From PVC group bacterium (GTDB lineage: Bacteria; Auribacterota; Erginobacteria; Erginobacterales; Erginobacteraceae), in contig JAXGWO010000011.1 in the NCBI GenBank assembly GCA_040773245.1, forward strand, positions 9,227 through 73,226: a stretch of DNA of 64,000 bases, given 5' to 3'. The translations under genes and the position numbers were made by a program. Of this stretch, positions 1 to 64,000 are shown piece after piece (positions within the stretch are counted from its first letter, which is position 1; every line of letters starts with the position of its first letter). The notes beneath the pieces are model-generated. The model did no database searches and was not told where the DNA came from. It worked only from the letters and a program-made list of their open reading frames with translations.

Positions 1-387
1 GCTGGCGACCCCGGCGTAGCCCTGCTGCCAGGTCCAGGTCTGGGCGTCCGCCCCGGTCCCGATGGTCAGGCTGAACTCGGCGAACTCGCTGTCGATGAGC
101 CGGTTGCCCGGGCGGGGGGAACTCCAGCCGGCGCTGTTGGTATAGTCCCGGTTCGGGCTGAAGACGTTGTCGTTGATGTAGCGGTTGAGGACCAGGACCG
201 CGTAGAGGGTCTGGTTGACCACGGTGACGTAGAGCCGGCTTCGGCCGATCGAGTAGGCGTAGGGCTGGGAGGGGTAGCGGAGGTTGTCCCCGTCCCCGTA
301 GAAGAGGCCGTTGACCGTCGGCGCGGACGAAGCCGGGGCCGGATCCGCGAGGGCGAACGCCAGCGCCAGGCTGGATGAAACAGCCAT
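1..387 (-). CDS. hypothetical secreted protein, 5' partial in window (N-terminal 129 aa: MAVSSSLALAFALADPAPASSAPTVNGLFYGDGDN...)
   Basis: Minus-strand reading frame runs off the window edge with no stop. ATG lies at ~385-387 and is followed by a signal-peptide-like N-terminus. Composition is protein-like. Absent from the ORF track because it is truncated by the window edge. Confidence 0.4.
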   Translation of the reverse strand, partial: MAVSSSLALAFALADPAPASSAPTVNGLFYGDGDNLRYPSQPYAYSIGRSRLYVTVVNQTLYAVLVLNRYINDNVFSPNRDYTNSAGWSSPRPGNRLIDSEFAEFSLTIGTGADAQTWTWQQGYAGVAS

Positions 388-438
388 AATTAAAATTTTC
401 CTGAACCTGTCCATAATTTTATCCCTGGTTAGTTTCAT

Positions 439-888
439 TTATCCGACCGTATCGCCAACTGTATTATTTGTCCCCTGGTTCTTGTCGTCTTCGCAGTTCT
501 CGTCCTCGCCGGCGAGCCTGAGGCAATTCCGCAGCGCCTCCAGGACCGGGTCGAGGTCTTCCAGGAGGTTCTCCTTGGTCAGGTAGGGGCAGCTCATCTC
601 TCCGGCCGTCTTCCGGAAGGACTGGTTCCCGGTGAAGGAGATGAAGACCACATCAATACCCGGGTAACGGTCCCGAACCTTCCGGGCGAACTCGAATCCG
701 TTCCGCCCCGGGAGGTGGATGTCCACCGTGAGGAGATCGGGGAGGAGGCGCGGGATCGCCGCCCAGGCTTCCTCGGCGCTTCGCGCCTCCCCCACCACCT
801 CGATGAAAGGATAGTGGGCGAGGCATCTGTGGAGAAAACGCCGGAAGCCGGCGTGATCGTCGATCAGCATTGCCCGGTATGTTTTCAT
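439..888 (-). CDS. single-domain response regulator (CheY-like receiver)
   Basis: Track ORF 439..897. Translation 'AMLIDDHAGF...LLTVDIHLPGRNGFEF...VVFISFTGN' has the receiver acidic pocket, the phospho-acceptor Asp and the conserved Lys. Start moved to ATG at 888 (MKTYRAML); the track start is a TTG. Confidence 0.8.
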   Translation of the reverse strand: MKTYRAMLIDDHAGFRRFLHRCLAHYPFIEVVGEARSAEEAWAAIPRLLPDLLTVDIHLPGRNGFEFARKVRDRYPGIDVVFISFTGNQSFRKTAGEMSCPYLTKENLLEDLDPVLEALRNCLRLAGEDENCEDDKNQGTNNTVGDTVG

Positions 889-1038
889 ACAGGGCAAGTA
901 GAACCCGCTCCGCCGAATTGCTCAATACCCCGGAGTGGGTATTTGACGGAGAAGCCGGGAAATGGGTTCCCGGCCCGGGCTTCGGGCTGGCGGCTTCCTG
1001 ACTCCCGCTCCGGCCGGACAGACCGGACGGGGGAATGC

Positions 1039-1683
1039 TTACAGCCGGGGGTTCAGCTGGTGGTCGAGGGCGAGCTTCACCAGCGCGGCGAGGTTGTGGA
1101 CCCCCAGCTTCCCCATCAGGTTCCTGCGGTGGGTCTTCACGGTCTCCGGGCTGAGGTGGAGCCTGTCCCCGATCTCGTTGTTGGTGAGGCCCTCCGCCAG
1201 CAGGCCGAGGATCTCCCGCTCGCGGTCCGAGAGTTCCCCGATGGCGCCGCCCGGCGCCGGTTCCCGGGAACCGGGCGGCCCGGGAGGGAGAAGACCGCGG
1301 AGCGGCGGGCTGAGATAGATTTTCCTCTTCCGGACCGCGCCGATCGCCTCCGTCAGCTCTTCCACCACGCACTCCTTGAGGAGGTAGGCCGAGGCGCCGT
1401 ATTGGAGGGCGCTGTTCACGAAGGCCTTTTCCCGGTGGATGGAGAGGATGATGACCCAGGTCCCCTGGTCGAGGCCGACGATCTGCCGGACGGCTTCCAG
1501 GCCGTTCAGCCCCGGCATACTGATGTCGAGAACGGCGATCTCCGGTTTCAGGCGGCGGGCCAGGTCCACCGCCTTCAGCCCGTCGGCGGCTTCGATGATT
1601 ACGCAGCCGGGAACGTCTTTCTCCAGGATCGCCCGGAGGCCCTTCCTGACCACGTCGTGATCGTCGGCGAGGAGAATTTTCAT
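1039..1683 (-). CDS. NarL/FixJ-family response regulator (REC + LuxR-type HTH)
   Basis: MKILLADDHD...VLDISMPGLNG receiver domain. C-terminal 'LSDREREILGLLAEGLTNNEIGDRLHLSPETVKTHRRNLMGKLG' is a LuxR/GerE HTH. Lies 2 nt downstream of the kinase stop, suggesting translational coupling. Confidence 0.9.
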   Translation of the reverse strand: MKILLADDHDVVRKGLRAILEKDVPGCVIIEAADGLKAVDLARRLKPEIAVLDISMPGLNGLEAVRQIVGLDQGTWVIILSIHREKAFVNSALQYGASAYLLKECVVEELTEAIGAVRKRKIYLSPPLRGLLPPGPPGSREPAPGGAIGELSDREREILGLLAEGLTNNEIGDRLHLSPETVKTHRRNLMGKLGVHNLAALVKLALDHQLNPRL

Positions 1684-1685
1684 GA

Positions 1686-4223
1686 CTATGATTGTTTATG
1701 GTTCACGGATTGAATGGTATCCCGATTGTCTGTTTCTCCTGGTCGCAGGGGAAGGTTGACGAAGAGGGTGGTTCCCTTCCCCGGACTGGATTCGATTTGC
1801 AGGGTTCCGCCCTCGGCGGACGCCCGTTCCCGCATCCCCAGCAGGCCGAGTCCCTCGGTCTTCGAGGTCCGGTCCGGGAGGAACCCCCGGCCGTCGTCCC
1901 GGATCGTCACCGCGATACCGGATTCTCCCCGGCGGATGGTGATCCGGGCGTTTCGGGCCCCGGCGTGCTTGATGACATTGGTAAGGGCTTCCTGGACGAT
2001 CCGGTAGACGGCGATATCCAGGGCCGGGGAGAGGCGTTCCTCCAGCCCGGCGGCATCCAGGGCGATCGCCACCCCGCTCCGGGAAGAGAGGTTCCGGGTC
2101 TCCTCCTCGAGCACGGGCCGGAGGCCGATCTTGTCGATGCTCTCCGGACGGAGGCCCGAGGATATGCGGCGGACGTCGGCGATGAGCTTGTCCGTCGTCC
2201 GGATCGCCTCGTCGATCTCCCCGGCCAGCCCGGGGTCCAGGTTCGGGTGGTCCTTTTTGGCCAGCGCCAGGCCGATCTTGATCGTCGCCAGGTCCTGGCC
2301 GAGGTGGTCGTGGAGTTCCCGGGCGAGGTGTTTGCGCTCCTCCTCCTGGAACCTGATCAGCGCCTTGGAAAGCCTTCTCAGATGTTCGGCCTCCGCCGCC
2401 TGTTTCTGTCCGGTAAGGTTGGCGAGGATAAGGTACAGGCGTTCCCCGCCCGATGAACGATGGAGAACGGCGCTGACCTGCAGCGGGAACGCGGTCCCGT
2501 TCTTCTTCCTGCCCGTGGATTCGAAGATCTGCGGCCCATTCTCCTCTATCTTCTTCACCAGGTTATCCAGGTCCGCCCGGCCGATCTCCGGTACAATATT
2601 CCGGAGCCGGGGCATATCCTCCGCCGAATACCCGAAGATGGCGGAACCGGCGGGGTTGATTGATTCGATTGTCCCGTCCCGGCCGAGCAGGCAGATCCCC
2701 ACCGGGGAGATCTCGAAGATGCTCCGGTGCCGCTCTTCGCTGGAGCGCAGGGCCTCCTCCGCCTGCTGGCCGGCGACAAAACGGCCCAGGCGCGCGGCAA
2801 CGGTCTGGAGCAGGCTCTTTTCCTGGTCCAGGAACGGGTCCTCGCCGGCTCCGTCCGGCGCCTCGAGATAACCGACTTCCACCTCGCCGATTCTCGTTTC
2901 CCTGACCGCCACTTCGGCCGTGATTTTCCGCTCCGTCTCCCGCCAGTTGCCGGTCGCGGCCTCGTTTGCGCCGATCCTGACTTTCGCGCCGGCGAGCCCG
3001 GGGTAACGGAGCGCCGGCGGCAGGACGTTGACGATCCTCTCCAGCCTCTCGCCCAGCGAGAGCCCCGGGATTTCCTTGATCGACGAGATCGAGTACAGGC
3101 AGTCCAGCTCCTTGACCCTCTCGTTAAGGATTTCCGCCAGCTTCTCCTTCTCCCGCTCGATCCGCTTGCGCTCGGAAATATCGTGGACGATCGACAGGAC
3201 GCATTCCTCGTCCCGGATGTTGATGATCTCTCCCGAATACAGGACCCGCCGGATGGCCCCCGTCTTGGTCCGAACGTCGAATTCATAATCACGGACCCGG
3301 GAATCGGCCCGCAGGTCCGCTATCACCTTCTCCCGTTCCCGGGGATCGACCCACAGGCCCAGGTCGATGGCGGTCCTGGAAAGGGCCTCCCCGCGGGGAT
3401 ATCCCGTCAGGCGGGTGAAACTATCGTTGACTTCGATGAACCGCCCGTCCCCCAGGCGGGAGAGCAGCACGGCGTCCGGGCCCGCCCGGAAGGCCTTGCA
3501 GAACTTCTCCTCGCTCAGCCGTAGATCCTCCTCTGTCCGCTGCCGAGCGGCTATATCATTCTCCAGATCTGCGGATAAGCGTTGATTAACCATCAGGTTC
3601 AGGGAAAAAGTCAGCACGATAAAGAACATCTGATAGCTGAGAAGGAAGAGTTTTTCATAGATATTGGTGCTGAACAGGTCCTCGCCCGAAGGAACCGCCA
3701 CCTCGATCAGGATACGGGCGACGCTGATCAGGAGAACGGCCGCCAAGACATACCCCACGCCCTTCGTGATGCGGAGCATTTCCGGGGGGCTTCGCCGGAG
3801 CATCAGCCAGGCGCCCTGGAGACAGACCAGCAATAGGGCCGAGGAGATGAGGATATTGCGCGCCGTCAGATCCGGGGAGACAACGGCGAAATACCCGTGG
3901 GCGGCGGCGAAGACCGCCAGCAGGATCCAGTTGTGGAACTGAGGGGTGCGCCGGGCCGTGAACCGCTCCAGGCCGGCGTAAAGCAGGATGGTGCCGCCGA
4001 CGGCCATCGTATTGCTGACCGTCATCGAAAGAACATCCGGCACTGCCCCTCGGAGCGTGATCAGCATCAGGGCTGTGAACTGCAGGATAAAGTCGGCCGC
4101 CCAGAAACCCAAACCGGCGAAACGGGCGCGGTTCCGTCTCCAGAGCAGCGTTATGACGACCATACAGATGAAATTGCTGATCGCGTAACTGAAGACTATG
4201 GTTCGCATATCCAGCAGGTTCAT
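1686..4223 (-). CDS. sensor histidine kinase (multi-TM N-terminus, PAS repeats, HisKA_3 + HATPase_c)
   Basis: 845 aa. Hydrophobic 7TM-like N-terminus. PAS-like segments. H-box 'LARELHDHLGQDLATIKIGL' is of the NarL-partner HisKA_3 type. ATPase G-boxes 'IRDDGRGF' and 'GLGLLGMRERA'. Confidence 0.9.
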   Translation of the reverse strand: MNLLDMRTIVFSYAISNFICMVVITLLWRRNRARFAGLGFWAADFILQFTALMLITLRGAVPDVLSMTVSNTMAVGGTILLYAGLERFTARRTPQFHNWILLAVFAAAHGYFAVVSPDLTARNILISSALLLVCLQGAWLMLRRSPPEMLRITKGVGYVLAAVLLISVARILIEVAVPSGEDLFSTNIYEKLFLLSYQMFFIVLTFSLNLMVNQRLSADLENDIAARQRTEEDLRLSEEKFCKAFRAGPDAVLLSRLGDGRFIEVNDSFTRLTGYPRGEALSRTAIDLGLWVDPREREKVIADLRADSRVRDYEFDVRTKTGAIRRVLYSGEIINIRDEECVLSIVHDISERKRIEREKEKLAEILNERVKELDCLYSISSIKEIPGLSLGERLERIVNVLPPALRYPGLAGAKVRIGANEAATGNWRETERKITAEVAVRETRIGEVEVGYLEAPDGAGEDPFLDQEKSLLQTVAARLGRFVAGQQAEEALRSSEERHRSIFEISPVGICLLGRDGTIESINPAGSAIFGYSAEDMPRLRNIVPEIGRADLDNLVKKIEENGPQIFESTGRKKNGTAFPLQVSAVLHRSSGGERLYLILANLTGQKQAAEAEHLRRLSKALIRFQEEERKHLARELHDHLGQDLATIKIGLALAKKDHPNLDPGLAGEIDEAIRTTDKLIADVRRISSGLRPESIDKIGLRPVLEEETRNLSSRSGVAIALDAAGLEERLSPALDIAVYRIVQEALTNVIKHAGARNARITIRRGESGIAVTIRDDGRGFLPDRTSKTEGLGLLGMRERASAEGGTLQIESSPGKGTTLFVNLPLRPGETDNRDTIQSVNHKQS

Positions 4224-4522
4224 AACGCCTCTTCTTCTATAAACTTGCGATGACCGAGATCATCAGCAGGTACCCCTCGACCCGGTTGACGGCCTCGCAT
4301 TTGATCGTCTTCACCTGATTCCCGGATCGCCCTCACGCTGTCTGTCCGGAGTTTGTACGGCTGTGGCTATGAACAAAAGATGATTGGCCCTTTCAACCGG
4401 GCAAGTCAACAGGATTCGCCGGCGGGAAGTTCCCGCGCTGATCCGGGGCTGAAGCCCCGGACCGATGCGGAAGGAATCCTCCCGCCCCCGGGAGGCCCGC
4501 GGGCGCTCGGACCGTCCTGACC

Positions 4523-4551
4523 TTGACTTTTGCCGGGGCATCGGTTATAAT
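4523..4551 (+). promoter_or_regulatory. sigma-70-type promoter: TTGACT, 17-nt spacer, TATAAT, upstream of the C25 peptidase gene
   Basis: Sequence cTTGACTtttgccggggcatcggtTATAATtagc, about 70 nt upstream of ATG 4621. Purine-rich SD (AAGGGGGGGTG) lies immediately before the ATG. Confidence 0.5.
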
Positions 4552-4620
4552 TAGCTACCTTATTGGATCTCGACCGACAATTCACAACCAGAGGTTGACA
4601 CTGGATGAAGGGGGGGTGAA

Positions 4621-7600
4621 ATGAGCAAGTTCGCCGTAACGGTGTCAGCCGCTGTCATTCTCGCGGGTTCGGTTCCCGGGTCCGGAACCCCCGCCCCCCG
4701 CTGGGTCGGACTCACCCGGCAGTCAAAAAACGACCGGCCGATCAGCCGGGTCCTCCCGGCGGAATCGTCCCCTGACTCCGTTCTCCTCCGGATTGTGCTC
4801 CCCGGCTTTTTCCTGGACGAGCAGGAGATGGCCGACGGCCGGACCTATGCCGTGATCAATGTCCCCGGCGCCGGTTCCCACCGGGTCGGGTACCCCGATC
4901 TCCCGGTCTTCGGGGAAACCATCCTGGTGCCGAACGGCACCGTTCCGGTCATCGAGGTCGAGCCCGGGGAAGCCCTGGTTTACGAGGGGATGGACATTTC
5001 CCCCCTTCAGCCGCCCCCGACCGACGGCGGCCGGCCGCCTTTCACGAAAGACCCGGACGTCTACGCCCGGGACGATGATTTCCCGGCCGGGTTCGCCTCC
5101 CTGGAGCCGGTTGCCAGGATCCGGGGCCGGGAGACCGCCATCCTCTGGATTTACCCTTACCGGTATAACCCGGCCCGGGGGCTCCTCTCCGTTTACCCGG
5201 ATCTCCGGGTGACCGTCCGGTTCGCGGGGTCGCGCCGGCCGTCCCCCGCCCGTCTGAATAGCCATTCCTTCGACCGGTTGCTCGGCCGGGTGGCCGTCAA
5301 CGCGGACGCGGTCCTGGCCGCTGCCGCGGAGGAAGATACCGCCCGGCCTTCCGCCCGGGGAAAATCCGCCGCCCGCGGCAGCGGATCGGCGGGGTCCTGC
5401 GATTACCTGATCGTCACCCATTCCGATTTCTCGGAAGCCGCGGCAGTCCTGGCCGCCTGGAAGCGGAAGGCCGGTTTCCCGACCCACGTGGCGACGACCG
5501 CCGAGACCGGGGGCACCGCCGCGGAGATCATCGCCTACCTGCAGGACGCCTACGATACCTGGGATCCCGCTCCCGCCTACGTTCTCTTCATCGGGGACGC
5601 GGAATTCCTGCCCACCAATTACCGGACGACCCATCCCTACAGCGGCGCCACGATCGGGACTGATCTCTACTACGCCACCCTCGACGGGAGCGACTACTTC
5701 CCCGACATCATCACCGGGCGGATCTCGGTGGACACGGCGGAGCAGGCGATGAAGCGGGTGAACGACATCATCGGGTATGAGACCGACCCGGTGACCGAGG
5801 AATCCTTCTACGCCACCGCCGCCATCTGCACCCTGTTCCAGCACTACGCCGACGGTTACGCCGAGCGGCGCTTCGCCCAGACCTCCGAGGACCTGGCCGT
5901 CTACCTCTCCGACCCGGATTACCTGGGCGAGTACTCGGTGGAGCGCTTTTACTACACCGGGGCGGACGTCACTCCGCTCTACTGGTCCGTCTTCTATTTC
6001 AGCGGCGGCCCGGCCGGGGCCGCCGGCGACCCGATCCCCGCCTACCTCAAGAAGCCGGGTTTCCCCTGGGACGCCAGCGCCGCCGACATCTCGGCCGCCG
6101 TCAACGCCGGCCGTTTCCTGGTCACCCACCGGGACCACGGCTCGGCCACCTCCTGGGGTTCGCCCTACTACTCCACCGCGCACGTCTCCGCCCTGGCCAA
6201 CGGGGAGAAGCTCCCCGTGGTCTGGTCCGTCAACTGCAGCACCGGTTTCTTCGACAAGGAGACCTGCGACTCCCCCAGCTCCACCGTCTCCTTCAGTGAG
6301 ACCTGGGAACGAAACCCCCTCGGCGGCGCGGCGGGCATTATCGCCGCCACCCGGGTCAGTTACAGCGGCCACAACGACCGCCTCTTCTGGGGCTGGATCG
6401 ACGCTGTCTGGCCCGAGTTCGTCGCCGGTTTTTCCGGACCGGAAACCTCCTATCTCCGGATGGGCGACGTCCTCAATTACGGCAAGTTCTATTACGCCAC
6501 CACGTATGCCGAATCCATTTACCGGAAGGTGGAGTTCGAGATCTTCCACTGGTTCGGGGACCCGGCGATGATGATCCGGACCCGGGTCCCGGAGACGCTG
6601 TCGGTCTTCCATCCGGCCCTGGTCTTCCAGGGGGTCCCGGTGGACTTCGAGGTCGCGGTGGAATGCGGCGGGAGTCCGCTGGAAGGGGCGACCGTCACCC
6701 TGTACCGGGAGGACGTCCCCGGTGATTACCGGACGTCGACGACCGACGGAACGGGAACGGCGATCTTCGCTGGCCTGGCCGCGAGCGAGACCGGGGAGTA
6801 CGAACTGGTGGTGACCGCGCCCGAGACCGTCCCCTACCAGGGCACGTTCAGCTCGCTGGACGCGCCCACCCCGTCCCCCGCTCCCTCCCCCTCGCCGACG
6901 GCCGTCACCTGGCCCGGCTCCGGGGACAGCGAGGTCGGGTACGGCCTGCCCGCCGGATTCGAACCCAGCGGGGTCGTCTGGCACGAGCGGCTCGGGGTGC
7001 TCTTCGTCGTCGGCGACGGCGGGCACGTCGCCCGGATGGACGAGTACGGCGCGGGGGTAACCATCTGGAGCCCCGGCGGAGACCTCGAGGGGATCGCCGT
7101 CGTCGACCCCGCCACCGATTACCTCTACCTGGGGGTCGAAGACCCCGATTCGATCCGGGAGTTCGATTTCGCCGCCGGGGCGCTGACCGGCCGTTCCTGG
7201 GCGCTCACCGACTGGATGACCGGCGCCGCCAACTCCGGCCTGGAAGCGCTCACCTTCGTCCCCGACGGCCATCACCCCTATTCCGCCTCTTCCTCGGGAG
7301 GCCTCTTCTACGCCGGCCTCCAGGCCGACGGCAAGATCTACGTCTTCGACGTCGACCTCTCCCCCGGCGGGGGCGTGGCCCACGTCGACACGATCGTGCC
7401 GGTCTCCGGCCGGTCCGACCTCTCCGGGCTGCACTACCATCGGGAGAACCGGACCCTTTACGCCGTCTTCGACGGTTCCAACCGCCTTCGGGAGATGGAG
7501 GCGGACGGGACCCTGATCGCCGAGTACCCTCTCCCCGGCAACGACCAGGAAGGAGTCACCCTCAAACCCTCCTGCCCCTCTCCGGTCACTTCCCTCTTCA

Positions 7601-8367
7601 TCGCCGAGGACGTGGGGCCCGAGGTCTGGAGATACGACGGTTATCCGGTCAACTGCGTTGCCGCCACCCCGGTCCCGACCACCACGCCGCCGCCCCAGCC
7701 GGTGGTGTGGGCGAGCTGGGAGGGACTGGTGGGGCGGTGGAGCTTCGACGAGGGGAGCGGGCTGACGGCGCGGGACGCGGCGGGGGAGAACGACGGGACC
7801 TTCCTGGGTATGGGGGAGGAGGCCTGGGACGCGGAGGGGAGGTTCGGGGGCTGCGTCTCCTTCTCGGGCGTCTCCGGGGAGCGGGTGGACTGCGGGAGCG
7901 CGGCCGCGCTCGACCTGCAGGCGGAGGGGACGGTGGTGGCCTGGGTATACAACCGCACCCTGACCGCCTACCGGGGCTACCTGGGTCGCTACCCGGACTG
8001 GCTGACGGGGGGCTGGTACCTGACGCCGGTGAACGGGGGGAAGCTGAAGCTGGTGGCCTGGGACGCGGAGGGGGATTACAACACCTGCGAGTCGTCGGTC
8101 CTGGAGACGGGGAGGTGGCAGTTCGTGGCCTGGCGGTGGGAGGATGGGGTGGCCACCGTCTTCATCGACGGGACCTCCTTCAGCGCCCCGGCGGCCGGGG
8201 CCGCGATCCGGAGCTGCCCGGGTGGGAGCCTGGAGATCGGGCGGCACACCTCGGGAGGGATCTCCTTCGACGGGAAGATCGACGAGGTGGGCGTCTTCAA
8301 CCGGGCGCTGTCGGACTCCGAGATCGCCCAGATCCGCGACAACGCCACCCCCGTTCCGACTCCTTAG
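4621..8367 (+). CDS. secreted peptidase C25 (gingipain-like) family protein with central beta-propeller-like region and C-terminal LamG/concanavalin-like domain
   Basis: Signal peptide MSKFAVTVSAAVILAGS. Region 'YLIVTHSDF...GTDLYYATLDGSDYFPDIITGRIS...THRDHGS...VNCSTGFF' matches the C25 His/Cys catalytic arrangement. C-terminal ~200 aa 'GTVVAWVY...GKLKLVAWDAEG...VFIDG...GRHTSGGISFDGKIDEVGVFNRALS' is a LamG jelly-roll. A Pro/Ser/Thr linker is present. Confidence 0.85.
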   Translation: MSKFAVTVSAAVILAGSVPGSGTPAPRWVGLTRQSKNDRPISRVLPAESSPDSVLLRIVLPGFFLDEQEMADGRTYAVINVPGAGSHRVGYPDLPVFGETILVPNGTVPVIEVEPGEALVYEGMDISPLQPPPTDGGRPPFTKDPDVYARDDDFPAGFASLEPVARIRGRETAILWIYPYRYNPARGLLSVYPDLRVTVRFAGSRRPSPARLNSHSFDRLLGRVAVNADAVLAAAAEEDTARPSARGKSAARGSGSAGSCDYLIVTHSDFSEAAAVLAAWKRKAGFPTHVATTAETGGTAAEIIAYLQDAYDTWDPAPAYVLFIGDAEFLPTNYRTTHPYSGATIGTDLYYATLDGSDYFPDIITGRISVDTAEQAMKRVNDIIGYETDPVTEESFYATAAICTLFQHYADGYAERRFAQTSEDLAVYLSDPDYLGEYSVERFYYTGADVTPLYWSVFYFSGGPAGAAGDPIPAYLKKPGFPWDASAADISAAVNAGRFLVTHRDHGSATSWGSPYYSTAHVSALANGEKLPVVWSVNCSTGFFDKETCDSPSSTVSFSETWERNPLGGAAGIIAATRVSYSGHNDRLFWGWIDAVWPEFVAGFSGPETSYLRMGDVLNYGKFYYATTYAESIYRKVEFEIFHWFGDPAMMIRTRVPETLSVFHPALVFQGVPVDFEVAVECGGSPLEGATVTLYREDVPGDYRTSTTDGTGTAIFAGLAASETGEYELVVTAPETVPYQGTFSSLDAPTPSPAPSPSPTAVTWPGSGDSEVGYGLPAGFEPSGVVWHERLGVLFVVGDGGHVARMDEYGAGVTIWSPGGDLEGIAVVDPATDYLYLGVEDPDSIREFDFAAGALTGRSWALTDWMTGAANSGLEALTFVPDGHHPYSASSSGGLFYAGLQADGKIYVFDVDLSPGGGVAHVDTIVPVSGRSDLSGLHYHRENRTLYAVFDGSNRLREMEADGTLIAEYPLPGNDQEGVTLKPSCPSPVTSLFIAEDVGPEVWRYDGYPVNCVAATPVPTTTPPPQPVVWASWEGLVGRWSFDEGSGLTARDAAGENDGTFLGMGEEAWDAEGRFGGCVSFSGVSGERVDCGSAAALDLQAEGTVVAWVYNRTLTAYRGYLGRYPDWLTGGWYLTPVNGGKLKLVAWDAEGDYNTCESSVLETGRWQFVAWRWEDGVATVFIDGTSFSAPAAGAAIRSCPGGSLEIGRHTSGGISFDGKIDEVGVFNRALSDSEIAQIRDNATPVPTP

Positions 8368-8459
8368 GCTTGGTCGGAATCGCCCGGGGCCGGGTGCGAA
8401 TAAACACCGCCGGGGATATCGCGGTAACCGGATTATTTGAACCGATTAAAATAAGCTCC

Positions 8460-9752
8460 TTGTACCGCAAGCTCATCCATCTTACCGCCCTGGCGGTTCT
8501 GCTGCTGTCTCAGCGCTCCGGAATCGCCGCCGACTCCGCGCCCGGTCTCTCTCCCTTCGCGGCCTTCGCGGAAGGCTCTTTCCGGGCGAAGTTCCGGAGC
8601 TACTACATCAACCGGGAATACGACCGGGTGGGCGGGGCGCCCGAGCGGCGGATCCAGGAGAGCCTGGCGGCCGGCGGTTGGCTGGGATACGAGACCGCGG
8701 ACTATTATGGCCTCGGGCTCGGCGCGGTGGTCTACGCCTCGCAGGGGCTGCTGGTCAACAACCCCAACTTCGGCGGGGGCGGGATCCTGGGGCCGGAGAA
8801 CGAGAGCTACTCCGCCCTCGGGCAGGCCTACCTCCAGTACCGCCGCGCCGGCGCCACCCTCCGCCTCTACCGCCAGGGGCTCGACACCCCCTTCATCAAC
8901 GACTTCGACACCAAGATGACCCCCCGCACCTGGGAGGCCTACACCCTCCGTCACGACGGCATCCCCGGGCTCGCCCTGACCGCCTCCTTCGTCCGCCAGA
9001 TCAAGGGCTGGTATGATACCGACTTCCAGTATATGGGCGAGTTCGTCAACAACGACGGCACCTACCGGGTGAACAAGTCCAACCTCCCGGTCTCCCTGGC
9101 GGGGGCGGTCTGGGCGCCGGCGGAGGGGTGCAAATTCCAACTCTGGGACTACTTCGCCTGGGATTATTTCAACGGCGTCTATCTCCAGGGAAACGCTTCC
9201 TGGCCGCTCGCCGCCGACGGGCTCACCCTGGGGCTGGCCCTCCAGGGCTGGGCGCAGCGCTCGGTCGGCGAAGAGGCGGGGGGGTATTTCAACACCTGTT
9301 TCGGCGGCGGCCAGGCCGACCTCGGCTGGAAGGGGTGGACGCTCCACCTGGTCTACACCGTCACCGACCGCGGTTACCGGGTCGTCAACCCCTGGGGGAA
9401 CTCCTTCAGCTTCGCCTCCATCTTCGAGGAGGATTACGACTACGCCGGCGAGCAGGCCTACGTGGCCGGCCTGGAGTACGACTTCTCTCAGACGCTGCTC
9501 GAGGGGTTGACCGCGGCCGTCTATGCCTGTTGGGGCGACGCCCCCCGGTCCGGGCCCGGGGCTTCGGCGGACCAGAGGGAGTACGATTTCTTCATCAAGT
9601 ACCGCCCGGACCCCGCGCTCGACGGCCTGCACCTGAAGATCGAGGGCGCCCTCGTCGACAGCGAGCAGGCCTTCCCCGGCGCCGAGGACTATCACGACAT
9701 CCGGTTCATCCTCAACTACGACTTCGGCTTCGGCATCGGGCCGAAGACGTAA
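8460..9752 (+). CDS. OprD-family outer-membrane porin
   Basis: Track ORF 7707..9752 carries a spurious Gly/Arg-rich N-terminal extension that overlaps the peptidase gene. The real protein probably starts at TTG ~8460 (LYRKLIHLTALAVLLLSQRSGIAA signal peptide). 'FRAKFRSYYINREYDR' and 'WLGYETADYYGLGLGAVVYASQGL' resemble the OprD N-terminal signature regions. Composition is beta-barrel-like (Tyr/Gly/Asp-rich). Confidence 0.7.
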   Translation: MYRKLIHLTALAVLLLSQRSGIAADSAPGLSPFAAFAEGSFRAKFRSYYINREYDRVGGAPERRIQESLAAGGWLGYETADYYGLGLGAVVYASQGLLVNNPNFGGGGILGPENESYSALGQAYLQYRRAGATLRLYRQGLDTPFINDFDTKMTPRTWEAYTLRHDGIPGLALTASFVRQIKGWYDTDFQYMGEFVNNDGTYRVNKSNLPVSLAGAVWAPAEGCKFQLWDYFAWDYFNGVYLQGNASWPLAADGLTLGLALQGWAQRSVGEEAGGYFNTCFGGGQADLGWKGWTLHLVYTVTDRGYRVVNPWGNSFSFASIFEEDYDYAGEQAYVAGLEYDFSQTLLEGLTAAVYACWGDAPRSGPGASADQREYDFFIKYRPDPALDGLHLKIEGALVDSEQAFPGAEDYHDIRFILNYDFGFGIGPKT

Positions 9753-9761
9753 CCAGGGGTG

Positions 9762-11507
9762 CTATTTGCCCGGGCCGGCCGGCTTGGCGTAGCTGACGGG
9801 CCCCTGCTCGTAGCCGACCTGCTTCAGCCACCAGGCGGGGTAGAAGACCTCCTGGGCCAGGCCTTCCCGGGTGTTCAGGTAGCCGTCGTTGTACTTGTAG
9901 TAGAGCTTGTTGGCCAGTTCCCACCACGCCTCCAGGACGGCGGCGGCGTTCTCTTCGCCGTACCTGGTCAAAAACTCGCGCGCCCCGGCCTGGTCGCCGC
10001 CCTTCCACATCTCCAGAGCCCGGCCTTCCCGATCGGCCTGGGAGCCGAAGGCGGCGGCCTCGAAGCGGTCGCGGACCTGGCGGATGTCCTTGATCATATA
10101 GGAGTACTTGAGCATCGCGTAGTTGGCGACGAAGTTGAAGGCGGTCCACATACTCCCGCGGCTGAACTTGAAGATGTCGGCGGTCTGGACGGAGTCGGGC
10201 AGGGAGGTGGCCCCGGCGTAGAGCGGCATCAGCACGGCGGTGGCCGGGCGGTCGGGACCATACCAGGTCAGGCCGCCGATGGGGGCGGGAAGCCAGGACC
10301 GGGACTGGTTGACGTAGGCGTAAACGCAGCGGTAGATGTTGAGCGGGCGCTCGAAGGCCCCCTCGAGCGGTGAGACCTTGCCCTCCTGGTCGGCCACCGC
10401 CTCGGCCTGCCCCTCGAAGCGGTTGGGACAGCCGAAGGGCCCGGCGGCCAGCCCCACCGTCAGGTCGAACTCGGTGCCCTCGTAGTTGTCGCGGTGAATG
10501 GCGAAGATGTCGGCGGGGGTCAGTTTCTGGTCCGGCTTGATGCTGAACGGGTAGGTCCGGGTGTAGGGGCCCTCGACCCAGGCGGGGAGGTTGAGGGAGG
10601 GGGCGACCAGCGACTGCGCCCGCCAGACCCGCCGCAGCGAGTAGTAGGGATGGTGAAACTCGCCGTTGCCGTACACCGAGGTCCAGTCCAGGGGGCCGTC
10701 CTGGGGCTTCCACCAGCCCTTCTCCTCGGCGACCCGGAAGATGTTCTCCGAGTACATCATATCGGCGGCGTTCTCGCGGACCTCGCGGATGCGGAACTGG
10801 TTGGCAGCGGCGAAGAACCCGTCGTCGGGGACGCGCTGGGCCGCCCAGACGCCGTCGGTGCCGTCCAGGTCATACCCGCACATCTCCATCACCCACCCCT
10901 CCTCGGGGTCGGCCACCAGCAGGGTCTCGCCGGTCCCGTAATAACCGTACCTGGCGATCAGGTCCCCCATCAGCCGGATGGCCTCGCGGGCGGTCCGGCA
11001 CCGCTCCAGGGCCACCCGGGAGAGTTCGGCGGAGTAGAAGATCCGTTTGCCCGGCGCCGGTTCCGGGTGAACCTTGGCCAGGTCGGTGCACTCGCCGATC
11101 GAGAGCTGGTGCTCGTTGATGATGCCGTAGTTGGCGTCGAAGTAAGCGTAGGTGTGCTCGACCTGGGGGATGGAGCCCAGCGGTATGCTGGGGGGATCAC
11201 CCGCGGTATCGTAGCCGGGGGCGAGGTTCTTGGTCACCAGGCGGTGGCCCTCGGTGGCGCCCCACTCCGGCTTGAAGCCCAGGGCGCAGTGCGAATAGAA
11301 GACCGGCCTCAGGCTCCCGGGTTTGTGATCTGCGGCCGGGACGTAGATGATCCGGCCGTCGCCCAACCCGTCATCGGAGTGCGAGACCATCACCGACCCG
11401 TCGGCGGACGCCTCCTTGCCGACCAGAGTGGTGGTGCAGGCCGGCAGGTTAACCGCCCAACCGGCGAATACCAACAGCAGCCCCATTAACGCGCATAATT
11501 TTTTCAT
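9762..11507 (-). CDS. peptidase C69 family dipeptidase (Ntn-hydrolase, N-terminal Cys nucleophile after signal peptide)
   Basis: Real start is ATG 11507, preceded by GGAGGGGAAG. 'MKKLCALMGLLLVFAGWAVNLPA|CTTTLVGKEAS' gives a signal peptide followed directly by the Cys nucleophile typical of C69. The track's extension to 11783 is the duplicated kinase fragment, not part of this gene. Confidence 0.85.
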   Translation of the reverse strand: MKKLCALMGLLLVFAGWAVNLPACTTTLVGKEASADGSVMVSHSDDGLGDGRIIYVPAADHKPGSLRPVFYSHCALGFKPEWGATEGHRLVTKNLAPGYDTAGDPPSIPLGSIPQVEHTYAYFDANYGIINEHQLSIGECTDLAKVHPEPAPGKRIFYSAELSRVALERCRTAREAIRLMGDLIARYGYYGTGETLLVADPEEGWVMEMCGYDLDGTDGVWAAQRVPDDGFFAAANQFRIREVRENAADMMYSENIFRVAEEKGWWKPQDGPLDWTSVYGNGEFHHPYYSLRRVWRAQSLVAPSLNLPAWVEGPYTRTYPFSIKPDQKLTPADIFAIHRDNYEGTEFDLTVGLAAGPFGCPNRFEGQAEAVADQEGKVSPLEGAFERPLNIYRCVYAYVNQSRSWLPAPIGGLTWYGPDRPATAVLMPLYAGATSLPDSVQTADIFKFSRGSMWTAFNFVANYAMLKYSYMIKDIRQVRDRFEAAAFGSQADREGRALEMWKGGDQAGAREFLTRYGEENAAAVLEAWWELANKLYYKYNDGYLNTREGLAQEVFYPAWWLKQVGYEQGPVSYAKPAGPGK

Positions 11508-11616
11508 CTTCCCCTCCATATGTTTTGCGATTGAAGTTGTGCTTGATATTCCCCCTGCGACTTCCCGAGCAATATCTACGCCATATCCCGTTTTCCCGCA
11601 AGGGACTTTTGATTCG

Positions 11617-11790
11617 GAGTAAGTCTCGGCGAGCGCCAGCAAATTTGTAGATCGACGGTCGATCTCGGCAGAGATGCCGCGAGCTACCTTTTCCGCTTGG
11701 GCGTGAAATTCGCTCTCCGCGGCAGTTTTCAGGAATACCTTGAACAGGAGAAAGGCGGCAAGGATAGGTATGACCACAATCAAAAAGAAA
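11617..11790 (-). pseudogene. orphan fragment (~58 codons) duplicating the 5' coding end of the sensor kinase gene 16821..18599
   Basis: About 90% nucleotide identity to 18392..18564 over ~175 bp in the same orientation. Encodes 'LIVVIPILAAFLLFKVFLKTAAESEFHAQAEKVARGISAEIDRRSTNLLALA', which is nearly identical to kinase residues 14-70. No kinase body follows the fragment. Confidence 0.6.
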
Positions 11791-11820
11791 GGGCGGCCCC
11801 CCGAAACCGGGTGGCCGCCC
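11781..11820 (-). terminator. Rho-independent terminator after the DUF47/PiT operon
   Basis: Minus-strand RNA would form GGGCGGCC-ACCCGGUUUCGGGG-GGCCGCCC followed by UUUCUUUUU. Sits ~80 nt after the stop of the DUF47 gene at 11903. Confidence 0.55.
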
Positions 11821-11902
11821 TTTCACTGCCCGAAGAAGCTGGATGTTCAGAAGAGCAGTCGATGCCGAATCCGAACCCGACATTATTCTTGATCCCGCCG
11901 GG

Positions 11903-12532
11903 TTACTCCAGCTTCACGATGATATCCAGCAACAGATCGGCCGCCTGATTGAGGTGGTTTGATGAACGGGTCAGGTGCCGGAAGATCTCCCTCATTTTGA
12001 AAATATGGCCGGCCGGAACGTCGGAAGCATTGAAAAGCTTGACCGTGGCTTCTAAATAAACGTGGTGCATATGGTTTTCGGTCCGCTTGGCATTGATGGC
12101 GTGTTCGCGGGCAACCCCGGGATACTTATGCAGATTCTGAAAGGCCTCGCAGAGTTCCAGCGTACCCCGTTTCATAATTTCCGACACCACCACCAGATCG
12201 GGGGTCGGATCGACCTGGAAGGCGATCATCTCCTCGATGGTTTTCTTGGCGTCGTCGAGGACGTTGTCTATCTCCCGGGATAGGCAGTAAATGTCCTCCC
12301 GGTCCAGGGGGGTGATCAGGGTGCGGTTCAGCTGATCGATCAGGATCCGGCGCTGATCGTCGCCCACCCGTTCAAGCCGCAGGATCTCGTCGGCCAGATC
12401 GTTGCGGTCTCCCTGCCCCTTCATAAACCGGGTGAGGATCTGGTAAACGTCGTAAACCAGGGACGAGTGCTTGGCGAGGTTGTCGAAGAAGTCGATGCGT
12501 GAACGCTTGAAGATGGAACGCAGAAATTTCAT
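11903..12532 (-). CDS. DUF47-family protein (PhoU-like putative phosphate-transport regulator, PiT partner)
   Basis: 209 aa helical protein. Lies immediately downstream of a PiT gene (19-nt gap), which is the conserved DUF47-PiT pairing. Confidence 0.8.
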   Translation of the reverse strand: MKFLRSIFKRSRIDFFDNLAKHSSLVYDVYQILTRFMKGQGDRNDLADEILRLERVGDDQRRILIDQLNRTLITPLDREDIYCLSREIDNVLDDAKKTIEEMIAFQVDPTPDLVVVSEIMKRGTLELCEAFQNLHKYPGVAREHAINAKRTENHMHHVYLEATVKLFNASDVPAGHIFKMREIFRHLTRSSNHLNQAADLLLDIIVKLE

Positions 12533-12550
12533 CAGTTTTTCCTCCCGGTA

Positions 12551-13552
12551 TTAAACAACAGATTTTAGTCCCCAGAATATTGCCAGGCTTATCAAGCCGG
12601 CCAGGGGTATGGTTAGAAGCCAGCTCCAGAAAATAATCCGTGCGATGTTCCACCGCACCCCCTTGGCCCGGATCCCGGCACCGACACCCATCACGCTGGA
12701 GCTGATGATCTGGGTGGTGCTGACCGGCGCCCCGATCAGATTGCAGACGAGGAGAAGGCTGGTAGAGCTGAGCTGAGATTCCAGGGAGTGCAATGGGCGA
12801 ACCCTGAAGATGCCGTACCCCACCGTTTTGATGATCTTTTTTCCTCCCATCACCACCCCGCCGGCCATGGCCAGAATGCTGACGCTCTTGACCCAGAAAG
12901 GTATGTCCATCTCGGGGTTGCGTCCCGCCACGAAAAGAAGCAACGCGATTATCCCCATTGCCTTCTGGCTGTCGTTGGTTCCGTGGTTCATGCCCAGGAA
13001 AACCAGGGTGGCCAGGTGCGCTTTCCTGATGGAGCGATTGGCTCGGCGGGTGGCTCCCGATAGGATTACGCGGGTGATAAGACAGATCAAGTAGCCGGCC
13101 GCCAGGCCGGCCAGGGGGGAAAGGAACATCACCAGGACGACCTTGAGCAAAAATATGTTCCAGGGCACAACGGAAAGGCCGTAGCGATAGAGGGCCGGGC
13201 CGATCAGGCCGCCTACCAGGGTCAGAGACGAGCTGGTCGGAAGTTTGAGCTGCCAGGCCAGGACGTTCCAGACCAGTGCTCCCAGGATTCCGCTGGTCAG
13301 AAGGAGGATGGTCTCCTCCCCTCCCCGGAGAATCTCCGGATTGAGGATATTCCGCGAAACCGTGGCGGCGACCTTGGTTCCGAAAAGATAAGGACCGATC
13401 AACTCGGCAGCGGCAACGATCAGGAGGGTCCACCCTCGGGATAGCGAACCCGAGGCCACGGATGTGGCGCCGACGTTGGCCCCGTCCTTCATCCCGTTGG
13501 TGACGGCGAAGATAAGGACCGAGGCAATCCCCAATATCAGCAGGTGCGACAT
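12551..13552 (-). CDS. pit: inorganic phosphate transporter, PiT (PHO4) family
   Basis: 333 aa polytopic protein. Duplicated halves carry the PiT signature 'GxNDxxN': 'GMNHGTNDSQKAMGII' and 'NGMKDGANVGATSVA'. Confidence 0.9.
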   Translation of the reverse strand: MSHLLILGIASVLIFAVTNGMKDGANVGATSVASGSLSRGWTLLIVAAAELIGPYLFGTKVAATVSRNILNPEILRGGEETILLLTSGILGALVWNVLAWQLKLPTSSSLTLVGGLIGPALYRYGLSVVPWNIFLLKVVLVMFLSPLAGLAAGYLICLITRVILSGATRRANRSIRKAHLATLVFLGMNHGTNDSQKAMGIIALLLFVAGRNPEMDIPFWVKSVSILAMAGGVVMGGKKIIKTVGYGIFRVRPLHSLESQLSSTSLLLVCNLIGAPVSTTQIISSSVMGVGAGIRAKGVRWNIARIIFWSWLLTIPLAGLISLAIFWGLKSVV

Positions 13553-13581
13553 ATTTTATTCCGGACGATGGGTTTGTTGGC

Positions 13582-14571
13582 TCAGCGCATAAGGCTGGCT
13601 ACGGCCCACGCGCTGCCGGCGGCTACCACTGGGGTGGCTATCCAGCCGGTCACAATCATAACCAGAGCTTTTCGGTTGAGCGTTTTGGTGCCGTGGATCA
13701 GCCCGACCCCCATTACCGCGCCTACCACCGCGTGGGTGGAAGAGACCGGGATATTGACCTGGGTGAATAAATGGAGGGTGATGGAGTGGACCAGGACCAC
13801 CACCAGGGCCGAGAAAGCGCTCAAGGGGGTGATTTTCTTGCCGATAGTGGTCATAACCTTGCCCCCATAGGTGAGCGCGCCCAGGGCGATACTTGCTCCC
13901 CCGACGGCGGCCGCCCAGAAAGCCGCAGTCTTGCTTCCGATCAGGCCGAACATACCGGCGTCGTAATAGGCCACCGTTGTCACCACAACATTGTTCGCTC
14001 CCAGGGTGTAGGCGCCGTAGGAGCCGAAGACTATGAAAGCGATCTTGTAAATTCGCACACGTACAAGGTTGTTGGTCACCAGCCGATCCATCAGATATCC
14101 CAGTACTTTGAACAGCACGAGGCAGAGGAGAAGTCCGACCACGGGACTGACTACCCAGCCGATCATCATCCGGAAAAATTTCGCCCACTCCACCGCCTGG
14201 ACTCCGGCGGTGGCGATCGCCACTCCCATATAGGCTCCGATTGCCGCCTGGGTGGTCGAGGTCGGGAGGGAGAGATAAGTGACGATGTTGATGGTTATAG
14301 CGGCTGCCAGCACGGCGATCAGCGCCAGGGTGGGATCGCACTTCGCCGAGAACGTGGCGCTTCCGGAGAGGAATATTTTCGGCCCTTCGACCAATGATCC
14401 GACGACGACGAAGACGGCGATCAGGATCACCGCCAGCCGATAGCGAACGGCACTCGTCGCCACCGCCGTGCCGAAAATGTTGGCGGCGTTGTTAGCGCCG
14501 ATCCCCCAACCCAGATAGAGACCGCCGGCAATCTTGTAGCCGCCTCCCGCGAATAGGCTTCGAAAAATCAT
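13582..14571 (-). CDS. pit: inorganic phosphate transporter, PiT family (second paralog)
   Basis: 'GANNAANIFGTAV' and 'GANNVVVTTVAYY' PiT signatures. Start set to ATG 14571 (MIFRSLFAGG), preceded by GAGAGGAG. The track start at 14610 is a further-upstream in-frame alternative. Confidence 0.9.
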   Translation of the reverse strand: MIFRSLFAGGGYKIAGGLYLGWGIGANNAANIFGTAVATSAVRYRLAVILIAVFVVVGSLVEGPKIFLSGSATFSAKCDPTLALIAVLAAAITINIVTYLSLPTSTTQAAIGAYMGVAIATAGVQAVEWAKFFRMMIGWVVSPVVGLLLCLVLFKVLGYLMDRLVTNNLVRVRIYKIAFIVFGSYGAYTLGANNVVVTTVAYYDAGMFGLIGSKTAAFWAAAVGGASIALGALTYGGKVMTTIGKKITPLSAFSALVVVLVHSITLHLFTQVNIPVSSTHAVVGAVMGVGLIHGTKTLNRKALVMIVTGWIATPVVAAGSAWAVASLMR

Positions 14572-14596
14572 CCGAATATCTCCTCTCGCGGGATGG

Positions 14597-15160
14597 TTAG
14601 ATCTTGGCAACGGCGATCAGCTTCTTCAGGGCCAGGTCGATCTCGAACAGGCGATCGCTGAGAATTTCCCAGGCTGAGCAGAGACCGGTTACCTCCATCG
14701 AGGGCCGGGCCAAAAACGAAAGTTGGGCAACGCTCTGCCGTAGTGAAACGATCAGCGGGAGCGAGGGGATCGCCTCGTGACAGGCTTTGTCCGAATTGTC
14801 CAGGAAACGATTCCAGGTGAGATTAAGGGACGATAACGCCGTTTCGGTATTGCGGAGACAATCACGGACCGATTCCAGGTGATCGGCGGGGAGATTGTTC
14901 AAATGCCTGTGCAATCGTTTCAGTTCCGCAACGAAGGAAAATATCCGCCCCGATATCTCAAGGTAGTTTGAACGGAAGAATGGCAGTCCTTCCCCCCCGG
15001 CGAAGAGGCTAAAGACCTTCTGGTAGAGTCCTGTGCTTTCTTCCTGCCAATCTTCTTGATTTTCCGGATCCGGATTTGGCTGAAAGGACCGGATTACCCG
15101 GGTGGCGATTTCAAACTGCTTTGACATCAGGGTAAAAACAACAGTATTGAACGATGGCAT
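14597..15160 (-). CDS. putative DUF47/PhoU-like regulator partner of the second PiT (assignment by position and fold-like composition only)
   Basis: 187 aa helical protein with AAAGGAG upstream of ATG 15160. It is the first gene after the sigma-54 promoter and overlaps the PiT start by ~14 nt. There is no strong motif match, so the family call is tentative. Confidence 0.45.
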   Translation of the reverse strand: MPSFNTVVFTLMSKQFEIATRVIRSFQPNPDPENQEDWQEESTGLYQKVFSLFAGGEGLPFFRSNYLEISGRIFSFVAELKRLHRHLNNLPADHLESVRDCLRNTETALSSLNLTWNRFLDNSDKACHEAIPSLPLIVSLRQSVAQLSFLARPSMEVTGLCSAWEILSDRLFEIDLALKKLIAVAKI

Positions 15161-15216
15161 AGCGGCTCCTTTTTATGATTGCCCACTTGATCTTGAAAAT
15201 AGCAGGATAATTAAGG

Positions 15217-15233
15217 AGCAAATCCTATGCCAG
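15217..15233 (-). promoter_or_regulatory. sigma-54 (-24/-12) promoter TGGCAT-N5-TTTGCT reading into the DUF47-PiT-DUF47-PiT operon
   Basis: Minus-strand sequence cTGGCATaggatTTGCTcc has a GG-N10-GC spacing that matches the RpoN consensus TGGCAC-N5-TTGCW. It sits ~60 nt upstream of ATG 15160 and beside an NtrC-family activator gene. Confidence 0.5.
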
Positions 15234-15288
15234 AATCTGAACGTAATCAGGGATATGCGGTAAAAGGCGGGGGAAATAATACATAGAT

Positions 15289-15450
15289 CTGCTTCAGAAT
15301 TACTTGAAGCAGAAAGGATTAGGGGGACAAGGGCCGAAAGCGCCTCGTCGGGAGAAAAACAGGAGAAGGAATATTGAGTCGAAGGGCTTATCCGCGCCAG
15401 AGGCCAGCAGATGCAATAAACTGCGCCCTCAAGTGCAAATAATTGCGCCC
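15289..15450. promoter_or_regulatory. candidate enhancer/UAS sites: perfect palindrome CTGCTTCA-N8-TGAAGCAG and tandem 17-bp direct repeats TGCAATAAACTGCGCCC / TGCAAATAATTGCGCCC
   Basis: Located 60-230 bp upstream of the sigma-54 promoter in a low-GC intergenic region. This geometry is typical of bacterial enhancer-binding-protein sites. Confidence 0.35.
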
Positions 15451-15493
15451 AACAGGCTTGTGGGTGGGGGGGTGATGCCGGTAGGGAGATTTA

Positions 15494-16849
15494 CTACGAT
15501 ATTTTGAAATCTTTCAAGCGGTATTGAAGCGTTCGCAGGCTGATCCCGAGCCGTTTGGCAGCCTGAACACGGTTTCCCCCTTCCTGGCGGAGCACGCCTT
15601 CAATCAGGGAACGCTCAAATTCTTTAACTTTATGCTGCAGAGAATCGAACCCGAGCACCAACGGAACCGGGTTACTCTTCCAACTGATCAATCGCGGAGG
15701 GAGCAGGTCGGCAGTGATCTCTTGGCCCTCAATCAGGGCCATAGCCCTTTCGATAACATTTTCCAGCTCCCGGATATTTCCCGGCCAGGGATAGGATTGC
15801 AGGATATTCAGGACAGGCTTCCCGATGGCCGGAACGGGCCTTTCCAGTTTCTCCGCCACCTTTTTTACAAAGTGCCGGGCGAGAAACGCGATATCCCCCC
15901 CCCGTTCTCTCAGCGGGGGGAGGGCGATCTCCACTACGTTCAGCCGCCAGAAGAGGTCTTCCCGGAATTCGCCTTCCTTGACCATTTCTTTTAAATCCCG
16001 GTTGGTGGAAGCGATGATCCGCACGTCAACTTTGACCGGCCGGTTGGATCCGACTCGCTCGAAGGTCTGCTCCTGAAGCACTCGCAGCAGTTTGACCTGG
16101 AGATCGGAGGGGAGGTCTCCAACTTCATCAAGAAAAATTGTACCCCCGTCAGCGCTCTCAAAGCGGCCGGGATGGTCGCGCACCGCCCCGGTAAAGGCCC
16201 CCTTTACGTGTCCGAAAAGCTCGCTTTCCAGGAGGGCCGCGGGGATGGTGGCACAGTGAAGGGTGACGAAAGGTTTATCCCGGCGGAGCCCGGAGTAATG
16301 GAGGGTCCTGGCCACCTGGTTTTTGCCCGTCCCTGATTCCCCGGTCAGCAGAACTGCGGCATCGGAGTCGCAGAGCTTGCGGATCAGAGAAAATACCGGA
16401 GCCATCGCCGGGCTATCCCCGATCAGGTTGTCGAATTGAGAGAGGGAGGAGACGTAGCTCTTCAAGGTCCGGTTTTCCGTCTGGAGAGAACGGTGTTCCC
16501 GTTCGCGGTTAAGGACCAGGAGGAGTTCATCCAGATTCACAGGTTTGATCAGGTAATGGTCCGCACCCGACTTCAAGGCGGCAACAGCGTCCTCAACCGT
16601 CCCGTAGGCGGTTAGGATAATGATGGTCGAATCGGGATGAGATGCTCGCAGCCTCGGGATGAGCTCAAGACCATTGCCGTCAGGGAGGCGGACATCGACC
16701 AGGTAAATATCGTGGGCCATCCCGGCGGCGATCCCGTTCGCCTCGGCCAGAGTATAGGCGCATTCGGTTTCATAGTTTTTCCCCTCGAGGAATTGGGCCA
16801 GGCTCTCCGCGGCGATGCGCTCATCTTCGATGATCAACAACCTGTTCAT
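15494..16849 (-). CDS. sigma-54-dependent response regulator, NtrC family (REC + AAA+ + Fis-type HTH)
   Basis: REC domain 'LLIIEDE...[12 protein letters not shown]'. Walker A '[10 protein letters not shown]'. The sigma-54 contact motif 'GAFTGA' is present in '[10 protein letters not shown]'. 'ESELFGH'. C-terminal HTH '[21 protein letters not shown]'. Confidence 0.9.
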
Positions 16850-18599
16850 TTGTTCTCTCCGTTTCTCTATAGGGAAAAGAGATCCTCACTTCGGTGCCGA
16901 TCCCGGGCTCAGAATCGAGGTCGAACTCTCCGTGATGTGCCTGCACCACTCTGAGTACATAAGCCAGTCCGCAGCCGGTTCCATCGGGCTTGGTGGTGAA
17001 AGGAAAATCAAAGATCCGTTGCTTCTCCTCCGGGGAGATGCCTCCGCCGGTATCCCTGATGATCACCGTTTGTTTGTCCGCGGTCTCTTCATTGCTGACG
17101 CTGAGAATACCGCCCGGTTTCATCGACTGGCAGGCATTAAGGATGATGTTGAGGATAACCTGGTGGAAGCGATTGGGGTCCACCTCGACCGGGGAAAGGT
17201 CGCGGAGGTTGGTTTGTAGCCGGATTCCCAGGAGTTCGATCTGCGGTTTGGCCAGATCCAAAATCGCCCGGAGCTCGCTGGCGAGATCGAGCGGTTTTCT
17301 GCTCAGGGTAATTTGTCCTCCCGCCTGGACGAAGTCCGTTACCGTTTGCTTCAGCCGGCTGACCTCGGAGCAGAGGCGTGCGATCTTTTGTCCCGCCGGT
17401 TTGCCGGCGGCCTGGAGATCGTCGGTAAGCAGGCGGAGGTTGATCTCGATAGAATTGAGCGGATTGCGGATTTCGTGGGCCAGTTCGGCGGTGAACTTTC
17501 CCAGAACGGCCATCTTGCCGGCGAACAGAAGCTGTTGCTGAGTTCGGGCCACCTTCTCCCGATACTTCCGGAGTTTCCCCAGCATATTCCGGAAATGACC
17601 GGCCAGTTCTTGGAACTCAACCCAGGAGAAATCTGGGATCCTCACCCGGAGATCTCCTCCGGATACCTGGTCCATCACCGGCAGCATCTGTTTAAGGGGA
17701 GAGGAAAAATTCCGGCTCAGGAACAGGGCGAGCAGCACCGCCAACAACAGCGAGATCACGAAAGTCACCGTCAGGGTCAGCCGGTTCAACTGGAGCGACC
17801 GCATAATCGCCCTGGTACCCTGCCAGACGAGCAGACCGCCGAAAGACTGTCCGGTGGAGTGAAAGATCGGGATGTAAGAACCCCAGGATTCGTCCCCTGC
17901 GTCCAAAAAGGAAACGCTGTTTTCCCCCACGTCCCCGGTCACCGGGAAGGCAAGCCTCCCCGGCGACCAGCCGGGAGGTTCCCGGCTGGTGGTGGCAATC
18001 AGGGATTCCCCTCCGAAGAGGGCTATGTCAAAACCGGTGATGGTCTTATAGGTTTCAAAGAAGGTATTATCCAGCAGGACCCCGGTCATTATTGTCCCGA
18101 TAATGTTCTTTCGGGCGGAGGTGACGGGCGAAACAGCCCGCAGGGCGATTCCGGACGCCCCCTGCTCTATATCCGCTCCCGGCAAACCGCGAAGGGCATT
18201 TTGAATAATCACTTGCCCTGATTTGTCCTCACCCCATTCACCCGGCCGATGAGCGCGGGAAAGCACGATCCCTTGCCGGTTGCCACCCTCCAACAGGTCG
18301 AGCTCTGAATATGGCAGGAGATCGGCCAACCGGTCTTCCAAAAGCTCCCGGTTCCCTTCTTCCAGCGCGGAAATAATTTGGGGGTTGCGAGCGTAAGTCC
18401 CGGCGAGCGCCAGCAAATTTGTAGATCGCCGGTCGATCTCAGCGGAGATGCCGCGGGCGACCTTTTCCGCTTGAGCGTGAAATTCGCTCTCCGCGGTAGT
18501 TTTCAGGAAGACCTTGAACAGAAGAAAAGCGGCAAGGATAGGTATGACCACGATCAAAAGGAAACTGAGGTATAAACTGTGCTGATAACGCAAGCGCAT
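16821..18599 (-). CDS. sensor histidine kinase with periplasmic Cache-like domain, HAMP, HisKA, HATPase_c
   Basis: 592 aa with two TM segments flanking a ~270-aa extracytoplasmic domain. H-box 'FTAELAHEIRNPLNSI'. N/G boxes 'ILNACQSM', 'IRDTGGGI' and 'GCGLAYV'. Overlaps the NtrC-like gene by 29 nt. Confidence 0.9.
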   Translation of the reverse strand: MRLRYQHSLYLSFLLIVVIPILAAFLLFKVFLKTTAESEFHAQAEKVARGISAEIDRRSTNLLALAGTYARNPQIISALEEGNRELLEDRLADLLPYSELDLLEGGNRQGIVLSRAHRPGEWGEDKSGQVIIQNALRGLPGADIEQGASGIALRAVSPVTSARKNIIGTIMTGVLLDNTFFETYKTITGFDIALFGGESLIATTSREPPGWSPGRLAFPVTGDVGENSVSFLDAGDESWGSYIPIFHSTGQSFGGLLVWQGTRAIMRSLQLNRLTLTVTFVISLLLAVLLALFLSRNFSSPLKQMLPVMDQVSGGDLRVRIPDFSWVEFQELAGHFRNMLGKLRKYREKVARTQQQLLFAGKMAVLGKFTAELAHEIRNPLNSIEINLRLLTDDLQAAGKPAGQKIARLCSEVSRLKQTVTDFVQAGGQITLSRKPLDLASELRAILDLAKPQIELLGIRLQTNLRDLSPVEVDPNRFHQVILNIILNACQSMKPGGILSVSNEETADKQTVIIRDTGGGISPEEKQRIFDFPFTTKPDGTGCGLAYVLRVVQAHHGEFDLDSEPGIGTEVRISFPYRETERTNEQVVDHRR

Positions 18600-19129
18600 A
18601 CCAGACTATCTCACGCAAGACTTAGGGTTTTGAAGACAGCTCCCACGGACAATTAATTCCGGAACGATAGTCGGGCCTTTGCCCACATACCTATCACGGT
18701 CATTTGGTCCATCTTAAATGTTAGTATGCTCCTTCCGTAGCTTGATGGCAAAACGTTTGTTAATTGCCTCTGGGAGTTCAACAACCGATAGGAAAAAATC
18801 CCGCATAACCCCGAATGAAATCAATTCGGGCTATGCGGGACGTTGGAAAACTCTCCGAACTACACTTCCAGACGAAAATTTCTTCCTGGTGGAATTGACC
18901 TTCACCCATTTGCCCCTATTCTTTGGGCCACTTTTGAGATTAGTGTCAGGAGAGAGATTAACTTCGCCCTACCGCCTACAATAACGACTACAATCGGCTT
19001 GCTTCCGAAAGGGAAATCGGTATAGTTGGAGGTGAATTTTGGCTGCTATTTGGTTACCGTACCAAACGAAGCCGCCAAAGGGGTGCGCAGCGATATTCCA
19101 ATTATTTGCAGTGTAATATCTTATAGATT

Positions 19130-19221
19130 GGAGAGGTGGCAGAGCTGGCTGAATGCGGCGGATTGCTAATCCGTTGTACTGGTGTATGCCGGTACCGAGG
19201 GTTCGAATCCCTCCCTCTCCG
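19130..19221 (+). tRNA. tRNA-Ser (anticodon GCU), type II with long variable arm
   Basis: Acceptor stem GGAGAGG/CCTCTCC. Anticodon stem GCGGA/TCCGT with loop TTGCTAA. Long extra arm. T-arm GGTTCGAATCC. Closely parallels E. coli tRNA-Ser(GCU). CCA is not encoded. A TTTTTTGC-TGC-GCAAAAAA hairpin follows. Confidence 0.85.
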
Positions 19222-19339
19222 TTATTTTTTGCTGCGCAAAAAATAGTGATTGGGGTACCGGATCGGCGAACTGATTCAGCTTCCGGGAACAAGGATCTTG
19301 AGGAGTGGATGGGTGTTCCGTTTTCTATGACCGGGGGTT

Positions 19340-20758
19340 TTGCTTTTGGCCAAGAACAAGCGCCAGAATAACCTCTATCCGCTCTTCTTAGTCCTGGTTT
19401 TCGTCTTCTTCTCCGTCCTCTACGCCCTCTCCGTTCCTCTCTGGGAGGCGCCGGACGAGCCGGCGCATTACATCCGGGTTCGAAGGATAGCCGAGCCCAA
19501 GTTCTCTCCCCCCTCGTATCCGGGGCCGCTGAAGACGGTCTGGAGCGAGCGTTACCTCTACTCATCCTACCAGGACGCCCAGCCGCCGCTCTATTACCTG
19601 GGGGCGGCGGCGGTGCTGAAGGCCGTCAATCGCGTCACCGCCCTGCCCGACCCCGCGTTTCTCTTCCCCCCCGTCCAGCCCGGCTTCCAGGCCGGGATGT
19701 CTCTGTTTCTCCACCCCCCGCTCAGTCTCCGGGTCCGGCTCTCCGCCCTGGCCTCGGTTTACTCCCTCCGTCTCTTCTCCGTCCTCCTGGGCGCCCTGGC
19801 CGTCTTCCTGATCTACCGTCTCGGGCGGGCGGCCTGGCCCGAAGAACCGGCGGTCGCCCTGGGGGCGGGGGGATTTGCGGCGACGCTGCCCCAGTTCAAC
19901 TTCATCTCCGGGGCGGTCGGAAACGATCCGGCGGCTGCGCTGCTAGGGGCGGGGACCTTGCTCTACCTGGTCGGCCGGCTGGGCAGGGATCGCCCGGCCG
20001 GGGCCCGGTATTACCTTGGGCTCGGGGTGCTGCTGGCTCTGGGGTTGCTGACCAAGTTCAACCTGGTCTTTCTTTTCCCGACGGCGGTGGTATTTATTGT
20101 ACTGAAAAACCGCCCCCTCCCCCTGCCCCCACCCCCCCCGGGGGGGGTACGGGGAGCCGGGCAGGCAAGCGGCTGGGGGAAGGCGGTGTCGGCCCTGGCC
20201 CTGACCGCGACACCCCTGATCCTGGCGGGGGCGGCCTCGGCCATACTCTTCCCGGCGGAGTTTGCCGGAAAGGTCCGGGTTCTCGGGTTCCGGTTCTTCC
20301 GGGTCACCCCGGAGCTGCTGACCGGTGTTCAGTTCCGGTATATGATCTCCACGATTTACCGCTCCTTCTTCGCCCTCTTCGGCTGGATGTCGGTCCCGGC
20401 CACCGGAATCCTCTACCGGGCCTGGGGCCTGGTCTTCGCCGCGTCGGTGATCGGCTGGATCCGGCGCCCGGCGGGAGAAAGCTGTTGGCTCCGGGCCCCC
20501 CGCCGCCGCCCCGCGGGGTTGCTGGCGGCGGCGGCGGCGTTCCTGCTGCTGGGGGTGATCAAGAACAACCTGCTGGTCCCCCAGTCCCAGGGCCGCTTTC
20601 TCTTCCCGGCCCTGGGGGCGATCGCGGTGCTATTTTCCGCCGGTTTCGTCCGGTTCTTCCCGGGCCGGCACCGGGTTCGGGCGGCCTGGGCGCTGCTGGT
20701 TTTATTGGGGGCCTTGAACCTGATCGCCTGGCTGGAAATGATCGGGCGGATCTCCTGA
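19340..20758 (+). CDS. GT-C-fold membrane glycosyltransferase (ArnT/PMT-like, family 39/83-type)
   Basis: 472 aa with >=10 predicted TM helices. Periplasmic loop 1 carries 'PLWEAPDEPAHYIRVRRIAE', a DE-x-x-(H/R)Y motif as in ArnT/PMT catalytic loops. Starts on TTG per track. Contains a Pro/Gly-rich segment encoded by a C8G8 tract. Confidence 0.6.
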   Translation: MLLAKNKRQNNLYPLFLVLVFVFFSVLYALSVPLWEAPDEPAHYIRVRRIAEPKFSPPSYPGPLKTVWSERYLYSSYQDAQPPLYYLGAAAVLKAVNRVTALPDPAFLFPPVQPGFQAGMSLFLHPPLSLRVRLSALASVYSLRLFSVLLGALAVFLIYRLGRAAWPEEPAVALGAGGFAATLPQFNFISGAVGNDPAAALLGAGTLLYLVGRLGRDRPAGARYYLGLGVLLALGLLTKFNLVFLFPTAVVFIVLKNRPLPLPPPPPGGVRGAGQASGWGKAVSALALTATPLILAGAASAILFPAEFAGKVRVLGFRFFRVTPELLTGVQFRYMISTIYRSFFALFGWMSVPATGILYRAWGLVFAASVIGWIRRPAGESCWLRAPRRRPAGLLAAAAAFLLLGVIKNNLLVPQSQGRFLFPALGAIAVLFSAGFVRFFPGRHRVRAAWALLVLLGALNLIAWLEMIGRIS

Positions 20759-20849
20759 CGGCTGTCCTGCCGGATGGGTCGGACAGAGGCAATTCCGGCG
20801 GCTTTCCCGGTTGCCCTGGCGGAGGGGGAAATCCTGTAATATATTGAAG

Positions 20850-21467
20850 GCGATGGTTACCTCCCGTTTGACAATAGCGCTATTCGTTCTCCTGGTGGTT
20901 TCGGGGCTCAACCCGGAATCGGCGGCGTCGGCTCCGGAGAAAGAGGTCGAGATGCAGAAGGTGCTGGTGGAGGGGGTGGCGTCGAGCGGGCAGGCTTCCC
21001 CGGTCTCGGTGCTGAGGGAGATCGGCGAACGGATTCGCGGCCGTTCCTTCTCGGTGATGTACGGCAAATATGTCGCCTTCCTGAACGATCCGGTTCCCCC
21101 CTCGCTGGTCACCGACCGGACCCGGCTGATCGGCATCAAGCAGCTCCCGACCGGTCTCTTCAAGGCGACGATGGAGGTTGAGATCGCCGCCGACCTGGAA
21201 GAGCGGCTGGACCTGCTCCGGGAGAGAACCCAGCCGGGGAGAGGGGACCCGGTGACGGCGGGGAGCTTGATCCTGGCCCGGGAGGAAGCCCGGGAAGACG
21301 CGCTGGAGAGGGGGATCCTGGCGGCGGTGGCCGAGCAGTACCCGGGCGCCTCCGCCCCGTCCCGCCTGGCCGGCCGGATTTACTTCCTGGGGACGATCCG
21401 GGAAGAGATCGAGGAGGGGGATTACGTCATCCTGGCCCGGCTCAAGGTCCGGCTCTTCCGGCCCTGA
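20850..21467 (+). CDS. hypothetical secreted protein
   Basis: ATG 20850 gives MVTSRLTIALFVLLVVSGLNPESAASA, a Sec signal peptide. 205 aa with no recognisable family. Confidence 0.55.
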   Translation, partial: AMVTSRLTIALFVLLVVSGLNPESAASAPEKEVEMQKVLVEGVASSGQASPVSVLREIGERIRGRSFSVMYGKYVAFLNDPVPPSLVTDRTRLIGIKQLPTGLFKATMEVEIAADLEERLDLLRERTQPGRGDPVTAGSLILAREEAREDALERGILAAVAEQYPGASAPSRLAGRIYFLGTIREEIEEGDYVILARLKVRLFRP

Positions 21468-21468
21468 T

Positions 21469-21798
21469 TCAGAAATGTACCGCCAGCCAGATCGTGTCCC
21501 GGCCGGGGGCGGTCCGCTCCACCCGGTGCCGGCAGCGGGGCGGGATGGTCAGGTAATCCCCCGCCTCCAGGCGGACGGGTTCGTCCTCCCCGGCGAAAAG
21601 GATCTCCGCCTTCCCCTCCAGGAGAAGGACGAATTCGCTGAGCTCCTGGTCGTACCAGAAGCCGGGGGGAGAACGGTGGCCCCGGGAGACGATCCGCTCG
21701 ATGCGGGTCTTGCGCTTTCCGGCCAGCACTTCCACCAGTTCCCCGGGGAGCCGGTCGGAGATCCCGGAGCGGAGATTATTTTTCGCTGGCATTTTCAT
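21469..21798 (-). CDS. cupin-domain protein
   Basis: 109 aa. 'LLLEGKAEILFAGEDEPVRLEAGDYLTIPPRCRHRV' is a cupin_2 beta-barrel motif. Confidence 0.7.
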   Translation of the reverse strand: MKMPAKNNLRSGISDRLPGELVEVLAGKRKTRIERIVSRGHRSPPGFWYDQELSEFVLLLEGKAEILFAGEDEPVRLEAGDYLTIPPRCRHRVERTAPGRDTIWLAVHF

Positions 21799-21840
21799 CC
21801 GGTCGGGTTTAAATTGTCGGGCGACAAGGAGGTGAATGCG

Positions 21841-21963
21841 ATGTCCAAACCCAGAGATACCAAAAAAGAGCAGAAGAAAAAACCGAAAATGACGCTCAAG
21901 GAGAAGAGGCAGGCCAAGCGCGAGAAGAAACAGCAGGCCTCCTCCTTCGGTTCAGAGCGGTAA
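21841..21963 (+). CDS. 40-aa lysine-rich small protein (MSKPRDTKKEQKKKPKMTLKEKRQAKREKKQQASSFGSER)
   Basis: Perfect SD AAGGAGGTG sits 7 nt upstream of ATG 21841. Very basic, low-complexity composition. Sits between convergently/divergently arranged genes with its own signals. Confidence 0.5.
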   Translation: MSKPRDTKKEQKKKPKMTLKEKRQAKREKKQQASSFGSER

Positions 21964-22172
21964 TTCTCCGCCTGCCGCCCTCCGTTCCCAACTCCCGATC
22001 CGGCCATCCGCCGGGCGGAAACACCGGGGGTTCCCCGCGCCGGCCCCCGCGGCCAGGCTGATTTTTATGCCGGATCGACCACGGGTGCTGTAGTATTCCC
22101 CTGCCGCCGGAAAACGGCCTGGCCCACCCGGCGGCCGGATTTAATCAGCAACCTCAAACAAGGGAATCCGTT

Positions 22173-23165
22173 ATGACAACTCAATTCTTGGGAAGAAGTC
22201 TGCTCACCCTGCGGGATTACTCCGCCGATGAGATCGAGGCCCTGCTCGATTTTTCGATCGGGCTGAAAGCCGAGAAGGCTTCCGGGAAACGGCCCCGGCG
22301 GCTGGAGGGGAAGAACATCGCCCTGATCTTCGAGAAACCATCCACCCGGACCCGTTGCGCCTTCGTGGTCGCCGCGGTCGACGAGGGGGCCCACCCGGAG
22401 TACCTGGGCAAGGGCGACATCCAGCTGGGGAAGAAGGAAACGGTGAAGGATACCGCCCGGGTCCTCGGCAGGATGTTCGAGGGGATCCAGTTCCGAGGCT
22501 TCCGGCACCGGACCGCCGAGGAGCTGGCGAGCTTCGCCGGGGTCCCGGTCTGGAACGGCCTCACCGACCGGTTCCATCCCACCCAGGCCCTGGCCGACCT
22601 GATGACCGTCCGGGAACGGAAGGGGAAACTGGAGGGAATCGCGCTGGCCTACGTCGGCGACGGGCGGAACAACGTCGCCAACTCCCTGATGCTGGCCGGG
22701 GCGAAGATGGGGATGGATATCCGGATCGTCGCCCCGGAGGAGCTCGTCCCGGGCCGAGAGCTGGTGGTCGAAGCCGGCCGCTCGGCGCAAGACCGGGGAG
22801 GGAAGGTGACCGTCACCGCCGATGTCGCCGCCGGCGTGGCCGGGGCCGAGGTCGTCTACACCGATGTCTGGGCCTCGATGGGGGAGGAGGAATCGATCCG
22901 GGAGCGGATCCGGCTCCTCACCCCCTACCGGGTGGACGGGTCCCTGATGGAGAAGACCGGCCGGGCGGACTGTGTCTTCCTCCACTGTTTACCGTGTTTC
23001 CACAACGCCGATACCGACCTCTCCCGGGAGCACCCGGATATCTGCGAGGCCTCGGAGGAGGTCTTCGAGAGCGGGAACTCGGCGGTCTTCGACCAGGCCG
23101 AGAACCGGATGCACACGATCAAGGCGGTGATGATCGCCACCCTGACCGGGACCTGCGGCCTGTAA
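22173..23165 (+). CDS. argF: ornithine carbamoyltransferase-family enzyme
   Basis: 'PSTRTRCAF' carbamoyl-phosphate-binding STRTR motif. 'HCLP' ornithine-site motif. 'NNVANSLMLAGAKMGMDIRIVAP'. 330 aa, typical of the family. Confidence 0.85.
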   Translation: MTTQFLGRSLLTLRDYSADEIEALLDFSIGLKAEKASGKRPRRLEGKNIALIFEKPSTRTRCAFVVAAVDEGAHPEYLGKGDIQLGKKETVKDTARVLGRMFEGIQFRGFRHRTAEELASFAGVPVWNGLTDRFHPTQALADLMTVRERKGKLEGIALAYVGDGRNNVANSLMLAGAKMGMDIRIVAPEELVPGRELVVEAGRSAQDRGGKVTVTADVAAGVAGAEVVYTDVWASMGEEESIRERIRLLTPYRVDGSLMEKTGRADCVFLHCLPCFHNADTDLSREHPDICEASEEVFESGNSAVFDQAENRMHTIKAVMIATLTGTCGL

Positions 23166-23233
23166 CTCTAATTTGACGGGATAACAGGATCGACAGGAAA
23201 GGGAAGGGGAGAAAGCAATCCAGGAGAGGATGG

Positions 23234-23980
23234 ATGATGAAAAGAGCAGGCGCAGGGATTTCCGTACCCGATCTTTCCGGGAAGCGGGCGCTGGTCACCG
23301 GGGGGAACCGGGGGATCGGAAAGGCGATCGCCCTGGCCCTGGCGAGGGCGGGGGCCCGGGTCGCCATCTGCGGGCGGAACGAGGAGACCCTGGCCGGGAC
23401 CGCCGCGCTCCTGGACGGGCTGACCCCGGGCGCCTTCTGGAAGGCGGTCGACGTCCGGCGCGAAGACCGGCAGCTGGCCCTCTTCCAGGAGGTCCGGGAG
23501 CGGTTCGGCGGCCTCGATATCTGCGTCCCCAACGCCGGCGAAGCTACCCTGGCCACCGCCCTGGACACCGGACTGGGAGACTGGAACCGGGACATCGAGA
23601 CCAACCTGACCGGGGTTTTCATCACCTGCCGGGAGGCTCTGCGGATGATGAAGGAGCAGGGTTCCGGATGGATCATCCCCATCGTCAGCCAGGCCGGGAA
23701 GAAGCCCTTCCTCCTCCGGGCGGCTTATTGCGCCTCGAAGTGGGGGGCGCTGGGCTTCACCAAGTGCCTGGCCCTGGAAGCCGCGCAGTACAACGTCCGG
23801 GTGACCGCGGTCTGCCCGGCCAGCGTGGCCACCGACTTCCAGAAGGGCAACCCCCGGGGGACGGACTGGATGATGGAAGCCTCCGACGTGGCCGCCTGCG
23901 TCCTCTACCTCCTGGGGCTCTCGGAGAAGGTCGAGATCGAGGAGATCGTCCTCAAGACCCGCAAGAAATCGGCCGGCTGA
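23234..23980 (+). CDS. SDR-family NAD(P)-dependent oxidoreductase (FabG-like)
   Basis: 'ALVTGGNRGIGKAIA' Rossmann TGxxxGxG motif. 'NAG' motif. Catalytic 'YCASKWG' (YxxxK). Confidence 0.9.
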   Translation: MMKRAGAGISVPDLSGKRALVTGGNRGIGKAIALALARAGARVAICGRNEETLAGTAALLDGLTPGAFWKAVDVRREDRQLALFQEVRERFGGLDICVPNAGEATLATALDTGLGDWNRDIETNLTGVFITCREALRMMKEQGSGWIIPIVSQAGKKPFLLRAAYCASKWGALGFTKCLALEAAQYNVRVTAVCPASVATDFQKGNPRGTDWMMEASDVAACVLYLLGLSEKVEIEEIVLKTRKKSAG

Positions 23981-24195
23981 TTCCCGGGAGAGACGGCAAG
24001 AGGCAGAGGAGACTGCTTATGGTTCCCGCCTTGCTCCTGGCCGGCCGCCCCCCGAAGGATCGCTTGATGACCCTCCGTTATGCGGGAGCAGACCTTGGTC
24101 CGCTTCCGCCGGTTGCTCTTCGTTCCTGAAGACCTTTGCTCCGGACATTCCCCCCCCAGGTCCTTGACTCTCCAGAAAAAATTTCATTTTTTCCC

Positions 24196-24270
24196 TTGAC
24201 TAATAGGTCATAACCGACTATATGGTCATAATAGACGATATGGTTGATTATGACCATATCGTCATAACAG
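24196..24270 (+). promoter_or_regulatory. promoter (TTGACT-17-TATATG) overlapped by a cluster of TCATAA/TTATGA half-sites forming palindromes (ATATGGTCATAAT ... ATTATGACCATAT), a probable TetR operator
   Basis: Low-GC island immediately upstream of the TetR gene. It contains a 13-bp perfect inverted repeat plus extra direct copies of GGTCATAA. Confidence 0.45.
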
Positions 24271-24279
24271 ACCGGATGG

Positions 24280-25008
24280 TTGGTTTTAGCTCAGCAAGTG
24301 ATGAATCAACAATTAGAGATAGCGGGGATAGTTCCCCAACCCCGGGCCAAGGCCCGGAAAGCGGGCCGTCACAACCGGCGGGCACTGAAGACCAGGGGCA
24401 AGCTATTGGAAGCCGCCCGGACCCTCTTCACCGAGCAGGGTATCGAGCTGACCTCGGTCGACGATATCACCCGCCGGGCCGATGTCGGCAAGGGGACCTT
24501 CTACTACCACTTCACCGACCGCGAAGAGATCATTCGGGAACTGATCGACTGGGTGATCGAACAGCTGCTGGCGGTGATCGACGAGACCTGCCGGGAGTCG
24601 ACCGACCTGAAGACGACCCTGGAAGGACTGATCAAGGCCCACGTCAGCTTCTTCTCCAACCGCTGGCAGGATTTCGTCCTTTTCTTCCAGGGAAGGAGCG
24701 AACTGACCATCGAGCAGAGTTACGAGGGGATCGAGACCCCGTTTCTGAAGTACCTGGAGCGGGTGGAGGAACTTTTGGAGCGGTTCATCTCCGCCAAGCT
24801 TCCCCCGCCGGTGATGCGGAGGATCGCTTGCGCGGTGGTGGGGTTGGTTTCCGGGTACTACTCGTTCGCGGCGATCGAGTCGCTCGACGACTCGGTGGAC
24901 CTGACCTTCGCTTCCCTGAGGGAGGCGATGGTGGCCAGTTTGATGCGGTTCATCCAGGAAGCAAGCATCCAGCCCGGGCCGGAAACGCTTCCGGCCGCCA
25001 CGGGCTGA
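24280..25008 (+). CDS. TetR/AcrR-family transcriptional regulator
   Basis: 'LLEAARTLFTEQGIELTSVDDITRRADVGKGTFYYHF' is the TetR HTH signature. Start may be ATG 24301 (MNQQLE). Confidence 0.85.
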   Translation: MVLAQQVMNQQLEIAGIVPQPRAKARKAGRHNRRALKTRGKLLEAARTLFTEQGIELTSVDDITRRADVGKGTFYYHFTDREEIIRELIDWVIEQLLAVIDETCRESTDLKTTLEGLIKAHVSFFSNRWQDFVLFFQGRSELTIEQSYEGIETPFLKYLERVEELLERFISAKLPPPVMRRIACAVVGLVSGYYSFAAIESLDDSVDLTFASLREAMVASLMRFIQEASIQPGPETLPAATG

Positions 25009-25199
25009 TCGGATATGCGGTAACGCGGCCGGCCCGGGCAATTGCGCCCGGGTTCCGCGATAACCAAAGAGGAGTATAAGATAGAGTGAAAACCACCTGC
25101 GCGGGAGAAAAGATCGCGGGAGGAAAGATCGAGTCGGCGGTATCGGTAGCCCAGCGGTGGCGATCCGGGGGCGCCGAAACAAAACAACTGGCGGGGACG

Positions 25200-25601
25200 A
25201 TGATCAAGCCCGCCCGGGGCCGCGCCCTGAAAGCCCAGGCCGAGAAGAAATCCGCCTGGGGGATCGCGGCCAGCATCGACATCTACAACTGCAACCCCGA
25301 CACCATCCGGGACGCCGAAGCCATCCGGCGGTTCGTCGCCGAGCTCTGCGACCTGATCGAGATGAAGCGGTTCGGCGAAACCCAGGTGGTCCACTTCGGC
25401 GAGGACGAACGGGTGGCCGGGTATTCGATGATCCAGCTGATCGAGACCTCGCTGATCTCGGCTCACTTCGCCAACCAGTCCAACGCCGTCTACCTCGACG
25501 TCTTCAGCTGCAAGCCCTACGACCCCTTCCTGGCGGAGAAGTTCGCCCTCAAGTTCTTCGGGGGGAGCCACTGCATCACCAAGGTCAACTTGAGGATGTA
25601 G
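25200..25601 (+). CDS. S-adenosylmethionine-decarboxylase-like (class 1b, pyruvoyl-dependent) decarboxylase proenzyme homolog
   Basis: 'SAWGIAASIDIYNCN...FGEDERVAGYSMIQLIETSLISAHF...VYLDVFSCKPYDP' parallels B. subtilis SpeH (WGCD..., ISESHLTIHSF, IDVYTCG). The serinolysis motif reads ETS rather than ESH, so processing is uncertain. Track ORF begins further upstream at GTG 25086. Confidence 0.55.
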   Translation: MIKPARGRALKAQAEKKSAWGIAASIDIYNCNPDTIRDAEAIRRFVAELCDLIEMKRFGETQVVHFGEDERVAGYSMIQLIETSLISAHFANQSNAVYLDVFSCKPYDPFLAEKFALKFFGGSHCITKVNLRM

Positions 25602-25604
25602 CCG

Positions 25605-26516
25605 TTGTCTCAGTTCGAGATCATCACTGACCTCGAGCCGGGCCGGAAAATCTGGGAGCGGGTGATACCGCGGGATTCGCTGACCGATCTCTGGGAGGTC
25701 AGGGAGTGCTTCCAGCGGTGTTTCGGGAGGCCGTCCGCCTTTGTCGTCGGCCGGGAGGGGGACGCCATCACCGGTTTTCTTCCCCTGAGCTGGATCGAGG
25801 AAACCGGGCTCTGGGGCTACTTCCCCGGCGAGACCTGGCAGGGGAAGACCTGGCTGGAGGGGAACCGGATCCCCTCCTGTGACCCCGAAGTTCTCGCGGG
25901 GCTGCTCCGCCGACTTCCCGGGCCCGGCAAAATCCGTTATCTCCTTCCCTACCCCGGCGCGGAGGAGATCGACGAGACCGGCTACCTCTTCTTCCCCCCC
26001 GCCTATGATTACCGGTTCGACAACTACCTCGGCGAATTCTCCTCCAAGTCCCGCCGCCGGTTGCGCAAGGAGCTCGACGCCTTCGAGGCAAGGGGGCTGG
26101 AGTTCCGCTACGACCGGCCGGAAGACTTCGAGCTGATCGTGGAGATGAACATCTCCCGTTTCGGGGAGAGTTCGTACTTCGCCGACCCCCGTTTCACGGA
26201 GAGCTTCCGCCTTCTCGCCGGGTTGCTCCGGGAACGGTCCTGGGCGAGGCTGACCACGGTCCTGGTCGAGGGGAGACCGGCGGCCTGCGACCTGGGCGCG
26301 GTTTACAACGGGGTTTACACCCTGCTCGCCGGGGGGACGGCGGGGGAGTACCCGGGGGTGGCCAAGGTGATCAACCTCCACCACATCGAGCGGGCCTGCC
26401 GGGAGAAGCTGAAAATGGTGGATTTCCTCTGCGGCGACTTCTCCTGGAAGACCCTCTTCCACCTTTCCCCCCGACCGCTCTACCTCCTGTCCGCCTCGCC
26501 CCCCGATGAGAACTGA
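25605..26516 (+). CDS. FemAB/CelD-like GNAT-fold acyl/aminoacyl-transferase (Acetyltransf_6 type)
   Basis: 303 aa. The length and bipartite architecture match BioF2/CelD/FemAB-like GNAT proteins. TTG start 4 nt after the preceding gene. No definitive motif, so the call rests on fold-level resemblance. Confidence 0.55.
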   Translation: MSQFEIITDLEPGRKIWERVIPRDSLTDLWEVRECFQRCFGRPSAFVVGREGDAITGFLPLSWIEETGLWGYFPGETWQGKTWLEGNRIPSCDPEVLAGLLRRLPGPGKIRYLLPYPGAEEIDETGYLFFPPAYDYRFDNYLGEFSSKSRRRLRKELDAFEARGLEFRYDRPEDFELIVEMNISRFGESSYFADPRFTESFRLLAGLLRERSWARLTTVLVEGRPAACDLGAVYNGVYTLLAGGTAGEYPGVAKVINLHHIERACREKLKMVDFLCGDFSWKTLFHLSPRPLYLLSASPPDEN

Positions 26517-27771
26517 CCCCGTCCTGGTCGTGGGGACCACGGCCGACTATATCGACCTGATCGAAAGGAAATTCCCCGGCCGGGCTCTCTTCCTGACCGA
26601 CCCGTCCGAGCGGAGAAGGATCGCGGAATACCCCGATCCGGGCCCGGAAGCCGAGGTGCTCTCGGACCTCTCTTTCGGCGAGGCGCGGATCGCTCTCTCC
26701 CGCTGGATGGAAGGGACCGGCCGGCGCCCGTCCGGGGCAGCCTGTTTCGATTGCGAGTCCCTCCTCCTGGCGGCCGAACTGGCCCGTTATCTCGCTCTCC
26801 CCTTCGCCTCCCCGGAAGCGGTCCTCGCCGCCCGCGACAAGCATCGCTCGAAGCTGCTCTGGAGGGAGGCCGGTCTGCCCTGCCCGGCGTCCCGCCTGGT
26901 CCGGGAACCGGAAGAGGCGGTCGAGTTCATTCGGGGCGGCGCGCGACCCGCGGTGATCAAGCCCCTGACCGGGTCGGGGAGCGAGCTGATCTTCACCTGC
27001 CGGCAGGAGAGCGATTGCCGCCGGACCTTCGCCCTCCTCAAGGAGAAGCTGGCCGTTCATCCCAACCGGAGGATGTACGCGGAGCGCCAGGAGACCGACC
27101 CCCGCACCGTCTTCGCCGTCGAGGAACTGGTCGAGGGGGAGGAGTGGAGCTGCGACTTCGCCCTCGACCGGAAGGAGGCGAGGATCATCCGGCTGACCCG
27201 GAAGATCTTCGCCCGGGATCAATCCTTCGGGACGGTCCTCGCCTACCGGCTCTCCCGGGAACTCCCGGCCGGTCTCGACCCCGAGGGTTTCTTGAGCCAG
27301 CTGGAGCGCGCGGGCCGGGCCCTGGGGATCGAGCGGAGTATCTGTATGCTTGACTTCATTGTCGCCGGCGGCCGGGCGAAGATGATCGAACTCACCCCCC
27401 GGCCGGGCGGCGACTGCCTGGTCTCCTTGGCGCGCCTGGGCGGAGGTTTCGAGATGCTCGGCTACGCGCTGGACTTCGCCGCCGGACGGGAGCAGGATCC
27501 GCCGCCGTTCCGGGACTGGGAGGAGCTGGCCGGTCTCCACCTCCTCGCCCCCCGGGGGGGGACGATCCGCCGGGTCGACGCCTCCCGGATCCTGTCCGAT
27601 CCCCGGGTCCGGGAATGCCGTCTCTCCGCCCGCCCGGGGGACCGGGTGGTGCCGCCCCCCGACGACTACGACTCCCGGCGGCTGGGACACGTGATCTTCC
27701 TGCCCCGATCCGGAGACCTGGAGGGGGAATGTCTCGAGCTGTCCGGGAAACTGGAACTGGAGTTCGAGTGA
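26506..27771 (+). CDS. ATP-grasp family carboxylate-amine ligase
   Basis: 'PAVIKPLTGSGSELIF' (Lys/Gly-rich ATP loop). 'VEELVEGEEWSCDFA'. ~420 aa, which is ATP-grasp_4-like. Overlaps neighbouring genes by 11 and 1 nt (operon). Confidence 0.7.
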   Translation: MRTDPVLVVGTTADYIDLIERKFPGRALFLTDPSERRRIAEYPDPGPEAEVLSDLSFGEARIALSRWMEGTGRRPSGAACFDCESLLLAAELARYLALPFASPEAVLAARDKHRSKLLWREAGLPCPASRLVREPEEAVEFIRGGARPAVIKPLTGSGSELIFTCRQESDCRRTFALLKEKLAVHPNRRMYAERQETDPRTVFAVEELVEGEEWSCDFALDRKEARIIRLTRKIFARDQSFGTVLAYRLSRELPAGLDPEGFLSQLERAGRALGIERSICMLDFIVAGGRAKMIELTPRPGGDCLVSLARLGGGFEMLGYALDFAAGREQDPPPFRDWEELAGLHLLAPRGGTIRRVDASRILSDPRVRECRLSARPGDRVVPPPDDYDSRRLGHVIFLPRSGDLEGECLELSGKLELEFE

Positions 27772-29024
27772 TGACGATGAAAGACGCCCCCGCCATACGC
27801 CTGTCTCCGGAGATCCTCCGGAGCTACGTCAAAGGTTTTCTCGCCCGGAAGGAGATTTACCTCCGGGCCGCCGAAGAACACGGGACCCCCCTTTACCTCT
27901 TCGAGCCGGAGATCCTAAAGCGCCGGGCGGCGGAGTTCACCGCCGCCTTCGCCGGAGCCCTTCCCGGGGTCCGGATCTTTTACGCCGTCAAGAGCAACAA
28001 CCACCCCGGTGTCGCCCGGGCCCTGGCCGGCGCGGGGCTGGGGCTCGACGTCTCCTCCGGGGAGGAACTGAAGCTGGCCCTGGAGGCGGGGGCGGAGGAG
28101 ATCGTCTTCAGCGGGCCGGGGAAGACCGGGGACGAACTTGTCCTGGCCTGCGCCCACCGGGACCGGGTTACGGTCCTCCTCGACAGCCCCGGGGAACTGG
28201 ACAAGCTCGACCGGATCGCCGCCGGCGGGGGGTCGGTGCGGGCCGGGATCCGCCTGACCAGCGACGAGCGGGCGCTCTGGGCCAAGTTCGGGATCCCTTT
28301 CTCCGGGCTGCCCGGCTTCTGGCGGCAGGCCGCCTCCCGAAAAAACATCCGCCTTCGCGGCTGCCAGTTCCACACCAGCTGGAACCTCGGCCCGGAAAAC
28401 CACGTCGCCTGCCTGGAGAAGCTCGGCCGGGTCCTGGAGAGGATGGAGGGACGCTTCCGGGAGGAGATTGAGTTCGTCGATATCGGGGGCGGGTTCTGGG
28501 TGGAGGACGGGGAGTTCCTCCACCGGCCCGACGGGGGACAGGTCAACCCCGACAACCGGGAACGCGACCCGCTGGAACATTTTCACCGTCCCGCCCTCCC
28601 CATCAAGGAGTTCGCGGTGGCGATCGGGGCGGCCTTCCGCTCGGAGGTTCTCACCCGGACTGAAGCCCGGCTCTGCCTGGAGCCGGGGCGCTGGATCTGC
28701 CACCCCGCCGTCCAGATCCTGCTCCAGGTCGAGGACAGGAAATCGCCCGACCTGGCGATTACCGACGGGGGGACCAATGCCGTCGGCTGGGAGCGCTACG
28801 AGACCGAGTACTTCCCGGTGATCAACCTCACCCGGCCTTCGCTTGAGGAGTTCCCCTGCCGGGTCCTCGGTTCGCTCTGCACCCCCCACGACGTCTGGGG
28901 GTACTCCTGCCACGGCGAAGATATCCGGCCCGGCGACATTTTGCTGGTCCCCAACCAGGGTGCCTACACCTACAGCCTCCGCCAGCAGTTCATCAAGCCC
29001 CTCCCCTGCGCCGTCTTCCGGTAG
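27771..29024 (+). CDS. PLP-dependent decarboxylase, fold III (Orn/DAP/Arg decarboxylase family)
   Basis: 'YAVKSNNHPGVARALA' contains the PLP-lysine motif. 'GLDVSSGEEL'. 'IGGGF' Gly-rich phosphate loop. Start at ATG 27771 overlaps the ATP-grasp stop (ATGA). The track's upstream extension is rejected. Confidence 0.85.
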   Translation: MTMKDAPAIRLSPEILRSYVKGFLARKEIYLRAAEEHGTPLYLFEPEILKRRAAEFTAAFAGALPGVRIFYAVKSNNHPGVARALAGAGLGLDVSSGEELKLALEAGAEEIVFSGPGKTGDELVLACAHRDRVTVLLDSPGELDKLDRIAAGGGSVRAGIRLTSDERALWAKFGIPFSGLPGFWRQAASRKNIRLRGCQFHTSWNLGPENHVACLEKLGRVLERMEGRFREEIEFVDIGGGFWVEDGEFLHRPDGGQVNPDNRERDPLEHFHRPALPIKEFAVAIGAAFRSEVLTRTEARLCLEPGRWICHPAVQILLQVEDRKSPDLAITDGGTNAVGWERYETEYFPVINLTRPSLEEFPCRVLGSLCTPHDVWGYSCHGEDIRPGDILLVPNQGAYTYSLRQQFIKPLPCAVFR

Positions 29025-29075
29025 CACGGACATTCCTGTCTGGGCGGCCCCGGAACACAGGTGGGAATGCCCGTG

Positions 29076-30077
29076 CTACAGCCGGGACTGCACCCGGGCG
29101 GCGAGGAAGAAGCCGTCGGCGATGTCCAGCCGGTTCTCCGTCCGGTCTTCGCTGTAACTCTTCCCCTCGAAAAAGAAGCGGTCGTAGGCGTAACCTCCGG
29201 CCAGGGACAGCTCGATCCCGGGAGAGACCTCGACGGTGATCCCCGCCTCCAGCCGTTGTTCGTACCAGAAGAGCCGGTGGTCTTTCTCTTCCCGGCCGGC
29301 CCGGTAGTAGCGGTCGTTCTCCCAGCGCCAGTCGGCGAAGACCTTCCAGCCGGATCCCAGCGAATACTCCGAGCCGAAGGAGACCGTGTGGATCGGGAAG
29401 TAGAACCCCCGCAGGCTCAGGCGGCCGGTCGGCTTCCAGTTGATGGAGAGGAGCGGGGCCCCGGCCAGGAGGCTGAAGTCCCGGGAGGGGGCGTAGAGGA
29501 AGGCGGCCCCCGGGATCGGGACGTGGGGGAGGAACTCCCGGTTGGAGGAGTAGTTGAGAAAGAAGATCCAGGCGTTCCGCTCCCCGGAAGGCACCCGGAG
29601 AAATCCGTTGAAGAGGACCGCCGTCTCGTCCCAGCCGGCGAACGGACGGTCGGAAGGGGAGGCGAGGGAGAGCTGGCCGCCGGCGATCCAACCGTTTTCC
29701 AGTCTCCGCCGGTGGACCGCCCCGAAGTTCAGGTCCCAGAGTTCGCCGGGAAAACTCTCCCCGGTCTGCGGGAGGGCCGCCCCGGTCCGGATCGAGCGGA
29801 GCCCGGCCCGGATGGTGGCCGCCCACTCCCGATCCGGTCCTGAATCGAGGGGGAGGGAGATCGAGACTTCCCCCCGGGCATCCTCGAACCCGTTTTCCTG
29901 TTCCCGGACTTCCTCCCGGGGATAGTACTCTCCCGCGGCCGCGACCGAGATTGTCCGCCCGCCGCGCAGCGGCTGAAACCAGCGGGAGAAACCATCCTGC
30001 CCGGCGGCGTTTCCGGCCGCCGCGGCCGCCAGCAGCGATCCCGGGACCAGCCAGCCGATCTTCCCGATGGTAATCAT
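29076..30077 (-). CDS. hypothetical outer-membrane beta-barrel-like secreted protein
   Basis: Real start MITIGKIGWLVPGSLLAAAAAGNAAGQ (signal peptide) lies 333 codons from the stop. The start overlaps the hydrolase stop (ATGA). Amphipathic beta-strand-rich composition. The track ORF's upstream 300 codons overlap the hydrolase gene in another frame and are rejected. Confidence 0.5.
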   Translation of the reverse strand: MITIGKIGWLVPGSLLAAAAAGNAAGQDGFSRWFQPLRGGRTISVAAAGEYYPREEVREQENGFEDARGEVSISLPLDSGPDREWAATIRAGLRSIRTGAALPQTGESFPGELWDLNFGAVHRRRLENGWIAGGQLSLASPSDRPFAGWDETAVLFNGFLRVPSGERNAWIFFLNYSSNREFLPHVPIPGAAFLYAPSRDFSLLAGAPLLSINWKPTGRLSLRGFYFPIHTVSFGSEYSLGSGWKVFADWRWENDRYYRAGREEKDHRLFWYEQRLEAGITVEVSPGIELSLAGGYAYDRFFFEGKSYSEDRTENRLDIADGFFLAARVQSRL

Positions 30078-30862
30078 CCGGCGAATTCCGCGATCGTCTC
30101 CGCCAGGAGGTCCGGGAATTCGAACTGGGGGACGTGGCCGCCGGGTAACCGGACCCGGCGGGCCCCCGGGATCCCGTTCGCCAGACGTTCGGCCTCCTCC
30201 GGCGGGGCGAGGAGATCCTCTTCGGCGGAGACGACCAGAGCGGGGATCCCGATCCGGGAGGGCAGAATCGTCCCGTCGAACTCCTCCAGGGCCCGGTGCT
30301 GTCGTCTCAGGTCGCTCAGGGTGGAAGGATAGGGTTCCTCGAGGAAGAGTTTCTTCATCTTGTCCGCCCGGCCCGGGTCGGCCAGGAACTCCCGCCCGAA
30401 GAGCAGTTTCATCAACATTCCGATCCGGGAGTCGAGGTCCATTCCGGCCTCGGCCGAGCGGATGGTCCCCTCCAGCGCGGCCAGGGTCCGCCGGCCCCAG
30501 CGGGGGGCCGAGTTGACCAGGACCAGCCCCCGGGTCAGCCCGGGGTGGCGGGCGGCGAGAGCCAGGGCGATCGAGCCGCCCATCGAGTGGCCGGCCAGGG
30601 CGGGGCGGGAGAGGCCCAGGGCCCGGATCAGTTCCGCCGTCGAGTCGGCCATCCCCTCGATCGTCAGCTCCCCGCCGGAGTCCCGGGTTTGGCCGGCGGC
30701 GGGGTTGTCGAGGAGCAGGATCCGGAATCTCCCCGTCAGCCGGGGGGCGACCGCCCGCCAGGTCAGGTGGTCGGCGCCGAACCCGGAGATCAGGACCAGC
30801 CCCGGGCCCTCCCCGTGAAGTTCGTAGTAGTAAGATATGTCCCCGATTTGAGCTCTTCCCAT
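30074..30862 (-). CDS. alpha/beta-fold hydrolase
   Basis: 'LAGHSMGGSIAL' nucleophile elbow (GxSxG). 262 aa, typical of the fold. Confidence 0.85.
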   Translation of the reverse strand: MGRAQIGDISYYYELHGEGPGLVLISGFGADHLTWRAVAPRLTGRFRILLLDNPAAGQTRDSGGELTIEGMADSTAELIRALGLSRPALAGHSMGGSIALALAARHPGLTRGLVLVNSAPRWGRRTLAALEGTIRSAEAGMDLDSRIGMLMKLLFGREFLADPGRADKMKKLFLEEPYPSTLSDLRRQHRALEEFDGTILPSRIGIPALVVSAEEDLLAPPEEAERLANGIPGARRVRLPGGHVPQFEFPDLLAETIAEFAG

Positions 30863-31198
30863 AACCGGTACCCCCGGAAAATTTTCGACAGGATAACAGG
30901 ATCGGCGGGATTAAGGGAAATCCATTTGCCCGGGAATATGCTTGTCCGAAAGGCGGGGTGATGGTAAAAAGAACCATAGTCTCTCCGACTCCGTTCCGCT
31001 AAACCCGCAAGGGCACGCGGCCGGAGCGACAGGGTGCGGCGGGAAACGGCCGCGCCTCCCGCAGTTGGAAAGGAGAAGACGGGGATCGCGGCAAGTATCT
31101 CCCTGTCCGGCTCCTCCCCGCGGGGAGGGGCCGGATTTCTTTGTCGGGGACGCGGGGCGGGCGGCCGCAACAACATTTTCTGAGAGGAGGCAACGGTT

Positions 31199-31870
31199 AT
31201 GCGCAAGATTTTGCTGGCAGCCGGTGTCCTGCTGACCATCCTGGCCATCCTGCCGGCGGCGAAGGCCGGCGACGACTGGGAGTGGTGGTTCACCACGCCG
31301 GTCAGCTACAAGCTGGACCAGGATGTCAAGGTGGACGCCGAGGGGCTCTTCCGCTGGAAGAACGATATGAAGGATATCTACTACCGTTCAGGGATCGCCG
31401 GCGGTTCCTACTCGCTCTGCCCCTGGGTCTCGGTGGGGGCGCACTTCTGGTACAAGGAAGTCCGGAAGGCCAAGGGTTCCCCCTGGGTCTACACCGACAC
31501 CTACGTCGGGAACCTCGACTTTCAGCACCAAGCCGCCGCTTGGCTGGTCCTCAAGGAGAACAACCGGATCGAGTACGACAACGAAATTTACAAATGGACG
31601 CTCCGGGTCAAGCCCCGGCTCGACTTCCCCCTGGCCTGGCTGGGGCTGAAGCCGGTGACGCTCTTCCTGGAAGACGAACTGTTCTTCAAGTTCGAGACCC
31701 CGGGTCAGGACACCTTCTCCGAGAACCGGGTCACGGCGGGCGCCACCGCCAAGGTCCTGGGGCCGTTCGGGGTTACGGTCGCCTACCGCAACGTCGGGAA
31801 GAAGGCCGCCTACGACCAGGAATGGTCCTACACCAACGTCCTGGTCACCTCGGCCCGGCTGTCGTTTTAG
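31199..31870 (+). CDS. outer-membrane beta-barrel protein (DUF2490-like), first gene of the tungstate-uptake operon
   Basis: Signal peptide MRKILLAAGVLLTILAILPAAKA. Alternating aromatic beta-strands. C-terminal '...LVTSARLSF' ends in Phe like OMP barrels. tupA follows 60 nt downstream. Confidence 0.55.
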   Translation: MRKILLAAGVLLTILAILPAAKAGDDWEWWFTTPVSYKLDQDVKVDAEGLFRWKNDMKDIYYRSGIAGGSYSLCPWVSVGAHFWYKEVRKAKGSPWVYTDTYVGNLDFQHQAAAWLVLKENNRIEYDNEIYKWTLRVKPRLDFPLAWLGLKPVTLFLEDELFFKFETPGQDTFSENRVTAGATAKVLGPFGVTVAYRNVGKKAAYDQEWSYTNVLVTSARLSF

Positions 31871-31930
31871 GCCGCCCCGCCGTCTCCGGCGGCCACGGAC
31901 ATCCCAGGCGCTAAGAAAGGAGGAGGCCTT

Positions 31931-32803
31931 ATGAAAAGACTCACAGCTCTTGCGCTCGTCTTCTGCGCCTTGCTCGCCCTCGGCTTCACGGCCGAGGCCT
32001 CGGGGCGGCTGAAATTGGCCACCACCACCAGCACCGAGAACTCCGGGCTGCTCGGAGTGATCCTTCCCCCCTTCGAGCAGGAGACCGGGTTGAAGGTGGA
32101 CGTGATCTCGGTGGGGACGGGGGCGGCGCTCAAGCTCGGCGAGAACGGCGACGCCGACCTGGTCCTGGTCCACGCCCCGGCCCTCGAGGAGGCCTTCGTC
32201 GCGGCCGGCTTCGGGGTCAACCGGCGGGACGTAATGTACAATGACTTCATCATCCTCGGCCCGAAATCCGACCCGGCGGGTGTCCGCGGGGAGAAGGACG
32301 CCGCGGCCGCCCTGGCCAAAATCGCAAAAAAGTCAGCCCCCTTCATCTCCCGGGGCGACAACTCCGGGACTCACGTCAAGGAGCAGGAGCTCTGGCGGGA
32401 TTCGGGGATCCCCCTGGCCGGGGTGAAGAAGCTCCTCAAGGAGCAGGAGATCGACTACCAGTCCCCACAGGGGGAGTGGTACCTCTCGATCGGGCAGGGG
32501 ATGTCGGCGACCCTGCTGATGGCCGACGAGAAGGAAGGCTACTGCCTGGCCGACCGGGGGACCTACCTGGCCTTCCGGGAGAAACTCGGCCTCGAGGTCC
32601 TGGTCGAGGGCGACCCCCGGCTCTTCAACCCCTACGGGGTGATCGCGGTCAACCCCGAGCGCTACCCGGGGGTCGACTACCGGGGGGCGATGGCCCTGAT
32701 CGCCTGGCTGACCTCGGTCGAGGGGCAGAAGATGATCGCCGAGTTCAAAATCGGCGGCCAGCCGCTCTTTATCCCCACGGCGGTGAAACCCCGACAGCCT
32801 TGA
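31931..32803 (+). CDS. tupA: tungstate ABC transporter substrate-binding protein
   Basis: Signal peptide plus the 'KLATTTSTENSGLL' TTTS motif characteristic of TupA. Confidence 0.8.
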   Translation: MKRLTALALVFCALLALGFTAEASGRLKLATTTSTENSGLLGVILPPFEQETGLKVDVISVGTGAALKLGENGDADLVLVHAPALEEAFVAAGFGVNRRDVMYNDFIILGPKSDPAGVRGEKDAAAALAKIAKKSAPFISRGDNSGTHVKEQELWRDSGIPLAGVKKLLKEQEIDYQSPQGEWYLSIGQGMSATLLMADEKEGYCLADRGTYLAFREKLGLEVLVEGDPRLFNPYGVIAVNPERYPGVDYRGAMALIAWLTSVEGQKMIAEFKIGGQPLFIPTAVKPRQP

Positions 32804-32805
32804 TC

Positions 32806-32892
32806 CTCGTACTTCGTACTCGTACTCGTCCGCGTACTCGATAGCCCCTGTAAGCCCGAGTACGAGGACGAGTACGATGTACGAGTACGAGT
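32806..32892. repeat. inverted tandem array of TCGTAC/GTACGA hexamers forming a long imperfect hairpin (REP-like intergenic element, copy 1)
   Basis: Left arm ctcgtacttcgtactcgtactcgtccgcgtactcg, right arm cgagtacgaggacgagtacgatgtacgagtacgag. Shares the 21-mer CGAGTACGAGGACGAGTACGA with the element at 46635..46689. Confidence 0.5.
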
Positions 32893-32904
32893 TAACGAAA
32901 TGAG

Positions 32905-33597
32905 ATGGATTTTCTGATCCAGGGGCTGGTCGGAGCCGGCAGATTGCTGATCGGGTTGAATCCCGAGCTGCTCCGGATCGTCGGGGTCTCGCTGAAAGTC
33001 TCGCTGACCGCGCTTCTCTTCGCCGCCCTGATCGGGGTCCCGCTCGGACTGTTTCTGGCCCTGGGGTCGTTTCCCGGGAAGCGGTTGGCGGTCACGGCGG
33101 TCAATACCCTGATGGGGCTCCCCACCGTGGTGGTGGGGCTGCTCGGCTATTCCTTCCTCTCCCGGCGAGGGCTGCTCGGCGACTTCCGGCTCCTCTACAC
33201 CCCGGCCGCGATGATGATCGGGCAGTTCGTCCTCGCCCTTCCGATCGTCGCCGCCCTCGCCCTGGCCGCGGTCTCGGGGGTGAGCCGACAAGCCACCCGG
33301 GCCGCCCGGGCGCTCGGAGCTTCCACCTTCCAGAAGAACCGGATGATCTTGGGCGAGGCCCGGTTCGCCCTCCTGGCGGCGGTGGTCGCCGGTTTCGGGA
33401 GGATCTTCGCCGAGATCGGGGTCTCGACGATGCTGGGGGGCAATATCCAGGGCTACACCCGGAATATCCCGACGGCGATCGCCTTCGAGACCGGGAAGGG
33501 GGAGTTCGCCCTGGGGCTGGCGCTGGGCCTGGTCCTGCTGGCGATCGCCCTGGGGATCAACCTCGTCCTCCAGTTCTGGCAGGGGAGGGGGGAATGA
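32905..33597 (+). CDS. tupB: tungstate ABC transporter permease
   Basis: 230 aa, 5-6 TM, ABC-permease EAA-like region. Position between tupA and tupC. Confidence 0.8.
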   Translation: MDFLIQGLVGAGRLLIGLNPELLRIVGVSLKVSLTALLFAALIGVPLGLFLALGSFPGKRLAVTAVNTLMGLPTVVVGLLGYSFLSRRGLLGDFRLLYTPAAMMIGQFVLALPIVAALALAAVSGVSRQATRAARALGASTFQKNRMILGEARFALLAAVVAGFGRIFAEIGVSTMLGGNIQGYTRNIPTAIAFETGKGEFALGLALGLVLLAIALGINLVLQFWQGRGE

Positions 33598-34616
33598 ACG
33601 AGGCGGGCCCGCTGATCTCCCTGACCGGCCTCGAACTGCGCTACCCCGCCGGTTTCGTCCTGAGGGCGGAGAGTTTCGTTCTCCGCCCCGGCGAGATCCT
33701 GGCGCTGACCGGGCCCAACGGCTCCGGGAAGACCACGCTGCTGAGCGTGCTCGGCCTTCTGCTCTTCCCCGCCCGGGGCGAGTATGGCTGGCGGGGGCGG
33801 CCGCTCGCCCGTTCCGGTTCCGGACTGACCCGTGTCCGCCGGAAGATAACGCTGGTCGAGCAGAACCCCTACTTCTTCCGGGGGACGGTCGGGGAGAATA
33901 TCGCGGCCGGTCTCAGACTCCGCCGCCGCCCGCGGCGGGAGATCAATGAACTGGTGAAGCGGGCGGCCGAAGCGCTGGGGATCTCCGCCCTCCTGGACCG
34001 CGCTCCGGCCGGCCTCTCCGGCGGGGAGAGGCAGAAGGCCGCCCTGGCCCGGGGGCTGGTCCTGGAGCCCGAGGTCCTGCTCCTCGACGAGCCGACCGCC
34101 AGCGTCGACCGGCCGGCCCTGGAGGCGATCGAGGCGGTGGTGAAGGGCTTCCACCGGGAGCGGTCGGCGGCCGTGGTCTGGGCCACCCACAATCTCCAGC
34201 AGGCCTTCCGGGTCGGGGATTCGGTGATGAGCCTGGTGGACGGGAGGCTTGTGGCGGGGACGCTGGAGAACTTCTTCCCCGGCCGGGTCGAGCGGACCGG
34301 GGGAGAGACGGTGTTCCGGTTCGGTCCGGGGCTGGCGGCGGTGGTCGCCGGGTCGGCCGAGGCCGGCCCCGGGCGGCTCCTGATCCCGCCCGAGGAGATC
34401 GTCCTCTCCCGGGGGCCGCTGAAATCGAGTCTCCGCAACTCCTTCCCCGGCCGGGTCACCGGGATCGCGGAGCGGGGAGGGACGCTCGCGGTCGAGGCGG
34501 ACATTGGGGTAAAGGTGACCGCGGTCATCACCCCGGTTTCTCTGCAAAAACTCGGCCTCTCCATCGGGTCTGAGGTCACGGTCAGCTTCAAGGCGGCCGG
34601 GGCCGCCATCCATTGA
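33594..34616 (+). CDS. tupC: tungstate ABC transporter ATP-binding protein with C-terminal TOBE domain
   Basis: Walker A 'GPNGSGKTT'. ABC signature 'LSGGERQKAALARGL'. Walker B 'LLLDEP'. ~100-aa C-terminal oxyanion-binding TOBE-like extension. Confidence 0.8.
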   Translation: MNEAGPLISLTGLELRYPAGFVLRAESFVLRPGEILALTGPNGSGKTTLLSVLGLLLFPARGEYGWRGRPLARSGSGLTRVRRKITLVEQNPYFFRGTVGENIAAGLRLRRRPRREINELVKRAAEALGISALLDRAPAGLSGGERQKAALARGLVLEPEVLLLDEPTASVDRPALEAIEAVVKGFHRERSAAVVWATHNLQQAFRVGDSVMSLVDGRLVAGTLENFFPGRVERTGGETVFRFGPGLAAVVAGSAEAGPGRLLIPPEEIVLSRGPLKSSLRNSFPGRVTGIAERGGTLAVEADIGVKVTAVITPVSLQKLGLSIGSEVTVSFKAAGAAIH

Positions 34617-34739
34617 GCCCATCCGGGTAGGCGAATTTTTTATTGACTGAAGACCGGGAGCGGGTTACAAATACCGATTAAGCTACGGTGTTTACTGCCG
34701 CCCCATCAAGGGCAACCCCAACCGAAAGGAGGTTATCGT

Positions 34740-35900
34740 ATGGCCAAGGATGCCGAAGGTTCCGTCCTGACCCGCCGTCTGCTGGAGCTGACCTGGAAAC
34801 CGGGGAAGATCGTTCTCCAGACCGAGATGCTGATCATCGCCTACTTCGTCCTCCTGCTCGCTCTCTGGATCGCCCCGAATACCCTGGGGGCCGGCCGCAC
34901 GGTGATCATCTTCCTGGGAAGGGTCGTCGCCTACTTCATAGTCCTGCTGGGGATGACCGCGGTGGCGAAGATGACCCTGGCCGAACTGAGGGGAAAGGAC
35001 CCGGAGCCCGCCAAGGCGGCTTTCTCCGCCGCGCTGGGCAAGATCAAGGACGTGGTCGCCTCCCCGATCAAGATCTTCGCCCTCCTGGCCGGTCTGGCCG
35101 TCTTTCACGCCGTGATCGACCTCTTCGGGAAGATCCCCTTCGTCGGTGAACTGGCCTGGATGTTCTCGCCCTTCTTCACCTTCCCCCTGGGGATCGCGAT
35201 GGTGGCCACCATCCTGGTCCTGGGCTTCGGGGCGATGCTCCTGCCCACGATCATCGTCCTGGGCAAGGAAGGCCCGGTCAGCGAGCTGATCGACTTCCTG
35301 CGGCGGAACACCATCAAGTTCGCCGGTCATTTCCTGGTCGCCCTGATGGTGGCCGTCATTACCTTCATCATCCTCCTCGGGGCGCTGCAGGCGAGCCGGG
35401 ACATCTCCCAGACCATTATGGGGGACAAGTACGCCTATATCCAGAGACACCGCCCAAACTGGCTTCAATATGTGCCCGGATACGAAGTTCCGGCGGTTGT
35501 CCGGATGGCGGGCTACTCGTCGGAGATGATGAACCGGTTGTCCGCGCTGCCCCCGGCCGAGCTGTCCAGGGAGACGCTCGCGGAGATATTCCCCGGCCAG
35601 CCGGTCTGGGGGCCGAAGGCCGACCGCTGGACACTGGTCGTGGCCGGTTTTGTCTTCGGAGTCTTGATGTGGCTGATCCAGATGTCGATCTGGGGATTCA
35701 TCGTGGTCAACTTCGGCGTGGCCGGGACCCTTTCCTACGTCGGCCTGACCGGGGAGAGCGGGGAGGAGGAGTCGGCCGCGCCCGCCCCGGAGGAGGAAGA
35801 GAAGAAACCGGCGCCCGCCGCGAAACCGAAGAAGGCCGCCCCGAAAAAGTCCGCCCCGGCGGAGAAGGAAGAGAAGCCGGCCGAAGAAGAAAAGAAGTAG
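34740..35900 (+). CDS. hypothetical polytopic membrane protein with Lys/Glu/Pro/Ala-rich C-terminal tail
   Basis: AAAGGAGG sits 7 nt upstream of ATG. ~8 TM helices. Low-complexity tail 'EEEKKPAPAAKPKKAAPKKSAPAEKEEKPAEEEKK'. Confidence 0.55.
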   Translation: MAKDAEGSVLTRRLLELTWKPGKIVLQTEMLIIAYFVLLLALWIAPNTLGAGRTVIIFLGRVVAYFIVLLGMTAVAKMTLAELRGKDPEPAKAAFSAALGKIKDVVASPIKIFALLAGLAVFHAVIDLFGKIPFVGELAWMFSPFFTFPLGIAMVATILVLGFGAMLLPTIIVLGKEGPVSELIDFLRRNTIKFAGHFLVALMVAVITFIILLGALQASRDISQTIMGDKYAYIQRHRPNWLQYVPGYEVPAVVRMAGYSSEMMNRLSALPPAELSRETLAEIFPGQPVWGPKADRWTLVVAGFVFGVLMWLIQMSIWGFIVVNFGVAGTLSYVGLTGESGEEESAAPAPEEEEKKPAPAAKPKKAAPKKSAPAEKEEKPAEEEKK

Positions 35901-35933
35901 TTCCGGCGGTTTAAACTGCCGCCCCCGGCCGGG

Positions 35934-37049
35934 TCAGGGCCGGGGGCGGCTTCTTTTTCGCAGGAGGTCGAGATAGGCGATCTCCCCCTGGACCACCGCC
36001 ATCGCCGCCCGGACCCTCCGCTCGCTCTTGGTGGCCTGATGGTAGGCGATCCGGGGGAAGAGATCGGTCAGCCGGTGGATGATCCGGGCGGCCAGCAGGT
36101 TGCCTCCCAGCTTCCGCCGGACCCGGTGCCGGTAGGAACGCAGGGGAGCCTCCCCGGCCAGGAAGCCCGCCACCGCCTCCCCGGCCAGGCCGCCGCTGAG
36201 CAGGGCCGAGTAGATCCCCTCGCCGGTCAAGCCGTCAATCAACCCGGCGGCGTCCCCGGCCAGGCAGCACCTTCCCCGCTGGAGCCCGAAGGGCGGGATG
36301 CCGGAGGCCAGGGTTCCGCCCCGGACCTCCCCCCCCGCCGGCAGGCCTTCCCGTTCCAGGTAGGCCCGGAGACAATCCCGCAGTTTCCGGAAGCCCGGCC
36401 GACCCGTCCCCACCCCGACGTTGAGACAGTCGGCCAGGGGAAAGACCCAGCCGTAGCCGCCGGGGGCCGCCCCGAGGTCGAAGGAGAGCCGCCCCGATCT
36501 CTCCTCCAGGACCCGGTCCGGAACCCGGACCCGCGTCTCGATCGCGAAGCCGTAGCTCCGCCGCCGGTCCAGGCCCAGAAGCCTTGCGACCGCGGACCGG
36601 GCCCCGTCGGCCCCGACCAGGGTCTCTCCGGTGAAGACTCCCCGGGATGAGGAAACCCGGACCCCGCCGCCCCGGTCCTCGAAGCCGACCAGGCCGCCGC
36701 CCTCGATGACCTCGGTGCCGGCCGCCCGGGCCCGGTCGAGGAGCAGCCGGTCGAACTCCTCCCGCTTCACCACCCAGCCCTGGATCTCCTCCCCCCGGAC
36801 GGTCCGGTGGTCCTCCCCCCGCCAGGAGATGGTCAGCCCCCGGATCGGGGGGCCGGCTAGCGGGGAGAGGTCGAGGCCGAGGAATTCCTGGGCCTTGCAC
36901 GGGACCCCCCCGGCGCAGGCCTTCATCCGGGGCAGCGTCCGCTTCTCCAGGAGGAGAACGCTCAGCCCCGCCCGGGCCATCGTCTCGGCGGCGCTGGAGC
37001 CGGCCGGACCGCCGCCGATGACGATCGAATCATATCGTTTCGTATTCAC
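35934..37049 (-). CDS. geranylgeranyl-reductase-family FAD-dependent oxidoreductase
   Basis: 'DSIVIGGGPAGSSAAETMARAGLSVLLLEK' FAD dinucleotide-binding motif. 'CLAGDAAGLIDGLTGEGI' second FAD motif. ~370 aa. Confidence 0.8.
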   Translation of the reverse strand: MNTKRYDSIVIGGGPAGSSAAETMARAGLSVLLLEKRTLPRMKACAGGVPCKAQEFLGLDLSPLAGPPIRGLTISWRGEDHRTVRGEEIQGWVVKREEFDRLLLDRARAAGTEVIEGGGLVGFEDRGGGVRVSSSRGVFTGETLVGADGARSAVARLLGLDRRRSYGFAIETRVRVPDRVLEERSGRLSFDLGAAPGGYGWVFPLADCLNVGVGTGRPGFRKLRDCLRAYLEREGLPAGGEVRGGTLASGIPPFGLQRGRCCLAGDAAGLIDGLTGEGIYSALLSGGLAGEAVAGFLAGEAPLRSYRHRVRRKLGGNLLAARIIHRLTDLFPRIAYHQATKSERRVRAAMAVVQGEIAYLDLLRKRSRPRP

Positions 37050-37058
37050 GGGATCGGT

Positions 37059-38132
37059 TCAGGGCAGCAACGCCTTCCGGAGTTCGGGCCAGAGCCACTC
37101 CGCCAGCCGGCGGTGGCCCTCCGGGGAGAGATGAAGGTCGTCGAGAAACAGTCGAGCATCGTAACCCCCGTCTTCCGTCCGGAAAGCCGGCAGGAGATCC
37201 AGATACCCGGTCCCCAGCTCCCGGGCCAGATCCTCCAATCTCCGCTGGGGATGGAGAACGGTCTCCGGGTCGCCTCCCCGGTTGAGCGCTTCCAGCTGGA
37301 ACCGGGCGGGGACCGGAGCCAAAACCACGATTTTCTCCTCCGCCAGGTTCCGCAGCGCCGGTCCGACATCCTCCCGGTACCGTTCCCAGGCGCCAGGCAG
37401 GTATGCGGCGAGGCAGGTGTTGTTCAGCCCGGCCAGCGGCTGGAGCCCCGGATCCCGGCCAAAACCGTCACGGAGATTGCCCAGCCTCAGGTCGGTCAGC
37501 CGGGATTGGACCAAGCCGCCCAGCCCTTGCAGCTCGGCCGACATCTGGAAGCTCTGCTCGTCCCGCCAGACCCACTCGAAGCGGAGCAGGTCGTTGAGGG
37601 AGAAGACGATTACAACGTTGTCGATCGGCAGAGCGGAAAGGTGGCGCCGGAAAAACTCCAGTTCCTGGTGGGTCGACCAGCCGGGGCAGCCGGCGTTCAG
37701 AAGCTGGTGGGAGGCGCCGGCCGCTTCTCCCATCCGGGTGATGAAGATCTCGGCGAAGGCTACGTGCGATCCGTAGGCGACCGAGTCGCCGAGAAAGAGC
37801 ACCTTGCTGACCCGCGTGTCGGGGTTGAGTTCCTCCTCTCCCAGCAGACCGCGGCTGTTGGTGAGATGGAGGTCGGTGGGCGAGTCGTGGCGGATCCCCC
37901 GAAAACCGGGCTTCAAGCGGTAGGAGATGACGGGATCGTAAAGAAAGATCGAGCGGGGGTTGTAATCGAGTTTCCCGCGCAGCTCTTCCTCCCGTTCCTC
38001 GTCCAGCGGGACCCCGGAGGCCTTCCGGACCCGGTCCCGGATCAGCCGCCCGCCCAGGATAATCCCTCCCCCGATCAGGGCGACCATAAGGAACACGAGC
38101 AGCCGGTTCGGGATTTTCCGGTGTTCGTCCAT
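37059..38132 (-). CDS. membrane-anchored SGNH/GDSL-family hydrolase
   Basis: N-terminal TM anchor. 'KVLFLGDSVAYG' block I GDS(x) motif. Confidence 0.7.
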   Translation of the reverse strand: MDEHRKIPNRLLVFLMVALIGGGIILGGRLIRDRVRKASGVPLDEEREEELRGKLDYNPRSIFLYDPVISYRLKPGFRGIRHDSPTDLHLTNSRGLLGEEELNPDTRVSKVLFLGDSVAYGSHVAFAEIFITRMGEAAGASHQLLNAGCPGWSTHQELEFFRRHLSALPIDNVVIVFSLNDLLRFEWVWRDEQSFQMSAELQGLGGLVQSRLTDLRLGNLRDGFGRDPGLQPLAGLNNTCLAAYLPGAWERYREDVGPALRNLAEEKIVVLAPVPARFQLEALNRGGDPETVLHPQRRLEDLARELGTGYLDLLPAFRTEDGGYDARLFLDDLHLSPEGHRRLAEWLWPELRKALLP

Positions 38133-38153
38133 CGGGGGCGGCCCGGGCTCGGG

Positions 38154-38636
38154 TCAGTTCGGGGTGGGTCTCCCGGCTGGTTGCCGGCGGTACTTCTTCC
38201 ACAGGCTCCAGGCGAATACCGGCAGAACGATCAGCAGGGTGACGGGGAGGAAGCGGATCGAGTCCTCGGGCCAGATGAACCCCCAGGAGAACCGGCGGTT
38301 GGAGAAGGGGAAGAGCCAGGGGTAGCCCCCGGCCAGGTGTTTCTGCGCCGTGTCCATCAGGAAGTGGAGGAGGCTGCCGGAGAAGAGGAGCCAGAAGACC
38401 GGCTTTCTCTGGTCCGACCGGAAGAAGAGACTGGCCAGCCAGCAAAAAAGAAAGACGGCGACCGGGGCGTGCAGGCCGAGGGTGGCGGGGAGGAGCGGGG
38501 GATAAACGATATGGAACGGCCGGGTGATCAGGTCCGGGAGCATCGCCCCCAGGTAGAAGAACGCCGCGCCCCGGGCGATCTTCATCCCCCGGCCCACCAG
38601 GAAAGCCCCCGCGATATGCGTCACCAGGTCAGGCAT
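38154..38636 (-). CDS. membrane-bound metal-dependent hydrolase-like protein (DUF457/YdjM-like)
   Basis: 160 aa, 4 TM. 'MPDLVTHIAGAFLVG' N-terminal His motif typical of the family. Confidence 0.5.
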   Translation of the reverse strand: MPDLVTHIAGAFLVGRGMKIARGAAFFYLGAMLPDLITRPFHIVYPPLLPATLGLHAPVAVFLFCWLASLFFRSDQRKPVFWLLFSGSLLHFLMDTAQKHLAGGYPWLFPFSNRRFSWGFIWPEDSIRFLPVTLLIVLPVFAWSLWKKYRRQPAGRPTPN

Positions 38637-38664
38637 TGAAGGAAGTGACTTAAGTTGTAAGTGC

Positions 38665-39240
38665 CTAAAGTTTAAAGTCGTCCGACTTTTCCGCCGCGTC
38701 CGAAGTGTCCGGGAGCACCACCAGGAACCCTTTCTCCCGGCGGATGGTCCGCAAGAGGATGAAGCCGACCGCCAGGGTCGGAACGATGGAGAGGGCGACT
38801 TTCAGGCGTCGCAGGGGCGACCCCCGGATCGCCTTCAGCTCCAGGTATCCGGGGAGACGGAAGACCGCCACCGCCTCCAGGGAATCTCCCGGGTTCAGGT
38901 CGGCCAGCTTTCCCCCCCGGGGAAAGACGCCGTCAAAGTCTTCGGGGATGATGATCTCCAGCGGCCCGTCGGGCTGGGCGACCAGGATACGCCTCTCGTC
39001 GACCGCGATGACCCGGGGTTCGAAGGTTATGTCGATCTCCCGGCCGGCAAACCGTTCCGGTTCCCGGAGGCAGTCCGCCAGGACGGGGAACTGGTTCCGC
39101 CGGTCGGAGTACCAGGCCAGGAAGATGAGGAGGAGAACTATCCCCCCGATCTTGACGCCGCGATATCGGTCGGAGAACATAAGCCGGCCCGCCCGTCGGC
39201 GGGCGGTGTCGAGCGGTTGAGAAAGATTCCAGCTTGGCAA
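38665..39240 (-). CDS. hypothetical membrane-anchored protein
   Basis: Single TM ('IGGIVLLLIFLAWY') near the N-terminus. No family signature. Start may be the internal ATG (MFSDRYRG). Confidence 0.4.
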   Translation of the reverse strand: MPSWNLSQPLDTARRRAGRLMFSDRYRGVKIGGIVLLLIFLAWYSDRRNQFPVLADCLREPERFAGREIDITFEPRVIAVDERRILVAQPDGPLEIIIPEDFDGVFPRGGKLADLNPGDSLEAVAVFRLPGYLELKAIRGSPLRRLKVALSIVPTLAVGFILLRTIRREKGFLVVLPDTSDAAEKSDDFKL

Positions 39241-39437
39241 CCCGGCCGTAATCTACTATAAGAAGTTCAATTCAGTCAACCATCGGCCCCTCCCGCCGGC
39301 CACCCCGGCCCCGGCCGCCCGGTTCCGCGCCGAAGCGGATGCGGTCCTCCCGATACCGGTCTTTCCGGCGGATTAACTGGCGAGATGGGGAAAAAAGTAT
39401 TACTATCTCCACCGCCAATATCGTAAAAGGCTGTCAG

Positions 39438-40262
39438 ATGGTCTATCCCCAAGCCGCCCGCGGGAAACCCGGCCAGGATGCTGGAGAGGGAACCACGACA
39501 GCTGGCAAAGGAAGGTCAGAGGCAGAGTCGGTGAATAATCCCGTTCCGAAGCAAGACACCCTGATCCTGGTTCCGGCCCATAACGAAGGAGCCTCGATCC
39601 GGGGACTGGTCAGGGAGATCCGGGAGCTGCACCCGGAGATCCCGGTCCTGGTGGTGGACGACGGTTCGGTCGACGATACGCCGGCGGCGGCGCGGACCGG
39701 CGGGGCGATCGTGATCCGGCACCCCTTTAACCTCGGCGACGGGGCCGCCCGGCAGACCGGGTTCCTCTACGCCCTCCGCGCCGGCTGCCGTTTCCTGGTT
39801 CATCTCGACGGCGACCGCCAGCACTCGCCGGGAGAGATCGACCGGTTTATCACCGCCCTCCGCCGGGATGAGGCCGACCTCCTGGTCGGCTCCCGTTTCC
39901 TGGGCGAGTGCACCTATCCGCTCTCCCCGGGGAGGAGGATGGGGATGAGGATATTCAGCCTGATCTGTTCGCTGGTCACCCGCCAGAAAATCACCGACCC
40001 CACCTCCGGTTTCCGGGGGCTGAACCGGCGGGCCCTGAAGGTCTTCACCCAGGGATATTACCCCCAGCACTTCCCCGATGCCGACGTCATCATCTCCGCT
40101 CACTTCCGGGGGCTGCGGATCCGGGAGATCCCGATCACCGTCTCCCCGACCCACTCGACCAGCCTGCACCGGGGGGGCACGGTCTTCTACTACATCTACA
40201 AGATGCTCCTCTCCACCTTTGTCTCCAGTCTCCGCCTGAAACGGGACCAGATCAAATTCTAA
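39438..40262 (+). CDS. GT2-family glycosyltransferase (polyprenol-phosphate sugar transferase-like)
   Basis: 'LILVPAHNEGASI...VLVVDDGSVDDT' DxD-type GT2 N-terminal region. C-terminal TM segment. The track ORF's N-terminal 33 codons look non-coding, so start moved to ATG 39438. Confidence 0.7.
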   Translation: MVYPQAARGKPGQDAGEGTTTAGKGRSEAESVNNPVPKQDTLILVPAHNEGASIRGLVREIRELHPEIPVLVVDDGSVDDTPAAARTGGAIVIRHPFNLGDGAARQTGFLYALRAGCRFLVHLDGDRQHSPGEIDRFITALRRDEADLLVGSRFLGECTYPLSPGRRMGMRIFSLICSLVTRQKITDPTSGFRGLNRRALKVFTQGYYPQHFPDADVIISAHFRGLRIREIPITVSPTHSTSLHRGGTVFYYIYKMLLSTFVSSLRLKRDQIKF

Positions 40263-40273
40263 AGGGGGTTGCC

Positions 40274-40672
40274 GTGCCATTTAACCAGAAACTGCTGGCG
40301 GCCGCGATGGCGGCGGGCTTGCTGATCTTCATCATCGAGACGGTCCGGCGGAGGAAGCTGAGGGAGGAGTATGCCTGGCTCTGGGTCCTGATCGGGGTCA
40401 TCATCCTGGTTCTCGCTCTCTGGCCGGCCCTGCTCAGGCTGATCACCAACCTGCTGGGGATCACGCTCCCGGTCAACACCGTCTTCTTCTTCGGGCTGAT
40501 GTTTATGGTCTTCATCAACCTCCACTTCTCGGTCAAGATCTCCCTCCTGACCAACCAGGTCAAGCGTCTCTCCCAGGAACTGGCCCTGGCCGCGGGGGAA
40601 AAGCGGGATATCGACCAGCCGGGGAAGCCGGCGGCGGCTGAGGCGTCCGACCGGTCCGACACTTCCGGTTAG
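40274..40672 (+). CDS. small membrane protein (DUF2304-like), typical companion of polyprenol-phosphate GT2 enzymes
   Basis: GTG start preceded by AAAGGGGG. 3-4 TM ('LLIFIIETV', 'WLWVLIGVIILVLALWPALL', 'VFFFGLMFMVFINL'). Confidence 0.55.
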   Translation: MPFNQKLLAAAMAAGLLIFIIETVRRRKLREEYAWLWVLIGVIILVLALWPALLRLITNLLGITLPVNTVFFFGLMFMVFINLHFSVKISLLTNQVKRLSQELALAAGEKRDIDQPGKPAAAEASDRSDTSG

Positions 40673-40685
40673 GGAGGGAATTAAT

Positions 40686-42407
40686 TTGGAACCTGTCCGG
40701 GGCATCACCGATCCGACCGCTGGAATCCCCGTCTGGGTGACCCTTCTCTGCCTGGCCGTCCTGGTCTTCGGCATCGGGGGACGGGCGCTCTGGACCGCCG
40801 ACGAGCCCCGGGAAGCGGAGATTGCCCGGGAGATGGGAGAGGTCCTCCGGGCCCGGGCCGCCGGTGAGGTTTCTCCGGGCCGGTCTGCGGCGATTCCGGT
40901 CCTGGCCGGTGAACCCTTTGTCGAGAAGCCGCCTCTCTATTACTGGATCTCGGCCCTGATGATGCTGACCGCGGGGAGATTGATCGGTCCGGCCGCCGCC
41001 GCCCGGGCCCTCTCGGCCATCTCCGGCGCGGGGACGCTGGCCGCCCTCTGGGCGGTGCTCCGCCCGCGGCTGGGGAAGGCGGGAGCCCGGGCGTCCGCCC
41101 TGATCCTGGCGGTCACGGCCGGTTTCTTTATGGCCACCCACTGGGTCCTGATCGACCCGCTCCTGATGTTCCTGGTGGCCGCCGCCGTCCTGTCGACCTT
41201 TCACGGGCTGGACCGCGGCCGCCCCGCCTGGATCCTGGCCGGCTACCTCTCCGGAGGCCTGGCCTTCCTGACCAAGGGCTTCGTCGCCTGGGGCCTCCTC
41301 CTTCCCCCCGCCTCCGCCCTCGCCTTCCTCTATTTTCACGAGATAACCCGGCGTCCCCTGGTTCACCTCGCCGGGCTGGCGCTGTTTCTTGCCCCGGGCC
41401 TGGCCTGGGCGGCGGCCTTCCAGGCCGCCGCCGGGGATGAACTCTGGCGCGAATGGCTGGTCAACAACAACCTGGGCCGGTTCTCGGGGGATACCACCAA
41501 GTCCCACCTCCGGGGGCCCTTCTATTATCTGGGGATCGCCCCGCTCCTCCTCCTTCCCTGGACCCCGCTCTTGCTCGGCGGTCTGCTCCGGATACGGAGG
41601 AGGGAAGGAAAGACCGGACCCCGGAACCTGCTGGTCCTCTCCCTGGCCTGGGGGGTCGGCGGCCTCCTGTTGCTCTCCCTGGCCGGGACCAAGCGCGATA
41701 TCTACCTCTATCCTCTCCTCCCCGGTTTCGCCGTGCTGGCGGTTTTCTGTCTCCGGGATATCCCTCGCTGGGTGAGAGCGGTTTACAGTATCCTGACCGC
41801 CGCCCTCGCCGCCCCGGTGGTATTTTTCTCTTTCTTCAACATCGTCTTGAATGGAGAAACCATCAGGGTGGCGGGAAGGTTCAGCCTCCCGGTCCTGATC
41901 TGCTCCCTGGCCGCGCTATCCGCCCTCTATCTCTTCCGGCGCCGGCTCCTTCCCCGGGTTCTGGCGGTCAGCTCGGTCTTTTACCTGGCGGGGATCTTTG
42001 CCGCCTTCCCCGTGATCGACCGGGAGAAGAACTACGAACCGGCCGTCCGCCGGCTGGCGGCGGTGATGGAAGAGAAACGCGTCCGGGCGGCCGGCTGGAC
42101 CCTGGACGAAACCACCCGGGCGGTCTTCTCCTACTACGCGGGGTTGACCGTTCCCAACCTCTCTGGTAAGGTTCCCACGGATTCTGACCGGGAGAGGCTG
42201 GGAATGGTCCTGGCCGGCCGGGACGGGGAGTACGACGGGATACTGGTGCTTCTGAAGCGGGGCCGGGATTTCCCTCCCGCCGGGCTGCCGGCTCTGGAAT
42301 ATCGGGTGTTGGCCGAGGAACGGATGGGGATCAACCGCCGCCTGTTGCTGGTGGTGGGTGGAACCGGGGCCGGTGGCGATGCCGATTCCGATCCCGATAA
42401 CGATTAA
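40686..42407 (+). CDS. arnT: ArnT-like 4-amino-4-deoxy-L-arabinose (aminosugar) lipid transferase, GT83
   Basis: 'LWTADEPREAEIAREM' parallels the ArnT catalytic loop 'DETRYAEISREM'. 'EKPPLYYW'. >=12 TM helices. 573 aa. Confidence 0.75.
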   Translation: MEPVRGITDPTAGIPVWVTLLCLAVLVFGIGGRALWTADEPREAEIAREMGEVLRARAAGEVSPGRSAAIPVLAGEPFVEKPPLYYWISALMMLTAGRLIGPAAAARALSAISGAGTLAALWAVLRPRLGKAGARASALILAVTAGFFMATHWVLIDPLLMFLVAAAVLSTFHGLDRGRPAWILAGYLSGGLAFLTKGFVAWGLLLPPASALAFLYFHEITRRPLVHLAGLALFLAPGLAWAAAFQAAAGDELWREWLVNNNLGRFSGDTTKSHLRGPFYYLGIAPLLLLPWTPLLLGGLLRIRRREGKTGPRNLLVLSLAWGVGGLLLLSLAGTKRDIYLYPLLPGFAVLAVFCLRDIPRWVRAVYSILTAALAAPVVFFSFFNIVLNGETIRVAGRFSLPVLICSLAALSALYLFRRRLLPRVLAVSSVFYLAGIFAAFPVIDREKNYEPAVRRLAAVMEEKRVRAAGWTLDETTRAVFSYYAGLTVPNLSGKVPTDSDRERLGMVLAGRDGEYDGILVLLKRGRDFPPAGLPALEYRVLAEERMGINRRLLLVVGGTGAGGDADSDPDND

Positions 42408-42433
42408 ACCAAAAGGACAGGGGAAATTATATT

Positions 42434-43594
42434 GTGAGAGAGACTTTTCTTCCCTTCTCCCGGCCGGCCATCAATCAGGACGATATCGCCGGGGTGGTCG
42501 AGGTCCTGAAGTCGGGCTGGATCACCACCGGGCCGAAGACCGCCGCCTTCGAGGCCGCCTTCCGCGGGTACCTGGGGGCGGAATTCGCCGTCTCCCTGAC
42601 CTCGGCCACCGCCGGGATGCACCTGGTCCTGACCGCCCTCGACCTTCAGCCCGGGGACGAGGTCGTCACCCCGTCGATGACCTGGGGATCGACCGTCAAC
42701 CTCCTCACCCTCCTGAAGCTCAAACCGGTCTTCGCCGATATCGACCCCGGGACCCTGATGGTCACCCCGGAGACGGTGGAGAAGGTGATGACGGAGCGGA
42801 CCAGGGCGATCATCCCGGTCCACTTCGCCGGCGCCCCGGCCGACCTCGGCCGTTTCCGGGAACTGTCCGCCGGGCGGGGGGTGCTCCTGATCGAGGACGC
42901 CGCCCACGCACTGGGGACCCGTTACCGGGGGGAGAAGGTCGGGTCCCGGGGGACGGCGATCTTCAGTTTCCATCCGATCAAGAACATCACCACCGGCGAG
43001 GGGGGGATGGTGGTGACCGCCGATGGGGACCTGGCCGAGCGGGTCCGGATCCTCAAGTTCCACGGCCTGTCCAAGGACGCCTGGCAGCGTTACAGCCGGG
43101 AGGGTAAGGCCCAGGTCGAGATCGTCACCCCCGGCTTCAAGTACAACCTGACCGATATCCAGTCCTCGCTCGGCCTGACCCAGCTGGCCCGGGTGGAGGA
43201 GCTGAACCGGAAGCGGGGGGAGCTGGCCGCCCGCTACCGGGAACTCCTGAAAGACGTGGAAGGGATTTCCGCCCTCCAGCCTCCGGCCTATCCCCACCAG
43301 AGCAGTTACCATCTCTTCATCGTCTTCCTCGACCTCGACCGGGTCCGGGTCTCCCGGGACGAGTTCCTCGAGGAACTGAAGAAGAGGAATGTCGGGACCG
43401 GGATCCACTTCCGCCCGGTCCACACCCAGGAGTATTACCGCGAGCGGGCCGGGTTCAAGCCGGGAACGCTCCCGGCCACCGAGTGGGCCGGCGACCGGCT
43501 CTTCTCCCTCCCCCTCTTCCCGGATATGACCGACGATGACGCCGGAGATGTCGTGGAGGCGGTCCGGGACGCGCTGGAGGCGGTGCGGAGATGA
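42434..43594 (+). CDS. arnB: UDP-4-amino-4-deoxy-L-arabinose--oxoglutarate aminotransferase-like (DegT/DnrJ/EryC1 family)
   Basis: 'FLPFSRPAI' N-terminus. PLP-lysine region 'SFHPIKNITTGEGGMV'. 386 aa. Confidence 0.85.
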   Translation: MRETFLPFSRPAINQDDIAGVVEVLKSGWITTGPKTAAFEAAFRGYLGAEFAVSLTSATAGMHLVLTALDLQPGDEVVTPSMTWGSTVNLLTLLKLKPVFADIDPGTLMVTPETVEKVMTERTRAIIPVHFAGAPADLGRFRELSAGRGVLLIEDAAHALGTRYRGEKVGSRGTAIFSFHPIKNITTGEGGMVVTADGDLAERVRILKFHGLSKDAWQRYSREGKAQVEIVTPGFKYNLTDIQSSLGLTQLARVEELNRKRGELAARYRELLKDVEGISALQPPAYPHQSSYHLFIVFLDLDRVRVSRDEFLEELKKRNVGTGIHFRPVHTQEYYRERAGFKPGTLPATEWAGDRLFSLPLFPDMTDDDAGDVVEAVRDALEAVRR

Positions 43595-44577
43595 GCGCCG
43601 CCCCCCGATCGGTCTCGGTGGTCGCCCCGGTCTTCAATGAGCGGGAGAACCTCCCCGAGTTCATCCGGCGGACGGAGGCTGTCCTCGATTCCCTGGACCG
43701 GCCGGCGGAACTGATCCTGGTCGATGACGGCAGCCGCGACGGCTCTCCCGGGATTATCGCCGAGGGCGCCCGGCGGAGGCCGGGATTGATCGTCGGGATC
43801 TTCTTCAACCGCAACTACGGGCAGCACATCGCGGTGATCGCCGGACTGGAAGAGAGCCGGGGCGGGACGGTGGTCACCATCGACGCCGACCTCCAGAACC
43901 CGCCGGAGGAGATCCCCCGCCTCCTCGCCGAGGCCGATAATGGCTTTGACGTGGTGGGGACCGTCCGGACCGGCCGGCAGGACACCATCTTCCGGCGGTT
44001 CTCCTCGCGGGTCATCAACCAGTTCACCGCGCGGGCGACCGGGGTGAGGATGCGGGACTACGGCTGTATGCTCCGGGCCTACCGGAGGCCGGTGGTGGAG
44101 GCCATCCTGGAATGCCGCGAGCGGAGTACCTTCATCCCGGTCCTGGCCAACACCTTCGCCGCCCGGGTGACCGAGATCGAGGTGGCCCACGCCGAGCGCC
44201 CGGCCGGCCGGTCGAAGTACGGGGTGATGAAGCTGGTCAACCTCCAGTTCGACCTCCTGACCAGTATGACCACCTTCCCCCTGCGGCTGCTCAGCATCGT
44301 CGGGCTGCTGGTCTCTCTCTTCGGATTGTTACTGGCCGTCCTGATCCTGGTCCTGAGGCTCATTATGGGTCCGGAGTGGGCGGCCGAAGGGATCTTCACC
44401 CTCTTCGCCCTGGTCTTCTTCTTTATGGGGGGGCAGTTCATCGCCCTCGGCCTGATCGGGGAATATATCGGCCGGATCTACACCGAGGCCCGGGCCCGGC
44501 CGCGCTACTTTGTCCGGGAGAGGGCGGGCCGCTCTTCCCTCCCCCGGCCGGGAGAAGAAACCACCGGAGAAGGATAA
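43591..44577 (+). CDS. arnC: undecaprenyl-phosphate 4-deoxy-4-formamido-L-arabinose transferase-like GT2
   Basis: '[14 protein letters not shown]...[12 protein letters not shown]' GT2 DxD motif. Two C-terminal TM helices. Overlaps the aminotransferase gene by 4 nt. Confidence 0.85.
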
Positions 44578-44578
44578 G

Positions 44579-46573
44579 ATGAAAACCGTCGTCTTCGCCT
44601 ACCATTCGATCGGCTGCGCCGGCATCGAGGCCCTCCTGAAACACGGCTGGGATATCCGGGCCGTCTTCACCCACCGCGACGCCCCGGGGGAAAATATCTG
44701 GTTCCCCTCGGTTGCCGGGCTGGCCGCCTCCCGGGGGATCCCGGTCCACGCGCCCGACACGGTCAATCACCCCCTCTGGATCGAGCGGATCCGGGAGCTC
44801 GATCCTGAGATCATCTTCTCCTTTTACTACCGGAAGCTTCTCTCCGGGAAGATCCTGGAGATCCCCCCGAAGGGAGCCCTCAACCTCCACGGCTCGCTTC
44901 TCCCGGCCTACCGCGGCCGCTGCCCGATCAACTGGGTGCTGGTCAACGGGGAGAAGGAGACCGGGGTCACCCTCCATTATATGACCCCCCGGCCGGACGA
45001 CGGGGAGATCGTCGCCCGGAGGGCCTTCCCGATCGGGGAGGAGGAGACCGCGAAAGACCTCTTTGTCAAGGCCGAGGCGGCCGCCCGGGAACTCCTTGAC
45101 GAGACCCTTCCCCTCCTGGAAGCGGGCACCGCCCCCCGGACCCCCCAGGACCCGGCCCGGGCCAGCTACTTCGGGGGGCGGAGTCCGGCCGACGGCAAGA
45201 TCGACTGGGCCCGCCCGGCCGGGGAGATCTGCAACCTGGTCCGGGCGGTCGCCCGGCCCTTCCCGGGGGCCTTCTCCTTCGCCGGCGACCGGAAGTTCCT
45301 GGTCTGGAAGGCCCGGGTCGTCCCCGCCGGGGAGAAGAAATCCCCGGGGACCGTCATCGCCTCCGAACCCCTGACCGTGGCCGCCGGCCGGGAGGCGCTG
45401 GAACTGCTCGAGGTCCAGCCGGGGGATGATGTCCCGATGGCCGGCGGCCAGGCGGCCCGGGAACTGGGCCTGGTGGCGGGGTCCGTCCTCGGCGAGGGAT
45501 CTCTTCGATCGCTCTGCCCGCCGGAACCCGTCCGGGTCCTGATCCTGGGGGTGGGCGGCTTCATCGGAAACGCCCTGGTCGAGCGGCTCCTGGAGGCGGG
45601 CGGTTACGCGGTCTACGGGATGGACCTCCACTCCGGCAATATCCGGCGTTTTCTCGGCCGCCCGGGTTTTCATTTCGTGGAGGGCGATATCTCCATCAAC
45701 CGAGAGTGGATCGAATACCACGTCCGCAAGTGCGATGTCATCCTTCCCCTGGTCGCCATCGCCACCCCGATCGAGTATGTCCGCGACCCCCTGCGGGTCT
45801 TTCGCCTCGACTTCGAGGAGAACCTGCGGATCGTCCGCTACTGCGTCCGGTTCAAGAAGCGGCTGATCTTCCCCTCCACCTCCGAGGTTTACGGGATGTG
45901 CTCCGACGAGGAGTTCGACGAGCACACCAGCAACCTGGTCACCGGGCCGATCCGGATGCAGCGCTGGATCTACAGCTGCAGCAAGCAGCTCCTCGACCGG
46001 GTGATCTGGGCCTACGGGGCGAAGGAAGGGCTGCGCTTCACGCTCTTCCGGCCCTTCAACTGGCTGGGACCGAGGCTGGACAGCCTCGACTCGGCCCGGA
46101 TCGGCAGCTCCCGGGCCATCACCCAGCTGATCCTCAACCTGGTCAGCGGGACCCCGATCCAGCTGGTGGACGGGGGCGGGCAGAAACGCTGTTTCACCGA
46201 TGTCCGGGACGGGATCGGCTGCCTGGAACGGATCATCGAGAACCCGAAGGGCCGGGCCGACGGGGAGATCTTCAATGTCGGCAACCCGGACAACGATGCC
46301 AGCATCCGCGAGCTGGCCGAACTCCTCACCCGGCTGTACGAAGCCCACCCGTTGCGGGAATTGTTTCCCCCGCCGGCCGGGATCGTATCCGTGGAGTCGG
46401 GCCGGTACTACGGCCCCGGGGGCTACCAGGACGTGGTCCACCGCCGTCCGGCGGTCAGCAACGCCGCCCGGAAGCTCGGCTGGAAGCCGAAAATCGGGCT
46501 GGAGGAGGCCGTCAGCTCCACTCTCGACTTCTTCCTCCGCGACGCGGCGGAAAAACTCTGCCTGCTGGTGTAG
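44579..46573 (+). CDS. arnA: bifunctional UDP-glucuronic acid decarboxylase / UDP-Ara4N formyltransferase-like
   Basis: N-terminal formyltransferase domain ('[12 protein letters not shown]...[12 protein letters not shown]'). C-terminal SDR decarboxylase with '[14 protein letters not shown]' Rossmann motif and 'YSCSK' catalytic YxxxK. Start at ATG 44579 is preceded by GGAGAAGGA. The track's upstream extension is rejected. Confidence 0.85.
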
Positions 46574-46634
46574 CCTCCGGCCCGCTCTTAACCAGACCGA
46601 TCATTTCTCGATCGTGCTCGGTAATCGTTCTCTT

Positions 46635-46689
46635 GCCCGTACTCGTACTTGAAAATGCCTGACTTCGGGCCGAGTACGAGGACGAGTAC
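46635..46689. repeat. second copy of the GTACGA-hexamer hairpin element (REP-like)
   Basis: cccgtactcgtacttg ... ccgagtacgaggacgagtacg. Shares the exact 21-mer CGAGTACGAGGACGAGTACGA with 32857..32877. Lies between the arnA-like and arnD-like genes. Confidence 0.45.
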
Positions 46690-46714
46690 GAAGGAGATGA
46701 CGGGCAAGGAAAAG

Positions 46715-47635
46715 ATGAAGCGGCTGGGGCTGAGAATCGACGTCGATACCTACGACGGCGCCCGCAAGGGCGTCCCGGCCCTCCTCGATCTTCTCGCGGA
46801 ACACCGCGTCCGGGGCACCTTTTTCTGCTCGGTCGGGCCGGATAATATGGGCCGCCACCTGCTGCGGCTGTTTCGGCCCCGGTTCCTCGTCAAGATGCTC
46901 CGCTCCCGGGCCCCCGGGCTCTATGGCTGGCGGATCATCTTCCGGGGCACCCTCGGCCCCGGTCCCCGGATCTCCCGGGCCCTCGCCCCCTACCTGGGAC
47001 GGGCGGCCGGGGAGAAGCACGAGATCGGGCTCCACGGTCTCGACCACCATCGCTGGCAGACCCGGGGGGAGGGTTTCCGCGCCGGCCAGATCGTCGAAGA
47101 GATCAGAACGGGGAGCCGGATCATCGAGGACCTGGGCGGCAGCGTGGTCCGGTCTTTCGCCGCTCCCTCCTGGCGGGGGACCGGGGCTCTCCTCGAAGCC
47201 GAGCGGGAACTCGGATTGGCCTACGGGAGCGACTGCCGGGGGGAGTGTCTCTTCCGTCCCCTCCTCGCCGGCCGACCCTCCCCGGTTCCCCAGGTTCCGG
47301 TCACCCTGCCCACCTACGACGAGGTGATCGGCCGGGAAGGGGTCGGCGACGCCGGTTACAACCGCCATCTTTTCTCCCGCCTCCGTCCCGGCCGGCTCAA
47401 TGTCCTGGCCGTCCACGCCGAGGTCGAGGGGATGAGCAAACGGCCGCTCTTCGCGGAGTTCATCGCCGCCGCCCGGCGGGAGGGGTGGGAGTTGGTCCCC
47501 CTCGCCTCCCTTCTTCCCCCCGACCTATCAGCGCTCCCGGCCGGAAGAATGGAGCGGGGGTCGGTCCCCGGGCGGGAGGGTTGGGTGGCGGTCCAGGGAG
47601 AGAGCCAGGGAGGTGTTCCGCCGTGCGCTGGCTGA
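46715..47635 (+). CDS. arnD: ArnD-like 4-deoxy-4-formamido-L-arabinose-phosphoundecaprenol deformylase (polysaccharide deacetylase fold)
   Basis: 'MKRLGLRIDVDTYDGARKGVPALLDLL' parallels the E. coli ArnD N-terminus (GLRIDVDTFRGTREG). NodB-like His motifs 'GLHGLDHH'. Confidence 0.8.
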   Translation: MKRLGLRIDVDTYDGARKGVPALLDLLAEHRVRGTFFCSVGPDNMGRHLLRLFRPRFLVKMLRSRAPGLYGWRIIFRGTLGPGPRISRALAPYLGRAAGEKHEIGLHGLDHHRWQTRGEGFRAGQIVEEIRTGSRIIEDLGGSVVRSFAAPSWRGTGALLEAERELGLAYGSDCRGECLFRPLLAGRPSPVPQVPVTLPTYDEVIGREGVGDAGYNRHLFSRLRPGRLNVLAVHAEVEGMSKRPLFAEFIAAARREGWELVPLASLLPPDLSALPAGRMERGSVPGREGWVAVQGESQGGVPPCAG

Positions 47636-48078
47636 TCGACGGTTACAACGTCCTGATCGGAAACGACCTGGGCTGGGACGAGGCGGCGCGCGCCAGATTC
47701 GGGGCGGAAGTGGCCGGGTACTTTGCCGGGAAACAGGTCGAGGTGACCATCGTCTATGACAGCCGTTTCAGCCCGGTCATCCAGCGCCGCGCGCTCTCGC
47801 CGGCCTGCGGCGAGATCTACGCCGCCGACGCCGACAGCTACCTGGTCGAAACCGTCGAGCGGAGCGATCACCCCCGGGGGATCTTCCTGGTCACCGACGA
47901 CCGGGAGATCCTCGACGCCATCCGTCCTCGCCGCCCCCGGAGAGTTTCCACCGCCGAGTTCCTCGGCCTTCTGAAACAGCCTCCGCCACCCCGCCGCGAT
48001 GAGGAAAAGCCGGAGCGGGATACCCCGGCCGATATCGAGCGCTACCTGAAGATCTTCGGGGATTCCGACCGGTCTTAG
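47623..48078 (+). CDS. NYN-domain (YacP-like) putative RNase
   Basis: GTG start. 'RWLIDGYNVLIGN' matches the YacP/NYN N-terminal motif. 151 aa. Confidence 0.6.
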   Translation: MRWLIDGYNVLIGNDLGWDEAARARFGAEVAGYFAGKQVEVTIVYDSRFSPVIQRRALSPACGEIYAADADSYLVETVERSDHPRGIFLVTDDREILDAIRPRRPRRVSTAEFLGLLKQPPPPRRDEEKPERDTPADIERYLKIFGDSDRS

Positions 48079-48122
48079 CGAGGATGGCCGGGACTTTTCC
48101 CGAGGCCGCCTTCGGTCCGGGA

Positions 48123-48512
48123 TCAGGCGCCCAATTCCTCGACTTTCTTCAGCAGGAGTCGGGGGTCGATCGGCTTTTCCAGGAACTCGGTGACCGGGAG
48201 GTAGATCTCGTCGATGTCCCGCCGGGAGAACTTGGAGGGGAAATCGCTCTCCCGGTTGACCGAGGTCAGCATCAGGATCGGGGTCCGGCCGATCTCCCCG
48301 TCGTGACGGATCTCCCGCGCCATCTTGAATCCGGCTTCCTGGTCGCCGGGGAACATCACGTCGAGGATGATCAAACCCGGGCGGAAGCGACGGATGTTTT
48401 CCAGCAGCCCGTCCCGGTCATTCTGGGACTCCACTTCGTGTCCGGCCGCCTTCAGGGTCATCTCCATAAAACCGACCATATCCACGTCGTCATCGACGAT
48501 ATAGACCTTCAT
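48123..48512 (-). CDS. single-domain response regulator (receiver only)
   Basis: 'MKVYIVDDDVDMVGFM...LIILDVMFPG...ILMLTSV' receiver motifs. Start overlaps the hydF stop (ATGA). Confidence 0.75.
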   Translation of the reverse strand: MKVYIVDDDVDMVGFMEMTLKAAGHEVESQNDRDGLLENIRRFRPGLIILDVMFPGDQEAGFKMAREIRHDGEIGRTPILMLTSVNRESDFPSKFSRRDIDEIYLPVTEFLEKPIDPRLLLKKVEELGA

Positions 48513-49771
48513 CCTTGATTCTCCTCGCGCTGTTTCCCGTTTAATCGGCCCGCCGGGCCGGAGATTAGCGGCTTCACTTCCGGGAACGGGGCCAGGGCCC
48601 GCCGGAAGATCCCTCCGCAGTAGGCCAGGGCGATCCCGTAATTGGTGATCGGGACCCCGGCCTGTTGGCACCGCATAATCCGGAAGAGCACCTCCTTCCG
48701 GTTAAACATACAGGATCCGCAGTGAATAACCAAGCGGTAATCACCGAGGTCGCCGGGGAAATCGTGGCCGGCGACCACCCGGGTCTCCACGGGGCGGCCG
48801 AGCCTGCCGGCGAGCAGACGGGGGATCTGGACCCGCCCGATGTCGTCGCCGACCGGGTGGTGGGTGCAGGCTTCGGCGATCAGGACCCGGTCCCCGGGCT
48901 GGAGGCGGTCGATGGCGAGCGCGCCTTCGGCGAAGGTCGCCAGGTCGCCCTTGAGCCGGGCGAAGAGGATCGAGAAGGAGGTCAAGGGGATCTCCGGCGG
49001 GGTGAGGCGGGCGACGGCCCCGAAGGCCTGGGAGTCGGTGACCACCAGAGCGGGCGGAGTCTTCAGGTCGGCCAGGGCCCGGGCCAGCCCGGTCTCCTTG
49101 ACCACCAGGCAGGCCGCGTCGTGGTCGAGGAGATCCCGGATGGTCTGGACCTGGGGCAGGATCAGCCTTCCCCGGGGGGCCTCGAGGTCGATCGGGACCA
49201 CCAGGACCGCCGTCTCCCCGGGGCGGATCAGATCCCCGGCGATCGGCCGGGCGGCGAGGAGATCCTCCGGCAGTTTCTCGAGCAGCCGCTGCTTGAAGAG
49301 ATCGATCCCCGCCCCCCGGCTGGCCTGGGCCTCCATCCAGGAGATCCCCGCGGCCTCCAGCCGGCCGGTCAATGTCCGGTCCGGGCGGGCTAGGTCGGAC
49401 TTGTTGAAGACCACGATCGCCGGGACCTTCTCGGCCGCAAATCGCTGGAGCAGATTCTCCTCGGATCCGCCCCATTGATCCGCCTCGGCGACGACCACCG
49501 CCAGGTCGGCCCGCTCGATCGTTTTCAGCGACCGGGCGATCCGCTGCCCCCCCAGCGCCCCCCGGTCGTCGATCCCGGCGGTGTCGATGAAGAGCACCGG
49601 CCCGATCGGGAGCAGCTCCATCGCCTTCTCCACCGGGTCGGTGGTGGTCCCCGGGGTCTCGGAGACGATCGAGATCGGCTGGCCGGTGAGGGCGTTGAGA
49701 AAGGACGACTTCCCGACATTGCGCCGCCCGAAGATCCCGATCTGGATTCTCATCCCCTTGGAGGTCTTCAT
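48509..49771 (-). CDS. hydF: [FeFe]-hydrogenase maturation GTPase
   Basis: 'IGIFGRRNVGKSS' G1 P-loop. 'DTAGID' G3. 'FNKSD' G4. C-terminal Cys cluster 'EACTHHP...IHCGSCMF' for FeS binding. Start taken as MKTSKG (track extends 8 codons further upstream). Confidence 0.8.
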   Translation of the reverse strand: MKTSKGMRIQIGIFGRRNVGKSSFLNALTGQPISIVSETPGTTTDPVEKAMELLPIGPVLFIDTAGIDDRGALGGQRIARSLKTIERADLAVVVAEADQWGGSEENLLQRFAAEKVPAIVVFNKSDLARPDRTLTGRLEAAGISWMEAQASRGAGIDLFKQRLLEKLPEDLLAARPIAGDLIRPGETAVLVVPIDLEAPRGRLILPQVQTIRDLLDHDAACLVVKETGLARALADLKTPPALVVTDSQAFGAVARLTPPEIPLTSFSILFARLKGDLATFAEGALAIDRLQPGDRVLIAEACTHHPVGDDIGRVQIPRLLAGRLGRPVETRVVAGHDFPGDLGDYRLVIHCGSCMFNRKEVLFRIMRCQQAGVPITNYGIALAYCGGIFRRALAPFPEVKPLISGPAGRLNGKQREENQG

Positions 49772-49778
49772 CTTATCC

Positions 49779-51185
49779 TCAGAAGTAAAGATCACGTTCT
49801 CCCCGTTGGGCGATCCGCTCCAGGCGGCGGCCGGTCTCCTCCCGGGTCGCCGGGTCCCCGATCCCGGCCAGCTCCCGTTCGATCAGCTTCCTCCCCGCCT
49901 CCCGGGTGGCCGGGGGGGCGTAGTCCTCCAGATACTCGGTCAGGGTGAGCAGCGCGTTGGGGGTGCAGAAGTTGCGGATGAAACCGGGGACGGCGAACTC
50001 CATAAACCTCTCCCCGGTCCTTCCCAGCCGGTAGCAGGCGGTGCAGAAACTGGGGACGAAGTCCCGGTCGATCAGGTCCCGGATGATCTCGTCCATCGGG
50101 CGGACGTCCCCGATCTCGAACTGCTCCCGCTTCAGTTCCTGGTCTCCCCGCCTGGTGTAGCCGGCCAGCTCGATCCGGGTGCCGGCGTCGATCTGGGAGA
50201 CCCCGAACTCCATCACCTCCCGCCGGATCCGCGGGGTCTCCCGGGCGGTCAGGATCATCCCGGTGTAGGGAACGGCCAGTCTCAGGACCGCGACCAGCTT
50301 CTTGAAGTCCCGGTCGGAGACCAGGCAGCGGTCGTCGAGCTTCACCCCGTGGGCCGGGCGGAGGCGGGGGAAGCTGATGGTGTGGGGGCCGCAGCCGAAA
50401 CGGTCGGCCAGAAACCGCGAGTGGGTGACCAGGCCGAGGACTTCGAACCGCCAGTCGTAGAGGCCGAAGAGGGCCCCGATCCCCACGTCGTCGCACCCCG
50501 CCTCCCAGGCCCGGGTCAGGCCGTCGAGCCGGTAGAGGTAGTCCCCCTTGCGGGTCCCCGGAGGATGGAACTTCCGGTAGGTCGGGTGGTGGTAGGTCTC
50601 CTGGAAGATCTGGTAGGTCCCGATCCCCGCCGCCTTGACCGTCCGGAAGCCGCCATAGTCGAGCGGGGCGGCGTTGACGTTCACGCGGCGGATCTCGCCC
50701 GGCCCCCGCCGGATCGAGTAGACTTTTCTCACCGTACGGGCGATAAACTCCGGGGAATAGTCCGGATGCTCCCCGAAGACCAGGATCAGCCGTTTGTGGC
50801 CGGCGTTCAGCAGCGCCTCCACCTGCCCCTCGATCTCGTCTTCGGTCAGGGTCTGGCGGACCGTGGTCCTCAGGCTCCGGCGGAAGGCGCAGTAGCCGCA
50901 GTCGTTTACGCAGTAGTTGCCGATATAGAGCGGGGCGAAGATCACGATCCGGTTGCCGTAAACTTCACGCTTGAGCTTCCGCGCGGCGGCGAAGATCTCC
51001 TCATTGAGGTCTTCCGAACCGGCGGCCAGGAGCGCCGCGGTCTCCCCGACCGTCAGGGGGACCTTCTCGAGGCTCTTGGCGATGACCTCCCGGACCCGGG
51101 CCGGGTCTTCCCCGGTTCCGGCCAGGATCTCTTCGATCCGTCCGTCGTCGATGAAATCGACCGCGTTCTTCGACAGTTCCTTCAT
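49779..51185 (-). CDS. hydG: [FeFe]-hydrogenase maturase, radical-SAM tyrosine lyase
   Basis: 'YIGNYCVNDCGYCAF' radical-SAM CX3CX2C motif. C-terminal 'SFCTACYR...C' auxiliary-cluster Cys motif. Start at MKELSKNAVDFID. The track's upstream 28 codons overlap the hybrid kinase gene and are rejected. Confidence 0.85.
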   Translation of the reverse strand: MKELSKNAVDFIDDGRIEEILAGTGEDPARVREVIAKSLEKVPLTVGETAALLAAGSEDLNEEIFAAARKLKREVYGNRIVIFAPLYIGNYCVNDCGYCAFRRSLRTTVRQTLTEDEIEGQVEALLNAGHKRLILVFGEHPDYSPEFIARTVRKVYSIRRGPGEIRRVNVNAAPLDYGGFRTVKAAGIGTYQIFQETYHHPTYRKFHPPGTRKGDYLYRLDGLTRAWEAGCDDVGIGALFGLYDWRFEVLGLVTHSRFLADRFGCGPHTISFPRLRPAHGVKLDDRCLVSDRDFKKLVAVLRLAVPYTGMILTARETPRIRREVMEFGVSQIDAGTRIELAGYTRRGDQELKREQFEIGDVRPMDEIIRDLIDRDFVPSFCTACYRLGRTGERFMEFAVPGFIRNFCTPNALLTLTEYLEDYAPPATREAGRKLIERELAGIGDPATREETGRRLERIAQRGERDLYF

Positions 51186-51189
51186 CGGA

Positions 51190-52317
51190 TCAATCCTTCC
51201 CGGCTGGCAGGCAAACGGTGAAGGTGGAACCCCGGTCGGGTTCGCTCTCCACCTCGATCCTTCCGTCATAGAGTTCCACCAGGCGCTTGAGGATCGAGAG
51301 CCCCAGACCGCTGCCCAGGACGTTTCGCGTCCGCTTGTCCTTGAGCCGGACGAACTCGCCGAAAAGCTTCTCTCTCCCCTCCGGGGAGATCCCGATCCCG
51401 GTGTCGCTGACCGAGATCGCCGTTTCCGGACCCTTCCGGGAGAGAACGATCTCCACCCGTCCGCCCTCGTGGTTGTACTTGACGGCGTTGCTGACCAGGT
51501 TGTTGAAGATCATCGCGATCTCTCCCCGGTCCGCGCGGACAACCAGGCTTTCCGGGCCGTCGATCCGGAGGGCGATCCGGCGGGAGCCGGCCTCCCAGGA
51601 CGCCAGCTCGGCCGCCTCCTTCGCCGCCCCGACCAGGTCGACCTCTTCCAGGGTCCGCTCCTTCTTTCCCGACTCCAGCCGGGTCATCTCCAGCAGGTCG
51701 GAGATCAGTTTCTTCATCTGCTCGAGCCGGAGCAGGGACCGGTTCACCACTTCCCCGTAAGGCCCGATATCCTCCCCCAGGGTCCGGTCGCGGAGGATGA
51801 AGAGGGCCCCGGCCACGGCGTTCAGGGGGGCCTTCAGCTCGTGGCCGAGAACCCGGATGAACTCGAACCGGACCTGCTTCTTCTCCGCTTCCAGGGCTTT
51901 CGCCCGCCGGGCGAGGAGGATCGCCCCGGCGGCCTTGCGGACGGCGTGCTTGAGGTCGTCCGGGGTGAACGGCTTGGTCAGGAAGTCGTAGGCTCCCTGC
52001 CGGGTGGCCGCGATCGCGGTCTCGATCGAGGCGTAGGCGGTGATCATCACCGTCAGCATCTCCGGGGAAGCGTTCGCGGTCCGCCGCAGGACGTCCAGGC
52101 CGGTGATGTCCGGAAGCTTGTAGTCGAGGAGGAGGATGTCCGGGGGTCCGGCGGCGATGGCGGTGACCGCCTCCTCCCCGGTGGCCGCGGTCTCCACCCG
52201 GAAGCCGATCTCCCCTTCGATATCGGGGAGACGGACGGAAAAGTTTTCCAGCGATCGCTCGATCCCGCCCAGCATCCCCGGCTCGTCGTCGACCGCCAGT
52301 ACTCTCAGCGTATTCAT
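51190..52317 (-). CDS. hybrid response-regulator / histidine kinase (REC-HisKA-HATPase_c)
   Basis: 'LRVLAVDDE...ILLLDYKLPDITG...VMITAY' receiver domain. H-box 'RVLGHELKAPLNAV'. 'MIFNNLVSNAVKY', 'SDTGIGI' and 'GLGLSI' ATPase boxes. Confidence 0.85.
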   Translation of the reverse strand: MNTLRVLAVDDEPGMLGGIERSLENFSVRLPDIEGEIGFRVETAATGEEAVTAIAAGPPDILLLDYKLPDITGLDVLRRTANASPEMLTVMITAYASIETAIAATRQGAYDFLTKPFTPDDLKHAVRKAAGAILLARRAKALEAEKKQVRFEFIRVLGHELKAPLNAVAGALFILRDRTLGEDIGPYGEVVNRSLLRLEQMKKLISDLLEMTRLESGKKERTLEEVDLVGAAKEAAELASWEAGSRRIALRIDGPESLVVRADRGEIAMIFNNLVSNAVKYNHEGGRVEIVLSRKGPETAISVSDTGIGISPEGREKLFGEFVRLKDKRTRNVLGSGLGLSILKRLVELYDGRIEVESEPDRGSTFTVCLPAGKD

Positions 52318-52361
52318 AGTCTTGTGGTTATTCAGGGTTGATATCTTGAGTCAAGTGATCG

Positions 52362-52454
52362 GTAGTCAGTGAGCAGTCAGCAGTCAGCTCCCACCGATTA
52401 CTGATTACCGCTTCCTATCCTTCGGAGGCTTCAGACTGCTCACTGCTTACTATT
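52362..52454. repeat. imperfect inverted repeat built from CAGTCAG/CTGACTG units (agtcagtgagcagtcagcagtcagc ... tcagactgctcactgcttact) in the intergenic gap between the receiver and hybrid kinase genes
   Basis: Seen directly in the sequence. ~20-nt arms separated by ~45 nt in a 146-bp non-coding gap. Confidence 0.35.
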
Positions 52455-52463
52455 CCCCATTCC

Positions 52464-52862
52464 CTATTCCCCAAGGAGCTTCTCCAGCTCGGCCACGATC
52501 TGCTCGGGCCGGACCGGCTTGTCGAGGAGCAGATCGGCCTTGATCCAGCTCCGCTCCTCCCGGGTGACGGCGGCGAACTCGATCCCGGTCTCCCCGGCCA
52601 CCCCGGTGACGATGATCACCGGCAGGCCGGGGTAAAGCTTCTTCGCCCGGTAGCAGAGGACGAATCCGCCGTCATCCTCTTCCAGCATCAGGTCGGCGAC
52701 CAGGGCGTCCGGCCGCTGGCGGGCCAACCGCTCTTCCGCTTCCTTCCTGGTTCCGGCCTTGAGCACCCGGTACCCGGCTGAGCGGAGGATCAGCTCCAGC
52801 TGGAGGAGGAAATCCGGGTCGTCGTCCACGATCAGGATGGTCTTAGCTTCGTTCCCGGTCAT
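52464..52862 (-). CDS. single-domain response regulator (receiver only)
   Basis: 'KTILIVDDDPDFLL...ALVADLMLE...VIIVTGV' receiver motifs. 132 aa. Start overlaps the stop of the hydrogenase-like kinase (ATGA). It is the C-terminal part of track ORF 52464..54791, whose upstream 640 codons are an off-frame artefact. Confidence 0.8.
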   Translation of the reverse strand: MTGNEAKTILIVDDDPDFLLQLELILRSAGYRVLKAGTRKEAEERLARQRPDALVADLMLEEDDGGFVLCYRAKKLYPGLPVIIVTGVAGETGIEFAAVTREERSWIKADLLLDKPVRPEQIVAELEKLLGE

Positions 52863-54907
52863 AGCGGTTGTTCTCCGGGGTCGTGCCGCGGCAGGTCGAT
52901 GGTGAACTTCGTCCCGGTCGGCCCGGCGGCGGGGTCGGCGTTCGACTCCACGGCGATCTCCCCCCGGTGCATCTTGATGATCCCGTAGGTCACCGCCAAC
53001 CCCAGGCCGGTGCCCTTGCCGATCTGCTTGGTGGTGAAGAAGGGTTCGAAAATCTTGGAGAGGTTCTCCGCCGGTATCCCCACCCCGGTGTCGCTGACGG
53101 CGATAATGACGGACCGGGGCTGGTCGGCGATGGCGATGGCGATCCTGCCCCCGTCCGGCATCGCGGCGAAGGAGTTGGTGAGCAGGTTGGTGAGGACCTG
53201 GAGGAGCTGCTCCCGGTCCACCTCCGCCACCGGGTTCTCCATCCGGTCCTGAACCTCGATGGCGACGTTCTCCGGCTTGACCACCATCCGGCAGCCTCTG
53301 GCCACCAGGTCCCGGATGTCGACCGGTTCGCGCAGAACCTTGTTCTGCCGGGAGAAATGGAGGAGCCCGTTGACGATCTTCTTGCAGCGGTCGGCCTGCT
53401 CGACGATCGTCCGGGCGTCGTTCTTCAGCCGGCTCTCCTCCTGGAGGTCTTCGAGCATCAGGTGGGCGTACATCAGAACCACCCCCAGCGGGTTGTTGAC
53501 CTCGTGGGCGATCCCGGCGGCCAGCTGTCCCATACTGGCCAGCCACTCCGACTGCATCAGCGCCTCCTGGGTGGCGGCCAGCTCCCGGTTCGACCGGGCC
53601 AGCTCCCCCACCGTCAGGTTGAGCCGGTCGATGGTGTAGGGGAGGCACATCTCGCTCTCGGCCAGGTCCTTGAGAATGGCGACGGCGTGCTCGCGGCAGG
53701 ACGGATAGCCGCAGGCGCCGCAGTTCAGTTCGTCTTCCGGCTTGAACTTGCCCATCCTCTGGAGGATGGCGGTAATATCCTCGCCGGCCGGCTGCCTCAG
53801 CCGCTGGTCGAGGTCGGCGTAGGAGCGGGAGAGGTCGAGGCCGCGGAAGGTCTCCCGGGGGTCCTCTCCGGCCGAACTCCCGGTCTCTCCGGCCCGTTGC
53901 CGGGCGTAGTCGCTGATCCGGCTCCTCCGCCGGAAGAGGGGATCGGCGGTGGACATCCCCGCCCCCATAATGCAGCCGTCGCAGGCCAGGATCTCCAGCA
54001 GCCGGGTCCGCATCCCCCCGGTCCTGAACTCCTCGATGGCGGAGGTGAACCTCCGGCCGCTGGCGGTGACCACGTCGCTGGTCAGGAGGTCCTCCTTGAG
54101 GTCGGCGGCTTGAAGCAGGCCCCCGTGGAGGGGGAAGAGCGTCCCCAGGCCGCCCCGGGGCGGGTCGAAGTCGGAGGGGGCGGCCGCTTCCGGATCCAGA
54201 CCCGATTCGGCGAACATCCGCCGCAGCTCGACGAAGGTAAGCACCTCGTCGATCTCGCCTTCGATCAGGCGGTCGCGGGACTCGATCTTCTTGGCGGTGC
54301 AGGGCCCGATGAAGACCACCCGGATCTCCTCCCCCGCCCGCTCCCGGAGGGCCCGGGCGGCGGCCGCCATCGGGGAGACAATCGGGGCCAGGCGGCCGAT
54401 CAACTCGGGGTGGTATTTCTCCACGTAAAAGACCACCGCCGGGCAGGAGGTCGCGATGTACGGGCCGCCGCCTTCGTCCAGGAGCCGGTGGTAGCGGTCG
54501 GCCACCAGGTCGGCGCCGAAGGCCACCTCGTTGACCCGGGCGAAACCCAGGCCGCGGATCATCCCGACCAGGATTCGGTAATCGAATTCCGGGAAGTCCG
54601 CCGGGAAGCTGGGGGCGACGATCGCCGTCACCGGGCGGGGGCCGCTCAGGAGGCCGCGGACCGCGGCGGTGGAGTCGGTGATCACCTTCGCCCCCTGGGA
54701 GCAGACCCTCACGCAGTTTCCGCAGCCGATGCAGCGATCGTGGAGGACCGTGGCCTGGCCCTCGATGATCCGGATCGCCTTGGCCGGGCACTCCCGGACG
54801 CAGGTGTAGCAGACCCGGCAGCGGTCGGGGGCGGTCCGGACGGCCTTGAAAATGGTGTAGTCCTTGGCCGCCGGGGATGGACTTTTGGTTGTCGCGGATC
54901 CGGTCAA
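52859..54907 (-). CDS. hydS: sensory [FeFe]-hydrogenase-like domain fused to a histidine kinase (group-C-type putative H2 sensor; ferredoxin + H-domain + HisKA + HATPase_c)
   Basis: Two 4Fe-4S ferredoxin motifs ('[12 protein letters not shown]', '[11 protein letters not shown]'). H-cluster-type motifs L1-like '[18 protein letters not shown]', L2 '[10 protein letters not shown]' and L3 '[14 protein letters not shown]'. Extra Cys cluster 'CGACGYPSC'. H-box '[15 protein letters not shown]'. 'LLTNSFAAM', 'SDTGVGI' and 'GTGLGLAV' ATPase boxes. Confidence 0.85.
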
Positions 54908-56628
54908 GTCACCACCTCGCGGCGCCGATAGGCGGTGTGGAGCAGTTGGTGGCTCTTCTCCCCCAGGGGGGCGCCGAGGAATTCCCGGTAGAGGCGCCGG
55001 ATCGATCGGTTGCGGTGGGAGACCCGGACCGCCTCCGTCCGGTCGAGCCGGTAGAGGGACTTCATTCTCTCCCGGAGGGCTTCGGGATCGGAGCTGATCG
55101 GCTGGCCGCCGCCGTTGATACAGCCGCCCGGGCAGGTCATCACCTCGATGAAGTGCGGCCTTCTCAGGCCGGCCCGGATGTCATCGAGGATCCGCCTGGC
55201 GTTGCCCACGCCGTTGGCCACCGCTACCCGCAGCCGGAGATCCCCGATCGGGATTTCGGCTTCCCGGATCCCCTCCTCCCCCCGCAGGGCTTCGATCCGC
55301 GGGTTCTCCATATCCCGTCCGGTGAGGAGGAAGTGGGCGTTGCGGACGGCGGCCTCCATCACCCCGCCGCTGGCCCCGAAGAGCTTGCCCGCCGTGGTCC
55401 GCTCGCCGAAGGGGGTGTCGGCGGTATCCGGCTCGATCCGGTCGAGGTCGATCCCCCGCATCCGGATCGCCCGGGCCAGTTCCCGGGTGGTGAGGACGGC
55501 GTCGATATCCGGCAGACCACCCCGGGACATCTCCGGCCGGCCGGCCTCGAACTTCTTGGCCGTGCAGGGCATAATCGCCACGGAGAAGATCTTCTCTGGG
55601 CCGATCCCCTCCCTTCCGGCGAAGTGGGTCTTGATCACCGCACCCATCATCTGCTGGGGGCTCTTGCAGGTGGAGAGGTTGGGGATGAACTCCGGGTAGA
55701 ACTCCTCCACGAACTTGACCCAGCCCGGCGAGCAGCTGGTCATCATCGGCAGCACCCCGTTGTTTTTCAGCCGGTCGACCAGCTCGGCGCTCTCCTCCAT
55801 TATCGTCAGGTCGGCGGAGAAGGCGGTGTCGAAGACCCGGTCGAAGCCGAGCCGGCGCAGGGCGGCGGTCAGGGCCCCGGCGATGTCCTTCCCCGGCCCG
55901 ACCCCGAACTCCTCGCCCAGGGTGACCGAGATCGAGGGGGCGTGCTGGACGACCACGAACTTCTCCGGGTCGGCCAGGGCTTCGGTCACCGACTTGATCG
56001 AGCTCTGCTCCCGCAGCGCCCCGGTGGGGCAGACCCGGATGCACTGCCCGCAGTAGACGCAGCTGCTGATGTTGATCCCTTCCCCGAAGGCGGTCGAGAT
56101 CCGGGTCTTGCTGCCCCGCCCGGTGAAGTCGATCGCCGCCACCCCCTGGACCTCCGCGCAGACCCTCACGCACTTCCCGCAGAGGACGCACTTGGCCGGG
56201 TCGCGCTCGATCGCCGGGCTGGAGATATCGAGATGTTCCACCGTCTTGGCCCCACCATAGCGGCGCTCCCGGACCCCCAGCTCCTCTGCCAGTTCCTGGA
56301 GCCGGCAGTCTCCGGACCGGACGCAGTAGAGGCAGTCGTCGGGGTGGTCGGCCAGGAGCAGCTCGACGATGGTCTTGCGGGCCCGGACCGCCCGGGGGGA
56401 GTGGGTCAGGACCTTCATCCCCCCGGCCGCCGGTGTGGCGCAGCTCGGAGCCAGCCCCGAATGGCCTTCGATCTCCACCACGCAGAGACGGCAGGCCCCG
56501 GTCGGGGTCATCCCCTCGATGTGGCAGAGAGTGGGGATCTTCCACCCGGCCCGCCGGATCACCCCCAGGAGCATCTCGCCCTTCTCGGCCTCGGTCGGCC
56601 GGCCGTTGATCTCGACCGTGATCTTCAT
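54904..56628 (-). CDS. hydA: [FeFe]-hydrogenase catalytic subunit (N-terminal 2Fe-2S and 4Fe-4S ferredoxin-like domains + H-domain)
   Basis: Start at MKITVEINGRPTE overlaps the hydB stop (ATGA). The track's upstream 148 codons are rejected. 2Fe-2S 'CHIEGMTPTGACRLC'. Two CxxCxxCxxxCP motifs. H-cluster L2 'IMPCTAKKFE' and L3 'EVMTCPGGCINGGGQP'. The L1 motif reads 'TSCSPGW' instead of the canonical TSCCPxW. Confidence 0.85.
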   Translation of the reverse strand: MKITVEINGRPTEAEKGEMLLGVIRRAGWKIPTLCHIEGMTPTGACRLCVVEIEGHSGLAPSCATPAAGGMKVLTHSPRAVRARKTIVELLLADHPDDCLYCVRSGDCRLQELAEELGVRERRYGGAKTVEHLDISSPAIERDPAKCVLCGKCVRVCAEVQGVAAIDFTGRGSKTRISTAFGEGINISSCVYCGQCIRVCPTGALREQSSIKSVTEALADPEKFVVVQHAPSISVTLGEEFGVGPGKDIAGALTAALRRLGFDRVFDTAFSADLTIMEESAELVDRLKNNGVLPMMTSCSPGWVKFVEEFYPEFIPNLSTCKSPQQMMGAVIKTHFAGREGIGPEKIFSVAIMPCTAKKFEAGRPEMSRGGLPDIDAVLTTRELARAIRMRGIDLDRIEPDTADTPFGERTTAGKLFGASGGVMEAAVRNAHFLLTGRDMENPRIEALRGEEGIREAEIPIGDLRLRVAVANGVGNARRILDDIRAGLRRPHFIEVMTCPGGCINGGGQPISSDPEALRERMKSLYRLDRTEAVRVSHRNRSIRRLYREFLGAPLGEKSHQLLHTAYRRREVVT

Positions 56629-58613
56629 TCCCGGATCACCGCCTGGAACTTGCAGACTTCGTAACAGGCCCCGCAGCCGGTGCACTTCTCCTGGAGGATG
56701 TAGTGCATCCGCTTGGCCGTCCCCTTGATCGCCCCCGCCGGGCAGTTCCGGGCGCAGATGGTGCAGCCGACGCACTTCTCGGGATCGATCCGGAAGGTCA
56801 TCAGTTCCCGGCAGGCCCCGGCCGGGCAGCGGCGCTCGTAGACGTGGGCCTCGTACTCGTCCCGGAAGAAACGCAGTGTGCTTAAGACCGGGTTGGGCGC
56901 GGACTGTCCCAGGCCGCAGAGGCTGGTGTCCTTGATCGTCCCCGCCAGCCGCTCCAGGTACATCACGCTCTTGAACCTCTCCAGGGCCCCGGTTCCCGCC
57001 GTCTTCCGGCGGCTGGTGATGGATTGCAGGGTTTCCAGCATCCTCCGGGTTCCCTCCCGGCAGGGGATGCACTTGCCGCAGGACTCGCGCTGGATGAAGT
57101 CCATAAAGAACTTGGCCACGTCGACCATACAGGTATCCTCGTCCATCACCACCAGTCCCCCCGAACCCATCATCGCTCCCACGGTCTTGAGCGACTCGTA
57201 GTCGATGTCGATATCCAGATGCCCCTCGGGGATGCAGCCGCCCGACGGTCCCCCGATCTGGACCGCCTTGTACTTCTTCCCCCCGGCGATCCCGCCGCCG
57301 ATCTCGAAGATGATCTTTCTCAGCGGGGTGCCCATCGCCACCTCAACCAGCCCGGTCCGGGCGATCTTGCCCGAGAGGGCGAAGACCTTGGTCCCCGGGC
57401 TTCCGGCGGTGCCGAACTGGGCGAACTCTCCCGGGCCCCGGGAGAGGATCTCCGGGAGGTTGGCCAGGGTCTCCACGTTGTTGATCACGGTCGGCCGGCC
57501 GAAGAGGCCGGAGACGGCGGGGTAGGGGGGGCGGGGCCGGGGCATTCCGCGCTTCCCCTCGATACTGTGGATCAGGGCGGTCTCCTCGCCGCAGACGAAG
57601 GCCCCGGCCCCCATCTTGATTTTGATCTCCAGCTTCATCCCGCTGTCGAGGATGTTGTAGCCGAGCAGCCCGTACTCGCGGGCCTGTTCGATCGCGGCCT
57701 TCAGCCGCTCGATCGCCAGGGGATACTCCGCCCGGATGTAGACGTAGGCCCGGGCGGCCCCGATCGCGTAGGCGGCGATGGCGATCCCCTCCAGCAGGCG
57801 GTGGGGGTCGCCCTCGATCACCGCCCGGTCCATAAAGGCCCCCGGGTCGCCCTCGTCGGCGTTGCAGATCAGGTACTTCTGGTCGGCGGTCGCCTCCAGG
57901 GCCACCCGCCACTTCTTCCCGGTCGGGAAGCCGCCGCCGCCCCGTCCCCGCAGCCCGCTCTCCTCCACCGCCCGGCAGAGTTCCTCCCGGGTGAGGTTGC
58001 GGACGGTGGCGGCGAAAGCGCGCCAGCCGCCGCGGGCGATGTACTCGTCGATCGACCCCGGGTCGATCACCCCGCAGTTGGCCAGGACCAGGCGGGTCTG
58101 GTCCCGGAAGAAGGGGTGTTCGTCGAGATAGGGGAGGTCCGGCCAGGCCTCGCGCCCCTCCTGGCGGTACTGACCGAGAACCAGGCCGGTCGGGATCTGG
58201 CCGTCGATCGCTCCCACCACCCGTTCCGCCTCCGCCCCGCTCACCCGGGCGAAGGAGAGCCGGTGCTTCCCCGGCATCTGGAGGTCGACAATCGGCTCCT
58301 CCGAGCAGAGCCCCACGCACCCGACCTCCACCACTTCGGCGTCGATCTTTCTCCGGGAAATCTCTTTCCGCAGATTTAGCAAGGTCTGGTCGGCTCCGGC
58401 CGCCCGGCCGCAGGTGCCGGCGCCGACGAAGAAGACCGGGCGGGTCATTTTTTCCCGCTTCAGGGCGGCGATGCGAACCCGGATCATCTCGGCGCAGTCC
58501 CGGCGGTCGTGGCAGAGCGGTCCCGAGGTGACGCAGGCCACCCGGTCCGGGCAGGGGGTCTCGCGGCTGTGCCGGCACTTCTCGCAGCATTTTTCCGTCA
58601 GCTTCAGGTTCAC
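56625..58613 (-). CDS. hydB: NADH-binding flavoprotein subunit of multimeric [FeFe]-hydrogenase (NuoF-like, with N-terminal and C-terminal FeS domains)
   Basis: 'GRGGGGFPTGKKW' FMN/NADH-site motif of NuoF/HoxF. N-terminal Cys-rich domain. C-terminal 2x 4Fe-4S 'CVGCTICARNCP' and 'CTGCGACYEVC'. Confidence 0.85.
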   Translation of the reverse strand: MNLKLTEKCCEKCRHSRETPCPDRVACVTSGPLCHDRRDCAEMIRVRIAALKREKMTRPVFFVGAGTCGRAAGADQTLLNLRKEISRRKIDAEVVEVGCVGLCSEEPIVDLQMPGKHRLSFARVSGAEAERVVGAIDGQIPTGLVLGQYRQEGREAWPDLPYLDEHPFFRDQTRLVLANCGVIDPGSIDEYIARGGWRAFAATVRNLTREELCRAVEESGLRGRGGGGFPTGKKWRVALEATADQKYLICNADEGDPGAFMDRAVIEGDPHRLLEGIAIAAYAIGAARAYVYIRAEYPLAIERLKAAIEQAREYGLLGYNILDSGMKLEIKIKMGAGAFVCGEETALIHSIEGKRGMPRPRPPYPAVSGLFGRPTVINNVETLANLPEILSRGPGEFAQFGTAGSPGTKVFALSGKIARTGLVEVAMGTPLRKIIFEIGGGIAGGKKYKAVQIGGPSGGCIPEGHLDIDIDYESLKTVGAMMGSGGLVVMDEDTCMVDVAKFFMDFIQRESCGKCIPCREGTRRMLETLQSITSRRKTAGTGALERFKSVMYLERLAGTIKDTSLCGLGQSAPNPVLSTLRFFRDEYEAHVYERRCPAGACRELMTFRIDPEKCVGCTICARNCPAGAIKGTAKRMHYILQEKCTGCGACYEVCKFQAVIRE

Positions 58614-59107
58614 TCCTCTTCTTCCTGCGAATGGTAACGCTTTAAAATGGCGGGGATGTCGTCGCCGGAGAGGTTGGCGTGGAACTGGCCGTTGACCGAG
58701 AGCACCGGGGCCAGTCCGCAGGCTCCGATGCAGGCCACCACCTCGAGGCTGAAGAGGCCGTCCCGGGTGGTCTGGCCCGGTTTGACCTTCAGCTCCCGCT
58801 CCAGCCGTTCCAGCACCGCCGCCGACCCCTTGACGTGACAGGCGGTCCCCCGACAGACCTGGATGTGGTACTTCCCCCGGGGCTGGAACCGGAACTGGTT
58901 GTAGAAGGTGGCCACCCCGTAGATCTTGCTGGCCGGAAGGTTGAGGCGCCGGCCGACCAGCAGGACCGCCTCCCGGGAGAGGTAACCCTCTTCCTCCTGG
59001 ACCCGCTGGAGGAGCGGGATCAGGGCCTCTCTCCCTGACTCCGGGTATTGGCGGATCAGGGATTCGACCGCCGCCGCCTTCTCGGGTAATCTGTTCATAT
59101 TTCCCAA
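58610..59107 (-). CDS. hydC: NuoE-like thioredoxin-fold 2Fe-2S subunit of multimeric [FeFe]-hydrogenase
   Basis: 'CRGTACHVKG...CIGACGLAP' is the four-Cys 2Fe-2S motif of NuoE/HoxE. 165 aa. Confidence 0.85.
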   Translation of the reverse strand: MGNMNRLPEKAAAVESLIRQYPESGREALIPLLQRVQEEEGYLSREAVLLVGRRLNLPASKIYGVATFYNQFRFQPRGKYHIQVCRGTACHVKGSAAVLERLERELKVKPGQTTRDGLFSLEVVACIGACGLAPVLSVNGQFHANLSGDDIPAILKRYHSQEEEE

Positions 59108-59111
59108 CCGT

Positions 59112-59768
59112 CTACTCCGGGCGGTGGCGCCGGGCCAGGCAGGCGATCTTATCCAAGGCGATCGCCATATCCATATTCTCCACGACCACCTCTTCCGGGA
59201 GCCGGAGTGTCTCCGGAGCGAAGTTCAAAATTCCCCGCACCCCGGCGGCCGCCAGTTCCCCGGCGACTTCCTGGGCGGCGGCGGCGGGGACGGTGAGGAT
59301 CGCCACCCGGATCCTTTCGCTCTCGATCACCCGCCGGAGTTCCCCCGCGGGATAAGACCGGCAGCCGTGGATCACCCTCCCGGTCTTGGCGGGGTCGGAG
59401 TCGAAGGAGGCCACGATCTTCAGCTTGGGATGATGGGAGGCGAAGAAGGGGAGGAGCGCCCGCCCCAGGTTGCCCAGGCCGACCAGGGCGACCGGCTCCC
59501 CGGCGGGGTTGTCGAGGACGTCTCCGATGAAACCGACCAGTTCCTCGATGTCGTACCCCCTCTTGGTGTTGCCGGAACAGCCGATCTCCATCAGGTCGCG
59601 GCGGACCTGGGCCGCCGTCACCCCGGCCGCGGCCGCCAGGCCGTGGGAATAGACTTTCCCCCGCCCTTCCCCGGCCAGCTTGCCCAGCAGCCGGCGGTAG
59701 ACGCTCAATCTCTCGATCGTTCTCCCGGTAATATTTTTCACCTCAGCCGCTCTTCCTTGTCTGTTCAA
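59112..59768 (-). CDS. rex: redox-sensing transcriptional repressor Rex
   Basis: 'ERLSVYRRLL' winged-helix region. 'ALVGLGNLGRAL' Rossmann NADH site. 'AILTVPAAAAQEV'. 'ILNFAP'. Track start is TTG 59768. GTG 59741 with AAGGAAGAG upstream is an alternative start. Confidence 0.85.
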   Translation of the reverse strand: MNRQGRAAEVKNITGRTIERLSVYRRLLGKLAGEGRGKVYSHGLAAAAGVTAAQVRRDLMEIGCSGNTKRGYDIEELVGFIGDVLDNPAGEPVALVGLGNLGRALLPFFASHHPKLKIVASFDSDPAKTGRVIHGCRSYPAGELRRVIESERIRVAILTVPAAAAQEVAGELAAAGVRGILNFAPETLRLPEEVVVENMDMAIALDKIACLARRHRPE

Positions 59769-59802
59769 TGGTTCACATCAACAAAATATTCTATATCTCA
59801 CT

Positions 59803-59818
59803 GTGAAATGAATCACAG
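59803..59818. promoter_or_regulatory. Rex operator (TGTGAAATGAATCACA) overlapping the rex/hydCBA promoter
   Basis: Near-palindrome matching the Rex-box consensus TTGTGAAnnnnTTCACAA. Lies just downstream of a minus-strand -35 TTGACA (59843-59848) and -10 TATCTT (59819-59824), and 35-60 nt upstream of the rex start. An additional TTCACA half-site is at 59772-59777. Confidence 0.5.
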
Positions 59819-59881
59819 AAGATACTACATAGTCCAGGGACCTGTCAAGGGCGAATCGGAAATTTTTTCAACAGAGCCCGG

Positions 59882-59910
59882 TTGACATCCGGATGGCGAT
59901 AGTATAGATT
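59882..59910 (+). promoter_or_regulatory. sigma-70-type promoter TTGACA-17-TAGATT for the divergent MerR-family gene
   Basis: gTTGACAtccggatggcgatagtaTAGATTgcc, ~40 nt upstream of ATG 59948. Low-GC divergent intergenic region shared with rex. Confidence 0.45.
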
Positions 59911-59947
59911 GCCCCATCTGTAAACGGTGTTTATATGGCAGTGGACA

Positions 59948-60286
59948 ATGACCTTGTCAGGTAAGCGGAATCGGGACGACGTCCAGCCCCTCTTCACGAT
60001 CGGTGTGGTGGCCGAGATGATCGGGGTCACGCCGGCCACGCTGAGGCTGTGGGAGAAGAAGGGGTTGGTCTCCCCCTCCCGGCGGGGGAAGAACCGCTGC
60101 TATTCCTACCGTGATCTGGAACGGCTCCGGGAGATCAAACGCCTGCTCGGGGAGAAGAGGATGAACATCGCCGGGGTCCGGGCCGTTCTGGGCCGTGAGC
60201 GTTGCTGGGACCTGAAGGGGTGCGGCCCTCGCCGGGAGACCTGCCCGGTCTACCGGCAGGAAGAGGGGGTGCGGGGACGAGAATGA
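59948..60286 (+). CDS. MerR-family transcriptional regulator with Cys-rich C-terminal tail
   Basis: 'FTIGVVAEMIGVTPATLRLWEKKGL' MerR HTH. C-terminal 'CWDLKGCGPRRETCPVY' (three Cys). Track start is GTG 59927. The first ATG is at 59948. Confidence 0.7.
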   Translation: MTLSGKRNRDDVQPLFTIGVVAEMIGVTPATLRLWEKKGLVSPSRRGKNRCYSYRDLERLREIKRLLGEKRMNIAGVRAVLGRERCWDLKGCGPRRETCPVYRQEEGVRGRE

Positions 60287-61494
60287 CGAAGACGATCGCC
60301 GAGATCAACGCGAAGATCCGGTCGGGGAAGGCGGTGGTGGTCACCGCCGAGGAATTGATCGGCCGGGTGGAGGAGACCGGGGTCCGCCGGGCCGCCCGGG
60401 AAGTCGACGTGGTCACCACCGGGACGATGGGACCGATGTGCTCCTCCGGAGCTTACTTCAACCTCGGACAGGGGAAGCCGAAGATGAAGTTGGGCGGGGG
60501 TCGGGCCACTCTCAACGACGTCCCCGTCTACACCGGGCTGGCGGCCGGGGACTTCTTTCTCGGGGCGGGAGCGCTCCCGGATACCGATCCCCGGAATATG
60601 ATCTACCCGGGCCGGTTTCTTTACGGGGGCGGCCACGTGATCGAGGACCTGGTCGCGGGGAAGGAACTCCCCTTCATCGCCCACGGCTACGGCACCGACT
60701 GCTACCCCCGGAAGGAGCTGGCGGTCCGGGTCAGCCTGAAGGACTTCAACCAGGCGGTCCTCTTCAACCCCCGGAACATCTACCAGAACTACAACGCGGC
60801 GGCCAACCTCTCCGACCGGGTGATCTACACCTATATGGGGGTTCTGAAGCCGGGTTTGGGGAACGTGAACTACTGCAGCGCCGGCCAGCTCTCCCCCCTG
60901 CTCAAGGATCCCTTCTTCCGGACCATCGGGATCGGGACCCGGGTCTTTCTCGGCGGCGGGGTCGGATACGTGGCCTGGTGGGGTACCCAGCACAACACCG
61001 CGGCGGAGACCGACGAGCGCGGGGTCCCGGCCGCGCCGGCGGGGACGGCCGCCCTGATCGGGGATCTGAAGGGGATGTCGCCGGAGTGGCTCAAGGGGGC
61101 CAGCTTCACCGGTTACGGGGCGACCCTGGCGGTGGGGGTGGGGGTGCCGATCCCGGTCCTGGACGAGGAGGTCTGCCGCTACGCCGCATTGCGGGACCGG
61201 GATCTCAGGACCCGGGTGGTCGATTACAGCCGGGACTACCCATTGGGACGCTCCACCGTGCTCGCCCGGGTCACCTACGAGGAGCTCAAGAGCGGGTCGA
61301 TCCGGATCCGGAAGAAGGAGGTGCCGACCGCCTCCCTCTCCAGCTACCCCCGGGCCCGGGAGATCGCCGGGATATTGAAGGAATGGATCGCCGGAGGGAA
61401 GTTCCTCCTCACCGAACGGGTGGCCGAGTTCCCCGGACCCGGCTCCGGGTACGCCTACCGGCCGTTGAAGGAACGGCCGATAAGTGGGCAGTAG
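60283..61494 (+). CDS. COG1900/DUF39-family protein (homolog of methanogen homocysteine-biosynthesis L-aspartate-semialdehyde sulfurtransferase)
   Basis: ~400 aa with conserved Cys in 'TGTMGPMCSSGA'. Immediately followed by a NIL-domain ferredoxin, which is the conserved two-gene arrangement. Start ATG 60283 overlaps the MerR-family stop (ATGA). Confidence 0.7.
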   Translation: MTKTIAEINAKIRSGKAVVVTAEELIGRVEETGVRRAAREVDVVTTGTMGPMCSSGAYFNLGQGKPKMKLGGGRATLNDVPVYTGLAAGDFFLGAGALPDTDPRNMIYPGRFLYGGGHVIEDLVAGKELPFIAHGYGTDCYPRKELAVRVSLKDFNQAVLFNPRNIYQNYNAAANLSDRVIYTYMGVLKPGLGNVNYCSAGQLSPLLKDPFFRTIGIGTRVFLGGGVGYVAWWGTQHNTAAETDERGVPAAPAGTAALIGDLKGMSPEWLKGASFTGYGATLAVGVGVPIPVLDEEVCRYAALRDRDLRTRVVDYSRDYPLGRSTVLARVTYEELKSGSIRIRKKEVPTASLSSYPRAREIAGILKEWIAGGKFLLTERVAEFPGPGSGYAYRPLKERPISGQ

Positions 61495-61846
61495 GCAGTG
61501 GGGAGTGGGCAGTGGGGACGGCGGGCGGTAATCGGTAAGCAGTGAGGAGTAAGCCCGGCGGCCGAGCGCATAGAGCATAGCGTCAGGCAACCGATTTGCC
61601 GAGATCCGGTTAAATTGGGCAGTGGGCAATGGGGAGTGGTATTTAATTAGAGCAATCTGTGTAATCAGGGGACTGACAAAGGGGGCGAGGTGGAGGGTAC
61701 CGATAAACATTCGTGGTAATTAGTGGAATTAGTGGACTAAAAAAGGGGGAGAGGCGGGGGTTAAATTAGTGAAGATTGGCGAGGATTCGTGGTTAAACAA
61801 GGGAGGGAGGGGGCGGAAACGGTTCAAGATGATTCGTGGATAGGAA
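61495..61846 (+). repeat. purine-rich (plus strand) mosaic of short direct repeats: GGGCAGTRGG tandem units, ATTAGTGGA, GATTCGTGG x3, AAAAAGGGGGAGAGGCGGGGG, GATTGGCGAGGATT, and G-run cluster GGGAGGGAGGGGGCGG
   Basis: 352-bp non-coding gap upstream of the NIL-ferredoxin gene. The same repeat words recur at 62255..62428. Confidence 0.5.
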
Positions 61847-62254
61847 ATGGTTTCGAAACGGATAGTTCTTCACTTCCCCAAGGACCTGGTCGGGGAACCG
61901 ATTATGAGCCGGCTGGTCCTCAAGTACGGGCTGGAGTGCAACATACTCAAGGCCTCGATCCTCCCCCGCCAGGTAGGGATTATGGTCCTTGGACTCAAGG
62001 GCCGGAACAAGGACTACCACGAGGCGATCGAGTACCTGAAGAGCCTCCAGGTCACCGTCCAGCCGCTCAGCCAGGACGTGACCCGCAACCCCGCCCGCTG
62101 CAACCACTGCGGGGCCTGCGTCACCATCTGTCCCACCTCCGCCCTGACCCGGGACCCGGAGACGGGGGAGATCAGGTTCGACAAGAACGCCTGCATCGGT
62201 TGCGAGCTCTGCATCCCCGCCTGCCCGATGCAGGCGATGGAAGTGCATTTTTAA
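61847..62254 (+). CDS. NIL-domain 2x[4Fe-4S] ferredoxin (partner of the COG1900 protein)
   Basis: N-terminal NIL domain (~75 aa). 'CNHCGACVTICP' and 'CIGCELCIPACP' ferredoxin motifs. Confidence 0.8.
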   Translation: MVSKRIVLHFPKDLVGEPIMSRLVLKYGLECNILKASILPRQVGIMVLGLKGRNKDYHEAIEYLKSLQVTVQPLSQDVTRNPARCNHCGACVTICPTSALTRDPETGEIRFDKNACIGCELCIPACPMQAMEVHF

Positions 62255-62428
62255 GTTCAAAGTTAAAAGTGCAAAGTTCGAAGTTACAGAGGGGGCGAGG
62301 ACGGGGGAAAGATTGGTGAAGATTAGCGAGGATTAGCGGTTATAAAAAGGGGGAGAGGCAGGGGGAAAATTAGAGGAAAATTAGTGTAATTAGTGGATAA
62401 AAAAGAGGGTGAGGCGGGGGTAACTTGA
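62255..62428 (+). repeat. second purine-rich repeat mosaic (AAGTTNAAAG tandem, GATTGGTGAAGATTAGCGAGGATTAGCGG, AAAAAGGGGGAGAGGCAGGGGG, AATTAGNG x3, AAAAAGAGGGTGAGGCGGGGG)
   Basis: 174-bp non-coding gap between the ferredoxin and nifS-like genes. Shares >=4 repeat words with 61495..61846. Confidence 0.5.
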
Positions 62429-63631
62429 TTGGATATCAGTGGAGAAATGAGAAAGATCTATCTCGACCATAACGCCACCACGCCGCTGCGGGAGGAAGTC
62501 CTGGCGGCGATGACCGATGTTTACCGGAACGTCTCCGGCAATCCTTCCAGCATCCACTTCCTGGGGCGGGAGGCGAGGAAGAGGCTGGAGGCCGGTCGGA
62601 AGCAAGTGGCGGAGGCCGTCGGGGCGAAGCCGGAGGAGATTGTCTTCACCGGGGGCGGGACGGAGGCCGACAACCTGGCCGTCCAGGGGGTGGCTTACTC
62701 CTACCGCTCCAAGGGCAGCCATATAATCACCTCTTCGATCGAGCACCCCGCGGTCCTCTCGGCCTGCCGCTTCCTGGAGAAGGAGGGTTTCTCCGTCACC
62801 TATCTCCCGGTCAGCCGGGATGGCTTGGTCGAACTGGAGGAACTGGAGAAGGCGATCCGTCCGGAGACGATCCTGATCTCGGTGATGACCGCCAACAACG
62901 AGACCGGGACCATCCAGCCGGTGGCCGGGATCGGGGAGATCGCCCGCGCCCGGAAGATCGTCTTCCACACCGACGCCATCCAGGGGCTGGGCAAGATCCC
63001 CATCTCGGCCGGTGAGATCAGGGCCGACCTGGTCTCCCTCTCCGCCCACAAGATCTACGGGCCCCAGGGGGTCGGGGCCCTCTACATCCGCAAGGGAACC
63101 CGGGTCCGCCCGCTGACTTACGGCGGCCACCACGAGAGGGGCAAGCGGCCGGGGACCGAGAACCTGGCCGGGATCGTCGGCTTCGGCGAGGCCTGCCGGC
63201 TGGCCCTCGAGGATCTGGAGAGCGAGGCCGACCGGCTCCGCCTCCTCCGGGACCGGCTCTGCTCCGATATCTCGGAGAGAATTTCCCGGGTGAAACTGAA
63301 CGGCGCCCCCGGACTGCGCCTGCCCAACACCCTGAACCTGAGCTTCGAATTCGTCGAGGGAGAGGGGATCCTCCTCGGCCTGGAAGAACAGGGGATCGCC
63401 GCCGCCACCGGCTCCGCCTGCACTTCGGGCGAACTCGCACCCTCCCACGTGCTCTCTGCGATGGGGGTGGAGGCGGCCCTGGCCCAGGGATCGATCCGTT
63501 TCTCCCTCGGCCGGGAGAACACCCTGGAAGATATCCTCCATACCGTTGAAGTCCTGGTTCCGGTGGTCCGGAGACTGCGGGAGATGTCACCCTTCTCCGA
63601 GCCGGATACCGATAAGCAAGGAGATAATTAA
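62429..63631 (+). CDS. nifS: cysteine desulfurase (NifS/IscS, class I aminotransferase-V)
   Basis: 'SAHKIYGPQGVGALY' PLP-lysine motif. 'SGSACTSG' active-site Cys loop. 400 aa. Confidence 0.9.
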   Translation: MDISGEMRKIYLDHNATTPLREEVLAAMTDVYRNVSGNPSSIHFLGREARKRLEAGRKQVAEAVGAKPEEIVFTGGGTEADNLAVQGVAYSYRSKGSHIITSSIEHPAVLSACRFLEKEGFSVTYLPVSRDGLVELEELEKAIRPETILISVMTANNETGTIQPVAGIGEIARARKIVFHTDAIQGLGKIPISAGEIRADLVSLSAHKIYGPQGVGALYIRKGTRVRPLTYGGHHERGKRPGTENLAGIVGFGEACRLALEDLESEADRLRLLRDRLCSDISERISRVKLNGAPGLRLPNTLNLSFEFVEGEGILLGLEEQGIAAATGSACTSGELAPSHVLSAMGVEAALAQGSIRFSLGRENTLEDILHTVEVLVPVVRRLREMSPFSEPDTDKQGDN

Positions 63632-63634
63632 CTG

Positions 63635-64000
63635 ATGAGCGGCGAGAACCTTTACAGCGAAAAGGTGATGGACCATTTCCACCACCCCCGCAACGTCGGC
63701 AGGATCGAGAACCCCGACGGGGTGGGCACGGTCGGCAACCCGGTCTGCGGCGACGTGATGAAGCTCTACATCAAGGTGGCCGACGGCCGGATCGCCGACG
63801 CCCGCTTCCAGACCTTCGGCTGCGGGGCGGCGATCGCCACCAGCTCGATGGTCACCGAACTGGCGAAGGGCAAGACCCTGGACGAGGCGATCGCCATCTC
63901 CAATAAGGAAGTGGCGGCCGCCCTCGATGGCCTTCCCCCGGCCAAGATGCACTGCTCGATGCTGGGCGAGGAAGCCCTCAAGGCGGCGATCGAGGATTAC
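63635..64000 (+). CDS. nifU: FeS-cluster scaffold NifU/IscU N-terminal domain, 3' partial (runs off window)
   Basis: AAGGAG SD. 'HFHHPRNVG...GNPVCGDVMKL...FQTFGCGAAIATSS...HCSML' contains the three scaffold Cys. No stop before the window end, so it is absent from the ORF track. Confidence 0.85.
   Translation, partial: MSGENLYSEKVMDHFHHPRNVGRIENPDGVGTVGNPVCGDVMKLYIKVADGRIADARFQTFGCGAAIATSSMVTELAKGKTLDEAIAISNKEVAAALDGLPPAKMHCSMLGEEALKAAIEDY

Follow-up and report, generated by a model that had tools for sequence, protein, structure and literature searches.

What do four tightly packed enzyme genes behind a tetR gene make? The question is raised by positions 24196-29024 of the window (the whole 64,000-nt stretch of DNA analysed), which comes from a bacterium of the candidate phylum Auribacterota. 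A sequence-only reading had proposed a regulator-gated amine or amide module without an assigned pathway. The co-conservation described below supports such a module, and no characterised homologous operon or described pathway was found in four curated profile libraries, the PDB or the literature. Our preferred answer, which we regard as evenly balanced between right and wrong, is a five-gene TetR-controlled operon that makes putrescine from ornithine and builds it into a small cationic, amide-linked putrescine-amino acid pseudopeptide; this would in effect be a "peptidic polyamine".

All five genes are found on the forward strand and belong to the families originally named. The tetR reading frame opens at 24280, has a probable ATG at 24301 and ends at 25008; its product (TetR_N, 57.2 bits) has 235 aa, as it does in a separate gene call. 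The gene for an AdoMetDC-fold protein of the SpeDC type (PF02675, 76.9 bits) ends at 25601. It starts either at GTG 25086, which is preceded by AGAGGAG 11 nt upstream and gives 171 aa, or at ATG 25200, which gives 133 aa. It is followed by genes for a FemX/Sba18-like double-GNAT transferase (25605-26516; Acetyltransf_6, PF13480, 90.2 bits; 303 aa), an ATP-grasp ligase (26506-27771; ATP-grasp_4 48.6 bits, LAL_C2 33.8 bits; 421 aa) and a fold-III PLP decarboxylase (ATG 27771 to 29024; Orn_Arg_deC_N 95 bits, Orn_DAP_Arg_deC 29.6 bits; 417 aa). Two of the three gene overlaps claimed earlier are present: transferase and ligase genes share 11 nt (26506-26516), and ligase and PLP decarboxylase genes share 1 nt (TGATG at 27771). 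The third, of 4 nt, is absent. The AdoMetDC-fold gene stops with TAG at 25601 and the transferase gene has its sole possible start, TTG 25605, in the same frame, leaving a 3-nt gap; a Shine-Dalgarno sequence, GAGGA, lies ahead of this TTG at 25593-25597. The gene downstream of the PLP decarboxylase gene is convergent. Between the two sits a strong hairpin, assigned to neither strand (29018-29085; -37.2 kcal/mol, z = -3.3), which has no U-run and which none of 200 shuffles matches in folding. It is probably the operon end, with a putative terminator function.

Relatives of the cassette were studied in the best 80 loci of at least 596 species genomes from about 15 phyla. The four enzyme genes are colinear and within 4.6 kb in all 70 of these loci that are long enough; the ten incomplete ones are all contig ends. 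Carriers are hundreds of uncultivated anaerobic bacteria, among them Zixibacteria, Planctomycetota, Desulfobacterota, Deferribacterota, Lentisphaerota, Omnitrophota, Ignavibacteriales and Nitrospirota. Even the most divergent transferases (36-37% identity) are encoded in the same arrangement. Eighty viral loci that encode SpeDC-like proteins (39-64% identity) served as a control, and none carries the other three cassette genes. The four-gene arrangement is far beyond chance. Gene order is constant in all loci apart from natural variants. One, L173, lacks an adjacent speDC and has a transferase-ligase fusion (P0363) ahead of the PLP decarboxylase; another, L176, has the speDC and transferase pair alone on a phage-like contig. 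Each is a single example. The variants, which we count as three including these two, agree with an order of steps that follows the order of genes.

No further enzyme gene recurs beside the cassette in the 80 neighbourhoods, which suggests that the module uses common metabolites. Nor is there a conserved dedicated exporter among them; an MFS gene occurs in only eight loci. The OTC gene (22173-23165; TIGR00658, 397 bits, cutoff 281) and the SDR gene (23234-23980) do lie immediately upstream of the tetR operon, as had been pointed out, but among the other loci they recur beside the cassette only in the closest relative (L008) and so fall outside the module.

A putative sigma-70 promoter can be read from the sequence at 24196-24224 on the forward strand, with a -35 box TTGACT (24196-24201), a 17-nt spacer and a -10 box TATATG (24219-24224). 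It was not called by a generic promoter scan; this is explained by the final G of TATATG, since the scan's -10 rule wants T at position 6. The promoter and the palindrome arms reported with it, ATATGGTCATAAT (24220-24232) and ATTATGACCATAT (24247-24259), 13 bp each, are present in the sequence. The arms are better described as part of an array of five pseudo-palindromic boxes, GA[CT]-N6-GT[CT], on the same strand (24198-24281), with starts at 24198, 24216, 24234, 24252 and 24270 and hence an exact 18-bp period. The predicted array covers the -35 box, the -10 box and the tetR 5' UTR. In other phyla, tetR orthologues are likewise preceded by a TTGAC -35 box and then operator boxes, and the 18-bp layout is kept across phyla upstream of those genes only. 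At least two phased boxes are present at 26 of 33 TetR-type loci, at none of 46 non-TetR loci and in none of 1650 shuffles; a core, TGACGATA/TATCGTCA, is common to the arrays in 17 of 36 loci.

The gating of the enzymes by TetR, as first proposed, needs one qualification. Operator boxes overlie the tetR promoter, but the spacer between tetR and the enzyme genes is free of them both in the window and in 33 of 36 relatives, with one unphased box in each of the remaining three. Gating of the four enzyme genes consequently depends on co-transcription with tetR. We infer that all five genes are co-transcribed; a GC-rich hairpin in the spacer (25024-25058, forward strand; the fold of 25005-25090 has -31.2 kcal/mol, z = -2.2) counts against this. 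It has no U-run and is possibly a modulator of read-through. TetR is probably autoregulated, with tetR as the first gene of the operon. Bound to the phased array over the promoter, it would keep the cassette off until a ligand releases it. The protein matches no NCBIfam model at its cutoff.

The cassette has two dedicated regulators that occur as alternatives, each with its own DNA sites. One is TetR: in 34 of the 80 loci a tetR orthologue (45-59% identity) precedes the cassette in the same orientation. In about 40-50% of relatives TetR is replaced by a divergent sigma-54 activator with a -24/-12 promoter. The sigma-54-type promoter TGGCA[CT]-N5-xTGC is present at 20 of 32 activator loci; it is found neither on the opposite strands nor at any of 34 TetR-type loci, and shuffles give a mean of 0.16.

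The first enzyme gene was originally compared with SpeH, from which it departs in having ETS where SpeH has ESH at the self-cleavage site. The ETS is present and the chemistry does appear to differ, though as that of a SpeDC rather than as an anomaly of SpeH. SpeDC is a pyruvoyl L-ornithine decarboxylase derived from AdoMetDC/SpeD; its diagnostic residues are Gln, Thr, Phe and Tyr, and ETS is its published signature (Li, Liang, Phillips & Michael, JBC 2023; PMC10407285). The window protein has all four residues and scores only 26.5 bits against TIGR03330 (cutoff 75.65). It is 53-60% identical to biochemically validated ornithine decarboxylase (ODC) domains, with which it has the motif QLIETSLIS.HFAN...Y.D.FS in common, and the ODC halves of fusion proteins that have been assayed agree with the family invariant QLIETSLISAHFAN..N..YLDVFSCK. 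For one such fusion, ornithine decarboxylase activity is abolished by S229A (PMC10407285). Self-cleavage is predicted between Thr and Ser (Ser codon 25449-25451). By hhalign, Ser84, His89 and Cys104 (133-aa numbering) align with Ser63, His68 and Cys83 of the T. maritima enzyme, and His89 and Cys104 are conserved in the family. Because ETS is the SpeDC signature, the first step is probably the conversion of ornithine to putrescine: the proenzyme would cleave itself to generate its pyruvoyl cofactor and then, by homology to the assayed enzymes, decarboxylate L-ornithine.

The cassette SpeDC may instead have given up free L-ornithine as its substrate: it or the PLP enzyme could decarboxylate a conjugated amino acid, or SpeDC could use another amino acid. 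Cassette SpeDCs group tightly by themselves, with 66-98% identity to the window protein, compared with 39-64% for viral relatives and 53-60% for assayed domains, and several substrate changes have already taken place in the family (PMC10407285). BtrK and N-citrylornithine decarboxylase, which act on conjugates, are among the PDB matches of the PLP enzyme, and locus L173 does without an adjacent speDC. We nevertheless consider this unlikely, as the cassette SpeDC agrees with assayed ornithine decarboxylases at all four diagnostic residues and throughout the central motif, and the phage-borne speDC-transferase pair (L176) speaks for a gene 1 product that works independently of the ligase. With a conjugated substrate, for example side-chain-conjugated ornithine, or with another amino acid, the amine core would not simply be putrescine made first.

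With putrescine as the first product, the second enzyme would acylate one of its amino groups, the donor most likely being an aminoacyl-tRNA. Sequence-profile searches found no solved relative of the transferase, and its small family comprises 46 clusters at E<=1e-30. The best Foldseek matches in the PDB of its AF2 model (pLDDT 91.8) are Sbb17/Sba18 (E 1e-12, TM 0.60-0.66), to which it is 18-20% identical at a TM of about 0.6, followed by FemX and A-PGS/MprF. The sequence has an invariant lysine near the C-terminus, Lys282 in DFSWK; a C-terminal lysine is also present in FemX (Lys305) and DhpH-C (Lys329) (reviewed in PMC12945691). The transferase is probably an aminoacyl-tRNA-dependent (or acyl-CoA-dependent) N-acyltransferase, as judged from the model.

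An acyl-CoA donor would change the pathway: N-acetyl- or N-acyl-putrescine would be extended by the ligase and the second decarboxylase, and no aminoacyl-tRNA would be involved. The Pfam assignment to Acetyltransf_6 and the label "GNAT family N-acetyltransferase" in public records point this way, as does a G-x-A element after the fourth strand, and the significant structural matches include tandem GNATs that use acetyl-CoA (VipF, glucosamine N-acetyltransferase and the clavulanate tandem GNAT). However, the top eight to nine matches are all aminoacyl-tRNA-dependent and outrank the CoA-dependent ones (TM 0.42-0.55) in both E-value and TM-score, and the C-terminal lysine characteristic of FemX-type catalysis is invariant. 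An acyl-CoA-dependent enzyme is, on this comparison, also improbable.

In the pathway with a tRNA-borne first residue, the ATP-grasp ligase would add a second amino acid through an acyl-phosphate intermediate. Its AF2 model (pLDDT 92.1) is nearest to L-amino-acid ligases, the best Foldseek matches being BL00235 (TM 0.77-0.82), RizA and BacD; a profile search of the PDB returns 4dim and BL00235. For the ATP-binding part, LysX/ArgX are the best sequence matches. L-amino-acid ligases normally activate the alpha-carboxylate. This would leave no substrate for the PLP decarboxylase, unless a dicarboxylic residue or a free amino acid is used. The PLP enzyme would remove the alpha-carboxylate from a residue with a free alpha-amino-acid head, either acidic or diamino-dicarboxylic, joined through its side chain or far end. 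From the order of genes and the enzyme families we infer the order of steps, the types of amino acid and the product.

The PLP enzyme is, by its sequence, a derivative of DAP decarboxylase in which the binding residues for the distal end of DAP are missing. It shares with LysA and TIGR03099 the fold-III scaffold, the PLP lysine (Lys74 in YAVK) and the EPGR and DIGGG motifs, and it also retains an AGAY-type motif. It differs in scoring under both curated cutoffs (lysA, 153 bits against 298; TIGR03099, 99.8 bits against 478), and the DAP decarboxylase motifs RP..Y and CE(S/T) are replaced. The family has motifs of its own, GWER, SLCTPHD.WG and NQGAY. Its best PDB matches are the DAP decarboxylase 2p3e (91 bits) and BtrK (74 bits); the BtrK match is full-length, as is that to N-citrylornithine decarboxylase (42 bits).

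The cassette could also decorate a macromolecule, placing putrescine or amino acids on a meso-DAP peptidoglycan precursor, a lipid or a LysW-type carrier protein. Cell-envelope precursors are the substrates of FemX and MprF, to which the transferase is structurally related, and the DAP decarboxylase origin of the PLP enzyme and the LysX/ArgX matches of the ligase fit this idea. Small acidic-tailed, LysW-like Zn-ribbon proteins are encoded after the cassette in 8 of 86 loci, one with a weak Pfam Zn_ribbon_LysW match; the window has no such ORF, however, and the C-termini of those found elsewhere are not conserved. In its fold the ligase resembles L-amino-acid ligases (TM 0.8) rather than LysX/RimK. 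No cell-wall, lipid or glycosyltransferase gene is co-conserved, Pfam detects nothing but soluble catalytic domains in the four proteins, and conditional expression under TetR or sigma-54 would be unusual for envelope synthesis. Macromolecule decoration is accordingly quite improbable. The analogy drawn earlier to exosortase/PEP-CTERM-associated FemAB and decarboxylase sets that modify exopolysaccharide fails and this link is effectively refuted: the sub-threshold match of the PLP enzyme to TIGR03099 is weaker than that to lysA, the transferase matches no NCBIfam model, the PEP-CTERM FemAB model included, and no exosortase, PEP-CTERM or polysaccharide gene recurs in the 80 neighbourhoods.

The putrescine-amino acid pathway has partial parallels in known systems. 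In BtrJ/BtrK (butirosin) and FslC/SbnH-type systems, an ATP-dependent ligase is likewise paired with a fold-III PLP decarboxylase that acts on a side-chain-tethered amino acid: gamma-glutamyl-ACP for BtrK and N-citrylornithine for FslC. The window cassette differs in having neither an acyl carrier protein nor an NIS synthetase, and its PLP enzyme is no closer to BtrK or N-citrylornithine decarboxylase than to ordinary DAP decarboxylases. Gene 1 shares with SpeDC the AdoMet_dc fold, the Ser/His/Cys residues and the QLIETS..HF....Y signature. Published speDC genes adjoin speD/speE, casdh/casdc or hss, for spermidine or homospermidine synthesis, and the four-gene context is not mentioned there (PMC10407285); the window gene is instead tied to a FemX-like transferase, an ATP-grasp ligase and a second decarboxylase. 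Orf11/Sba18/Sbb17 (BD-12, glycylthricin), FemX, VlmA, DhpH-C and PacB are aminoacyl-tRNA-dependent GNAT-fold peptide synthases which aminoacylate a primary amine of a small molecule (PMC12945691). Gene 2 resembles them in its double-GNAT fold, best structural matches and conserved C-terminal lysine; it differs in its low identity and in matching no solved member at the sequence level. In phevamine synthesis by hsvABC of Pseudomonas syringae, Val and Phe are joined to a polyamine by ATP-grasp ligases; hsv encodes two such enzymes and an amidinotransferase, and its spermidine comes from the host (PMC6187163). The cassette, found in different organisms, encodes a single ATP-grasp enzyme together with a FemX-like transferase, a PLP decarboxylase and a probable ornithine decarboxylase of its own. 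The likeness is one of working mode rather than membership: in both, an amino acid-polyamine conjugate would be built without an NRPS, through ATP-grasp amide bonds.

The region 24196-29085 carries five genes on the + strand, recognised from open reading frames and Pfam matches. The regulator gene tetR (24301-25008; TetR_N, 57.2 bits) is followed by an AdoMet_dc-fold gene, here called gene 1 (25086 or 25200 to 25601; PF02675, 76.9 bits), a transferase gene (25605-26516; Acetyltransf_6, 90.2 bits), a ligase gene (26506-27771; ATP-grasp_4, 48.6 bits, and LAL_C2, 33.8 bits with a cutoff of 29.4) and a gene for a fold-III PLP decarboxylase (27771-29024; Orn_Arg_deC_N, 95 bits, and Orn_DAP_Arg_deC, 29.6 bits). 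Neither TetR nor any of the four enzymes reaches an NCBIfam equivalog cutoff. Two of the gene overlaps described in the sequence-only reading, of 11 nt and 1 nt, are present in the sequence. The third, of 4 nt, is absent: the stop codon of gene 1 is the TAG at 25601, and translation of the transferase begins in the same frame at TTG 25605, preceded by a GAGGA Shine-Dalgarno sequence.

Gene 1 probably starts at GTG 25086; this start is favoured because AGAGGAG lies 11 nt upstream and the resulting N-terminal extension is conserved in amino acid sequence in close relatives. It is kept by close relatives within the Auribacterota alone; in others it varies. It contains a tandem 15-nt direct repeat at 25100-25129 (+), CGCGGGAGAAAAGAT / CGCGGGAGGAAAGAT, which encodes AGEKI/AGGKI. 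A strong hairpin (-37 kcal/mol, z = -3.3) lies 3' of the last stop codon of the cassette and faces a convergent gene.

The four enzyme genes are conserved as a unit. A search for gene 1 homologues returns more than 4500 proteins, the best 120 of which are 70-98% identical; the nearest genomes are those of Candidatus Auribacterota, with gene 1 identities of 91% in Ca. Erginobacter occultus and 98% in a MAG. The same four genes occur in the same order in the three unrelated contexts examined first. A scan of one genome per species identifies at least 596 genomes with a gene 1 relative; the best 80 of these loci were retained and searched with the window proteins. All four genes are colinear within 4.6 kb in 70 of the 70 retained loci that extend far enough, and the remaining 10 loci stop at a contig edge. 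Identity to the window proteins in the retained loci is 66-79% for gene 1, 43-59% for the transferase, 35-52% for the ligase and 45-58% for the PLP decarboxylase. The sequence-only reading had made its case depend on such a comparison of neighbourhoods across genomes, and co-conservation is borne out. The cassette is very probably a genuine functional module.

Almost all host genomes are MAGs, from about 15 phyla and mostly of uncultivated anaerobes. The hosts include Zixibacteria, Planctomycetota/Phycisphaerae, Desulfobacterota, Deferribacterota, Lentisphaerota, Omnitrophota, Ignavibacteriales, Krumholzibacteriota, Nitrospirota, Armatimonadota, Hydrogenedentota, Chloroflexota, Sumerlaeota and Eisenbacteria. 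The transferase belongs to a small family, which among 1.84 billion representatives comprises 454 clusters at E<=1e-3 and 46 at E<=1e-30; even the most divergent members of this family, at 36-37% identity, keep the same four-gene arrangement. A negative control was provided by 80 viral contigs whose SpeDC-like genes show 39-64% identity; none of them contains any of the other three genes. A tblastn search of plasmids with the transferase gives no match.

When the flanking ORFs of the best 80 loci are clustered, no other enzyme is seen to recur. The cassette is followed by an MFS transporter gene in 8 loci and by a citrate synthase gene in 6, which is too rare for module partners. The OTC and SDR genes upstream of tetR, which the sequence-only reading had drawn into the picture, do not stand as pathway members: among the retained loci they recur with the cassette only in the nearest relative (L008). 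The OTC gene at 22173-23165 (+), 2 kb upstream of the operon, is bona fide (TIGR00658, 397 bits against a cutoff of 281). Its position beside an operon that probably consumes ornithine may be coincidental, since the linkage is seen only in the window and L008.

Two other features were noted elsewhere in the window. A Moco riboswitch for molybdenum/tungsten cofactor is located at 30971-31091 (+; 69 bits against a gathering score of 36). Directly downstream of it (31199-34616) are a DUF2490 gene and genes for an ABC transporter; the transporter, which includes a TOBE-domain ATPase and a periplasmic binding protein, probably imports molybdate or tungstate. A tRNA-Ser(GCU) gene is located at 19129-19222 (+), where spurious ORFs are called across both strands.

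Gene 1 resembles SpeDC, a pyruvoyl L-ornithine decarboxylase derived from AdoMetDC. In an hhalign profile-sequence alignment, Ser84, His89 and Cys104 of gene 1 align on S63 (the pyruvoyl precursor), H68 and C83 of Thermotoga maritima SpeD, whose sequence was verified against PDB 1TLU beforehand. These Ser, His and Cys residues are named as essential for processing and catalysis by Li et al. (PMC10407285). All three are invariant across 31 gene 1 family members, and the family is invariant over G[YF]SMxQLIETSLISAHFANxxNxxYLDVFSCK. SpeDC is diagnosed by four residues of the central region, Gln, Thr, Phe and Tyr (PMC10407285); gene 1 carries all four, as Q79, T83, F90 and Y98 in QLIETSLISAHFAN..N.VY, where the positions were assigned by eye from the paper's text and the alignment.

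The assayed enzymes point in the same direction. Fig. S5 of the same paper shows the ODC halves of two assayed fusions with the sequence ...MKRFGE.QVVHFGEDERV.GFSMTQLIETSLISGHFAN..N.VYLDVFS... (PMC10407285), and the gene 1 motif is identical in these D. phosphitoxidans and Omnitrophica ODC domains. Gene 1 is 60% and 53% identical to the two halves (E 1e-30 and 3e-44), as compared with sequences that were machine-read from the figure and contain errors. In the D. phosphitoxidans fusion, S229A in the central motif abolished ornithine decarboxylase activity (PMC10407285). The most likely reaction of gene 1, judged from its sequence, is L-ornithine to putrescine, and we consider it quite probable that gene 1 makes putrescine. 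The rival explanation is that the SpeDC clade of the cassette has changed substrate; the assayed SpeDC enzymes sit in spermidine or homospermidine clusters (PMC10407285).

Assignment of gene 1 as a bona fide AdoMetDC (SpeD/SpeH) is rejected. It scores 26.5 bits with TIGR03330 (SAM_DCase_Bsu) against a cutoff of 75.65, its cleavage site is Thr-Ser and not Glu-Ser, and no speE-like gene is conserved nearby. The "ETS" that had been taken as an oddity of a SpeH-like protein is rather the SpeDC signature. PDB sequence and family-profile searches with gene 1 match no solved AdoMetDC. Among PHROGs, the SAMDC family is the sole match.

The transferase is recognised by fold. PDB sequence and profile searches return nothing, and only the fold search is informative; Pfam PF02388 (FemAB) does not match, PF04339 (FemAB_like) gives 15.8 bits, below its cutoff, and NCBIfam gives no match at all. 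The AF2 model (pLDDT 91.8) has the double GNAT of the FemABX-type fold, which places the substrate cleft between its domains. Its best Foldseek matches are the aminoacyl-tRNA-dependent peptide synthases Sbb17 and Sba18 (E 1e-12, TM 0.60-0.66), both solved with streptothrisamine bound, followed by Weissella FemX and then by the alanyl- and lysyl-phosphatidylglycerol synthases (A-PGS/MprF). Members of the aminoacyl-tRNA-dependent class share a double-GNAT architecture and a C-terminal Lys that acts in catalysis (FemX K305, DhpH-C K329) (PMC12945691). Lys282 in DFSWK is invariant in the family and is the candidate counterpart of these residues. The rival donor for the transferase is an acyl-CoA; acetyl-CoA tandem GNATs do appear in the fold search, at lower rank. 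A sister family of the transferase, of the same length and 25-33% identical, is found in the marine TARA contigs L170-L172, for example at L170:6001-6942, 8488-9375 and 10124-11083. Its context comprises two Acetyltransf_6 paralogues and an LPG_synthase_C-like gene, with no decarboxylase or ATP-grasp gene.

The ligase is of the L-amino-acid ligase type, with an ATP-grasp fold and the LAL-specific C-terminal domain. The closest folds to its AF2 model (pLDDT 92.1) in Foldseek are the L-amino-acid ligases BL00235 (TM 0.77-0.82), RizA and BacD, and the family profile matches BL00235 by sequence (5e-14). The evidence is equally compatible with an amine nucleophile, as in HsvC, and with formation of an alpha-dipeptide from two free L-amino acids.

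The nearest PDB match of the PLP enzyme is the DAP decarboxylase 2p3e (91 bits); further full-length matches are BtrK and N-citrylornithine decarboxylase. The PLP enzyme retains the lysine that forms the Schiff base (Lys74, in YAVK) together with the motifs DIGGG, EPGR and GAY. Assignment as LysA is rejected, as TIGR01048 (lysA) gives 153 bits against a cutoff of 297.9. Where 2p3e has LIRPSIY and CETGD, the PLP enzyme has VGWERYE and CTPHD, respectively, and both replacements are invariant across 71 family members. In DAP decarboxylase, we take the Arg and Tyr of RP..Y and the Glu of CE[ST] to bind the distal end of DAP. Since these distal-site segments are replaced, the substrate of the PLP enzyme is presumably not DAP.

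A pathway can be proposed in which ornithine would first be converted to putrescine. The FemX-like enzyme would then N-acylate putrescine, with aminoacyl-tRNA as the probable donor; a further amino acid would be added in an ATP-dependent step, and a PLP-dependent decarboxylation would follow. The product would be a short cationic pseudopeptide on putrescine. A free alpha-amino acid head is a requirement of both decarboxylase chemistries; the substrate of the PLP enzyme should therefore be either a free amino acid or a residue that is joined by way of its side chain or far end, which might be Glu, Asp or a DAP-like residue. BtrK, FslC and carboxyspermidine decarboxylase act on residues joined in this way. 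We give about an even chance to a product in which putrescine and amino acids are conjugated through amide bonds. The exact order of the steps is doubtful.

Two natural variants bear on this order, each represented by one case. Firstly, L173:6001-9575 (NCBI GCA_964617825.1) encodes a 752-aa protein in which the FemX-like transferase and the ATP-grasp ligase are naturally fused. Next to the fusion, on its 3' side, is the PLP decarboxylase gene; there is no speDC within 6 kb, and a sigma-54 activator with a receiver domain is located further upstream on the opposite strand. Secondly, the phage-like locus L176:4253-6933 (Logan SRR24319190) contains only speDC, with a QLIETS motif, and the transferase (40% identical); the ligase and PLP decarboxylase are absent. 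A head-maturation protease gene is nearby (phrog_207, E 1.5e-47), and the locus looks like a two-gene auxiliary module. The fusion, the phage-like pair and the invariant gene order suggest the sequence decarboxylase, transferase, ligase, PLP decarboxylase.

The target of the pathway could instead be a macromolecule or a LysW-type carrier protein, which we regard as having low probability. Small zinc-ribbon proteins resembling LysW and with acidic tails are encoded downstream of the cassette in only 8 of 86 loci, and there is none in the window. These ORFs, which share the pattern CPRCGS...C.[ED]C and a long acidic tail at the C-terminus, resemble amino-group carrier proteins of the LysW type, sometimes follow an MFS gene and are mostly from Zixibacteria and Ignavibacteria. 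They are located at L033:12058-12270, L036:13459-13704, L044:12101-12334, L046:14713-14928, L054:7335-7520, L061:11997-12224, L073:6131-6355 and L082:8779-9018. A further zinc-ribbon ORF, L175:1357-1524, is upstream of its cassette and has a weak Pfam Zn_ribbon_LysW match. The weakest alternative, that the cassette belongs with the exosortase-associated sets to which the sequence-only reading had compared it, is rejected by curated models (TIGR03099, 99.8 bits against a cutoff of 478; no NCBIfam match for the transferase), and the neighbourhoods examined contain no exosortase or EPS genes. An anti-phage defence role was also considered and dropped, as none of the five proteins has a PADLOC match.

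The cassette is under dedicated control. In the window, five GA[CT]-N6-GT[CT] boxes start at 24198, 24216, 24234, 24252 and 24270, with an exact 18-bp spacing, and the array covers the -35, the -10 and the tetR leader (5' UTR). The palindromic operator reported earlier is present, but it is only part of this larger five-box array. With an N-terminal HTH and predicted palindromic sites that overlap its own promoter, TetR is a putative autorepressor. In 34 of the 80 retained loci, an orthologous tetR gene (45-59% identical) is located upstream of the cassette. Most of these loci have a TTGAC -35 followed by phased boxes, often with the core TGACGATA, and different phyla share this box layout. 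Arrays of at least two phased boxes are found in 26 of 33 TetR-type loci, in none of 46 non-TetR loci and in none of 1650 shuffles. L032 has ten phased boxes upstream of tetR at the 18-bp period, compared to two to five elsewhere.

The spacer between tetR and the enzyme genes has no phased array: there is no box in the window or in 33 of 36 loci, and a single box in three. The tetR-speDC spacer measures 77 nt in the window and usually about 100 nt. Most simply, the five genes would form a single autoregulated transcript. A GC-rich hairpin without a U-run, CGCGG..CCCGGGC-AATTGC-GCCCGGG..CCGCG, is located in the window spacer at 25024-25058 (+); the 86 nt around it fold at -31 kcal/mol (z = -2.2). 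This hairpin may modulate read-through from tetR.

In 32 other loci, a divergent sigma-54 activator (Sigma54_activat, 235 bits) takes the place of TetR; 13 loci have neither regulator. Of the 32 sigma-54-type loci, 20 have a TGGCA[CT]-N5-xTGC promoter directed towards the cassette; this pattern is found on none of the opposite strands and in none of 34 TetR-type loci, and the shuffle mean is 0.16. The presence of dedicated TetR or sigma-54 regulators indicates that the module is conditionally expressed and that it has come under dedicated control by at least two routes. In the sigma-54 variants the activator-speDC region is 350-830 nt long (32 loci, e.g. L057:7545-8001, L058:7323-8001 and L067:7464-8001), and the -24/-12 promoter is 86-436 nt upstream of the conserved speDC core, which results in long leaders. 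The N-terminal ~140 residues of the activator have no Pfam match in the L057 protein. Rfam scans of the window operon region and of nine sigma-54-type loci with long leaders give no match; thus, no known riboswitch hints at the ligand.

Polyamine metabolism is regarded as a largely mapped field. In hundreds of species-level genomes, however, a SpeDC clade is tied to two different amide-forming enzymes and to a second decarboxylase, which points to a widespread, inducible, putrescine-derived metabolite without a name. Tentatively, the cassette may represent an unknown class of amide-containing polyamine analogues (aminoacyl- or peptidyl-putrescines), with one amide derived from aminoacyl-tRNA as the first tRNA-dependent polyamine aminoacylation. 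Uncultivated anaerobes in about 15 phyla would produce such a metabolite on demand, as would some phages with a shortened, two-gene version of the cassette. If so, the spread of this class across those phyla and phages would imply a general physiological role that has so far gone unrecognised. The identity of the product would add a branch to bacterial polyamine chemistry, could give the first case of tRNA-dependent polyamine acylation and would explain the presence of speDC and the transferase in some phages. For synthetic biology, the cassette would offer a compact four-gene pathway (~3.9 kb) as well as a TetR/operator pair that is well defined.

The searched databases and literature, the latter with few subscription journals, contain no account of the cassette, which does not prove that none exists. 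SpeDC was described in 2023 as an alternative putrescine route for spermidine or homospermidine, and the present four-gene context is not mentioned there (PMC10407285). All enzyme families involved are already known, and NRPS-independent conjugation of amino acids with polyamines has a precedent. In phevamine biosynthesis, ATP-grasp ligases condense amino acids with a polyamine (PMC6187163). The phevamine (hsv) cluster consists of an amidinotransferase and two ATP-grasp ligases, whereas the present operon has one ATP-grasp gene and no amidinotransferase; the likeness is mechanistic only. What is new in the cassette is the combination of enzymes, its breadth, its regulators and the presumed product.

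Follow-up and report, generated by a model that had tools for sequence, protein, structure and literature searches.

The characterized putative sensory [FeFe]-hydrogenases include TmHydS of Thermotoga maritima (group C, M2f) and TamHydS of Thermoanaerobacter mathranii (group D, M2e), in which positions near the active site are altered (C299A, M353G, and M497S in TmHydS; M353S and M497L in TamHydS), and which show low turnover, CO tolerance, and stabilized reduced states (PMC8163306, PMC10055695). A Cx2Cx4Cx16C cluster motif has also been described in M2e/M2f HydS (PMC8163306). Substitution of the relay cysteine by serine in CaI, CpII, and CrHydA1 leaves the H-cluster in place, shifts the enzymes strongly toward H2 oxidation, and populates reduced states (PMC9563086). 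Kinase-fused group C hydrogenases encoded beside HydABC and Rex have been recorded by earlier surveys in Elusimicrobia, Lernaellota, Hydrogenedentota, and Caldithrix. The kinase-fused family numbers hundreds to thousands of members, and the novelty implied by the first-pass annotation of the locus described here was overstated: MAG papers have already noted the architecture and its HydABC/Rex context several times. That kinase-linked forms have been catalogued but none characterized at the bench does agree with the literature searchable to April 2026 (PMC5037454, PMC13104023).

The present locus lies in a 64-kb window, the whole stretch of DNA analyzed (Table 1). Its genes run in the order rex-hydC-hydB-hydA-sensor-REC-(REC-kinase)-hydG-hydF-REC on the minus strand, where "sensor" denotes the hydrogenase–kinase fusion; rex, which heads the operon, is an addition to the genes first listed. 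The Rex-operator-like palindrome near the promoter is a perfect 6+6 inverted repeat matching TTGTGAAnnnnTTCACAA at 15/18 positions, and a scan of the whole window returned two such matches against 0.45 expected. The start of hydA was placed at 56628 rather than at the first start codon of its ORF, and those of hydG and hydF were corrected to 51188 and 49771; the L1 motif of this partner HydA reads TSCSP in place of TSCCP. Four-base overlaps join hydB to hydA (ATGA), hydA to the sensor gene (TTGA), the sensor gene to that of the first receiver, RR1 (ATGA, at the sensor stop codon, coupling the two translationally), and hydF to that of the second, RR2 (ATGA). The sensor is co-transcribed with HydABC, two H-cluster maturases, a stand-alone receiver, and a REC-kinase, and is probably co-translated with them.

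Table 1. Features of the hydrogenase–kinase operon, with positions in the window
Feature	Positions	Strand	Evidence and remarks
Sigma-70-like promoter TTGACA-18-TATCTT, upstream of rex	59819..59848	-	Consensus scan only, 10/12 matches
Rex-operator-like palindrome CTGTGA-ttcatt-TCACAG	59801..59818	.	Directly 3' of -10 element
rex, redox (NADH/NAD+)-sensing repressor	59112..59768	-	Pfam Put_DNA-bind_N + CoA_binding; NF003995, 194 bits vs cutoff 126
hydC, NuoE-like [2Fe-2S] subunit	58610..59107	-	PF01257, E=8e-52
hydB, NuoF-like FMN/NADH subunit, C-terminal 2x[4Fe-4S]	56625..58613	-	Complex1_51K, NADH_4Fe-4S, Fer4; also NuoF_pre_CCxxC prefix domain
hydA, catalytic [FeFe]-hydrogenase subunit, 574 aa	54904..56628	-	NF040763, 797.5 bits vs cutoff 765
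Sensor, HydS-type [FeFe]-hydrogenase + histidine kinase fusion	52859..54907	-	682 aa; TTG start overlapping hydA stop
Sensor ferredoxin motifs, two [4Fe-4S] (C30/33/36/40, C59/62/65/69), residues 24-73	54689..54838	-	Pfam Fer4 matches (dicluster)
Sensor H-domain, residues 92-316	53960..54634	-	PF02906 Fe_hyd_lg_C, E=2.8e-42
Sensor C-terminal [4Fe-4S] motif Cx2Cx4Cx16C (C396/399/404/421), residues 394-423	53639..53728	-	PF04060 FeS, E=7e-9
Sensor transmitter HisKA (H468) + HATPase_c, residues 459-674	52886..53533	-	Pfam
RR1, stand-alone receiver, 132 aa (D13/D14, D57, T86, K115)	52464..52862	-	Response_reg, E=2.4e-15
Structured 146-nt spacer, RR1 to REC-kinase	52318..52463	-	12-bp stem CAGUGAGCAGUC/GACUGCUCACUG
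REC-HisKA-HATPase_c kinase, 375 aa (D65 acceptor, H159)	51190..52317	-	Pfam
hydG, radical-SAM H-cluster maturase	49779..51188	-	TIGR03955, 485 bits vs cutoff 312; start 51188
hydG-hydF junction, site of hydE (~1.1 kb) in close relatives, absent here	49772..49778	-	blastn, alignment
hydF, H-cluster maturation GTPase/scaffold	48509..49771	-	TIGR03918, 534 bits vs cutoff 326; start 49771
RR2, second stand-alone receiver, 129 aa (D51 acceptor)	48123..48512	-	Response_reg, E=7e-14; last operon gene

The first-pass annotation had read the sensor as a ferredoxin/H-domain/kinase fusion, and Pfam bears this out. The Fe_hyd_lg_C match spans model positions 2-245 of 245 (145.5 bits; cutoff 22.1), the AlphaFold model has a pLDDT of ~85-97 across the H-domain, and the best Foldseek matches are DdH, CbA5H, HydABC-HydA, and CpI at E~1e-21, all of which point to an H-cluster-binding fold rather than a mere ferredoxin or NuoG-like domain. 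In the same model, residues 317-455 contain no beta-sheet, and a helix (422-444) runs from the C-terminal cluster motif straight on toward the DHp domain; no PAS domain was matched by Pfam at E<=0.01. HisKA (residues 459-521, E=7e-14) and HATPase_c (564-674, E=4.5e-24) follow. The kinase core is complete, with an intact H-box (H468) and intact N, G1, F, and G2 boxes that do not vary in 25 homologues; ZraS and KinB are the nearest solved kinase cores.

Residues of the sensor were mapped onto CpI through a HMMER alignment, and conservation was scored in the 25 homologues. The four H-cluster ligands are all conserved (CpI C300, C355, C499, and C503 correspond to C155, C203, C309, and C312), as is the [2Fe] pocket (K358 to K206; A230/P231/S232 to A98/P99/S100; P324 to P179; F417 to F258), and the eight cysteines of the ferredoxin motifs are invariant. 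Each motif quoted earlier was located: ATSCPAV with its single cysteine (S154-C155), PCTAKKIE (C203, K206, E209), ACDGCIMG (C309, C312), and CGACGYPSC...C, which supplies the C-terminal Cx2Cx4Cx16C. All residues required for binding the H-cluster, as well as the three accessory [4Fe-4S] clusters, are present. The proton-relay position, C299 in CpI, is S154 here and S/T/N/A among family members; S319 is replaced by A174, and E279 falls within a 5-residue deletion. The rapid proton route that catalytic enzymes use is missing. M353 and M497 correspond to G201 and L307, both invariant. Loss of the Cys299 relay, the altered Met353 and Met497, and the Cx2Cx4Cx16C motif match TmHydS/TamHydS and favor the sensing-type H-cluster that had been suggested (PMC8163306, PMC10055695).

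The neighboring receivers and REC-kinase were likewise recovered by Pfam where they had been placed, with hydG and hydF interleaved and hydCBA directly upstream of the sensor. RR1 and RR2 resemble generic CheY-type receivers. Among 61 RR1 orthologues, conservation reaches at least 95% at the acidic pocket, the phospho-acceptor Asp, and the Lys, and at least 80% at the Thr; the REC-kinase, whose receiver is NtrC1-like, likewise has its sites conserved in 68 orthologues. The spacer between the two genes folds to -46.8 kcal/mol as RNA (z=-2.8; 0/200 shuffles as good) and contains no U-tract. Synteny was compared at 80 related loci spanning more than ten phyla, among them Planctomycetota, Verrucomicrobiota/Lentisphaerae, Hydrogenedentota, Fermentibacteria, Myxococcota, Acidobacteriota, and Bacteroidota. 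Most of these loci retain the core of hydA, sensor, single receiver, and REC-kinase: hydA lies immediately upstream of the sensor in 55 of the 69 loci with enough flank, a single receiver adjoins it in 59/68, and the REC-kinase is immediately downstream in 64/68. None of the 80 cassettes includes an output domain, DNA-binding or otherwise, or an Hpt.

Taken together, we consider it probable (roughly 60%) that the sensor is a cytoplasmic, H2-responsive histidine kinase of HydS type (group C-like), in which the PAS output has been replaced by a fused HisKA/HATPase_c. Most likely it feeds a multi-kinase network, whose wiring and output we infer; gene order and the NtrC1-like receiver of the REC-kinase hint at the signalling partners. 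In this scheme, H2 would be oxidized slowly at the sensor H-cluster, with Ser154 at the relay position, instead of Cys, favoring H2 oxidation and allowing reduced states to accumulate. A redox or conformational change could then be relayed through the C-terminal cluster domain and the helix that links Cys421 with the DHp domain, altering autophosphorylation of His468. Published work 'appears to refute' cluster reduction as the signalling step (PMC13104023), so that the C-terminal cluster may play a structural and not a redox part in this route. The phosphoryl group would pass to RR1 (Asp57), to the REC-kinase receiver (Asp65), or to both. Lacking any further input domain, the REC-kinase would in turn set the phosphorylation state of another receiver, the candidate in this lineage being RR2. 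In response to H2 partial pressure, the final output may tune the synthesis or maturation of hydrogenase, or fermentative electron flow, working beside Rex, which at the operon promoter reports NADH/NAD+. As the cassette has no DNA-binding domain, this output is probably a protein–protein interaction or a regulator encoded elsewhere. The earlier proposal of an H2-sensing phosphorelay is supported in its sensory part, but 'phosphorelay' is loose: with no Hpt or output domain in any of the 80 cassettes, the wiring is conjectural and control of expression or maturation a guess.

It is also possible, though unlikely, that the sensor reads the redox state of the ferredoxin or electron pool instead of H2, with its Fe-S chain equilibrating with reduced ferredoxin or HydABC, the kinase reading cluster redox state, and the H-cluster merely venting or equilibrating electrons. 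The three accessory clusters, the invariant N-terminal ferredoxin-like domain, and the translational coupling to hydA are consistent with such a role; Rex already ties the operon to redox state, and in TamHydS electrons travel mainly via the N-terminal clusters (PMC13104023). However, a pure Fe-S redox sensor would not need strictly conserved H-cluster ligands and [2Fe] pocket residues, and the characteristic sensory substitutions (G201, L307) near the [2Fe] site are invariant. The two readings overlap in part, given the coupling between H2 and the ferredoxin pool.

Somewhat less likely still, the sensor could be an additional HydABC subunit, bound to the hydrogenase and directly modulating its activity; the kinase and receivers would then target the enzyme or HydF post-translationally, and not transcription. 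PMC11406978 names the gene the 'T subunit' ('BfuT') of BfuABC clusters, and the four-base overlaps, the lack of a DNA-binding output in all 80 loci, and the placement of RR2 directly behind hydF throughout the close relatives (L081, L083, L084, L086, L088, L089) fit this proposal. Yet the solved HydABC complexes (7p5h, 8a6t), judged by their entry titles, include no such subunit, and some loci (L029, L056) encode the sensor, receiver, and REC-kinase with no hydABC within 10 kb.

That hydE lies outside the window was confirmed by tblastn, in which two HydE proteins matched hydG only. Relative to relatives 85-89% identical, hydE is cleanly deleted from the operon: positions 2609-3704 of L088 (89% identical) have no blastn counterpart in the window, alignment to L083 places the gap at the hydG–hydF junction, and the hydE-less junction recurs in independent assemblies (L086, L087). 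Unless the genome has a copy elsewhere, assembly of the H-cluster would be impossible in vivo. It is nevertheless very improbable that the sensor is a decaying or non-functional copy, with neither HydA nor the sensor able to gain a [2Fe] subcluster because hydE is lost, given that the operon genes (counted as eleven) are all intact ORFs with high GC3, as is typical for expressed frames, the functional residues are all conserved, four contigs that stem from at least two sequencing runs carry the sensor with 100% identity, and hydE may lie elsewhere in the genome.

Among known systems, HoxBC-HoxJ-HoxA and HupUV-HupT-HupR ([NiFe], HydDB group 2b) share the logic proposed here, a low-activity hydrogenase module controlling a histidine kinase that governs hydrogenase genes. 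Their output is an NtrC-type DNA-binding regulator, which has no counterpart in the sensor cassette; their metal site and fold are unrelated to those of the [FeFe] sensor, and in the HoxBC-HoxJ type sensor and kinase are separate proteins linked via a PAS-like HoxJ domain. A further comparison is with the surveyed kinase-fused group C forms: 'BfuT' of Hydrogenedentota (sub-type V clusters) and WP_006928132.1 of Caldithrix abyssi, C3 by HydDB (PMC11406978), the C3 enzyme of Ca. Lernaella stagnicola (PMC9324843), and those of groundwater Elusimicrobia (bioRxiv 10.1101/765248). These have an H-domain and a histidine-kinase module instead of PAS, an adjoining trimeric group A3 HydABC, and Rex nearby. 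The likeness rests on architecture, context, and taxa, with identity inferred rather than read from a sequence alignment; Hydrogenedentota are represented among our 80 loci (e.g., L021, L027, L035, L052, L072, L077). The passages searched by keyword in these sources do not mention the conserved receiver and REC-kinase partners, the missing output domain, or the residue-level features, and 'response regulator' has 0 occurrences in PMC11406978. TamHydS resembles the sensor in lacking PAS, in its equal accessory cluster set, and in Leu at Met497. However, the kinase-like protein is encoded separately there, Met353 is replaced by Ser (whose hydroxyl is a group D hallmark) where the sensor has an invariant Gly as in group C, and an AraC regulator adjoins it in T. 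mathranii, whereas Rex is the sole DNA-binding regulator at the sensor locus. TmHydS differs in its terminal PAS and lack of a kinase, where the sensor has HisKA and HATPase_c without PAS, and in its relay residue (Ala versus Ser) and Met497 position (Ser versus Leu). It nonetheless shares with the sensor the N-terminal 2x[4Fe-4S], H-domain, and C-terminal Cx2Cx4Cx16C, the lost Cys299 relay, Gly at Met353, and a gene encoded with a HydABC-type hydrogenase (PMC8163306, PMC10055695).

The putative H2 sensor of the hyd operon, a 682-aa fusion of an [FeFe]-hydrogenase and a histidine kinase, has Pfam matches to a 2x[4Fe-4S] ferredoxin, a full-length Fe_hyd_lg_C domain, a PF04060 Fe-S domain, HisKA and HATPase_c. 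The first-pass annotation had claimed an H-cluster-binding fold for this protein, and the alternative of a ferredoxin- or NuoG-like domain only is excluded. PF02906 (Fe_hyd_lg_C) matches over profile positions 2-245 of 245 (E=2.8e-42; 145.5 bits vs a cutoff of 22.1), and the AlphaFold model, built on an alignment, is confident over the H-domain (pLDDT ~85-97), with the [FeFe]-hydrogenases DdH, CpI, CbA5H and HydABC-HydA as its best PDB matches in Foldseek (E~1e-21, probability 1.00). Residues were mapped by HMMER alignment to CpI, the group A hydrogenase whose numbering serves as reference, and to HydABC-type HydA structures; conservation was read from an alignment of 25 homologues (58-87% identity). 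Invariant among these are C155, C203, C309 and C312, equivalent to CpI C300, C355, C499 and C503, together with K206 (CpI Lys358) and the [2Fe] pocket residues A98/P99/S100, P179 and F258. The L3 cysteines (residues 309-312) are spaced CxxC (C-D-G-C), in contrast to the CxxxC of group A, and 24 of the 25 homologues share this spacing. The surroundings of the cluster are more divergent: the proton-relay Cys299 is replaced by Ser154 (S, T, N or A at that position across the family), Ser319 by Ala174, and Met353 and Met497 by G201 and L307, the latter two invariant in the 25 homologues; Glu279 falls within a 5-residue deletion relative to CpI (HMMER), and E282 and R286 align with positions that are variable in the family. 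With neither the group A signatures (TSCCPxW, MPCxxKxxE, ExMxCxxGCxxG) nor the Cys299-Glu279-Ser319-Glu282-Arg286 pathway present, the sensor has, judging by its residues, lost the fast proton pathway. No NCBIfam model claims the protein; the group A model scores 100.7 bits vs a cutoff of 405.95, and the B1 model 173 vs 450.

The N-terminal 2x[4Fe-4S] cysteines are C30/33/36/40 and C59/62/65/69, and C396/399/404/421 reproduce exactly the Cx2Cx4Cx16C spacing by which the extra cluster of the M2e/M2f HydS proteins is defined (PMC8163306). These two sets, with the loss of relay Cys299, are the features that define putative sensory HydS, and the protein is predicted to have binding sites for an H-cluster and for three accessory clusters. 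No PAS domain, which belongs to the definition of M2f or strict group C, was found at E<=0.01 (Pfam). Only 35 residues separate the end of the FeS domain (423) from the start of HisKA (459); they are helical in the AlphaFold model, which shows a predicted continuous helix running from just past Cys421 toward the DHp. The kinase part passes the Pfam cutoffs for HisKA (52 bits) and HATPase_c (85.5 bits), and its core is NtrB-like, with AtoS/ZraS as best matches and ZraS (best, E=8e-32) and KinB as the nearest solved cores. The complete transmitter reported earlier is borne out and the alternative of a kinase region that lacks a functional H-box and ATP lid is excluded, since the H-box and the N, G1, F and G2 boxes (H468 in AHEVNNPL, N574/N578, D606-G608-G610, F620/F623, G632-G634-G636) are invariant in the 25 homologues. 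The H-domain is thus joined to a kinase predicted to be competent.

The sensor gene belongs to a single compact minus-strand gene string running from 59768 down to 48123, for which the coordinates and motifs of the first-pass annotation all proved correct (Pfam/NCBIfam, sequence reading). The window has ~65% G+C, and genuine genes are marked by high third-position G+C. The genes hydCBA lie directly 5' of the sensor; 4-base overlaps (ATGA or TTGA) occur at hydB/hydA, hydA/sensor (TTGA), sensor/RR1 and hydF/RR2, RR1 and RR2 being the stand-alone receivers of the operon, and the gene for the REC-HisKA-HATPase_c protein (REC-kinase) is 1 base from hydG. The sensor is accordingly placed for what we predict to be co-expression with its likely partners, the hydrogenase enzyme and the maturases needed. 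The sole sizeable gap, 146 nt between RR1 and REC-kinase (450-610 nt in close relatives), folds as a stable long hairpin whose stem pairs perfectly over 12 bp (z=-2.8; RNA folding). A classical terminator is ruled out because a U-tract is missing, and the hairpin could therefore be an mRNA processing or stability element splitting the hydCBA-sensor-RR1 half from the REC-kinase-hydGF-RR2 half.

Features of the hyd operon and of other parts of the window
Feature	Position	Strand	Evidence or remark
rex	59112-59768	-	above curated cutoff (Pfam/NCBIfam)
hydC	58610-59107	-	Pfam/NCBIfam
hydB	56625-58613	-	Pfam/NCBIfam
hydA	54904-56628	-	above curated cutoff (Pfam/NCBIfam)
sensor, 682 aa	52859-54907	-	Pfam domains
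L3 cysteines of sensor	~53972-53983		
RR1, receiver, 132 aa	52464-52862	-	Pfam/NCBIfam
RR1/REC-kinase spacer	52318-52463	-	RNA folding
REC-HisKA-HATPase_c kinase, 375 aa	51190-52317	-	Pfam/NCBIfam
hydG	49779-51188	-	above curated cutoff (Pfam/NCBIfam)
hydG/hydF junction	49772-49778		
hydF	48509-49771	-	above curated cutoff (Pfam/NCBIfam)
RR2, receiver, 129 aa	48123-48512	-	Pfam/NCBIfam
promoter match with palindrome, 5' of rex	59801-59848		consensus match
cluster divergent from rex	59927-63631	+	
Arn-like cluster	39339-47635	+	
Mo/W cofactor riboswitch RF01055	30971-31091	+	69 bits
DUF2490 gene and ABC transporter	31199-34616		
lower-G+C stretch	~12000-20000		54-58% vs ~65% G+C
tRNA-Ser(gct)	19129-19222		borders lower-G+C stretch
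dCache-HAMP histidine kinase	16821-18599		
NtrC-type sigma-54 activator	15494-16849		
sigma-54 promoter match	15217-15232	-	

Ahead of rex, a perfect palindrome, CTGTGA-N6-TCACAG (CTGTGAttcattTCACAG), abuts the -10 of a sigma-70-like promoter match (TTGACA-18-TATCTT) and agrees with the Rex operator consensus at 15 of 18 positions, which implies that transcription of the whole operon would be autoregulated and NADH-responsive; Rex would contribute NADH/NAD+ control at this promoter. The operon is well delimited, because 3' of RR2 the coding strand switches to a convergent Arn-like lipid-A modification operon and 5' of rex lies a divergent MerR/homocysteine-synthesis cluster. The former, an Arn-like cluster for lipid A aminoarabinose modification, encodes a PMT_2 transferase, a DegT aminotransferase, a GT2, an ArnA-like fusion of formyltransferase and epimerase, and a polysaccharide deacetylase; it is read toward the end of the hyd operon, and the related locus L088 has the same neighbours. 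The latter, encoding a MerR regulator, a homocysteine-biosynthesis (HcyBio) protein, a NIL-ferredoxin protein and a class V aminotransferase/cysteine desulfurase-like protein, is a sulfur-incorporation cluster adjoining the Fe-S-rich operon. Within the hyd operon, scanning against Rfam revealed neither a riboswitch nor any other known RNA; elsewhere in the window, a molybdenum/tungsten cofactor riboswitch precedes a DUF2490 gene and a molybdate/tungstate-type ABC transporter.

HydG and HydF score past their NCBIfam equivalog cutoffs, and tblastn found no hydE in the 64-kb window. The order is hydG-hydE-hydF-RR2 in five close relatives (L081, L083, L084, L088 and L089; 85-89% identical); in the window, and in independent assemblies with an identical sensor, hydF begins only 7 bases after hydG. 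At an otherwise collinear locus, ~1.1 kb corresponding to hydE has been cleanly deleted (compare L088:2609-3704 and L083:15439-16791). A database search with a relative's HydE, together with contig look-ups, yielded no second hydE copy attributable to the window organism, only the relatives' operons L088 and L089 being matched. In the partner HydA, the motif MMTSCSPGW has Ser where CpI has the cluster ligand Cys300, with the relay-position Cys (299) kept and no indel. The variant (T/S)SCSP recurs in 67 of the 75 HydA genes that adjoin kinase-sensors in related loci. A new Cys at CpI position 321 was rejected as compensation because it occurs alongside both TSCSP and TSCCP, and no compensating Cys was identified for the TSCSP-type HydA. 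PMC3787301 and PMC11406978 mention the variant only in passing, and we found no biochemical study of it in the literature.

The fusion is far from peculiar to this genome. Each of the best 120 database matches has the whole architecture at a coverage of at least 95%, and a scan of one genome per species recovered at least 589 kinase-sensor loci; those listed come from Planctomycetota, Verrucomicrobiota/Lentisphaerae, Hydrogenedentota, Fermentibacteria, Myxococcota, Acidobacteriota, Bacteroidota, Thermoleophilia and others. Eighty loci were fetched for synteny, and each count covers only those with sufficient flank. The gene directly 5' of the sensor is hydA in 55 of 69 loci, with hydC (50/57), hydB (47/57) and rex (34/57) upstream; a single-domain receiver adjoins the sensor, before or after it, in 59 of 68, and a REC-kinase follows directly 3' in 64 of 68. 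The maturase genes are found within 9 kb downstream less often (hydG, 18/48; hydF, 11/48), and a REC-profile scan places a third small receiver in ~20 loci, often just 3' of the REC-kinase. Hydrogenase, hydrogenase-kinase, receiver and REC-kinase thus form the conserved unit, and this conservation across loci is stronger evidence of a functional link than the single locus of the window. In four Thermoleophilia loci (L041, L060, L067 and L070), the stretch ~+1.6 to +6 kb past the sensor holds a small receiver after the REC-kinase and, beyond it, a second, divergent hydC/hydA-like pair, which places one sensor module between two hydrogenase gene sets.

The receiver components appear intact. In RR1 the acidic pocket, phospho-acceptor Asp and Lys are at least 95% conserved and the Thr at least 80% (61 orthologues); in the REC-kinase the acidic pocket, phospho-acceptor Asp, Lys, Thr and H-box are all at least 95% conserved (68 orthologues). 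The signalling genes of the operon are limited to HK, REC, REC-HK and REC. Pfam detects no Hpt in the hyd operon genes, and in a REC-profile scan of 84 loci no response regulator that carries a DNA-binding or enzymatic output domain is conserved. The phosphorelay proposed earlier is thus not a canonical His-Asp-His-Asp relay, which would have an Hpt or Spo0B-like phosphotransferase between two receivers and a terminal output domain. Nor was a sigma-54 promoter, sought as a sign of NtrC-type output, found in the hyd cassette; window-wide, sigma-54 consensus matches number 8 vs 11.9 expected. A good match (TGGCATAGGATTTGCT) lies in a lower-G+C stretch, possibly a horizontally acquired island, that holds two PHO4 phosphate transporters, a dCache-HAMP histidine kinase and an NtrC-type sigma-54 activator. 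This two-component system, sited with the phosphate transporters 35 kb away and having its own sigma-54-like promoter, was judged unrelated to the hyd genes. Likeness to solved proteins was not decisive for kinase-receiver pairing, as RR1 and RR2 both match generic CheY/RR468-type receivers. Gene order tentatively suggests the pairs sensor-RR1 and REC-kinase-RR2. Only the REC-kinase receiver, among the three, looks NtrC1-like, and this, with the NtrB-like core of the sensor, offers a faint hint of a possible cross-link between the pairs.

The H2-sensing interpretation is supported as far as sequence analysis reaches. TmHydS (Thermotoga maritima, group C M2f) and TamHydS (Thermoanaerobacter mathranii, group D M2e), putative sensory hydrogenases with the same substitution class, show slow turnover, CO resistance and stabilised reduced states (PMC8163306, PMC10055695), and engineered Cys->Ser relay variants keep the H-cluster, are strongly biased toward H2 oxidation and accumulate reduced states (PMC9563086). 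On the basis of this published behaviour, we propose that the H-cluster would be reduced by H2, that the change would travel to the DHp by way of the C-terminal cluster domain and the helix connecting the two, and that phosphorylation at His468 would be altered. The phosphoryl group would then pass to RR1 and/or the REC-kinase receiver, and the REC-kinase, since it has no other input, may form a second tier whose target is RR2 or an unlinked regulator. The redox-relay step is less secure: in TamHydS, H2 does not reduce the C-terminal cluster, and this cluster has scarcely any influence on catalysis (PMC13104023); its counterpart here may therefore have a structural role instead. It is also conceivable, though we consider it unlikely, that hydrogenase-kinase, receiver and REC-kinase form a self-contained H2 module without transcriptional output, in which the receivers act directly on proteins, for example with the hydF-coupled RR2 gating H-cluster maturation or RR1 gating HydABC activity. 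If so, H2 would control the hydrogenase post-translationally through a two-kinase cascade, and a route from signal to output would for the first time be demonstrated for a sensory [FeFe]-hydrogenase.

For H2 sensing itself, what is at stake is whether 'sensory' [FeFe]-hydrogenases truly sense H2, and how the signal is relayed. A kinase in the same polypeptide, with receivers next door, provides a built-in assay through H2-dependent autophosphorylation and phosphotransfer, and the value lies in the family as an experimental handle more than in the single locus of the window. Members of the family occur widely among anaerobic fermenters and syntrophs across many phyla, and the family may thereby set the feedback of H2 partial pressure on fermentation. 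As of April 2026, the field listed only TmHydS and TamHydS and called for interaction partners (PMC13104023); the searchable literature holds no biochemistry on any kinase-fused member, in agreement with the initial assessment that such proteins are catalogued and none is biochemically characterised. HydDB names group C1 'histidine kinase-linked (putative)' (PMC5037454). In later reports, kinase-fused proteins beside A3 enzymes are labelled C3 (PMC11406978, PMC9324843); examples are a group C3 enzyme of Ca. Lernaella that includes a histidine kinase domain and adjoins an A3 enzyme (PMC9324843) and the 'BfuT' of sub-type V clusters in Hydrogenedentota and Caldithrix abyssi (PMC11406978). The fused architecture in a HydABC context is, therefore, already catalogued. 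Three incremental points are ones we have not seen described in the accessible parts of these sources: the receiver and REC-kinase as conserved partners, the systematic lack of any output domain, and the PAS-less direct link from cluster domain to DHp. Unlike M2f or strict group C HydS, the sensor has no PAS domain after its C-terminal cluster; like HydS of the M2e/M2f types (with TmHydS and TamHydS residues taken from the papers), it carries the same accessory clusters, has lost the relay Cys, and is encoded beside a group A (HydABC) hydrogenase.

Follow-up and report, generated by a model that had tools for sequence, protein, structure and literature searches.

The window analysed here, by which we mean the whole stretch of 64,000 nucleotides from a PVC group bacterium, carries on its minus strand a trimeric [FeFe]-hydrogenase operon in the order hydC-hydB-hydA. 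The stop and start codons of the successive genes overlap (the hydB stop and the hydA start form ATGA), and hydG and hydF are found a few kb from hydA. The genes are located as follows (positions of the window).

58610..59107, minus strand: hydC, NuoE-like thioredoxin-like [2Fe-2S] subunit (PF01257, 8e-52; NCBIfam nuoE_fam)
56625..58613, minus strand: hydB, NuoF-like FMN/NAD(H) subunit (PF01512, PF10589 and Fer4; NCBIfam nuoF_fam and NF040902)
54904..56628, minus strand: hydA, catalytic [FeFe]-hydrogenase subunit of 574 aa (ATG at 56628, beginning MKITVEING; stop at 54904)
49779..51269, minus strand: hydG, radical-SAM H-cluster maturase (TIGR03955, 485.2 bits, cut-off 312.2)
48509..49795, minus strand: hydF, H-cluster maturation GTPase (TIGR03918, 533.8 bits, cut-off 325.6)

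In addition, a HydS-type sensory hydrogenase paralogue with a fused histidine kinase lies directly downstream of hydA.

HydA displays the full M3 architecture in Pfam (PF13510, Fer2_4; PF10588, NADH-G_4Fe-4S_3; two Fer4; PF02906, Fe_hyd_lg_C; and PF02256, Fe_hyd_SSU), that is, an N-terminal [2Fe-2S] domain followed by a NuoG-type [4Fe-4S] domain, a 2x[4Fe-4S] ferredoxin domain, the H-domain and a C-terminal small-subunit-like tail. The H-domain was recognised by PF02906 (3e-92, 309 bits, cut-off 22) and by TIGR02512 (497 bits, cut-off 406), while the protein as a whole scored 797.5 bits over profile positions 1-571 of the NCBIfam model NF040763 (‘NADH-dependent [FeFe] hydrogenase, group A6’), whose curated cut-off is 765. 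As for HydB, a CCxxC prefix domain stands at its N-terminus and a 2x[4Fe-4S] domain (Fer4, residues 608-658) at its C-terminus, with GGPSG at residue 454, and the combination of GGPSG with the C-terminal 2x[4Fe-4S] domain was described as the signature of the bifurcating type (Losey et al. 2020, PMC7311640). The HydABC of the window (HydDB group A3, NCBIfam ‘group A6’) most probably works as a (con)furcating hydrogenase coupled to NAD(H) and ferredoxin. Note that almost all close homologues of HydA are 571-576 aa long, and this near equality of lengths, together with the ATGA overlap with hydB, indicates that the hydA start is sound and that the residue numbering used below is right.

The active site of HydA was then described through the three motifs of the H-domain, of which the first (L1) departs from the textbook sequence.

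55720..55740, minus strand: L1 motif T297-S298-C299-S300-P301-G302-W303 (ACC AGC TGC TCG CCG GGC TGG)
55732..55734, minus strand: codon TGC of Cys299, the conserved proton-relay cysteine, as aligned to CpI
55729..55731, minus strand: codon TCG of Ser300, at the position of the CpI cubane ligand Cys300, as aligned to CpI
55546..55572, minus strand: L2 motif MPCTAKKFE, intact, with the ligand Cys355 and Lys358
55099..55146, minus strand: L3 motif EVMTCPGGCINGGGQP, intact, with the ligand Cys499 and the bridging Cys503

The earlier note had read TSCSPGW at 55720-55740 with the numbering T297 to W303, and both the reverse complement of the window and the coding sequence give the same result. HydA was compared by phmmer with all PDB chains, and the references retained were HydA of T. 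kivui (8a6t, E 7e-189), HydA1 of A. woodii (7q4v, E 2e-169) and CpI (4xdc/9rj9, E ~1e-134). Matches of E ~1e-189 to solved structures already settle the fold of HydA. The alignment is free of gaps over residues 206-511 in the case of CpI, and over residues ~206-409 when all three references are considered, and it places C299 and S300 of HydA opposite C299 and C300 of CpI, where the motif is TSCCPGW. Since the alignment runs without gaps across the motif, the CpI numbering is directly applicable to HydA. The claims that a serine stands where [4Fe-4S]H has its cysteine ligand (CpI C300, C170 in the CrHydA1 precursor), that the relay cysteine is kept and that L2 and L3 are intact all stand, and the indel that could have shifted another cysteine to the ligand position was found in none of the alignments with CpI, T. 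kivui and A. woodii.

Residue 300 is the sole difference from CpI among the active-site residues that were checked. Indeed, the other 17 residues of the H-cluster, the CN pocket and the proton path are all identical, i.e., the cubane ligands C355, C499 and C503, the proton path C299, E279, S319, E282 and R286, and the [2Fe] pocket A230, P231, S232, P324, Q325, M353, K358, F417 and M497. In terms of motif patterns, HydA carries L2 (MPCxxK) and L3 (ExMxCxxGCxxG), and of the two cysteines of TSCCPxW it has only the first.

This departure is the rule among the relatives of HydA. In the best 120 homologues drawn from a collection of 5.8 billion proteins (67-100% identity), L1 reads TSCSP[G/A]W in 117, SSCSPGW in 2 and TSCCQAW in a single protein (P0009, 78% identical). 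Likewise, a search of GTDB species-representative genomes gave [T/S]SCSPGW in 79 of its best 80 loci, which belong to Planctomycetota, Hydrogenedentota, Marinimicrobia/Neomarinimicrobiota, Elusimicrobia, Acidobacteriota, Calditrichota, Fermentibacteria, Kiritimatiellota, WOR-3, Aminicenantes and others, the nearest of them (62-71% identical HydA) coming mostly from Hydrogenedentota and Planctomycetota. The codons used for Ser300 across the 79 loci were TCG (52), TCT (11), TCA (6), TCC (6), AGC (3) and AGT (1), and the use of all six serine codons is what purifying selection acting on the residue itself over a long time would leave behind.

For a wider sample, 1.84 billion cluster representatives at 50% identity were searched exhaustively with HMMER, and 148 of the best 150 matches covered L1. 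Among these 148 representatives, the pair C299-C300 was found in 92 and C299-S300 in 27 (18%), and 31 (21%) carry a serine at position 300 whatever the preceding residue. This proportion of 18-21% independently reproduces the ~20% of [FeFe]-hydrogenase sequences with Ser at this position given by Kertess et al. (2017, PMC5855289, citing Winkler 2013). Concerning the family models, five Ser-type representatives scored 810-881 bits on NF040763 and five Cys-type representatives 666-769 bits; the A6 model is therefore centred on the Ser type without being exclusive to it. In a neighbour-joining tree of 132 H-domains, the Ser-type sequences were scattered among the Cys-type ones, and Fitch parsimony counted 20 state changes at position 300 when all residue types are taken together; as the tree is star-like and carries no support values, it is not taken here as a count of how often Ser300 arose. 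The suggestion of the earlier note that this ‘catalytic’ subunit might itself be atypical is not supported by these distributions, since TSCSPGW is the consensus of the surrounding subfamily, and its proposal that close relatives should be searched for the motif received a positive answer.

The same data bear on the accuracy of the assembly. That the codons TGC TCG arose from an error of sequencing or assembly was an a priori possibility, raised as such in the earlier note, and nothing else speaks for it. Six recorded contigs encode exactly this HydA protein, and the four Logan assemblies that were retrieved, which derive from different SRA runs assembled independently, all contain the 21-mer and the 574-aa protein without any difference. 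An assembly error is thereby excluded as far as this can be done without reads. In addition, the same residue recurs in the homologues and genomes counted above (117/120 and 79/80, respectively), and the TCG codon is two substitutions away from TGC or TGT, so that the earlier argument against a single-base error holds; relatives, however, also use TCC and TCT for Ser300, and a single substitution separates these two codons from TGC and TGT, respectively. We thus regard an artefact as having a negligible probability.

Several characterised enzymes allow the meaning of Ser300 to be discussed. The closest parallel is HydA1 of the A. woodii HydABCD complex (PDB 7Q4V/7Q4W/8A5E), in which Ser301 was described as a ligand of the H-cluster cubane in an active enzyme with normal infrared (FTIR) signatures (Katsyv et al. 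2023, PMC10021017). This protein shares with the HydA of the window the TSCSPGW motif, the M3 architecture, the HydB and HydC partners and Cys321, the match (E 2e-169) extending over the full length with an identity of ~50% over the H-domain; however, it belongs to another phylum and differs at roughly half of its residues. The complex also has an extra HydD subunit, for which a non-exhaustive look at the window identified no counterpart, whereas the HydS-type fused histidine kinase is a feature of the operon of the window. The cryo-EM maps of the A. woodii complex are of moderate resolution. The best overall solved relative is T. kivui HydA (~54% identity over the H-domain), with the same architecture and partners but with a canonical TSCCPSW and an all-Cys cubane. 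Architecture and partners as in the window are also found in the bifurcating HydABC of Thermotoga maritima (HydA, 7P5H). In contrast, CpI from Clostridium pasteurianum (4XDC, 3C8Y; group A1) shares the H-domain numbering, but has C300 instead of S300 and is a monomeric, ferredoxin-dependent enzyme without HydB and HydC.

TSCSPGW was also reported ‘rather than TSCCPAW’ in motif 1 of the trimeric hydrogenases of Melainabacteria ACD20 (Di Rienzi et al. 2013, PMC3787301), although these two proteins also lose a cysteine in motif 3, whereas L3 of the HydA of the window is intact. The same exchange at the same position was engineered in CrHydA1 by Kertess et al. (2017, PMC5855289), who mutated each cubane ligand of this enzyme; C115 in their expressed-protein numbering corresponds, with an offset of 55, to C170 of the precursor and thus to CpI C300. 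The C115S, C115A and C115D variants were pale, their [4Fe-4S] site was poorly occupied, [2Fe] was not inserted and the activity stayed below 1 umol H2 per min per mg, and the contrast between the inactive C115S and the active natural Ser-type enzymes was already flagged by these authors. A search of the literature for more recent studies of Ser-ligated H-clusters gave none apart from the papers cited here.

Altogether, we consider it likely that HydA is an ordinary, catalytically competent HydABC subunit of a natural subclass that uses Ser as the first cubane ligand, as suggested by the gap-free alignment of Ser300, the conservation of the other catalytic residues, the family-wide retention of the serine and the operon context. 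In such an enzyme, the O-gamma of Ser300, probably as serinate, would bind one Fe of [4Fe-4S]H in place of the thiolate of Cys300, with Cys355, Cys499 and the bridging Cys503 as the other three cubane ligands, while Cys299 would stay the proton relay to the azadithiolate bridge via the conserved E279/S319/E282/R286 path, and H2 turnover would proceed as in canonical enzymes. A Ser-ligated cubane was the first of the two alternatives put forward in the earlier note, and it is also the reading adopted for A. woodii HydA1, with the same motif, from its cryo-EM structure. By analogy with this enzyme, we infer that a direct Fe-O(Ser) ligation, and with it a tuning of the cluster potential such as the redox shift expected in the earlier note, may occur in the HydA of the window.

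It might be argued instead that Ser300 stays off the iron, and that Cys299 or a water/hydroxide molecule ligates the cubane, the proton delivery to the adt amine being ensured otherwise, e.g., by Ser300 or water. Such a shift was suggested by Kertess et al. for C115A, the engineered serine fails to hold the cluster in CrHydA1 (PMC5855289), and the limited resolution of the A. woodii structure leaves some room for it. However, the A. woodii HydABC has full activity and a canonical FTIR pattern, and Ser301 was modelled as the ligand (PMC10021017). In the HydA of the window, Cys299 and the four residues E279, S319, E282 and R286 are all retained. Loss of the relay cysteine strongly lowers the activity in CpI and CrHydA1, and Cys299 is kept in 27 of the 31 Ser300 representatives among the best 150 matches, as would be expected if its relay role was conserved. 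For these reasons, we hold a shift of ligands to be unlikely.

A swap of ligands was also considered, in which Cys321 (within STCKSPQ) would replace Cys300 as the fourth thiolate. This cysteine is present in the HydA of the window, in A. woodii and in all 119 Ser-type close homologues, and the Cys300-type CpI and T. kivui enzymes have Ala at this position. Nevertheless, 57 Cys300-type aligned stretches also carry Cys321, while 5 of the 27 Ser300-type stretches have Ala or Thr instead; furthermore, residues 319-325 presumably face the [2Fe] and the proton path within the pocket and not the cubane, which counts against the swap. Cys321 was thus rejected as a compensating cysteine, being uncoupled from Ser300 in the broad sample and equally common with Cys300, and the swap itself appears highly implausible.

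Finally, HydA could be a degenerate, non-catalytic enzyme, i.e., a sensory or pseudo-hydrogenase, considering that L1 departs from the textbook motif and that a genuinely sensory HydS-like paralogue adjoins hydA. Yet this paralogue follows a different pattern, with S299/C300, a shortened L3 and the fused histidine kinase, whereas HydA conserves all other checked active-site residues and the full M3 architecture, is translationally coupled to hydB and hydC with hydG and hydF nearby, and has the same motif as the A. woodii enzyme, whose activity was established by experiment. A loss of catalysis is therefore scarcely credible in our view. The textbook TSCCPxW is rather too strict and HydA still falls inside the family, since ~18-21% of the representatives deviate likewise and the A. 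woodii enzyme is active.

Returning to the catalytically competent, Ser-ligated HydA, serine is no simple substitute for the cysteine ligand and must depend on some compensating context, given that C115S deprives CrHydA1 of both cluster and activity. The comparison of 17 Ser-type with 86 Cys-type H-domains over 300 columns revealed no residue that significantly co-varies with Ser300. The best signals came from position 296, where Phe is depleted among Ser-type sequences (p = 1e-4), and from changes at positions 496 and 498 beside Cys499 (p = 2-5e-4); all of them fail correction for ~6000 tests and should be taken as leads only.

The Ser300 variant has already been described and is very common, and the HydA of the window is an ordinary member of its subfamily: hydA is one more representative of a large and phylogenetically widespread group in which Ser is the rule. 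Annotation rules that require TSCCPxW would wrongly flag a fifth of the genuine catalytic [FeFe]-hydrogenases. The underlying puzzle, namely that natural Ser-type enzymes assemble and work while CrHydA1 C115S does not, is a published one, and the question of whether the serine tunes the cluster was likewise already posed in the literature. One speculative answer, to which we give a rather low probability, is that Ser300 could be a selected tuning device, instead of a neutral alternative, that shifts the midpoint potential or the proton coupling of [4Fe-4S]H to suit the NAD(H)/ferredoxin bifurcating module, and that works only in a context that CrHydA1 does not have (e.g., non-Phe296 or altered 496/498). 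If such tuning is true, exchanging Ser300 and Cys300 between HydABC enzymes (S300C, C300S) would alter the catalytic bias or the efficiency of bifurcation.

The catalytic hydrogenase gene hydA is adjoined on its downstream side by a gene for a HydS-like kinase, with a TTGA start/stop overlap between them, and this gene order was also present in an independent contig (L001). The genes surrounding hydA are given below.

Features around the hydrogenase locus
40686..47635 (+): ArnT/PMT-like glycosyltransferase, DegT aminotransferase, GT2 glycosyltransferase, ArnA-like formyltransferase-epimerase fusion and polysaccharide deacetylase
48123..48518, 51190..52317 and 52464..52859 (all -): two stand-alone response-regulator receiver proteins and one receiver-HisKA-HATPase hybrid kinase
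48509..51269 (-): hydF and hydG, adjoining the hydrogenase genes
52859..54907 (-): 682-aa fusion of a HydS-like sensory [FeFe]-hydrogenase domain with HisKA/HATPase_c
59112..59768 (-): Rex, redox-sensing repressor (NF003995, 194 bits)
60202..61494 (+): homocysteine-biosynthesis sulfur-incorporation enzyme (PF01837), downstream
61847..62254 (+): NIL-domain 2x[4Fe-4S] ferredoxin, downstream
62429..63631 (+): class-V aminotransferase / cysteine-desulfurase-like gene, downstream

The HydS-like protein combines Fer4, Fe_hyd_lg_C (3e-42) and PF04060 (‘putative Fe-S cluster’) domains with a histidine kinase, and fits HydDB group C1, the histidine-kinase-linked class. Its L1 motif (ATSCPAV) carries Ser at position 299 and Cys at position 300, the mirror image of HydA, and L3 is present in a shortened form ([10 protein letters not shown]).

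Among HydA relatives, a rare L1 variant, [T/S]SCCQAW, brings Cys back at position 300 but replaces Pro301 by Gln and Gly302 by Ala. It was found in a close relative (P0009, 78% identical to HydA, in a cluster of 18 sequences) and recurs in a distant representative (P0223); by a hand estimate at the protein level for P0009, reaching it from HydA's own codons would take at least four base substitutions. The best-scoring representative of the 50%-identity clusters, P0121, is a protein of 4122 aa with seven tandem H-domains, six of which display TSCCASW and the remaining one TSCCAGW. Concatenation or misassembly of the gene call could account for it, or it could be a truly repetitive eukaryote-like protein.

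As for the other genes, no hydE was identified in the scanned part of the window (40.6-64 kb). The PF01837 enzyme, NIL-domain ferredoxin and class-V aminotransferase genes look like a sulfur-assimilation cluster, and the genes of 40686..47635 resemble an Arn-type cluster (4-amino-4-deoxy-L-arabinose lipid A modification).

Both receiver proteins and the hybrid kinase are interspersed among hydF, hydG and the HydS-like kinase gene, and this interleaving suggests that an H2-sensing phosphorelay controls the hydrogenase locus. In addition, the Rex gene lies directly upstream of hydC, a position that fits regulation of the hydCBA operon by NADH/NAD+.
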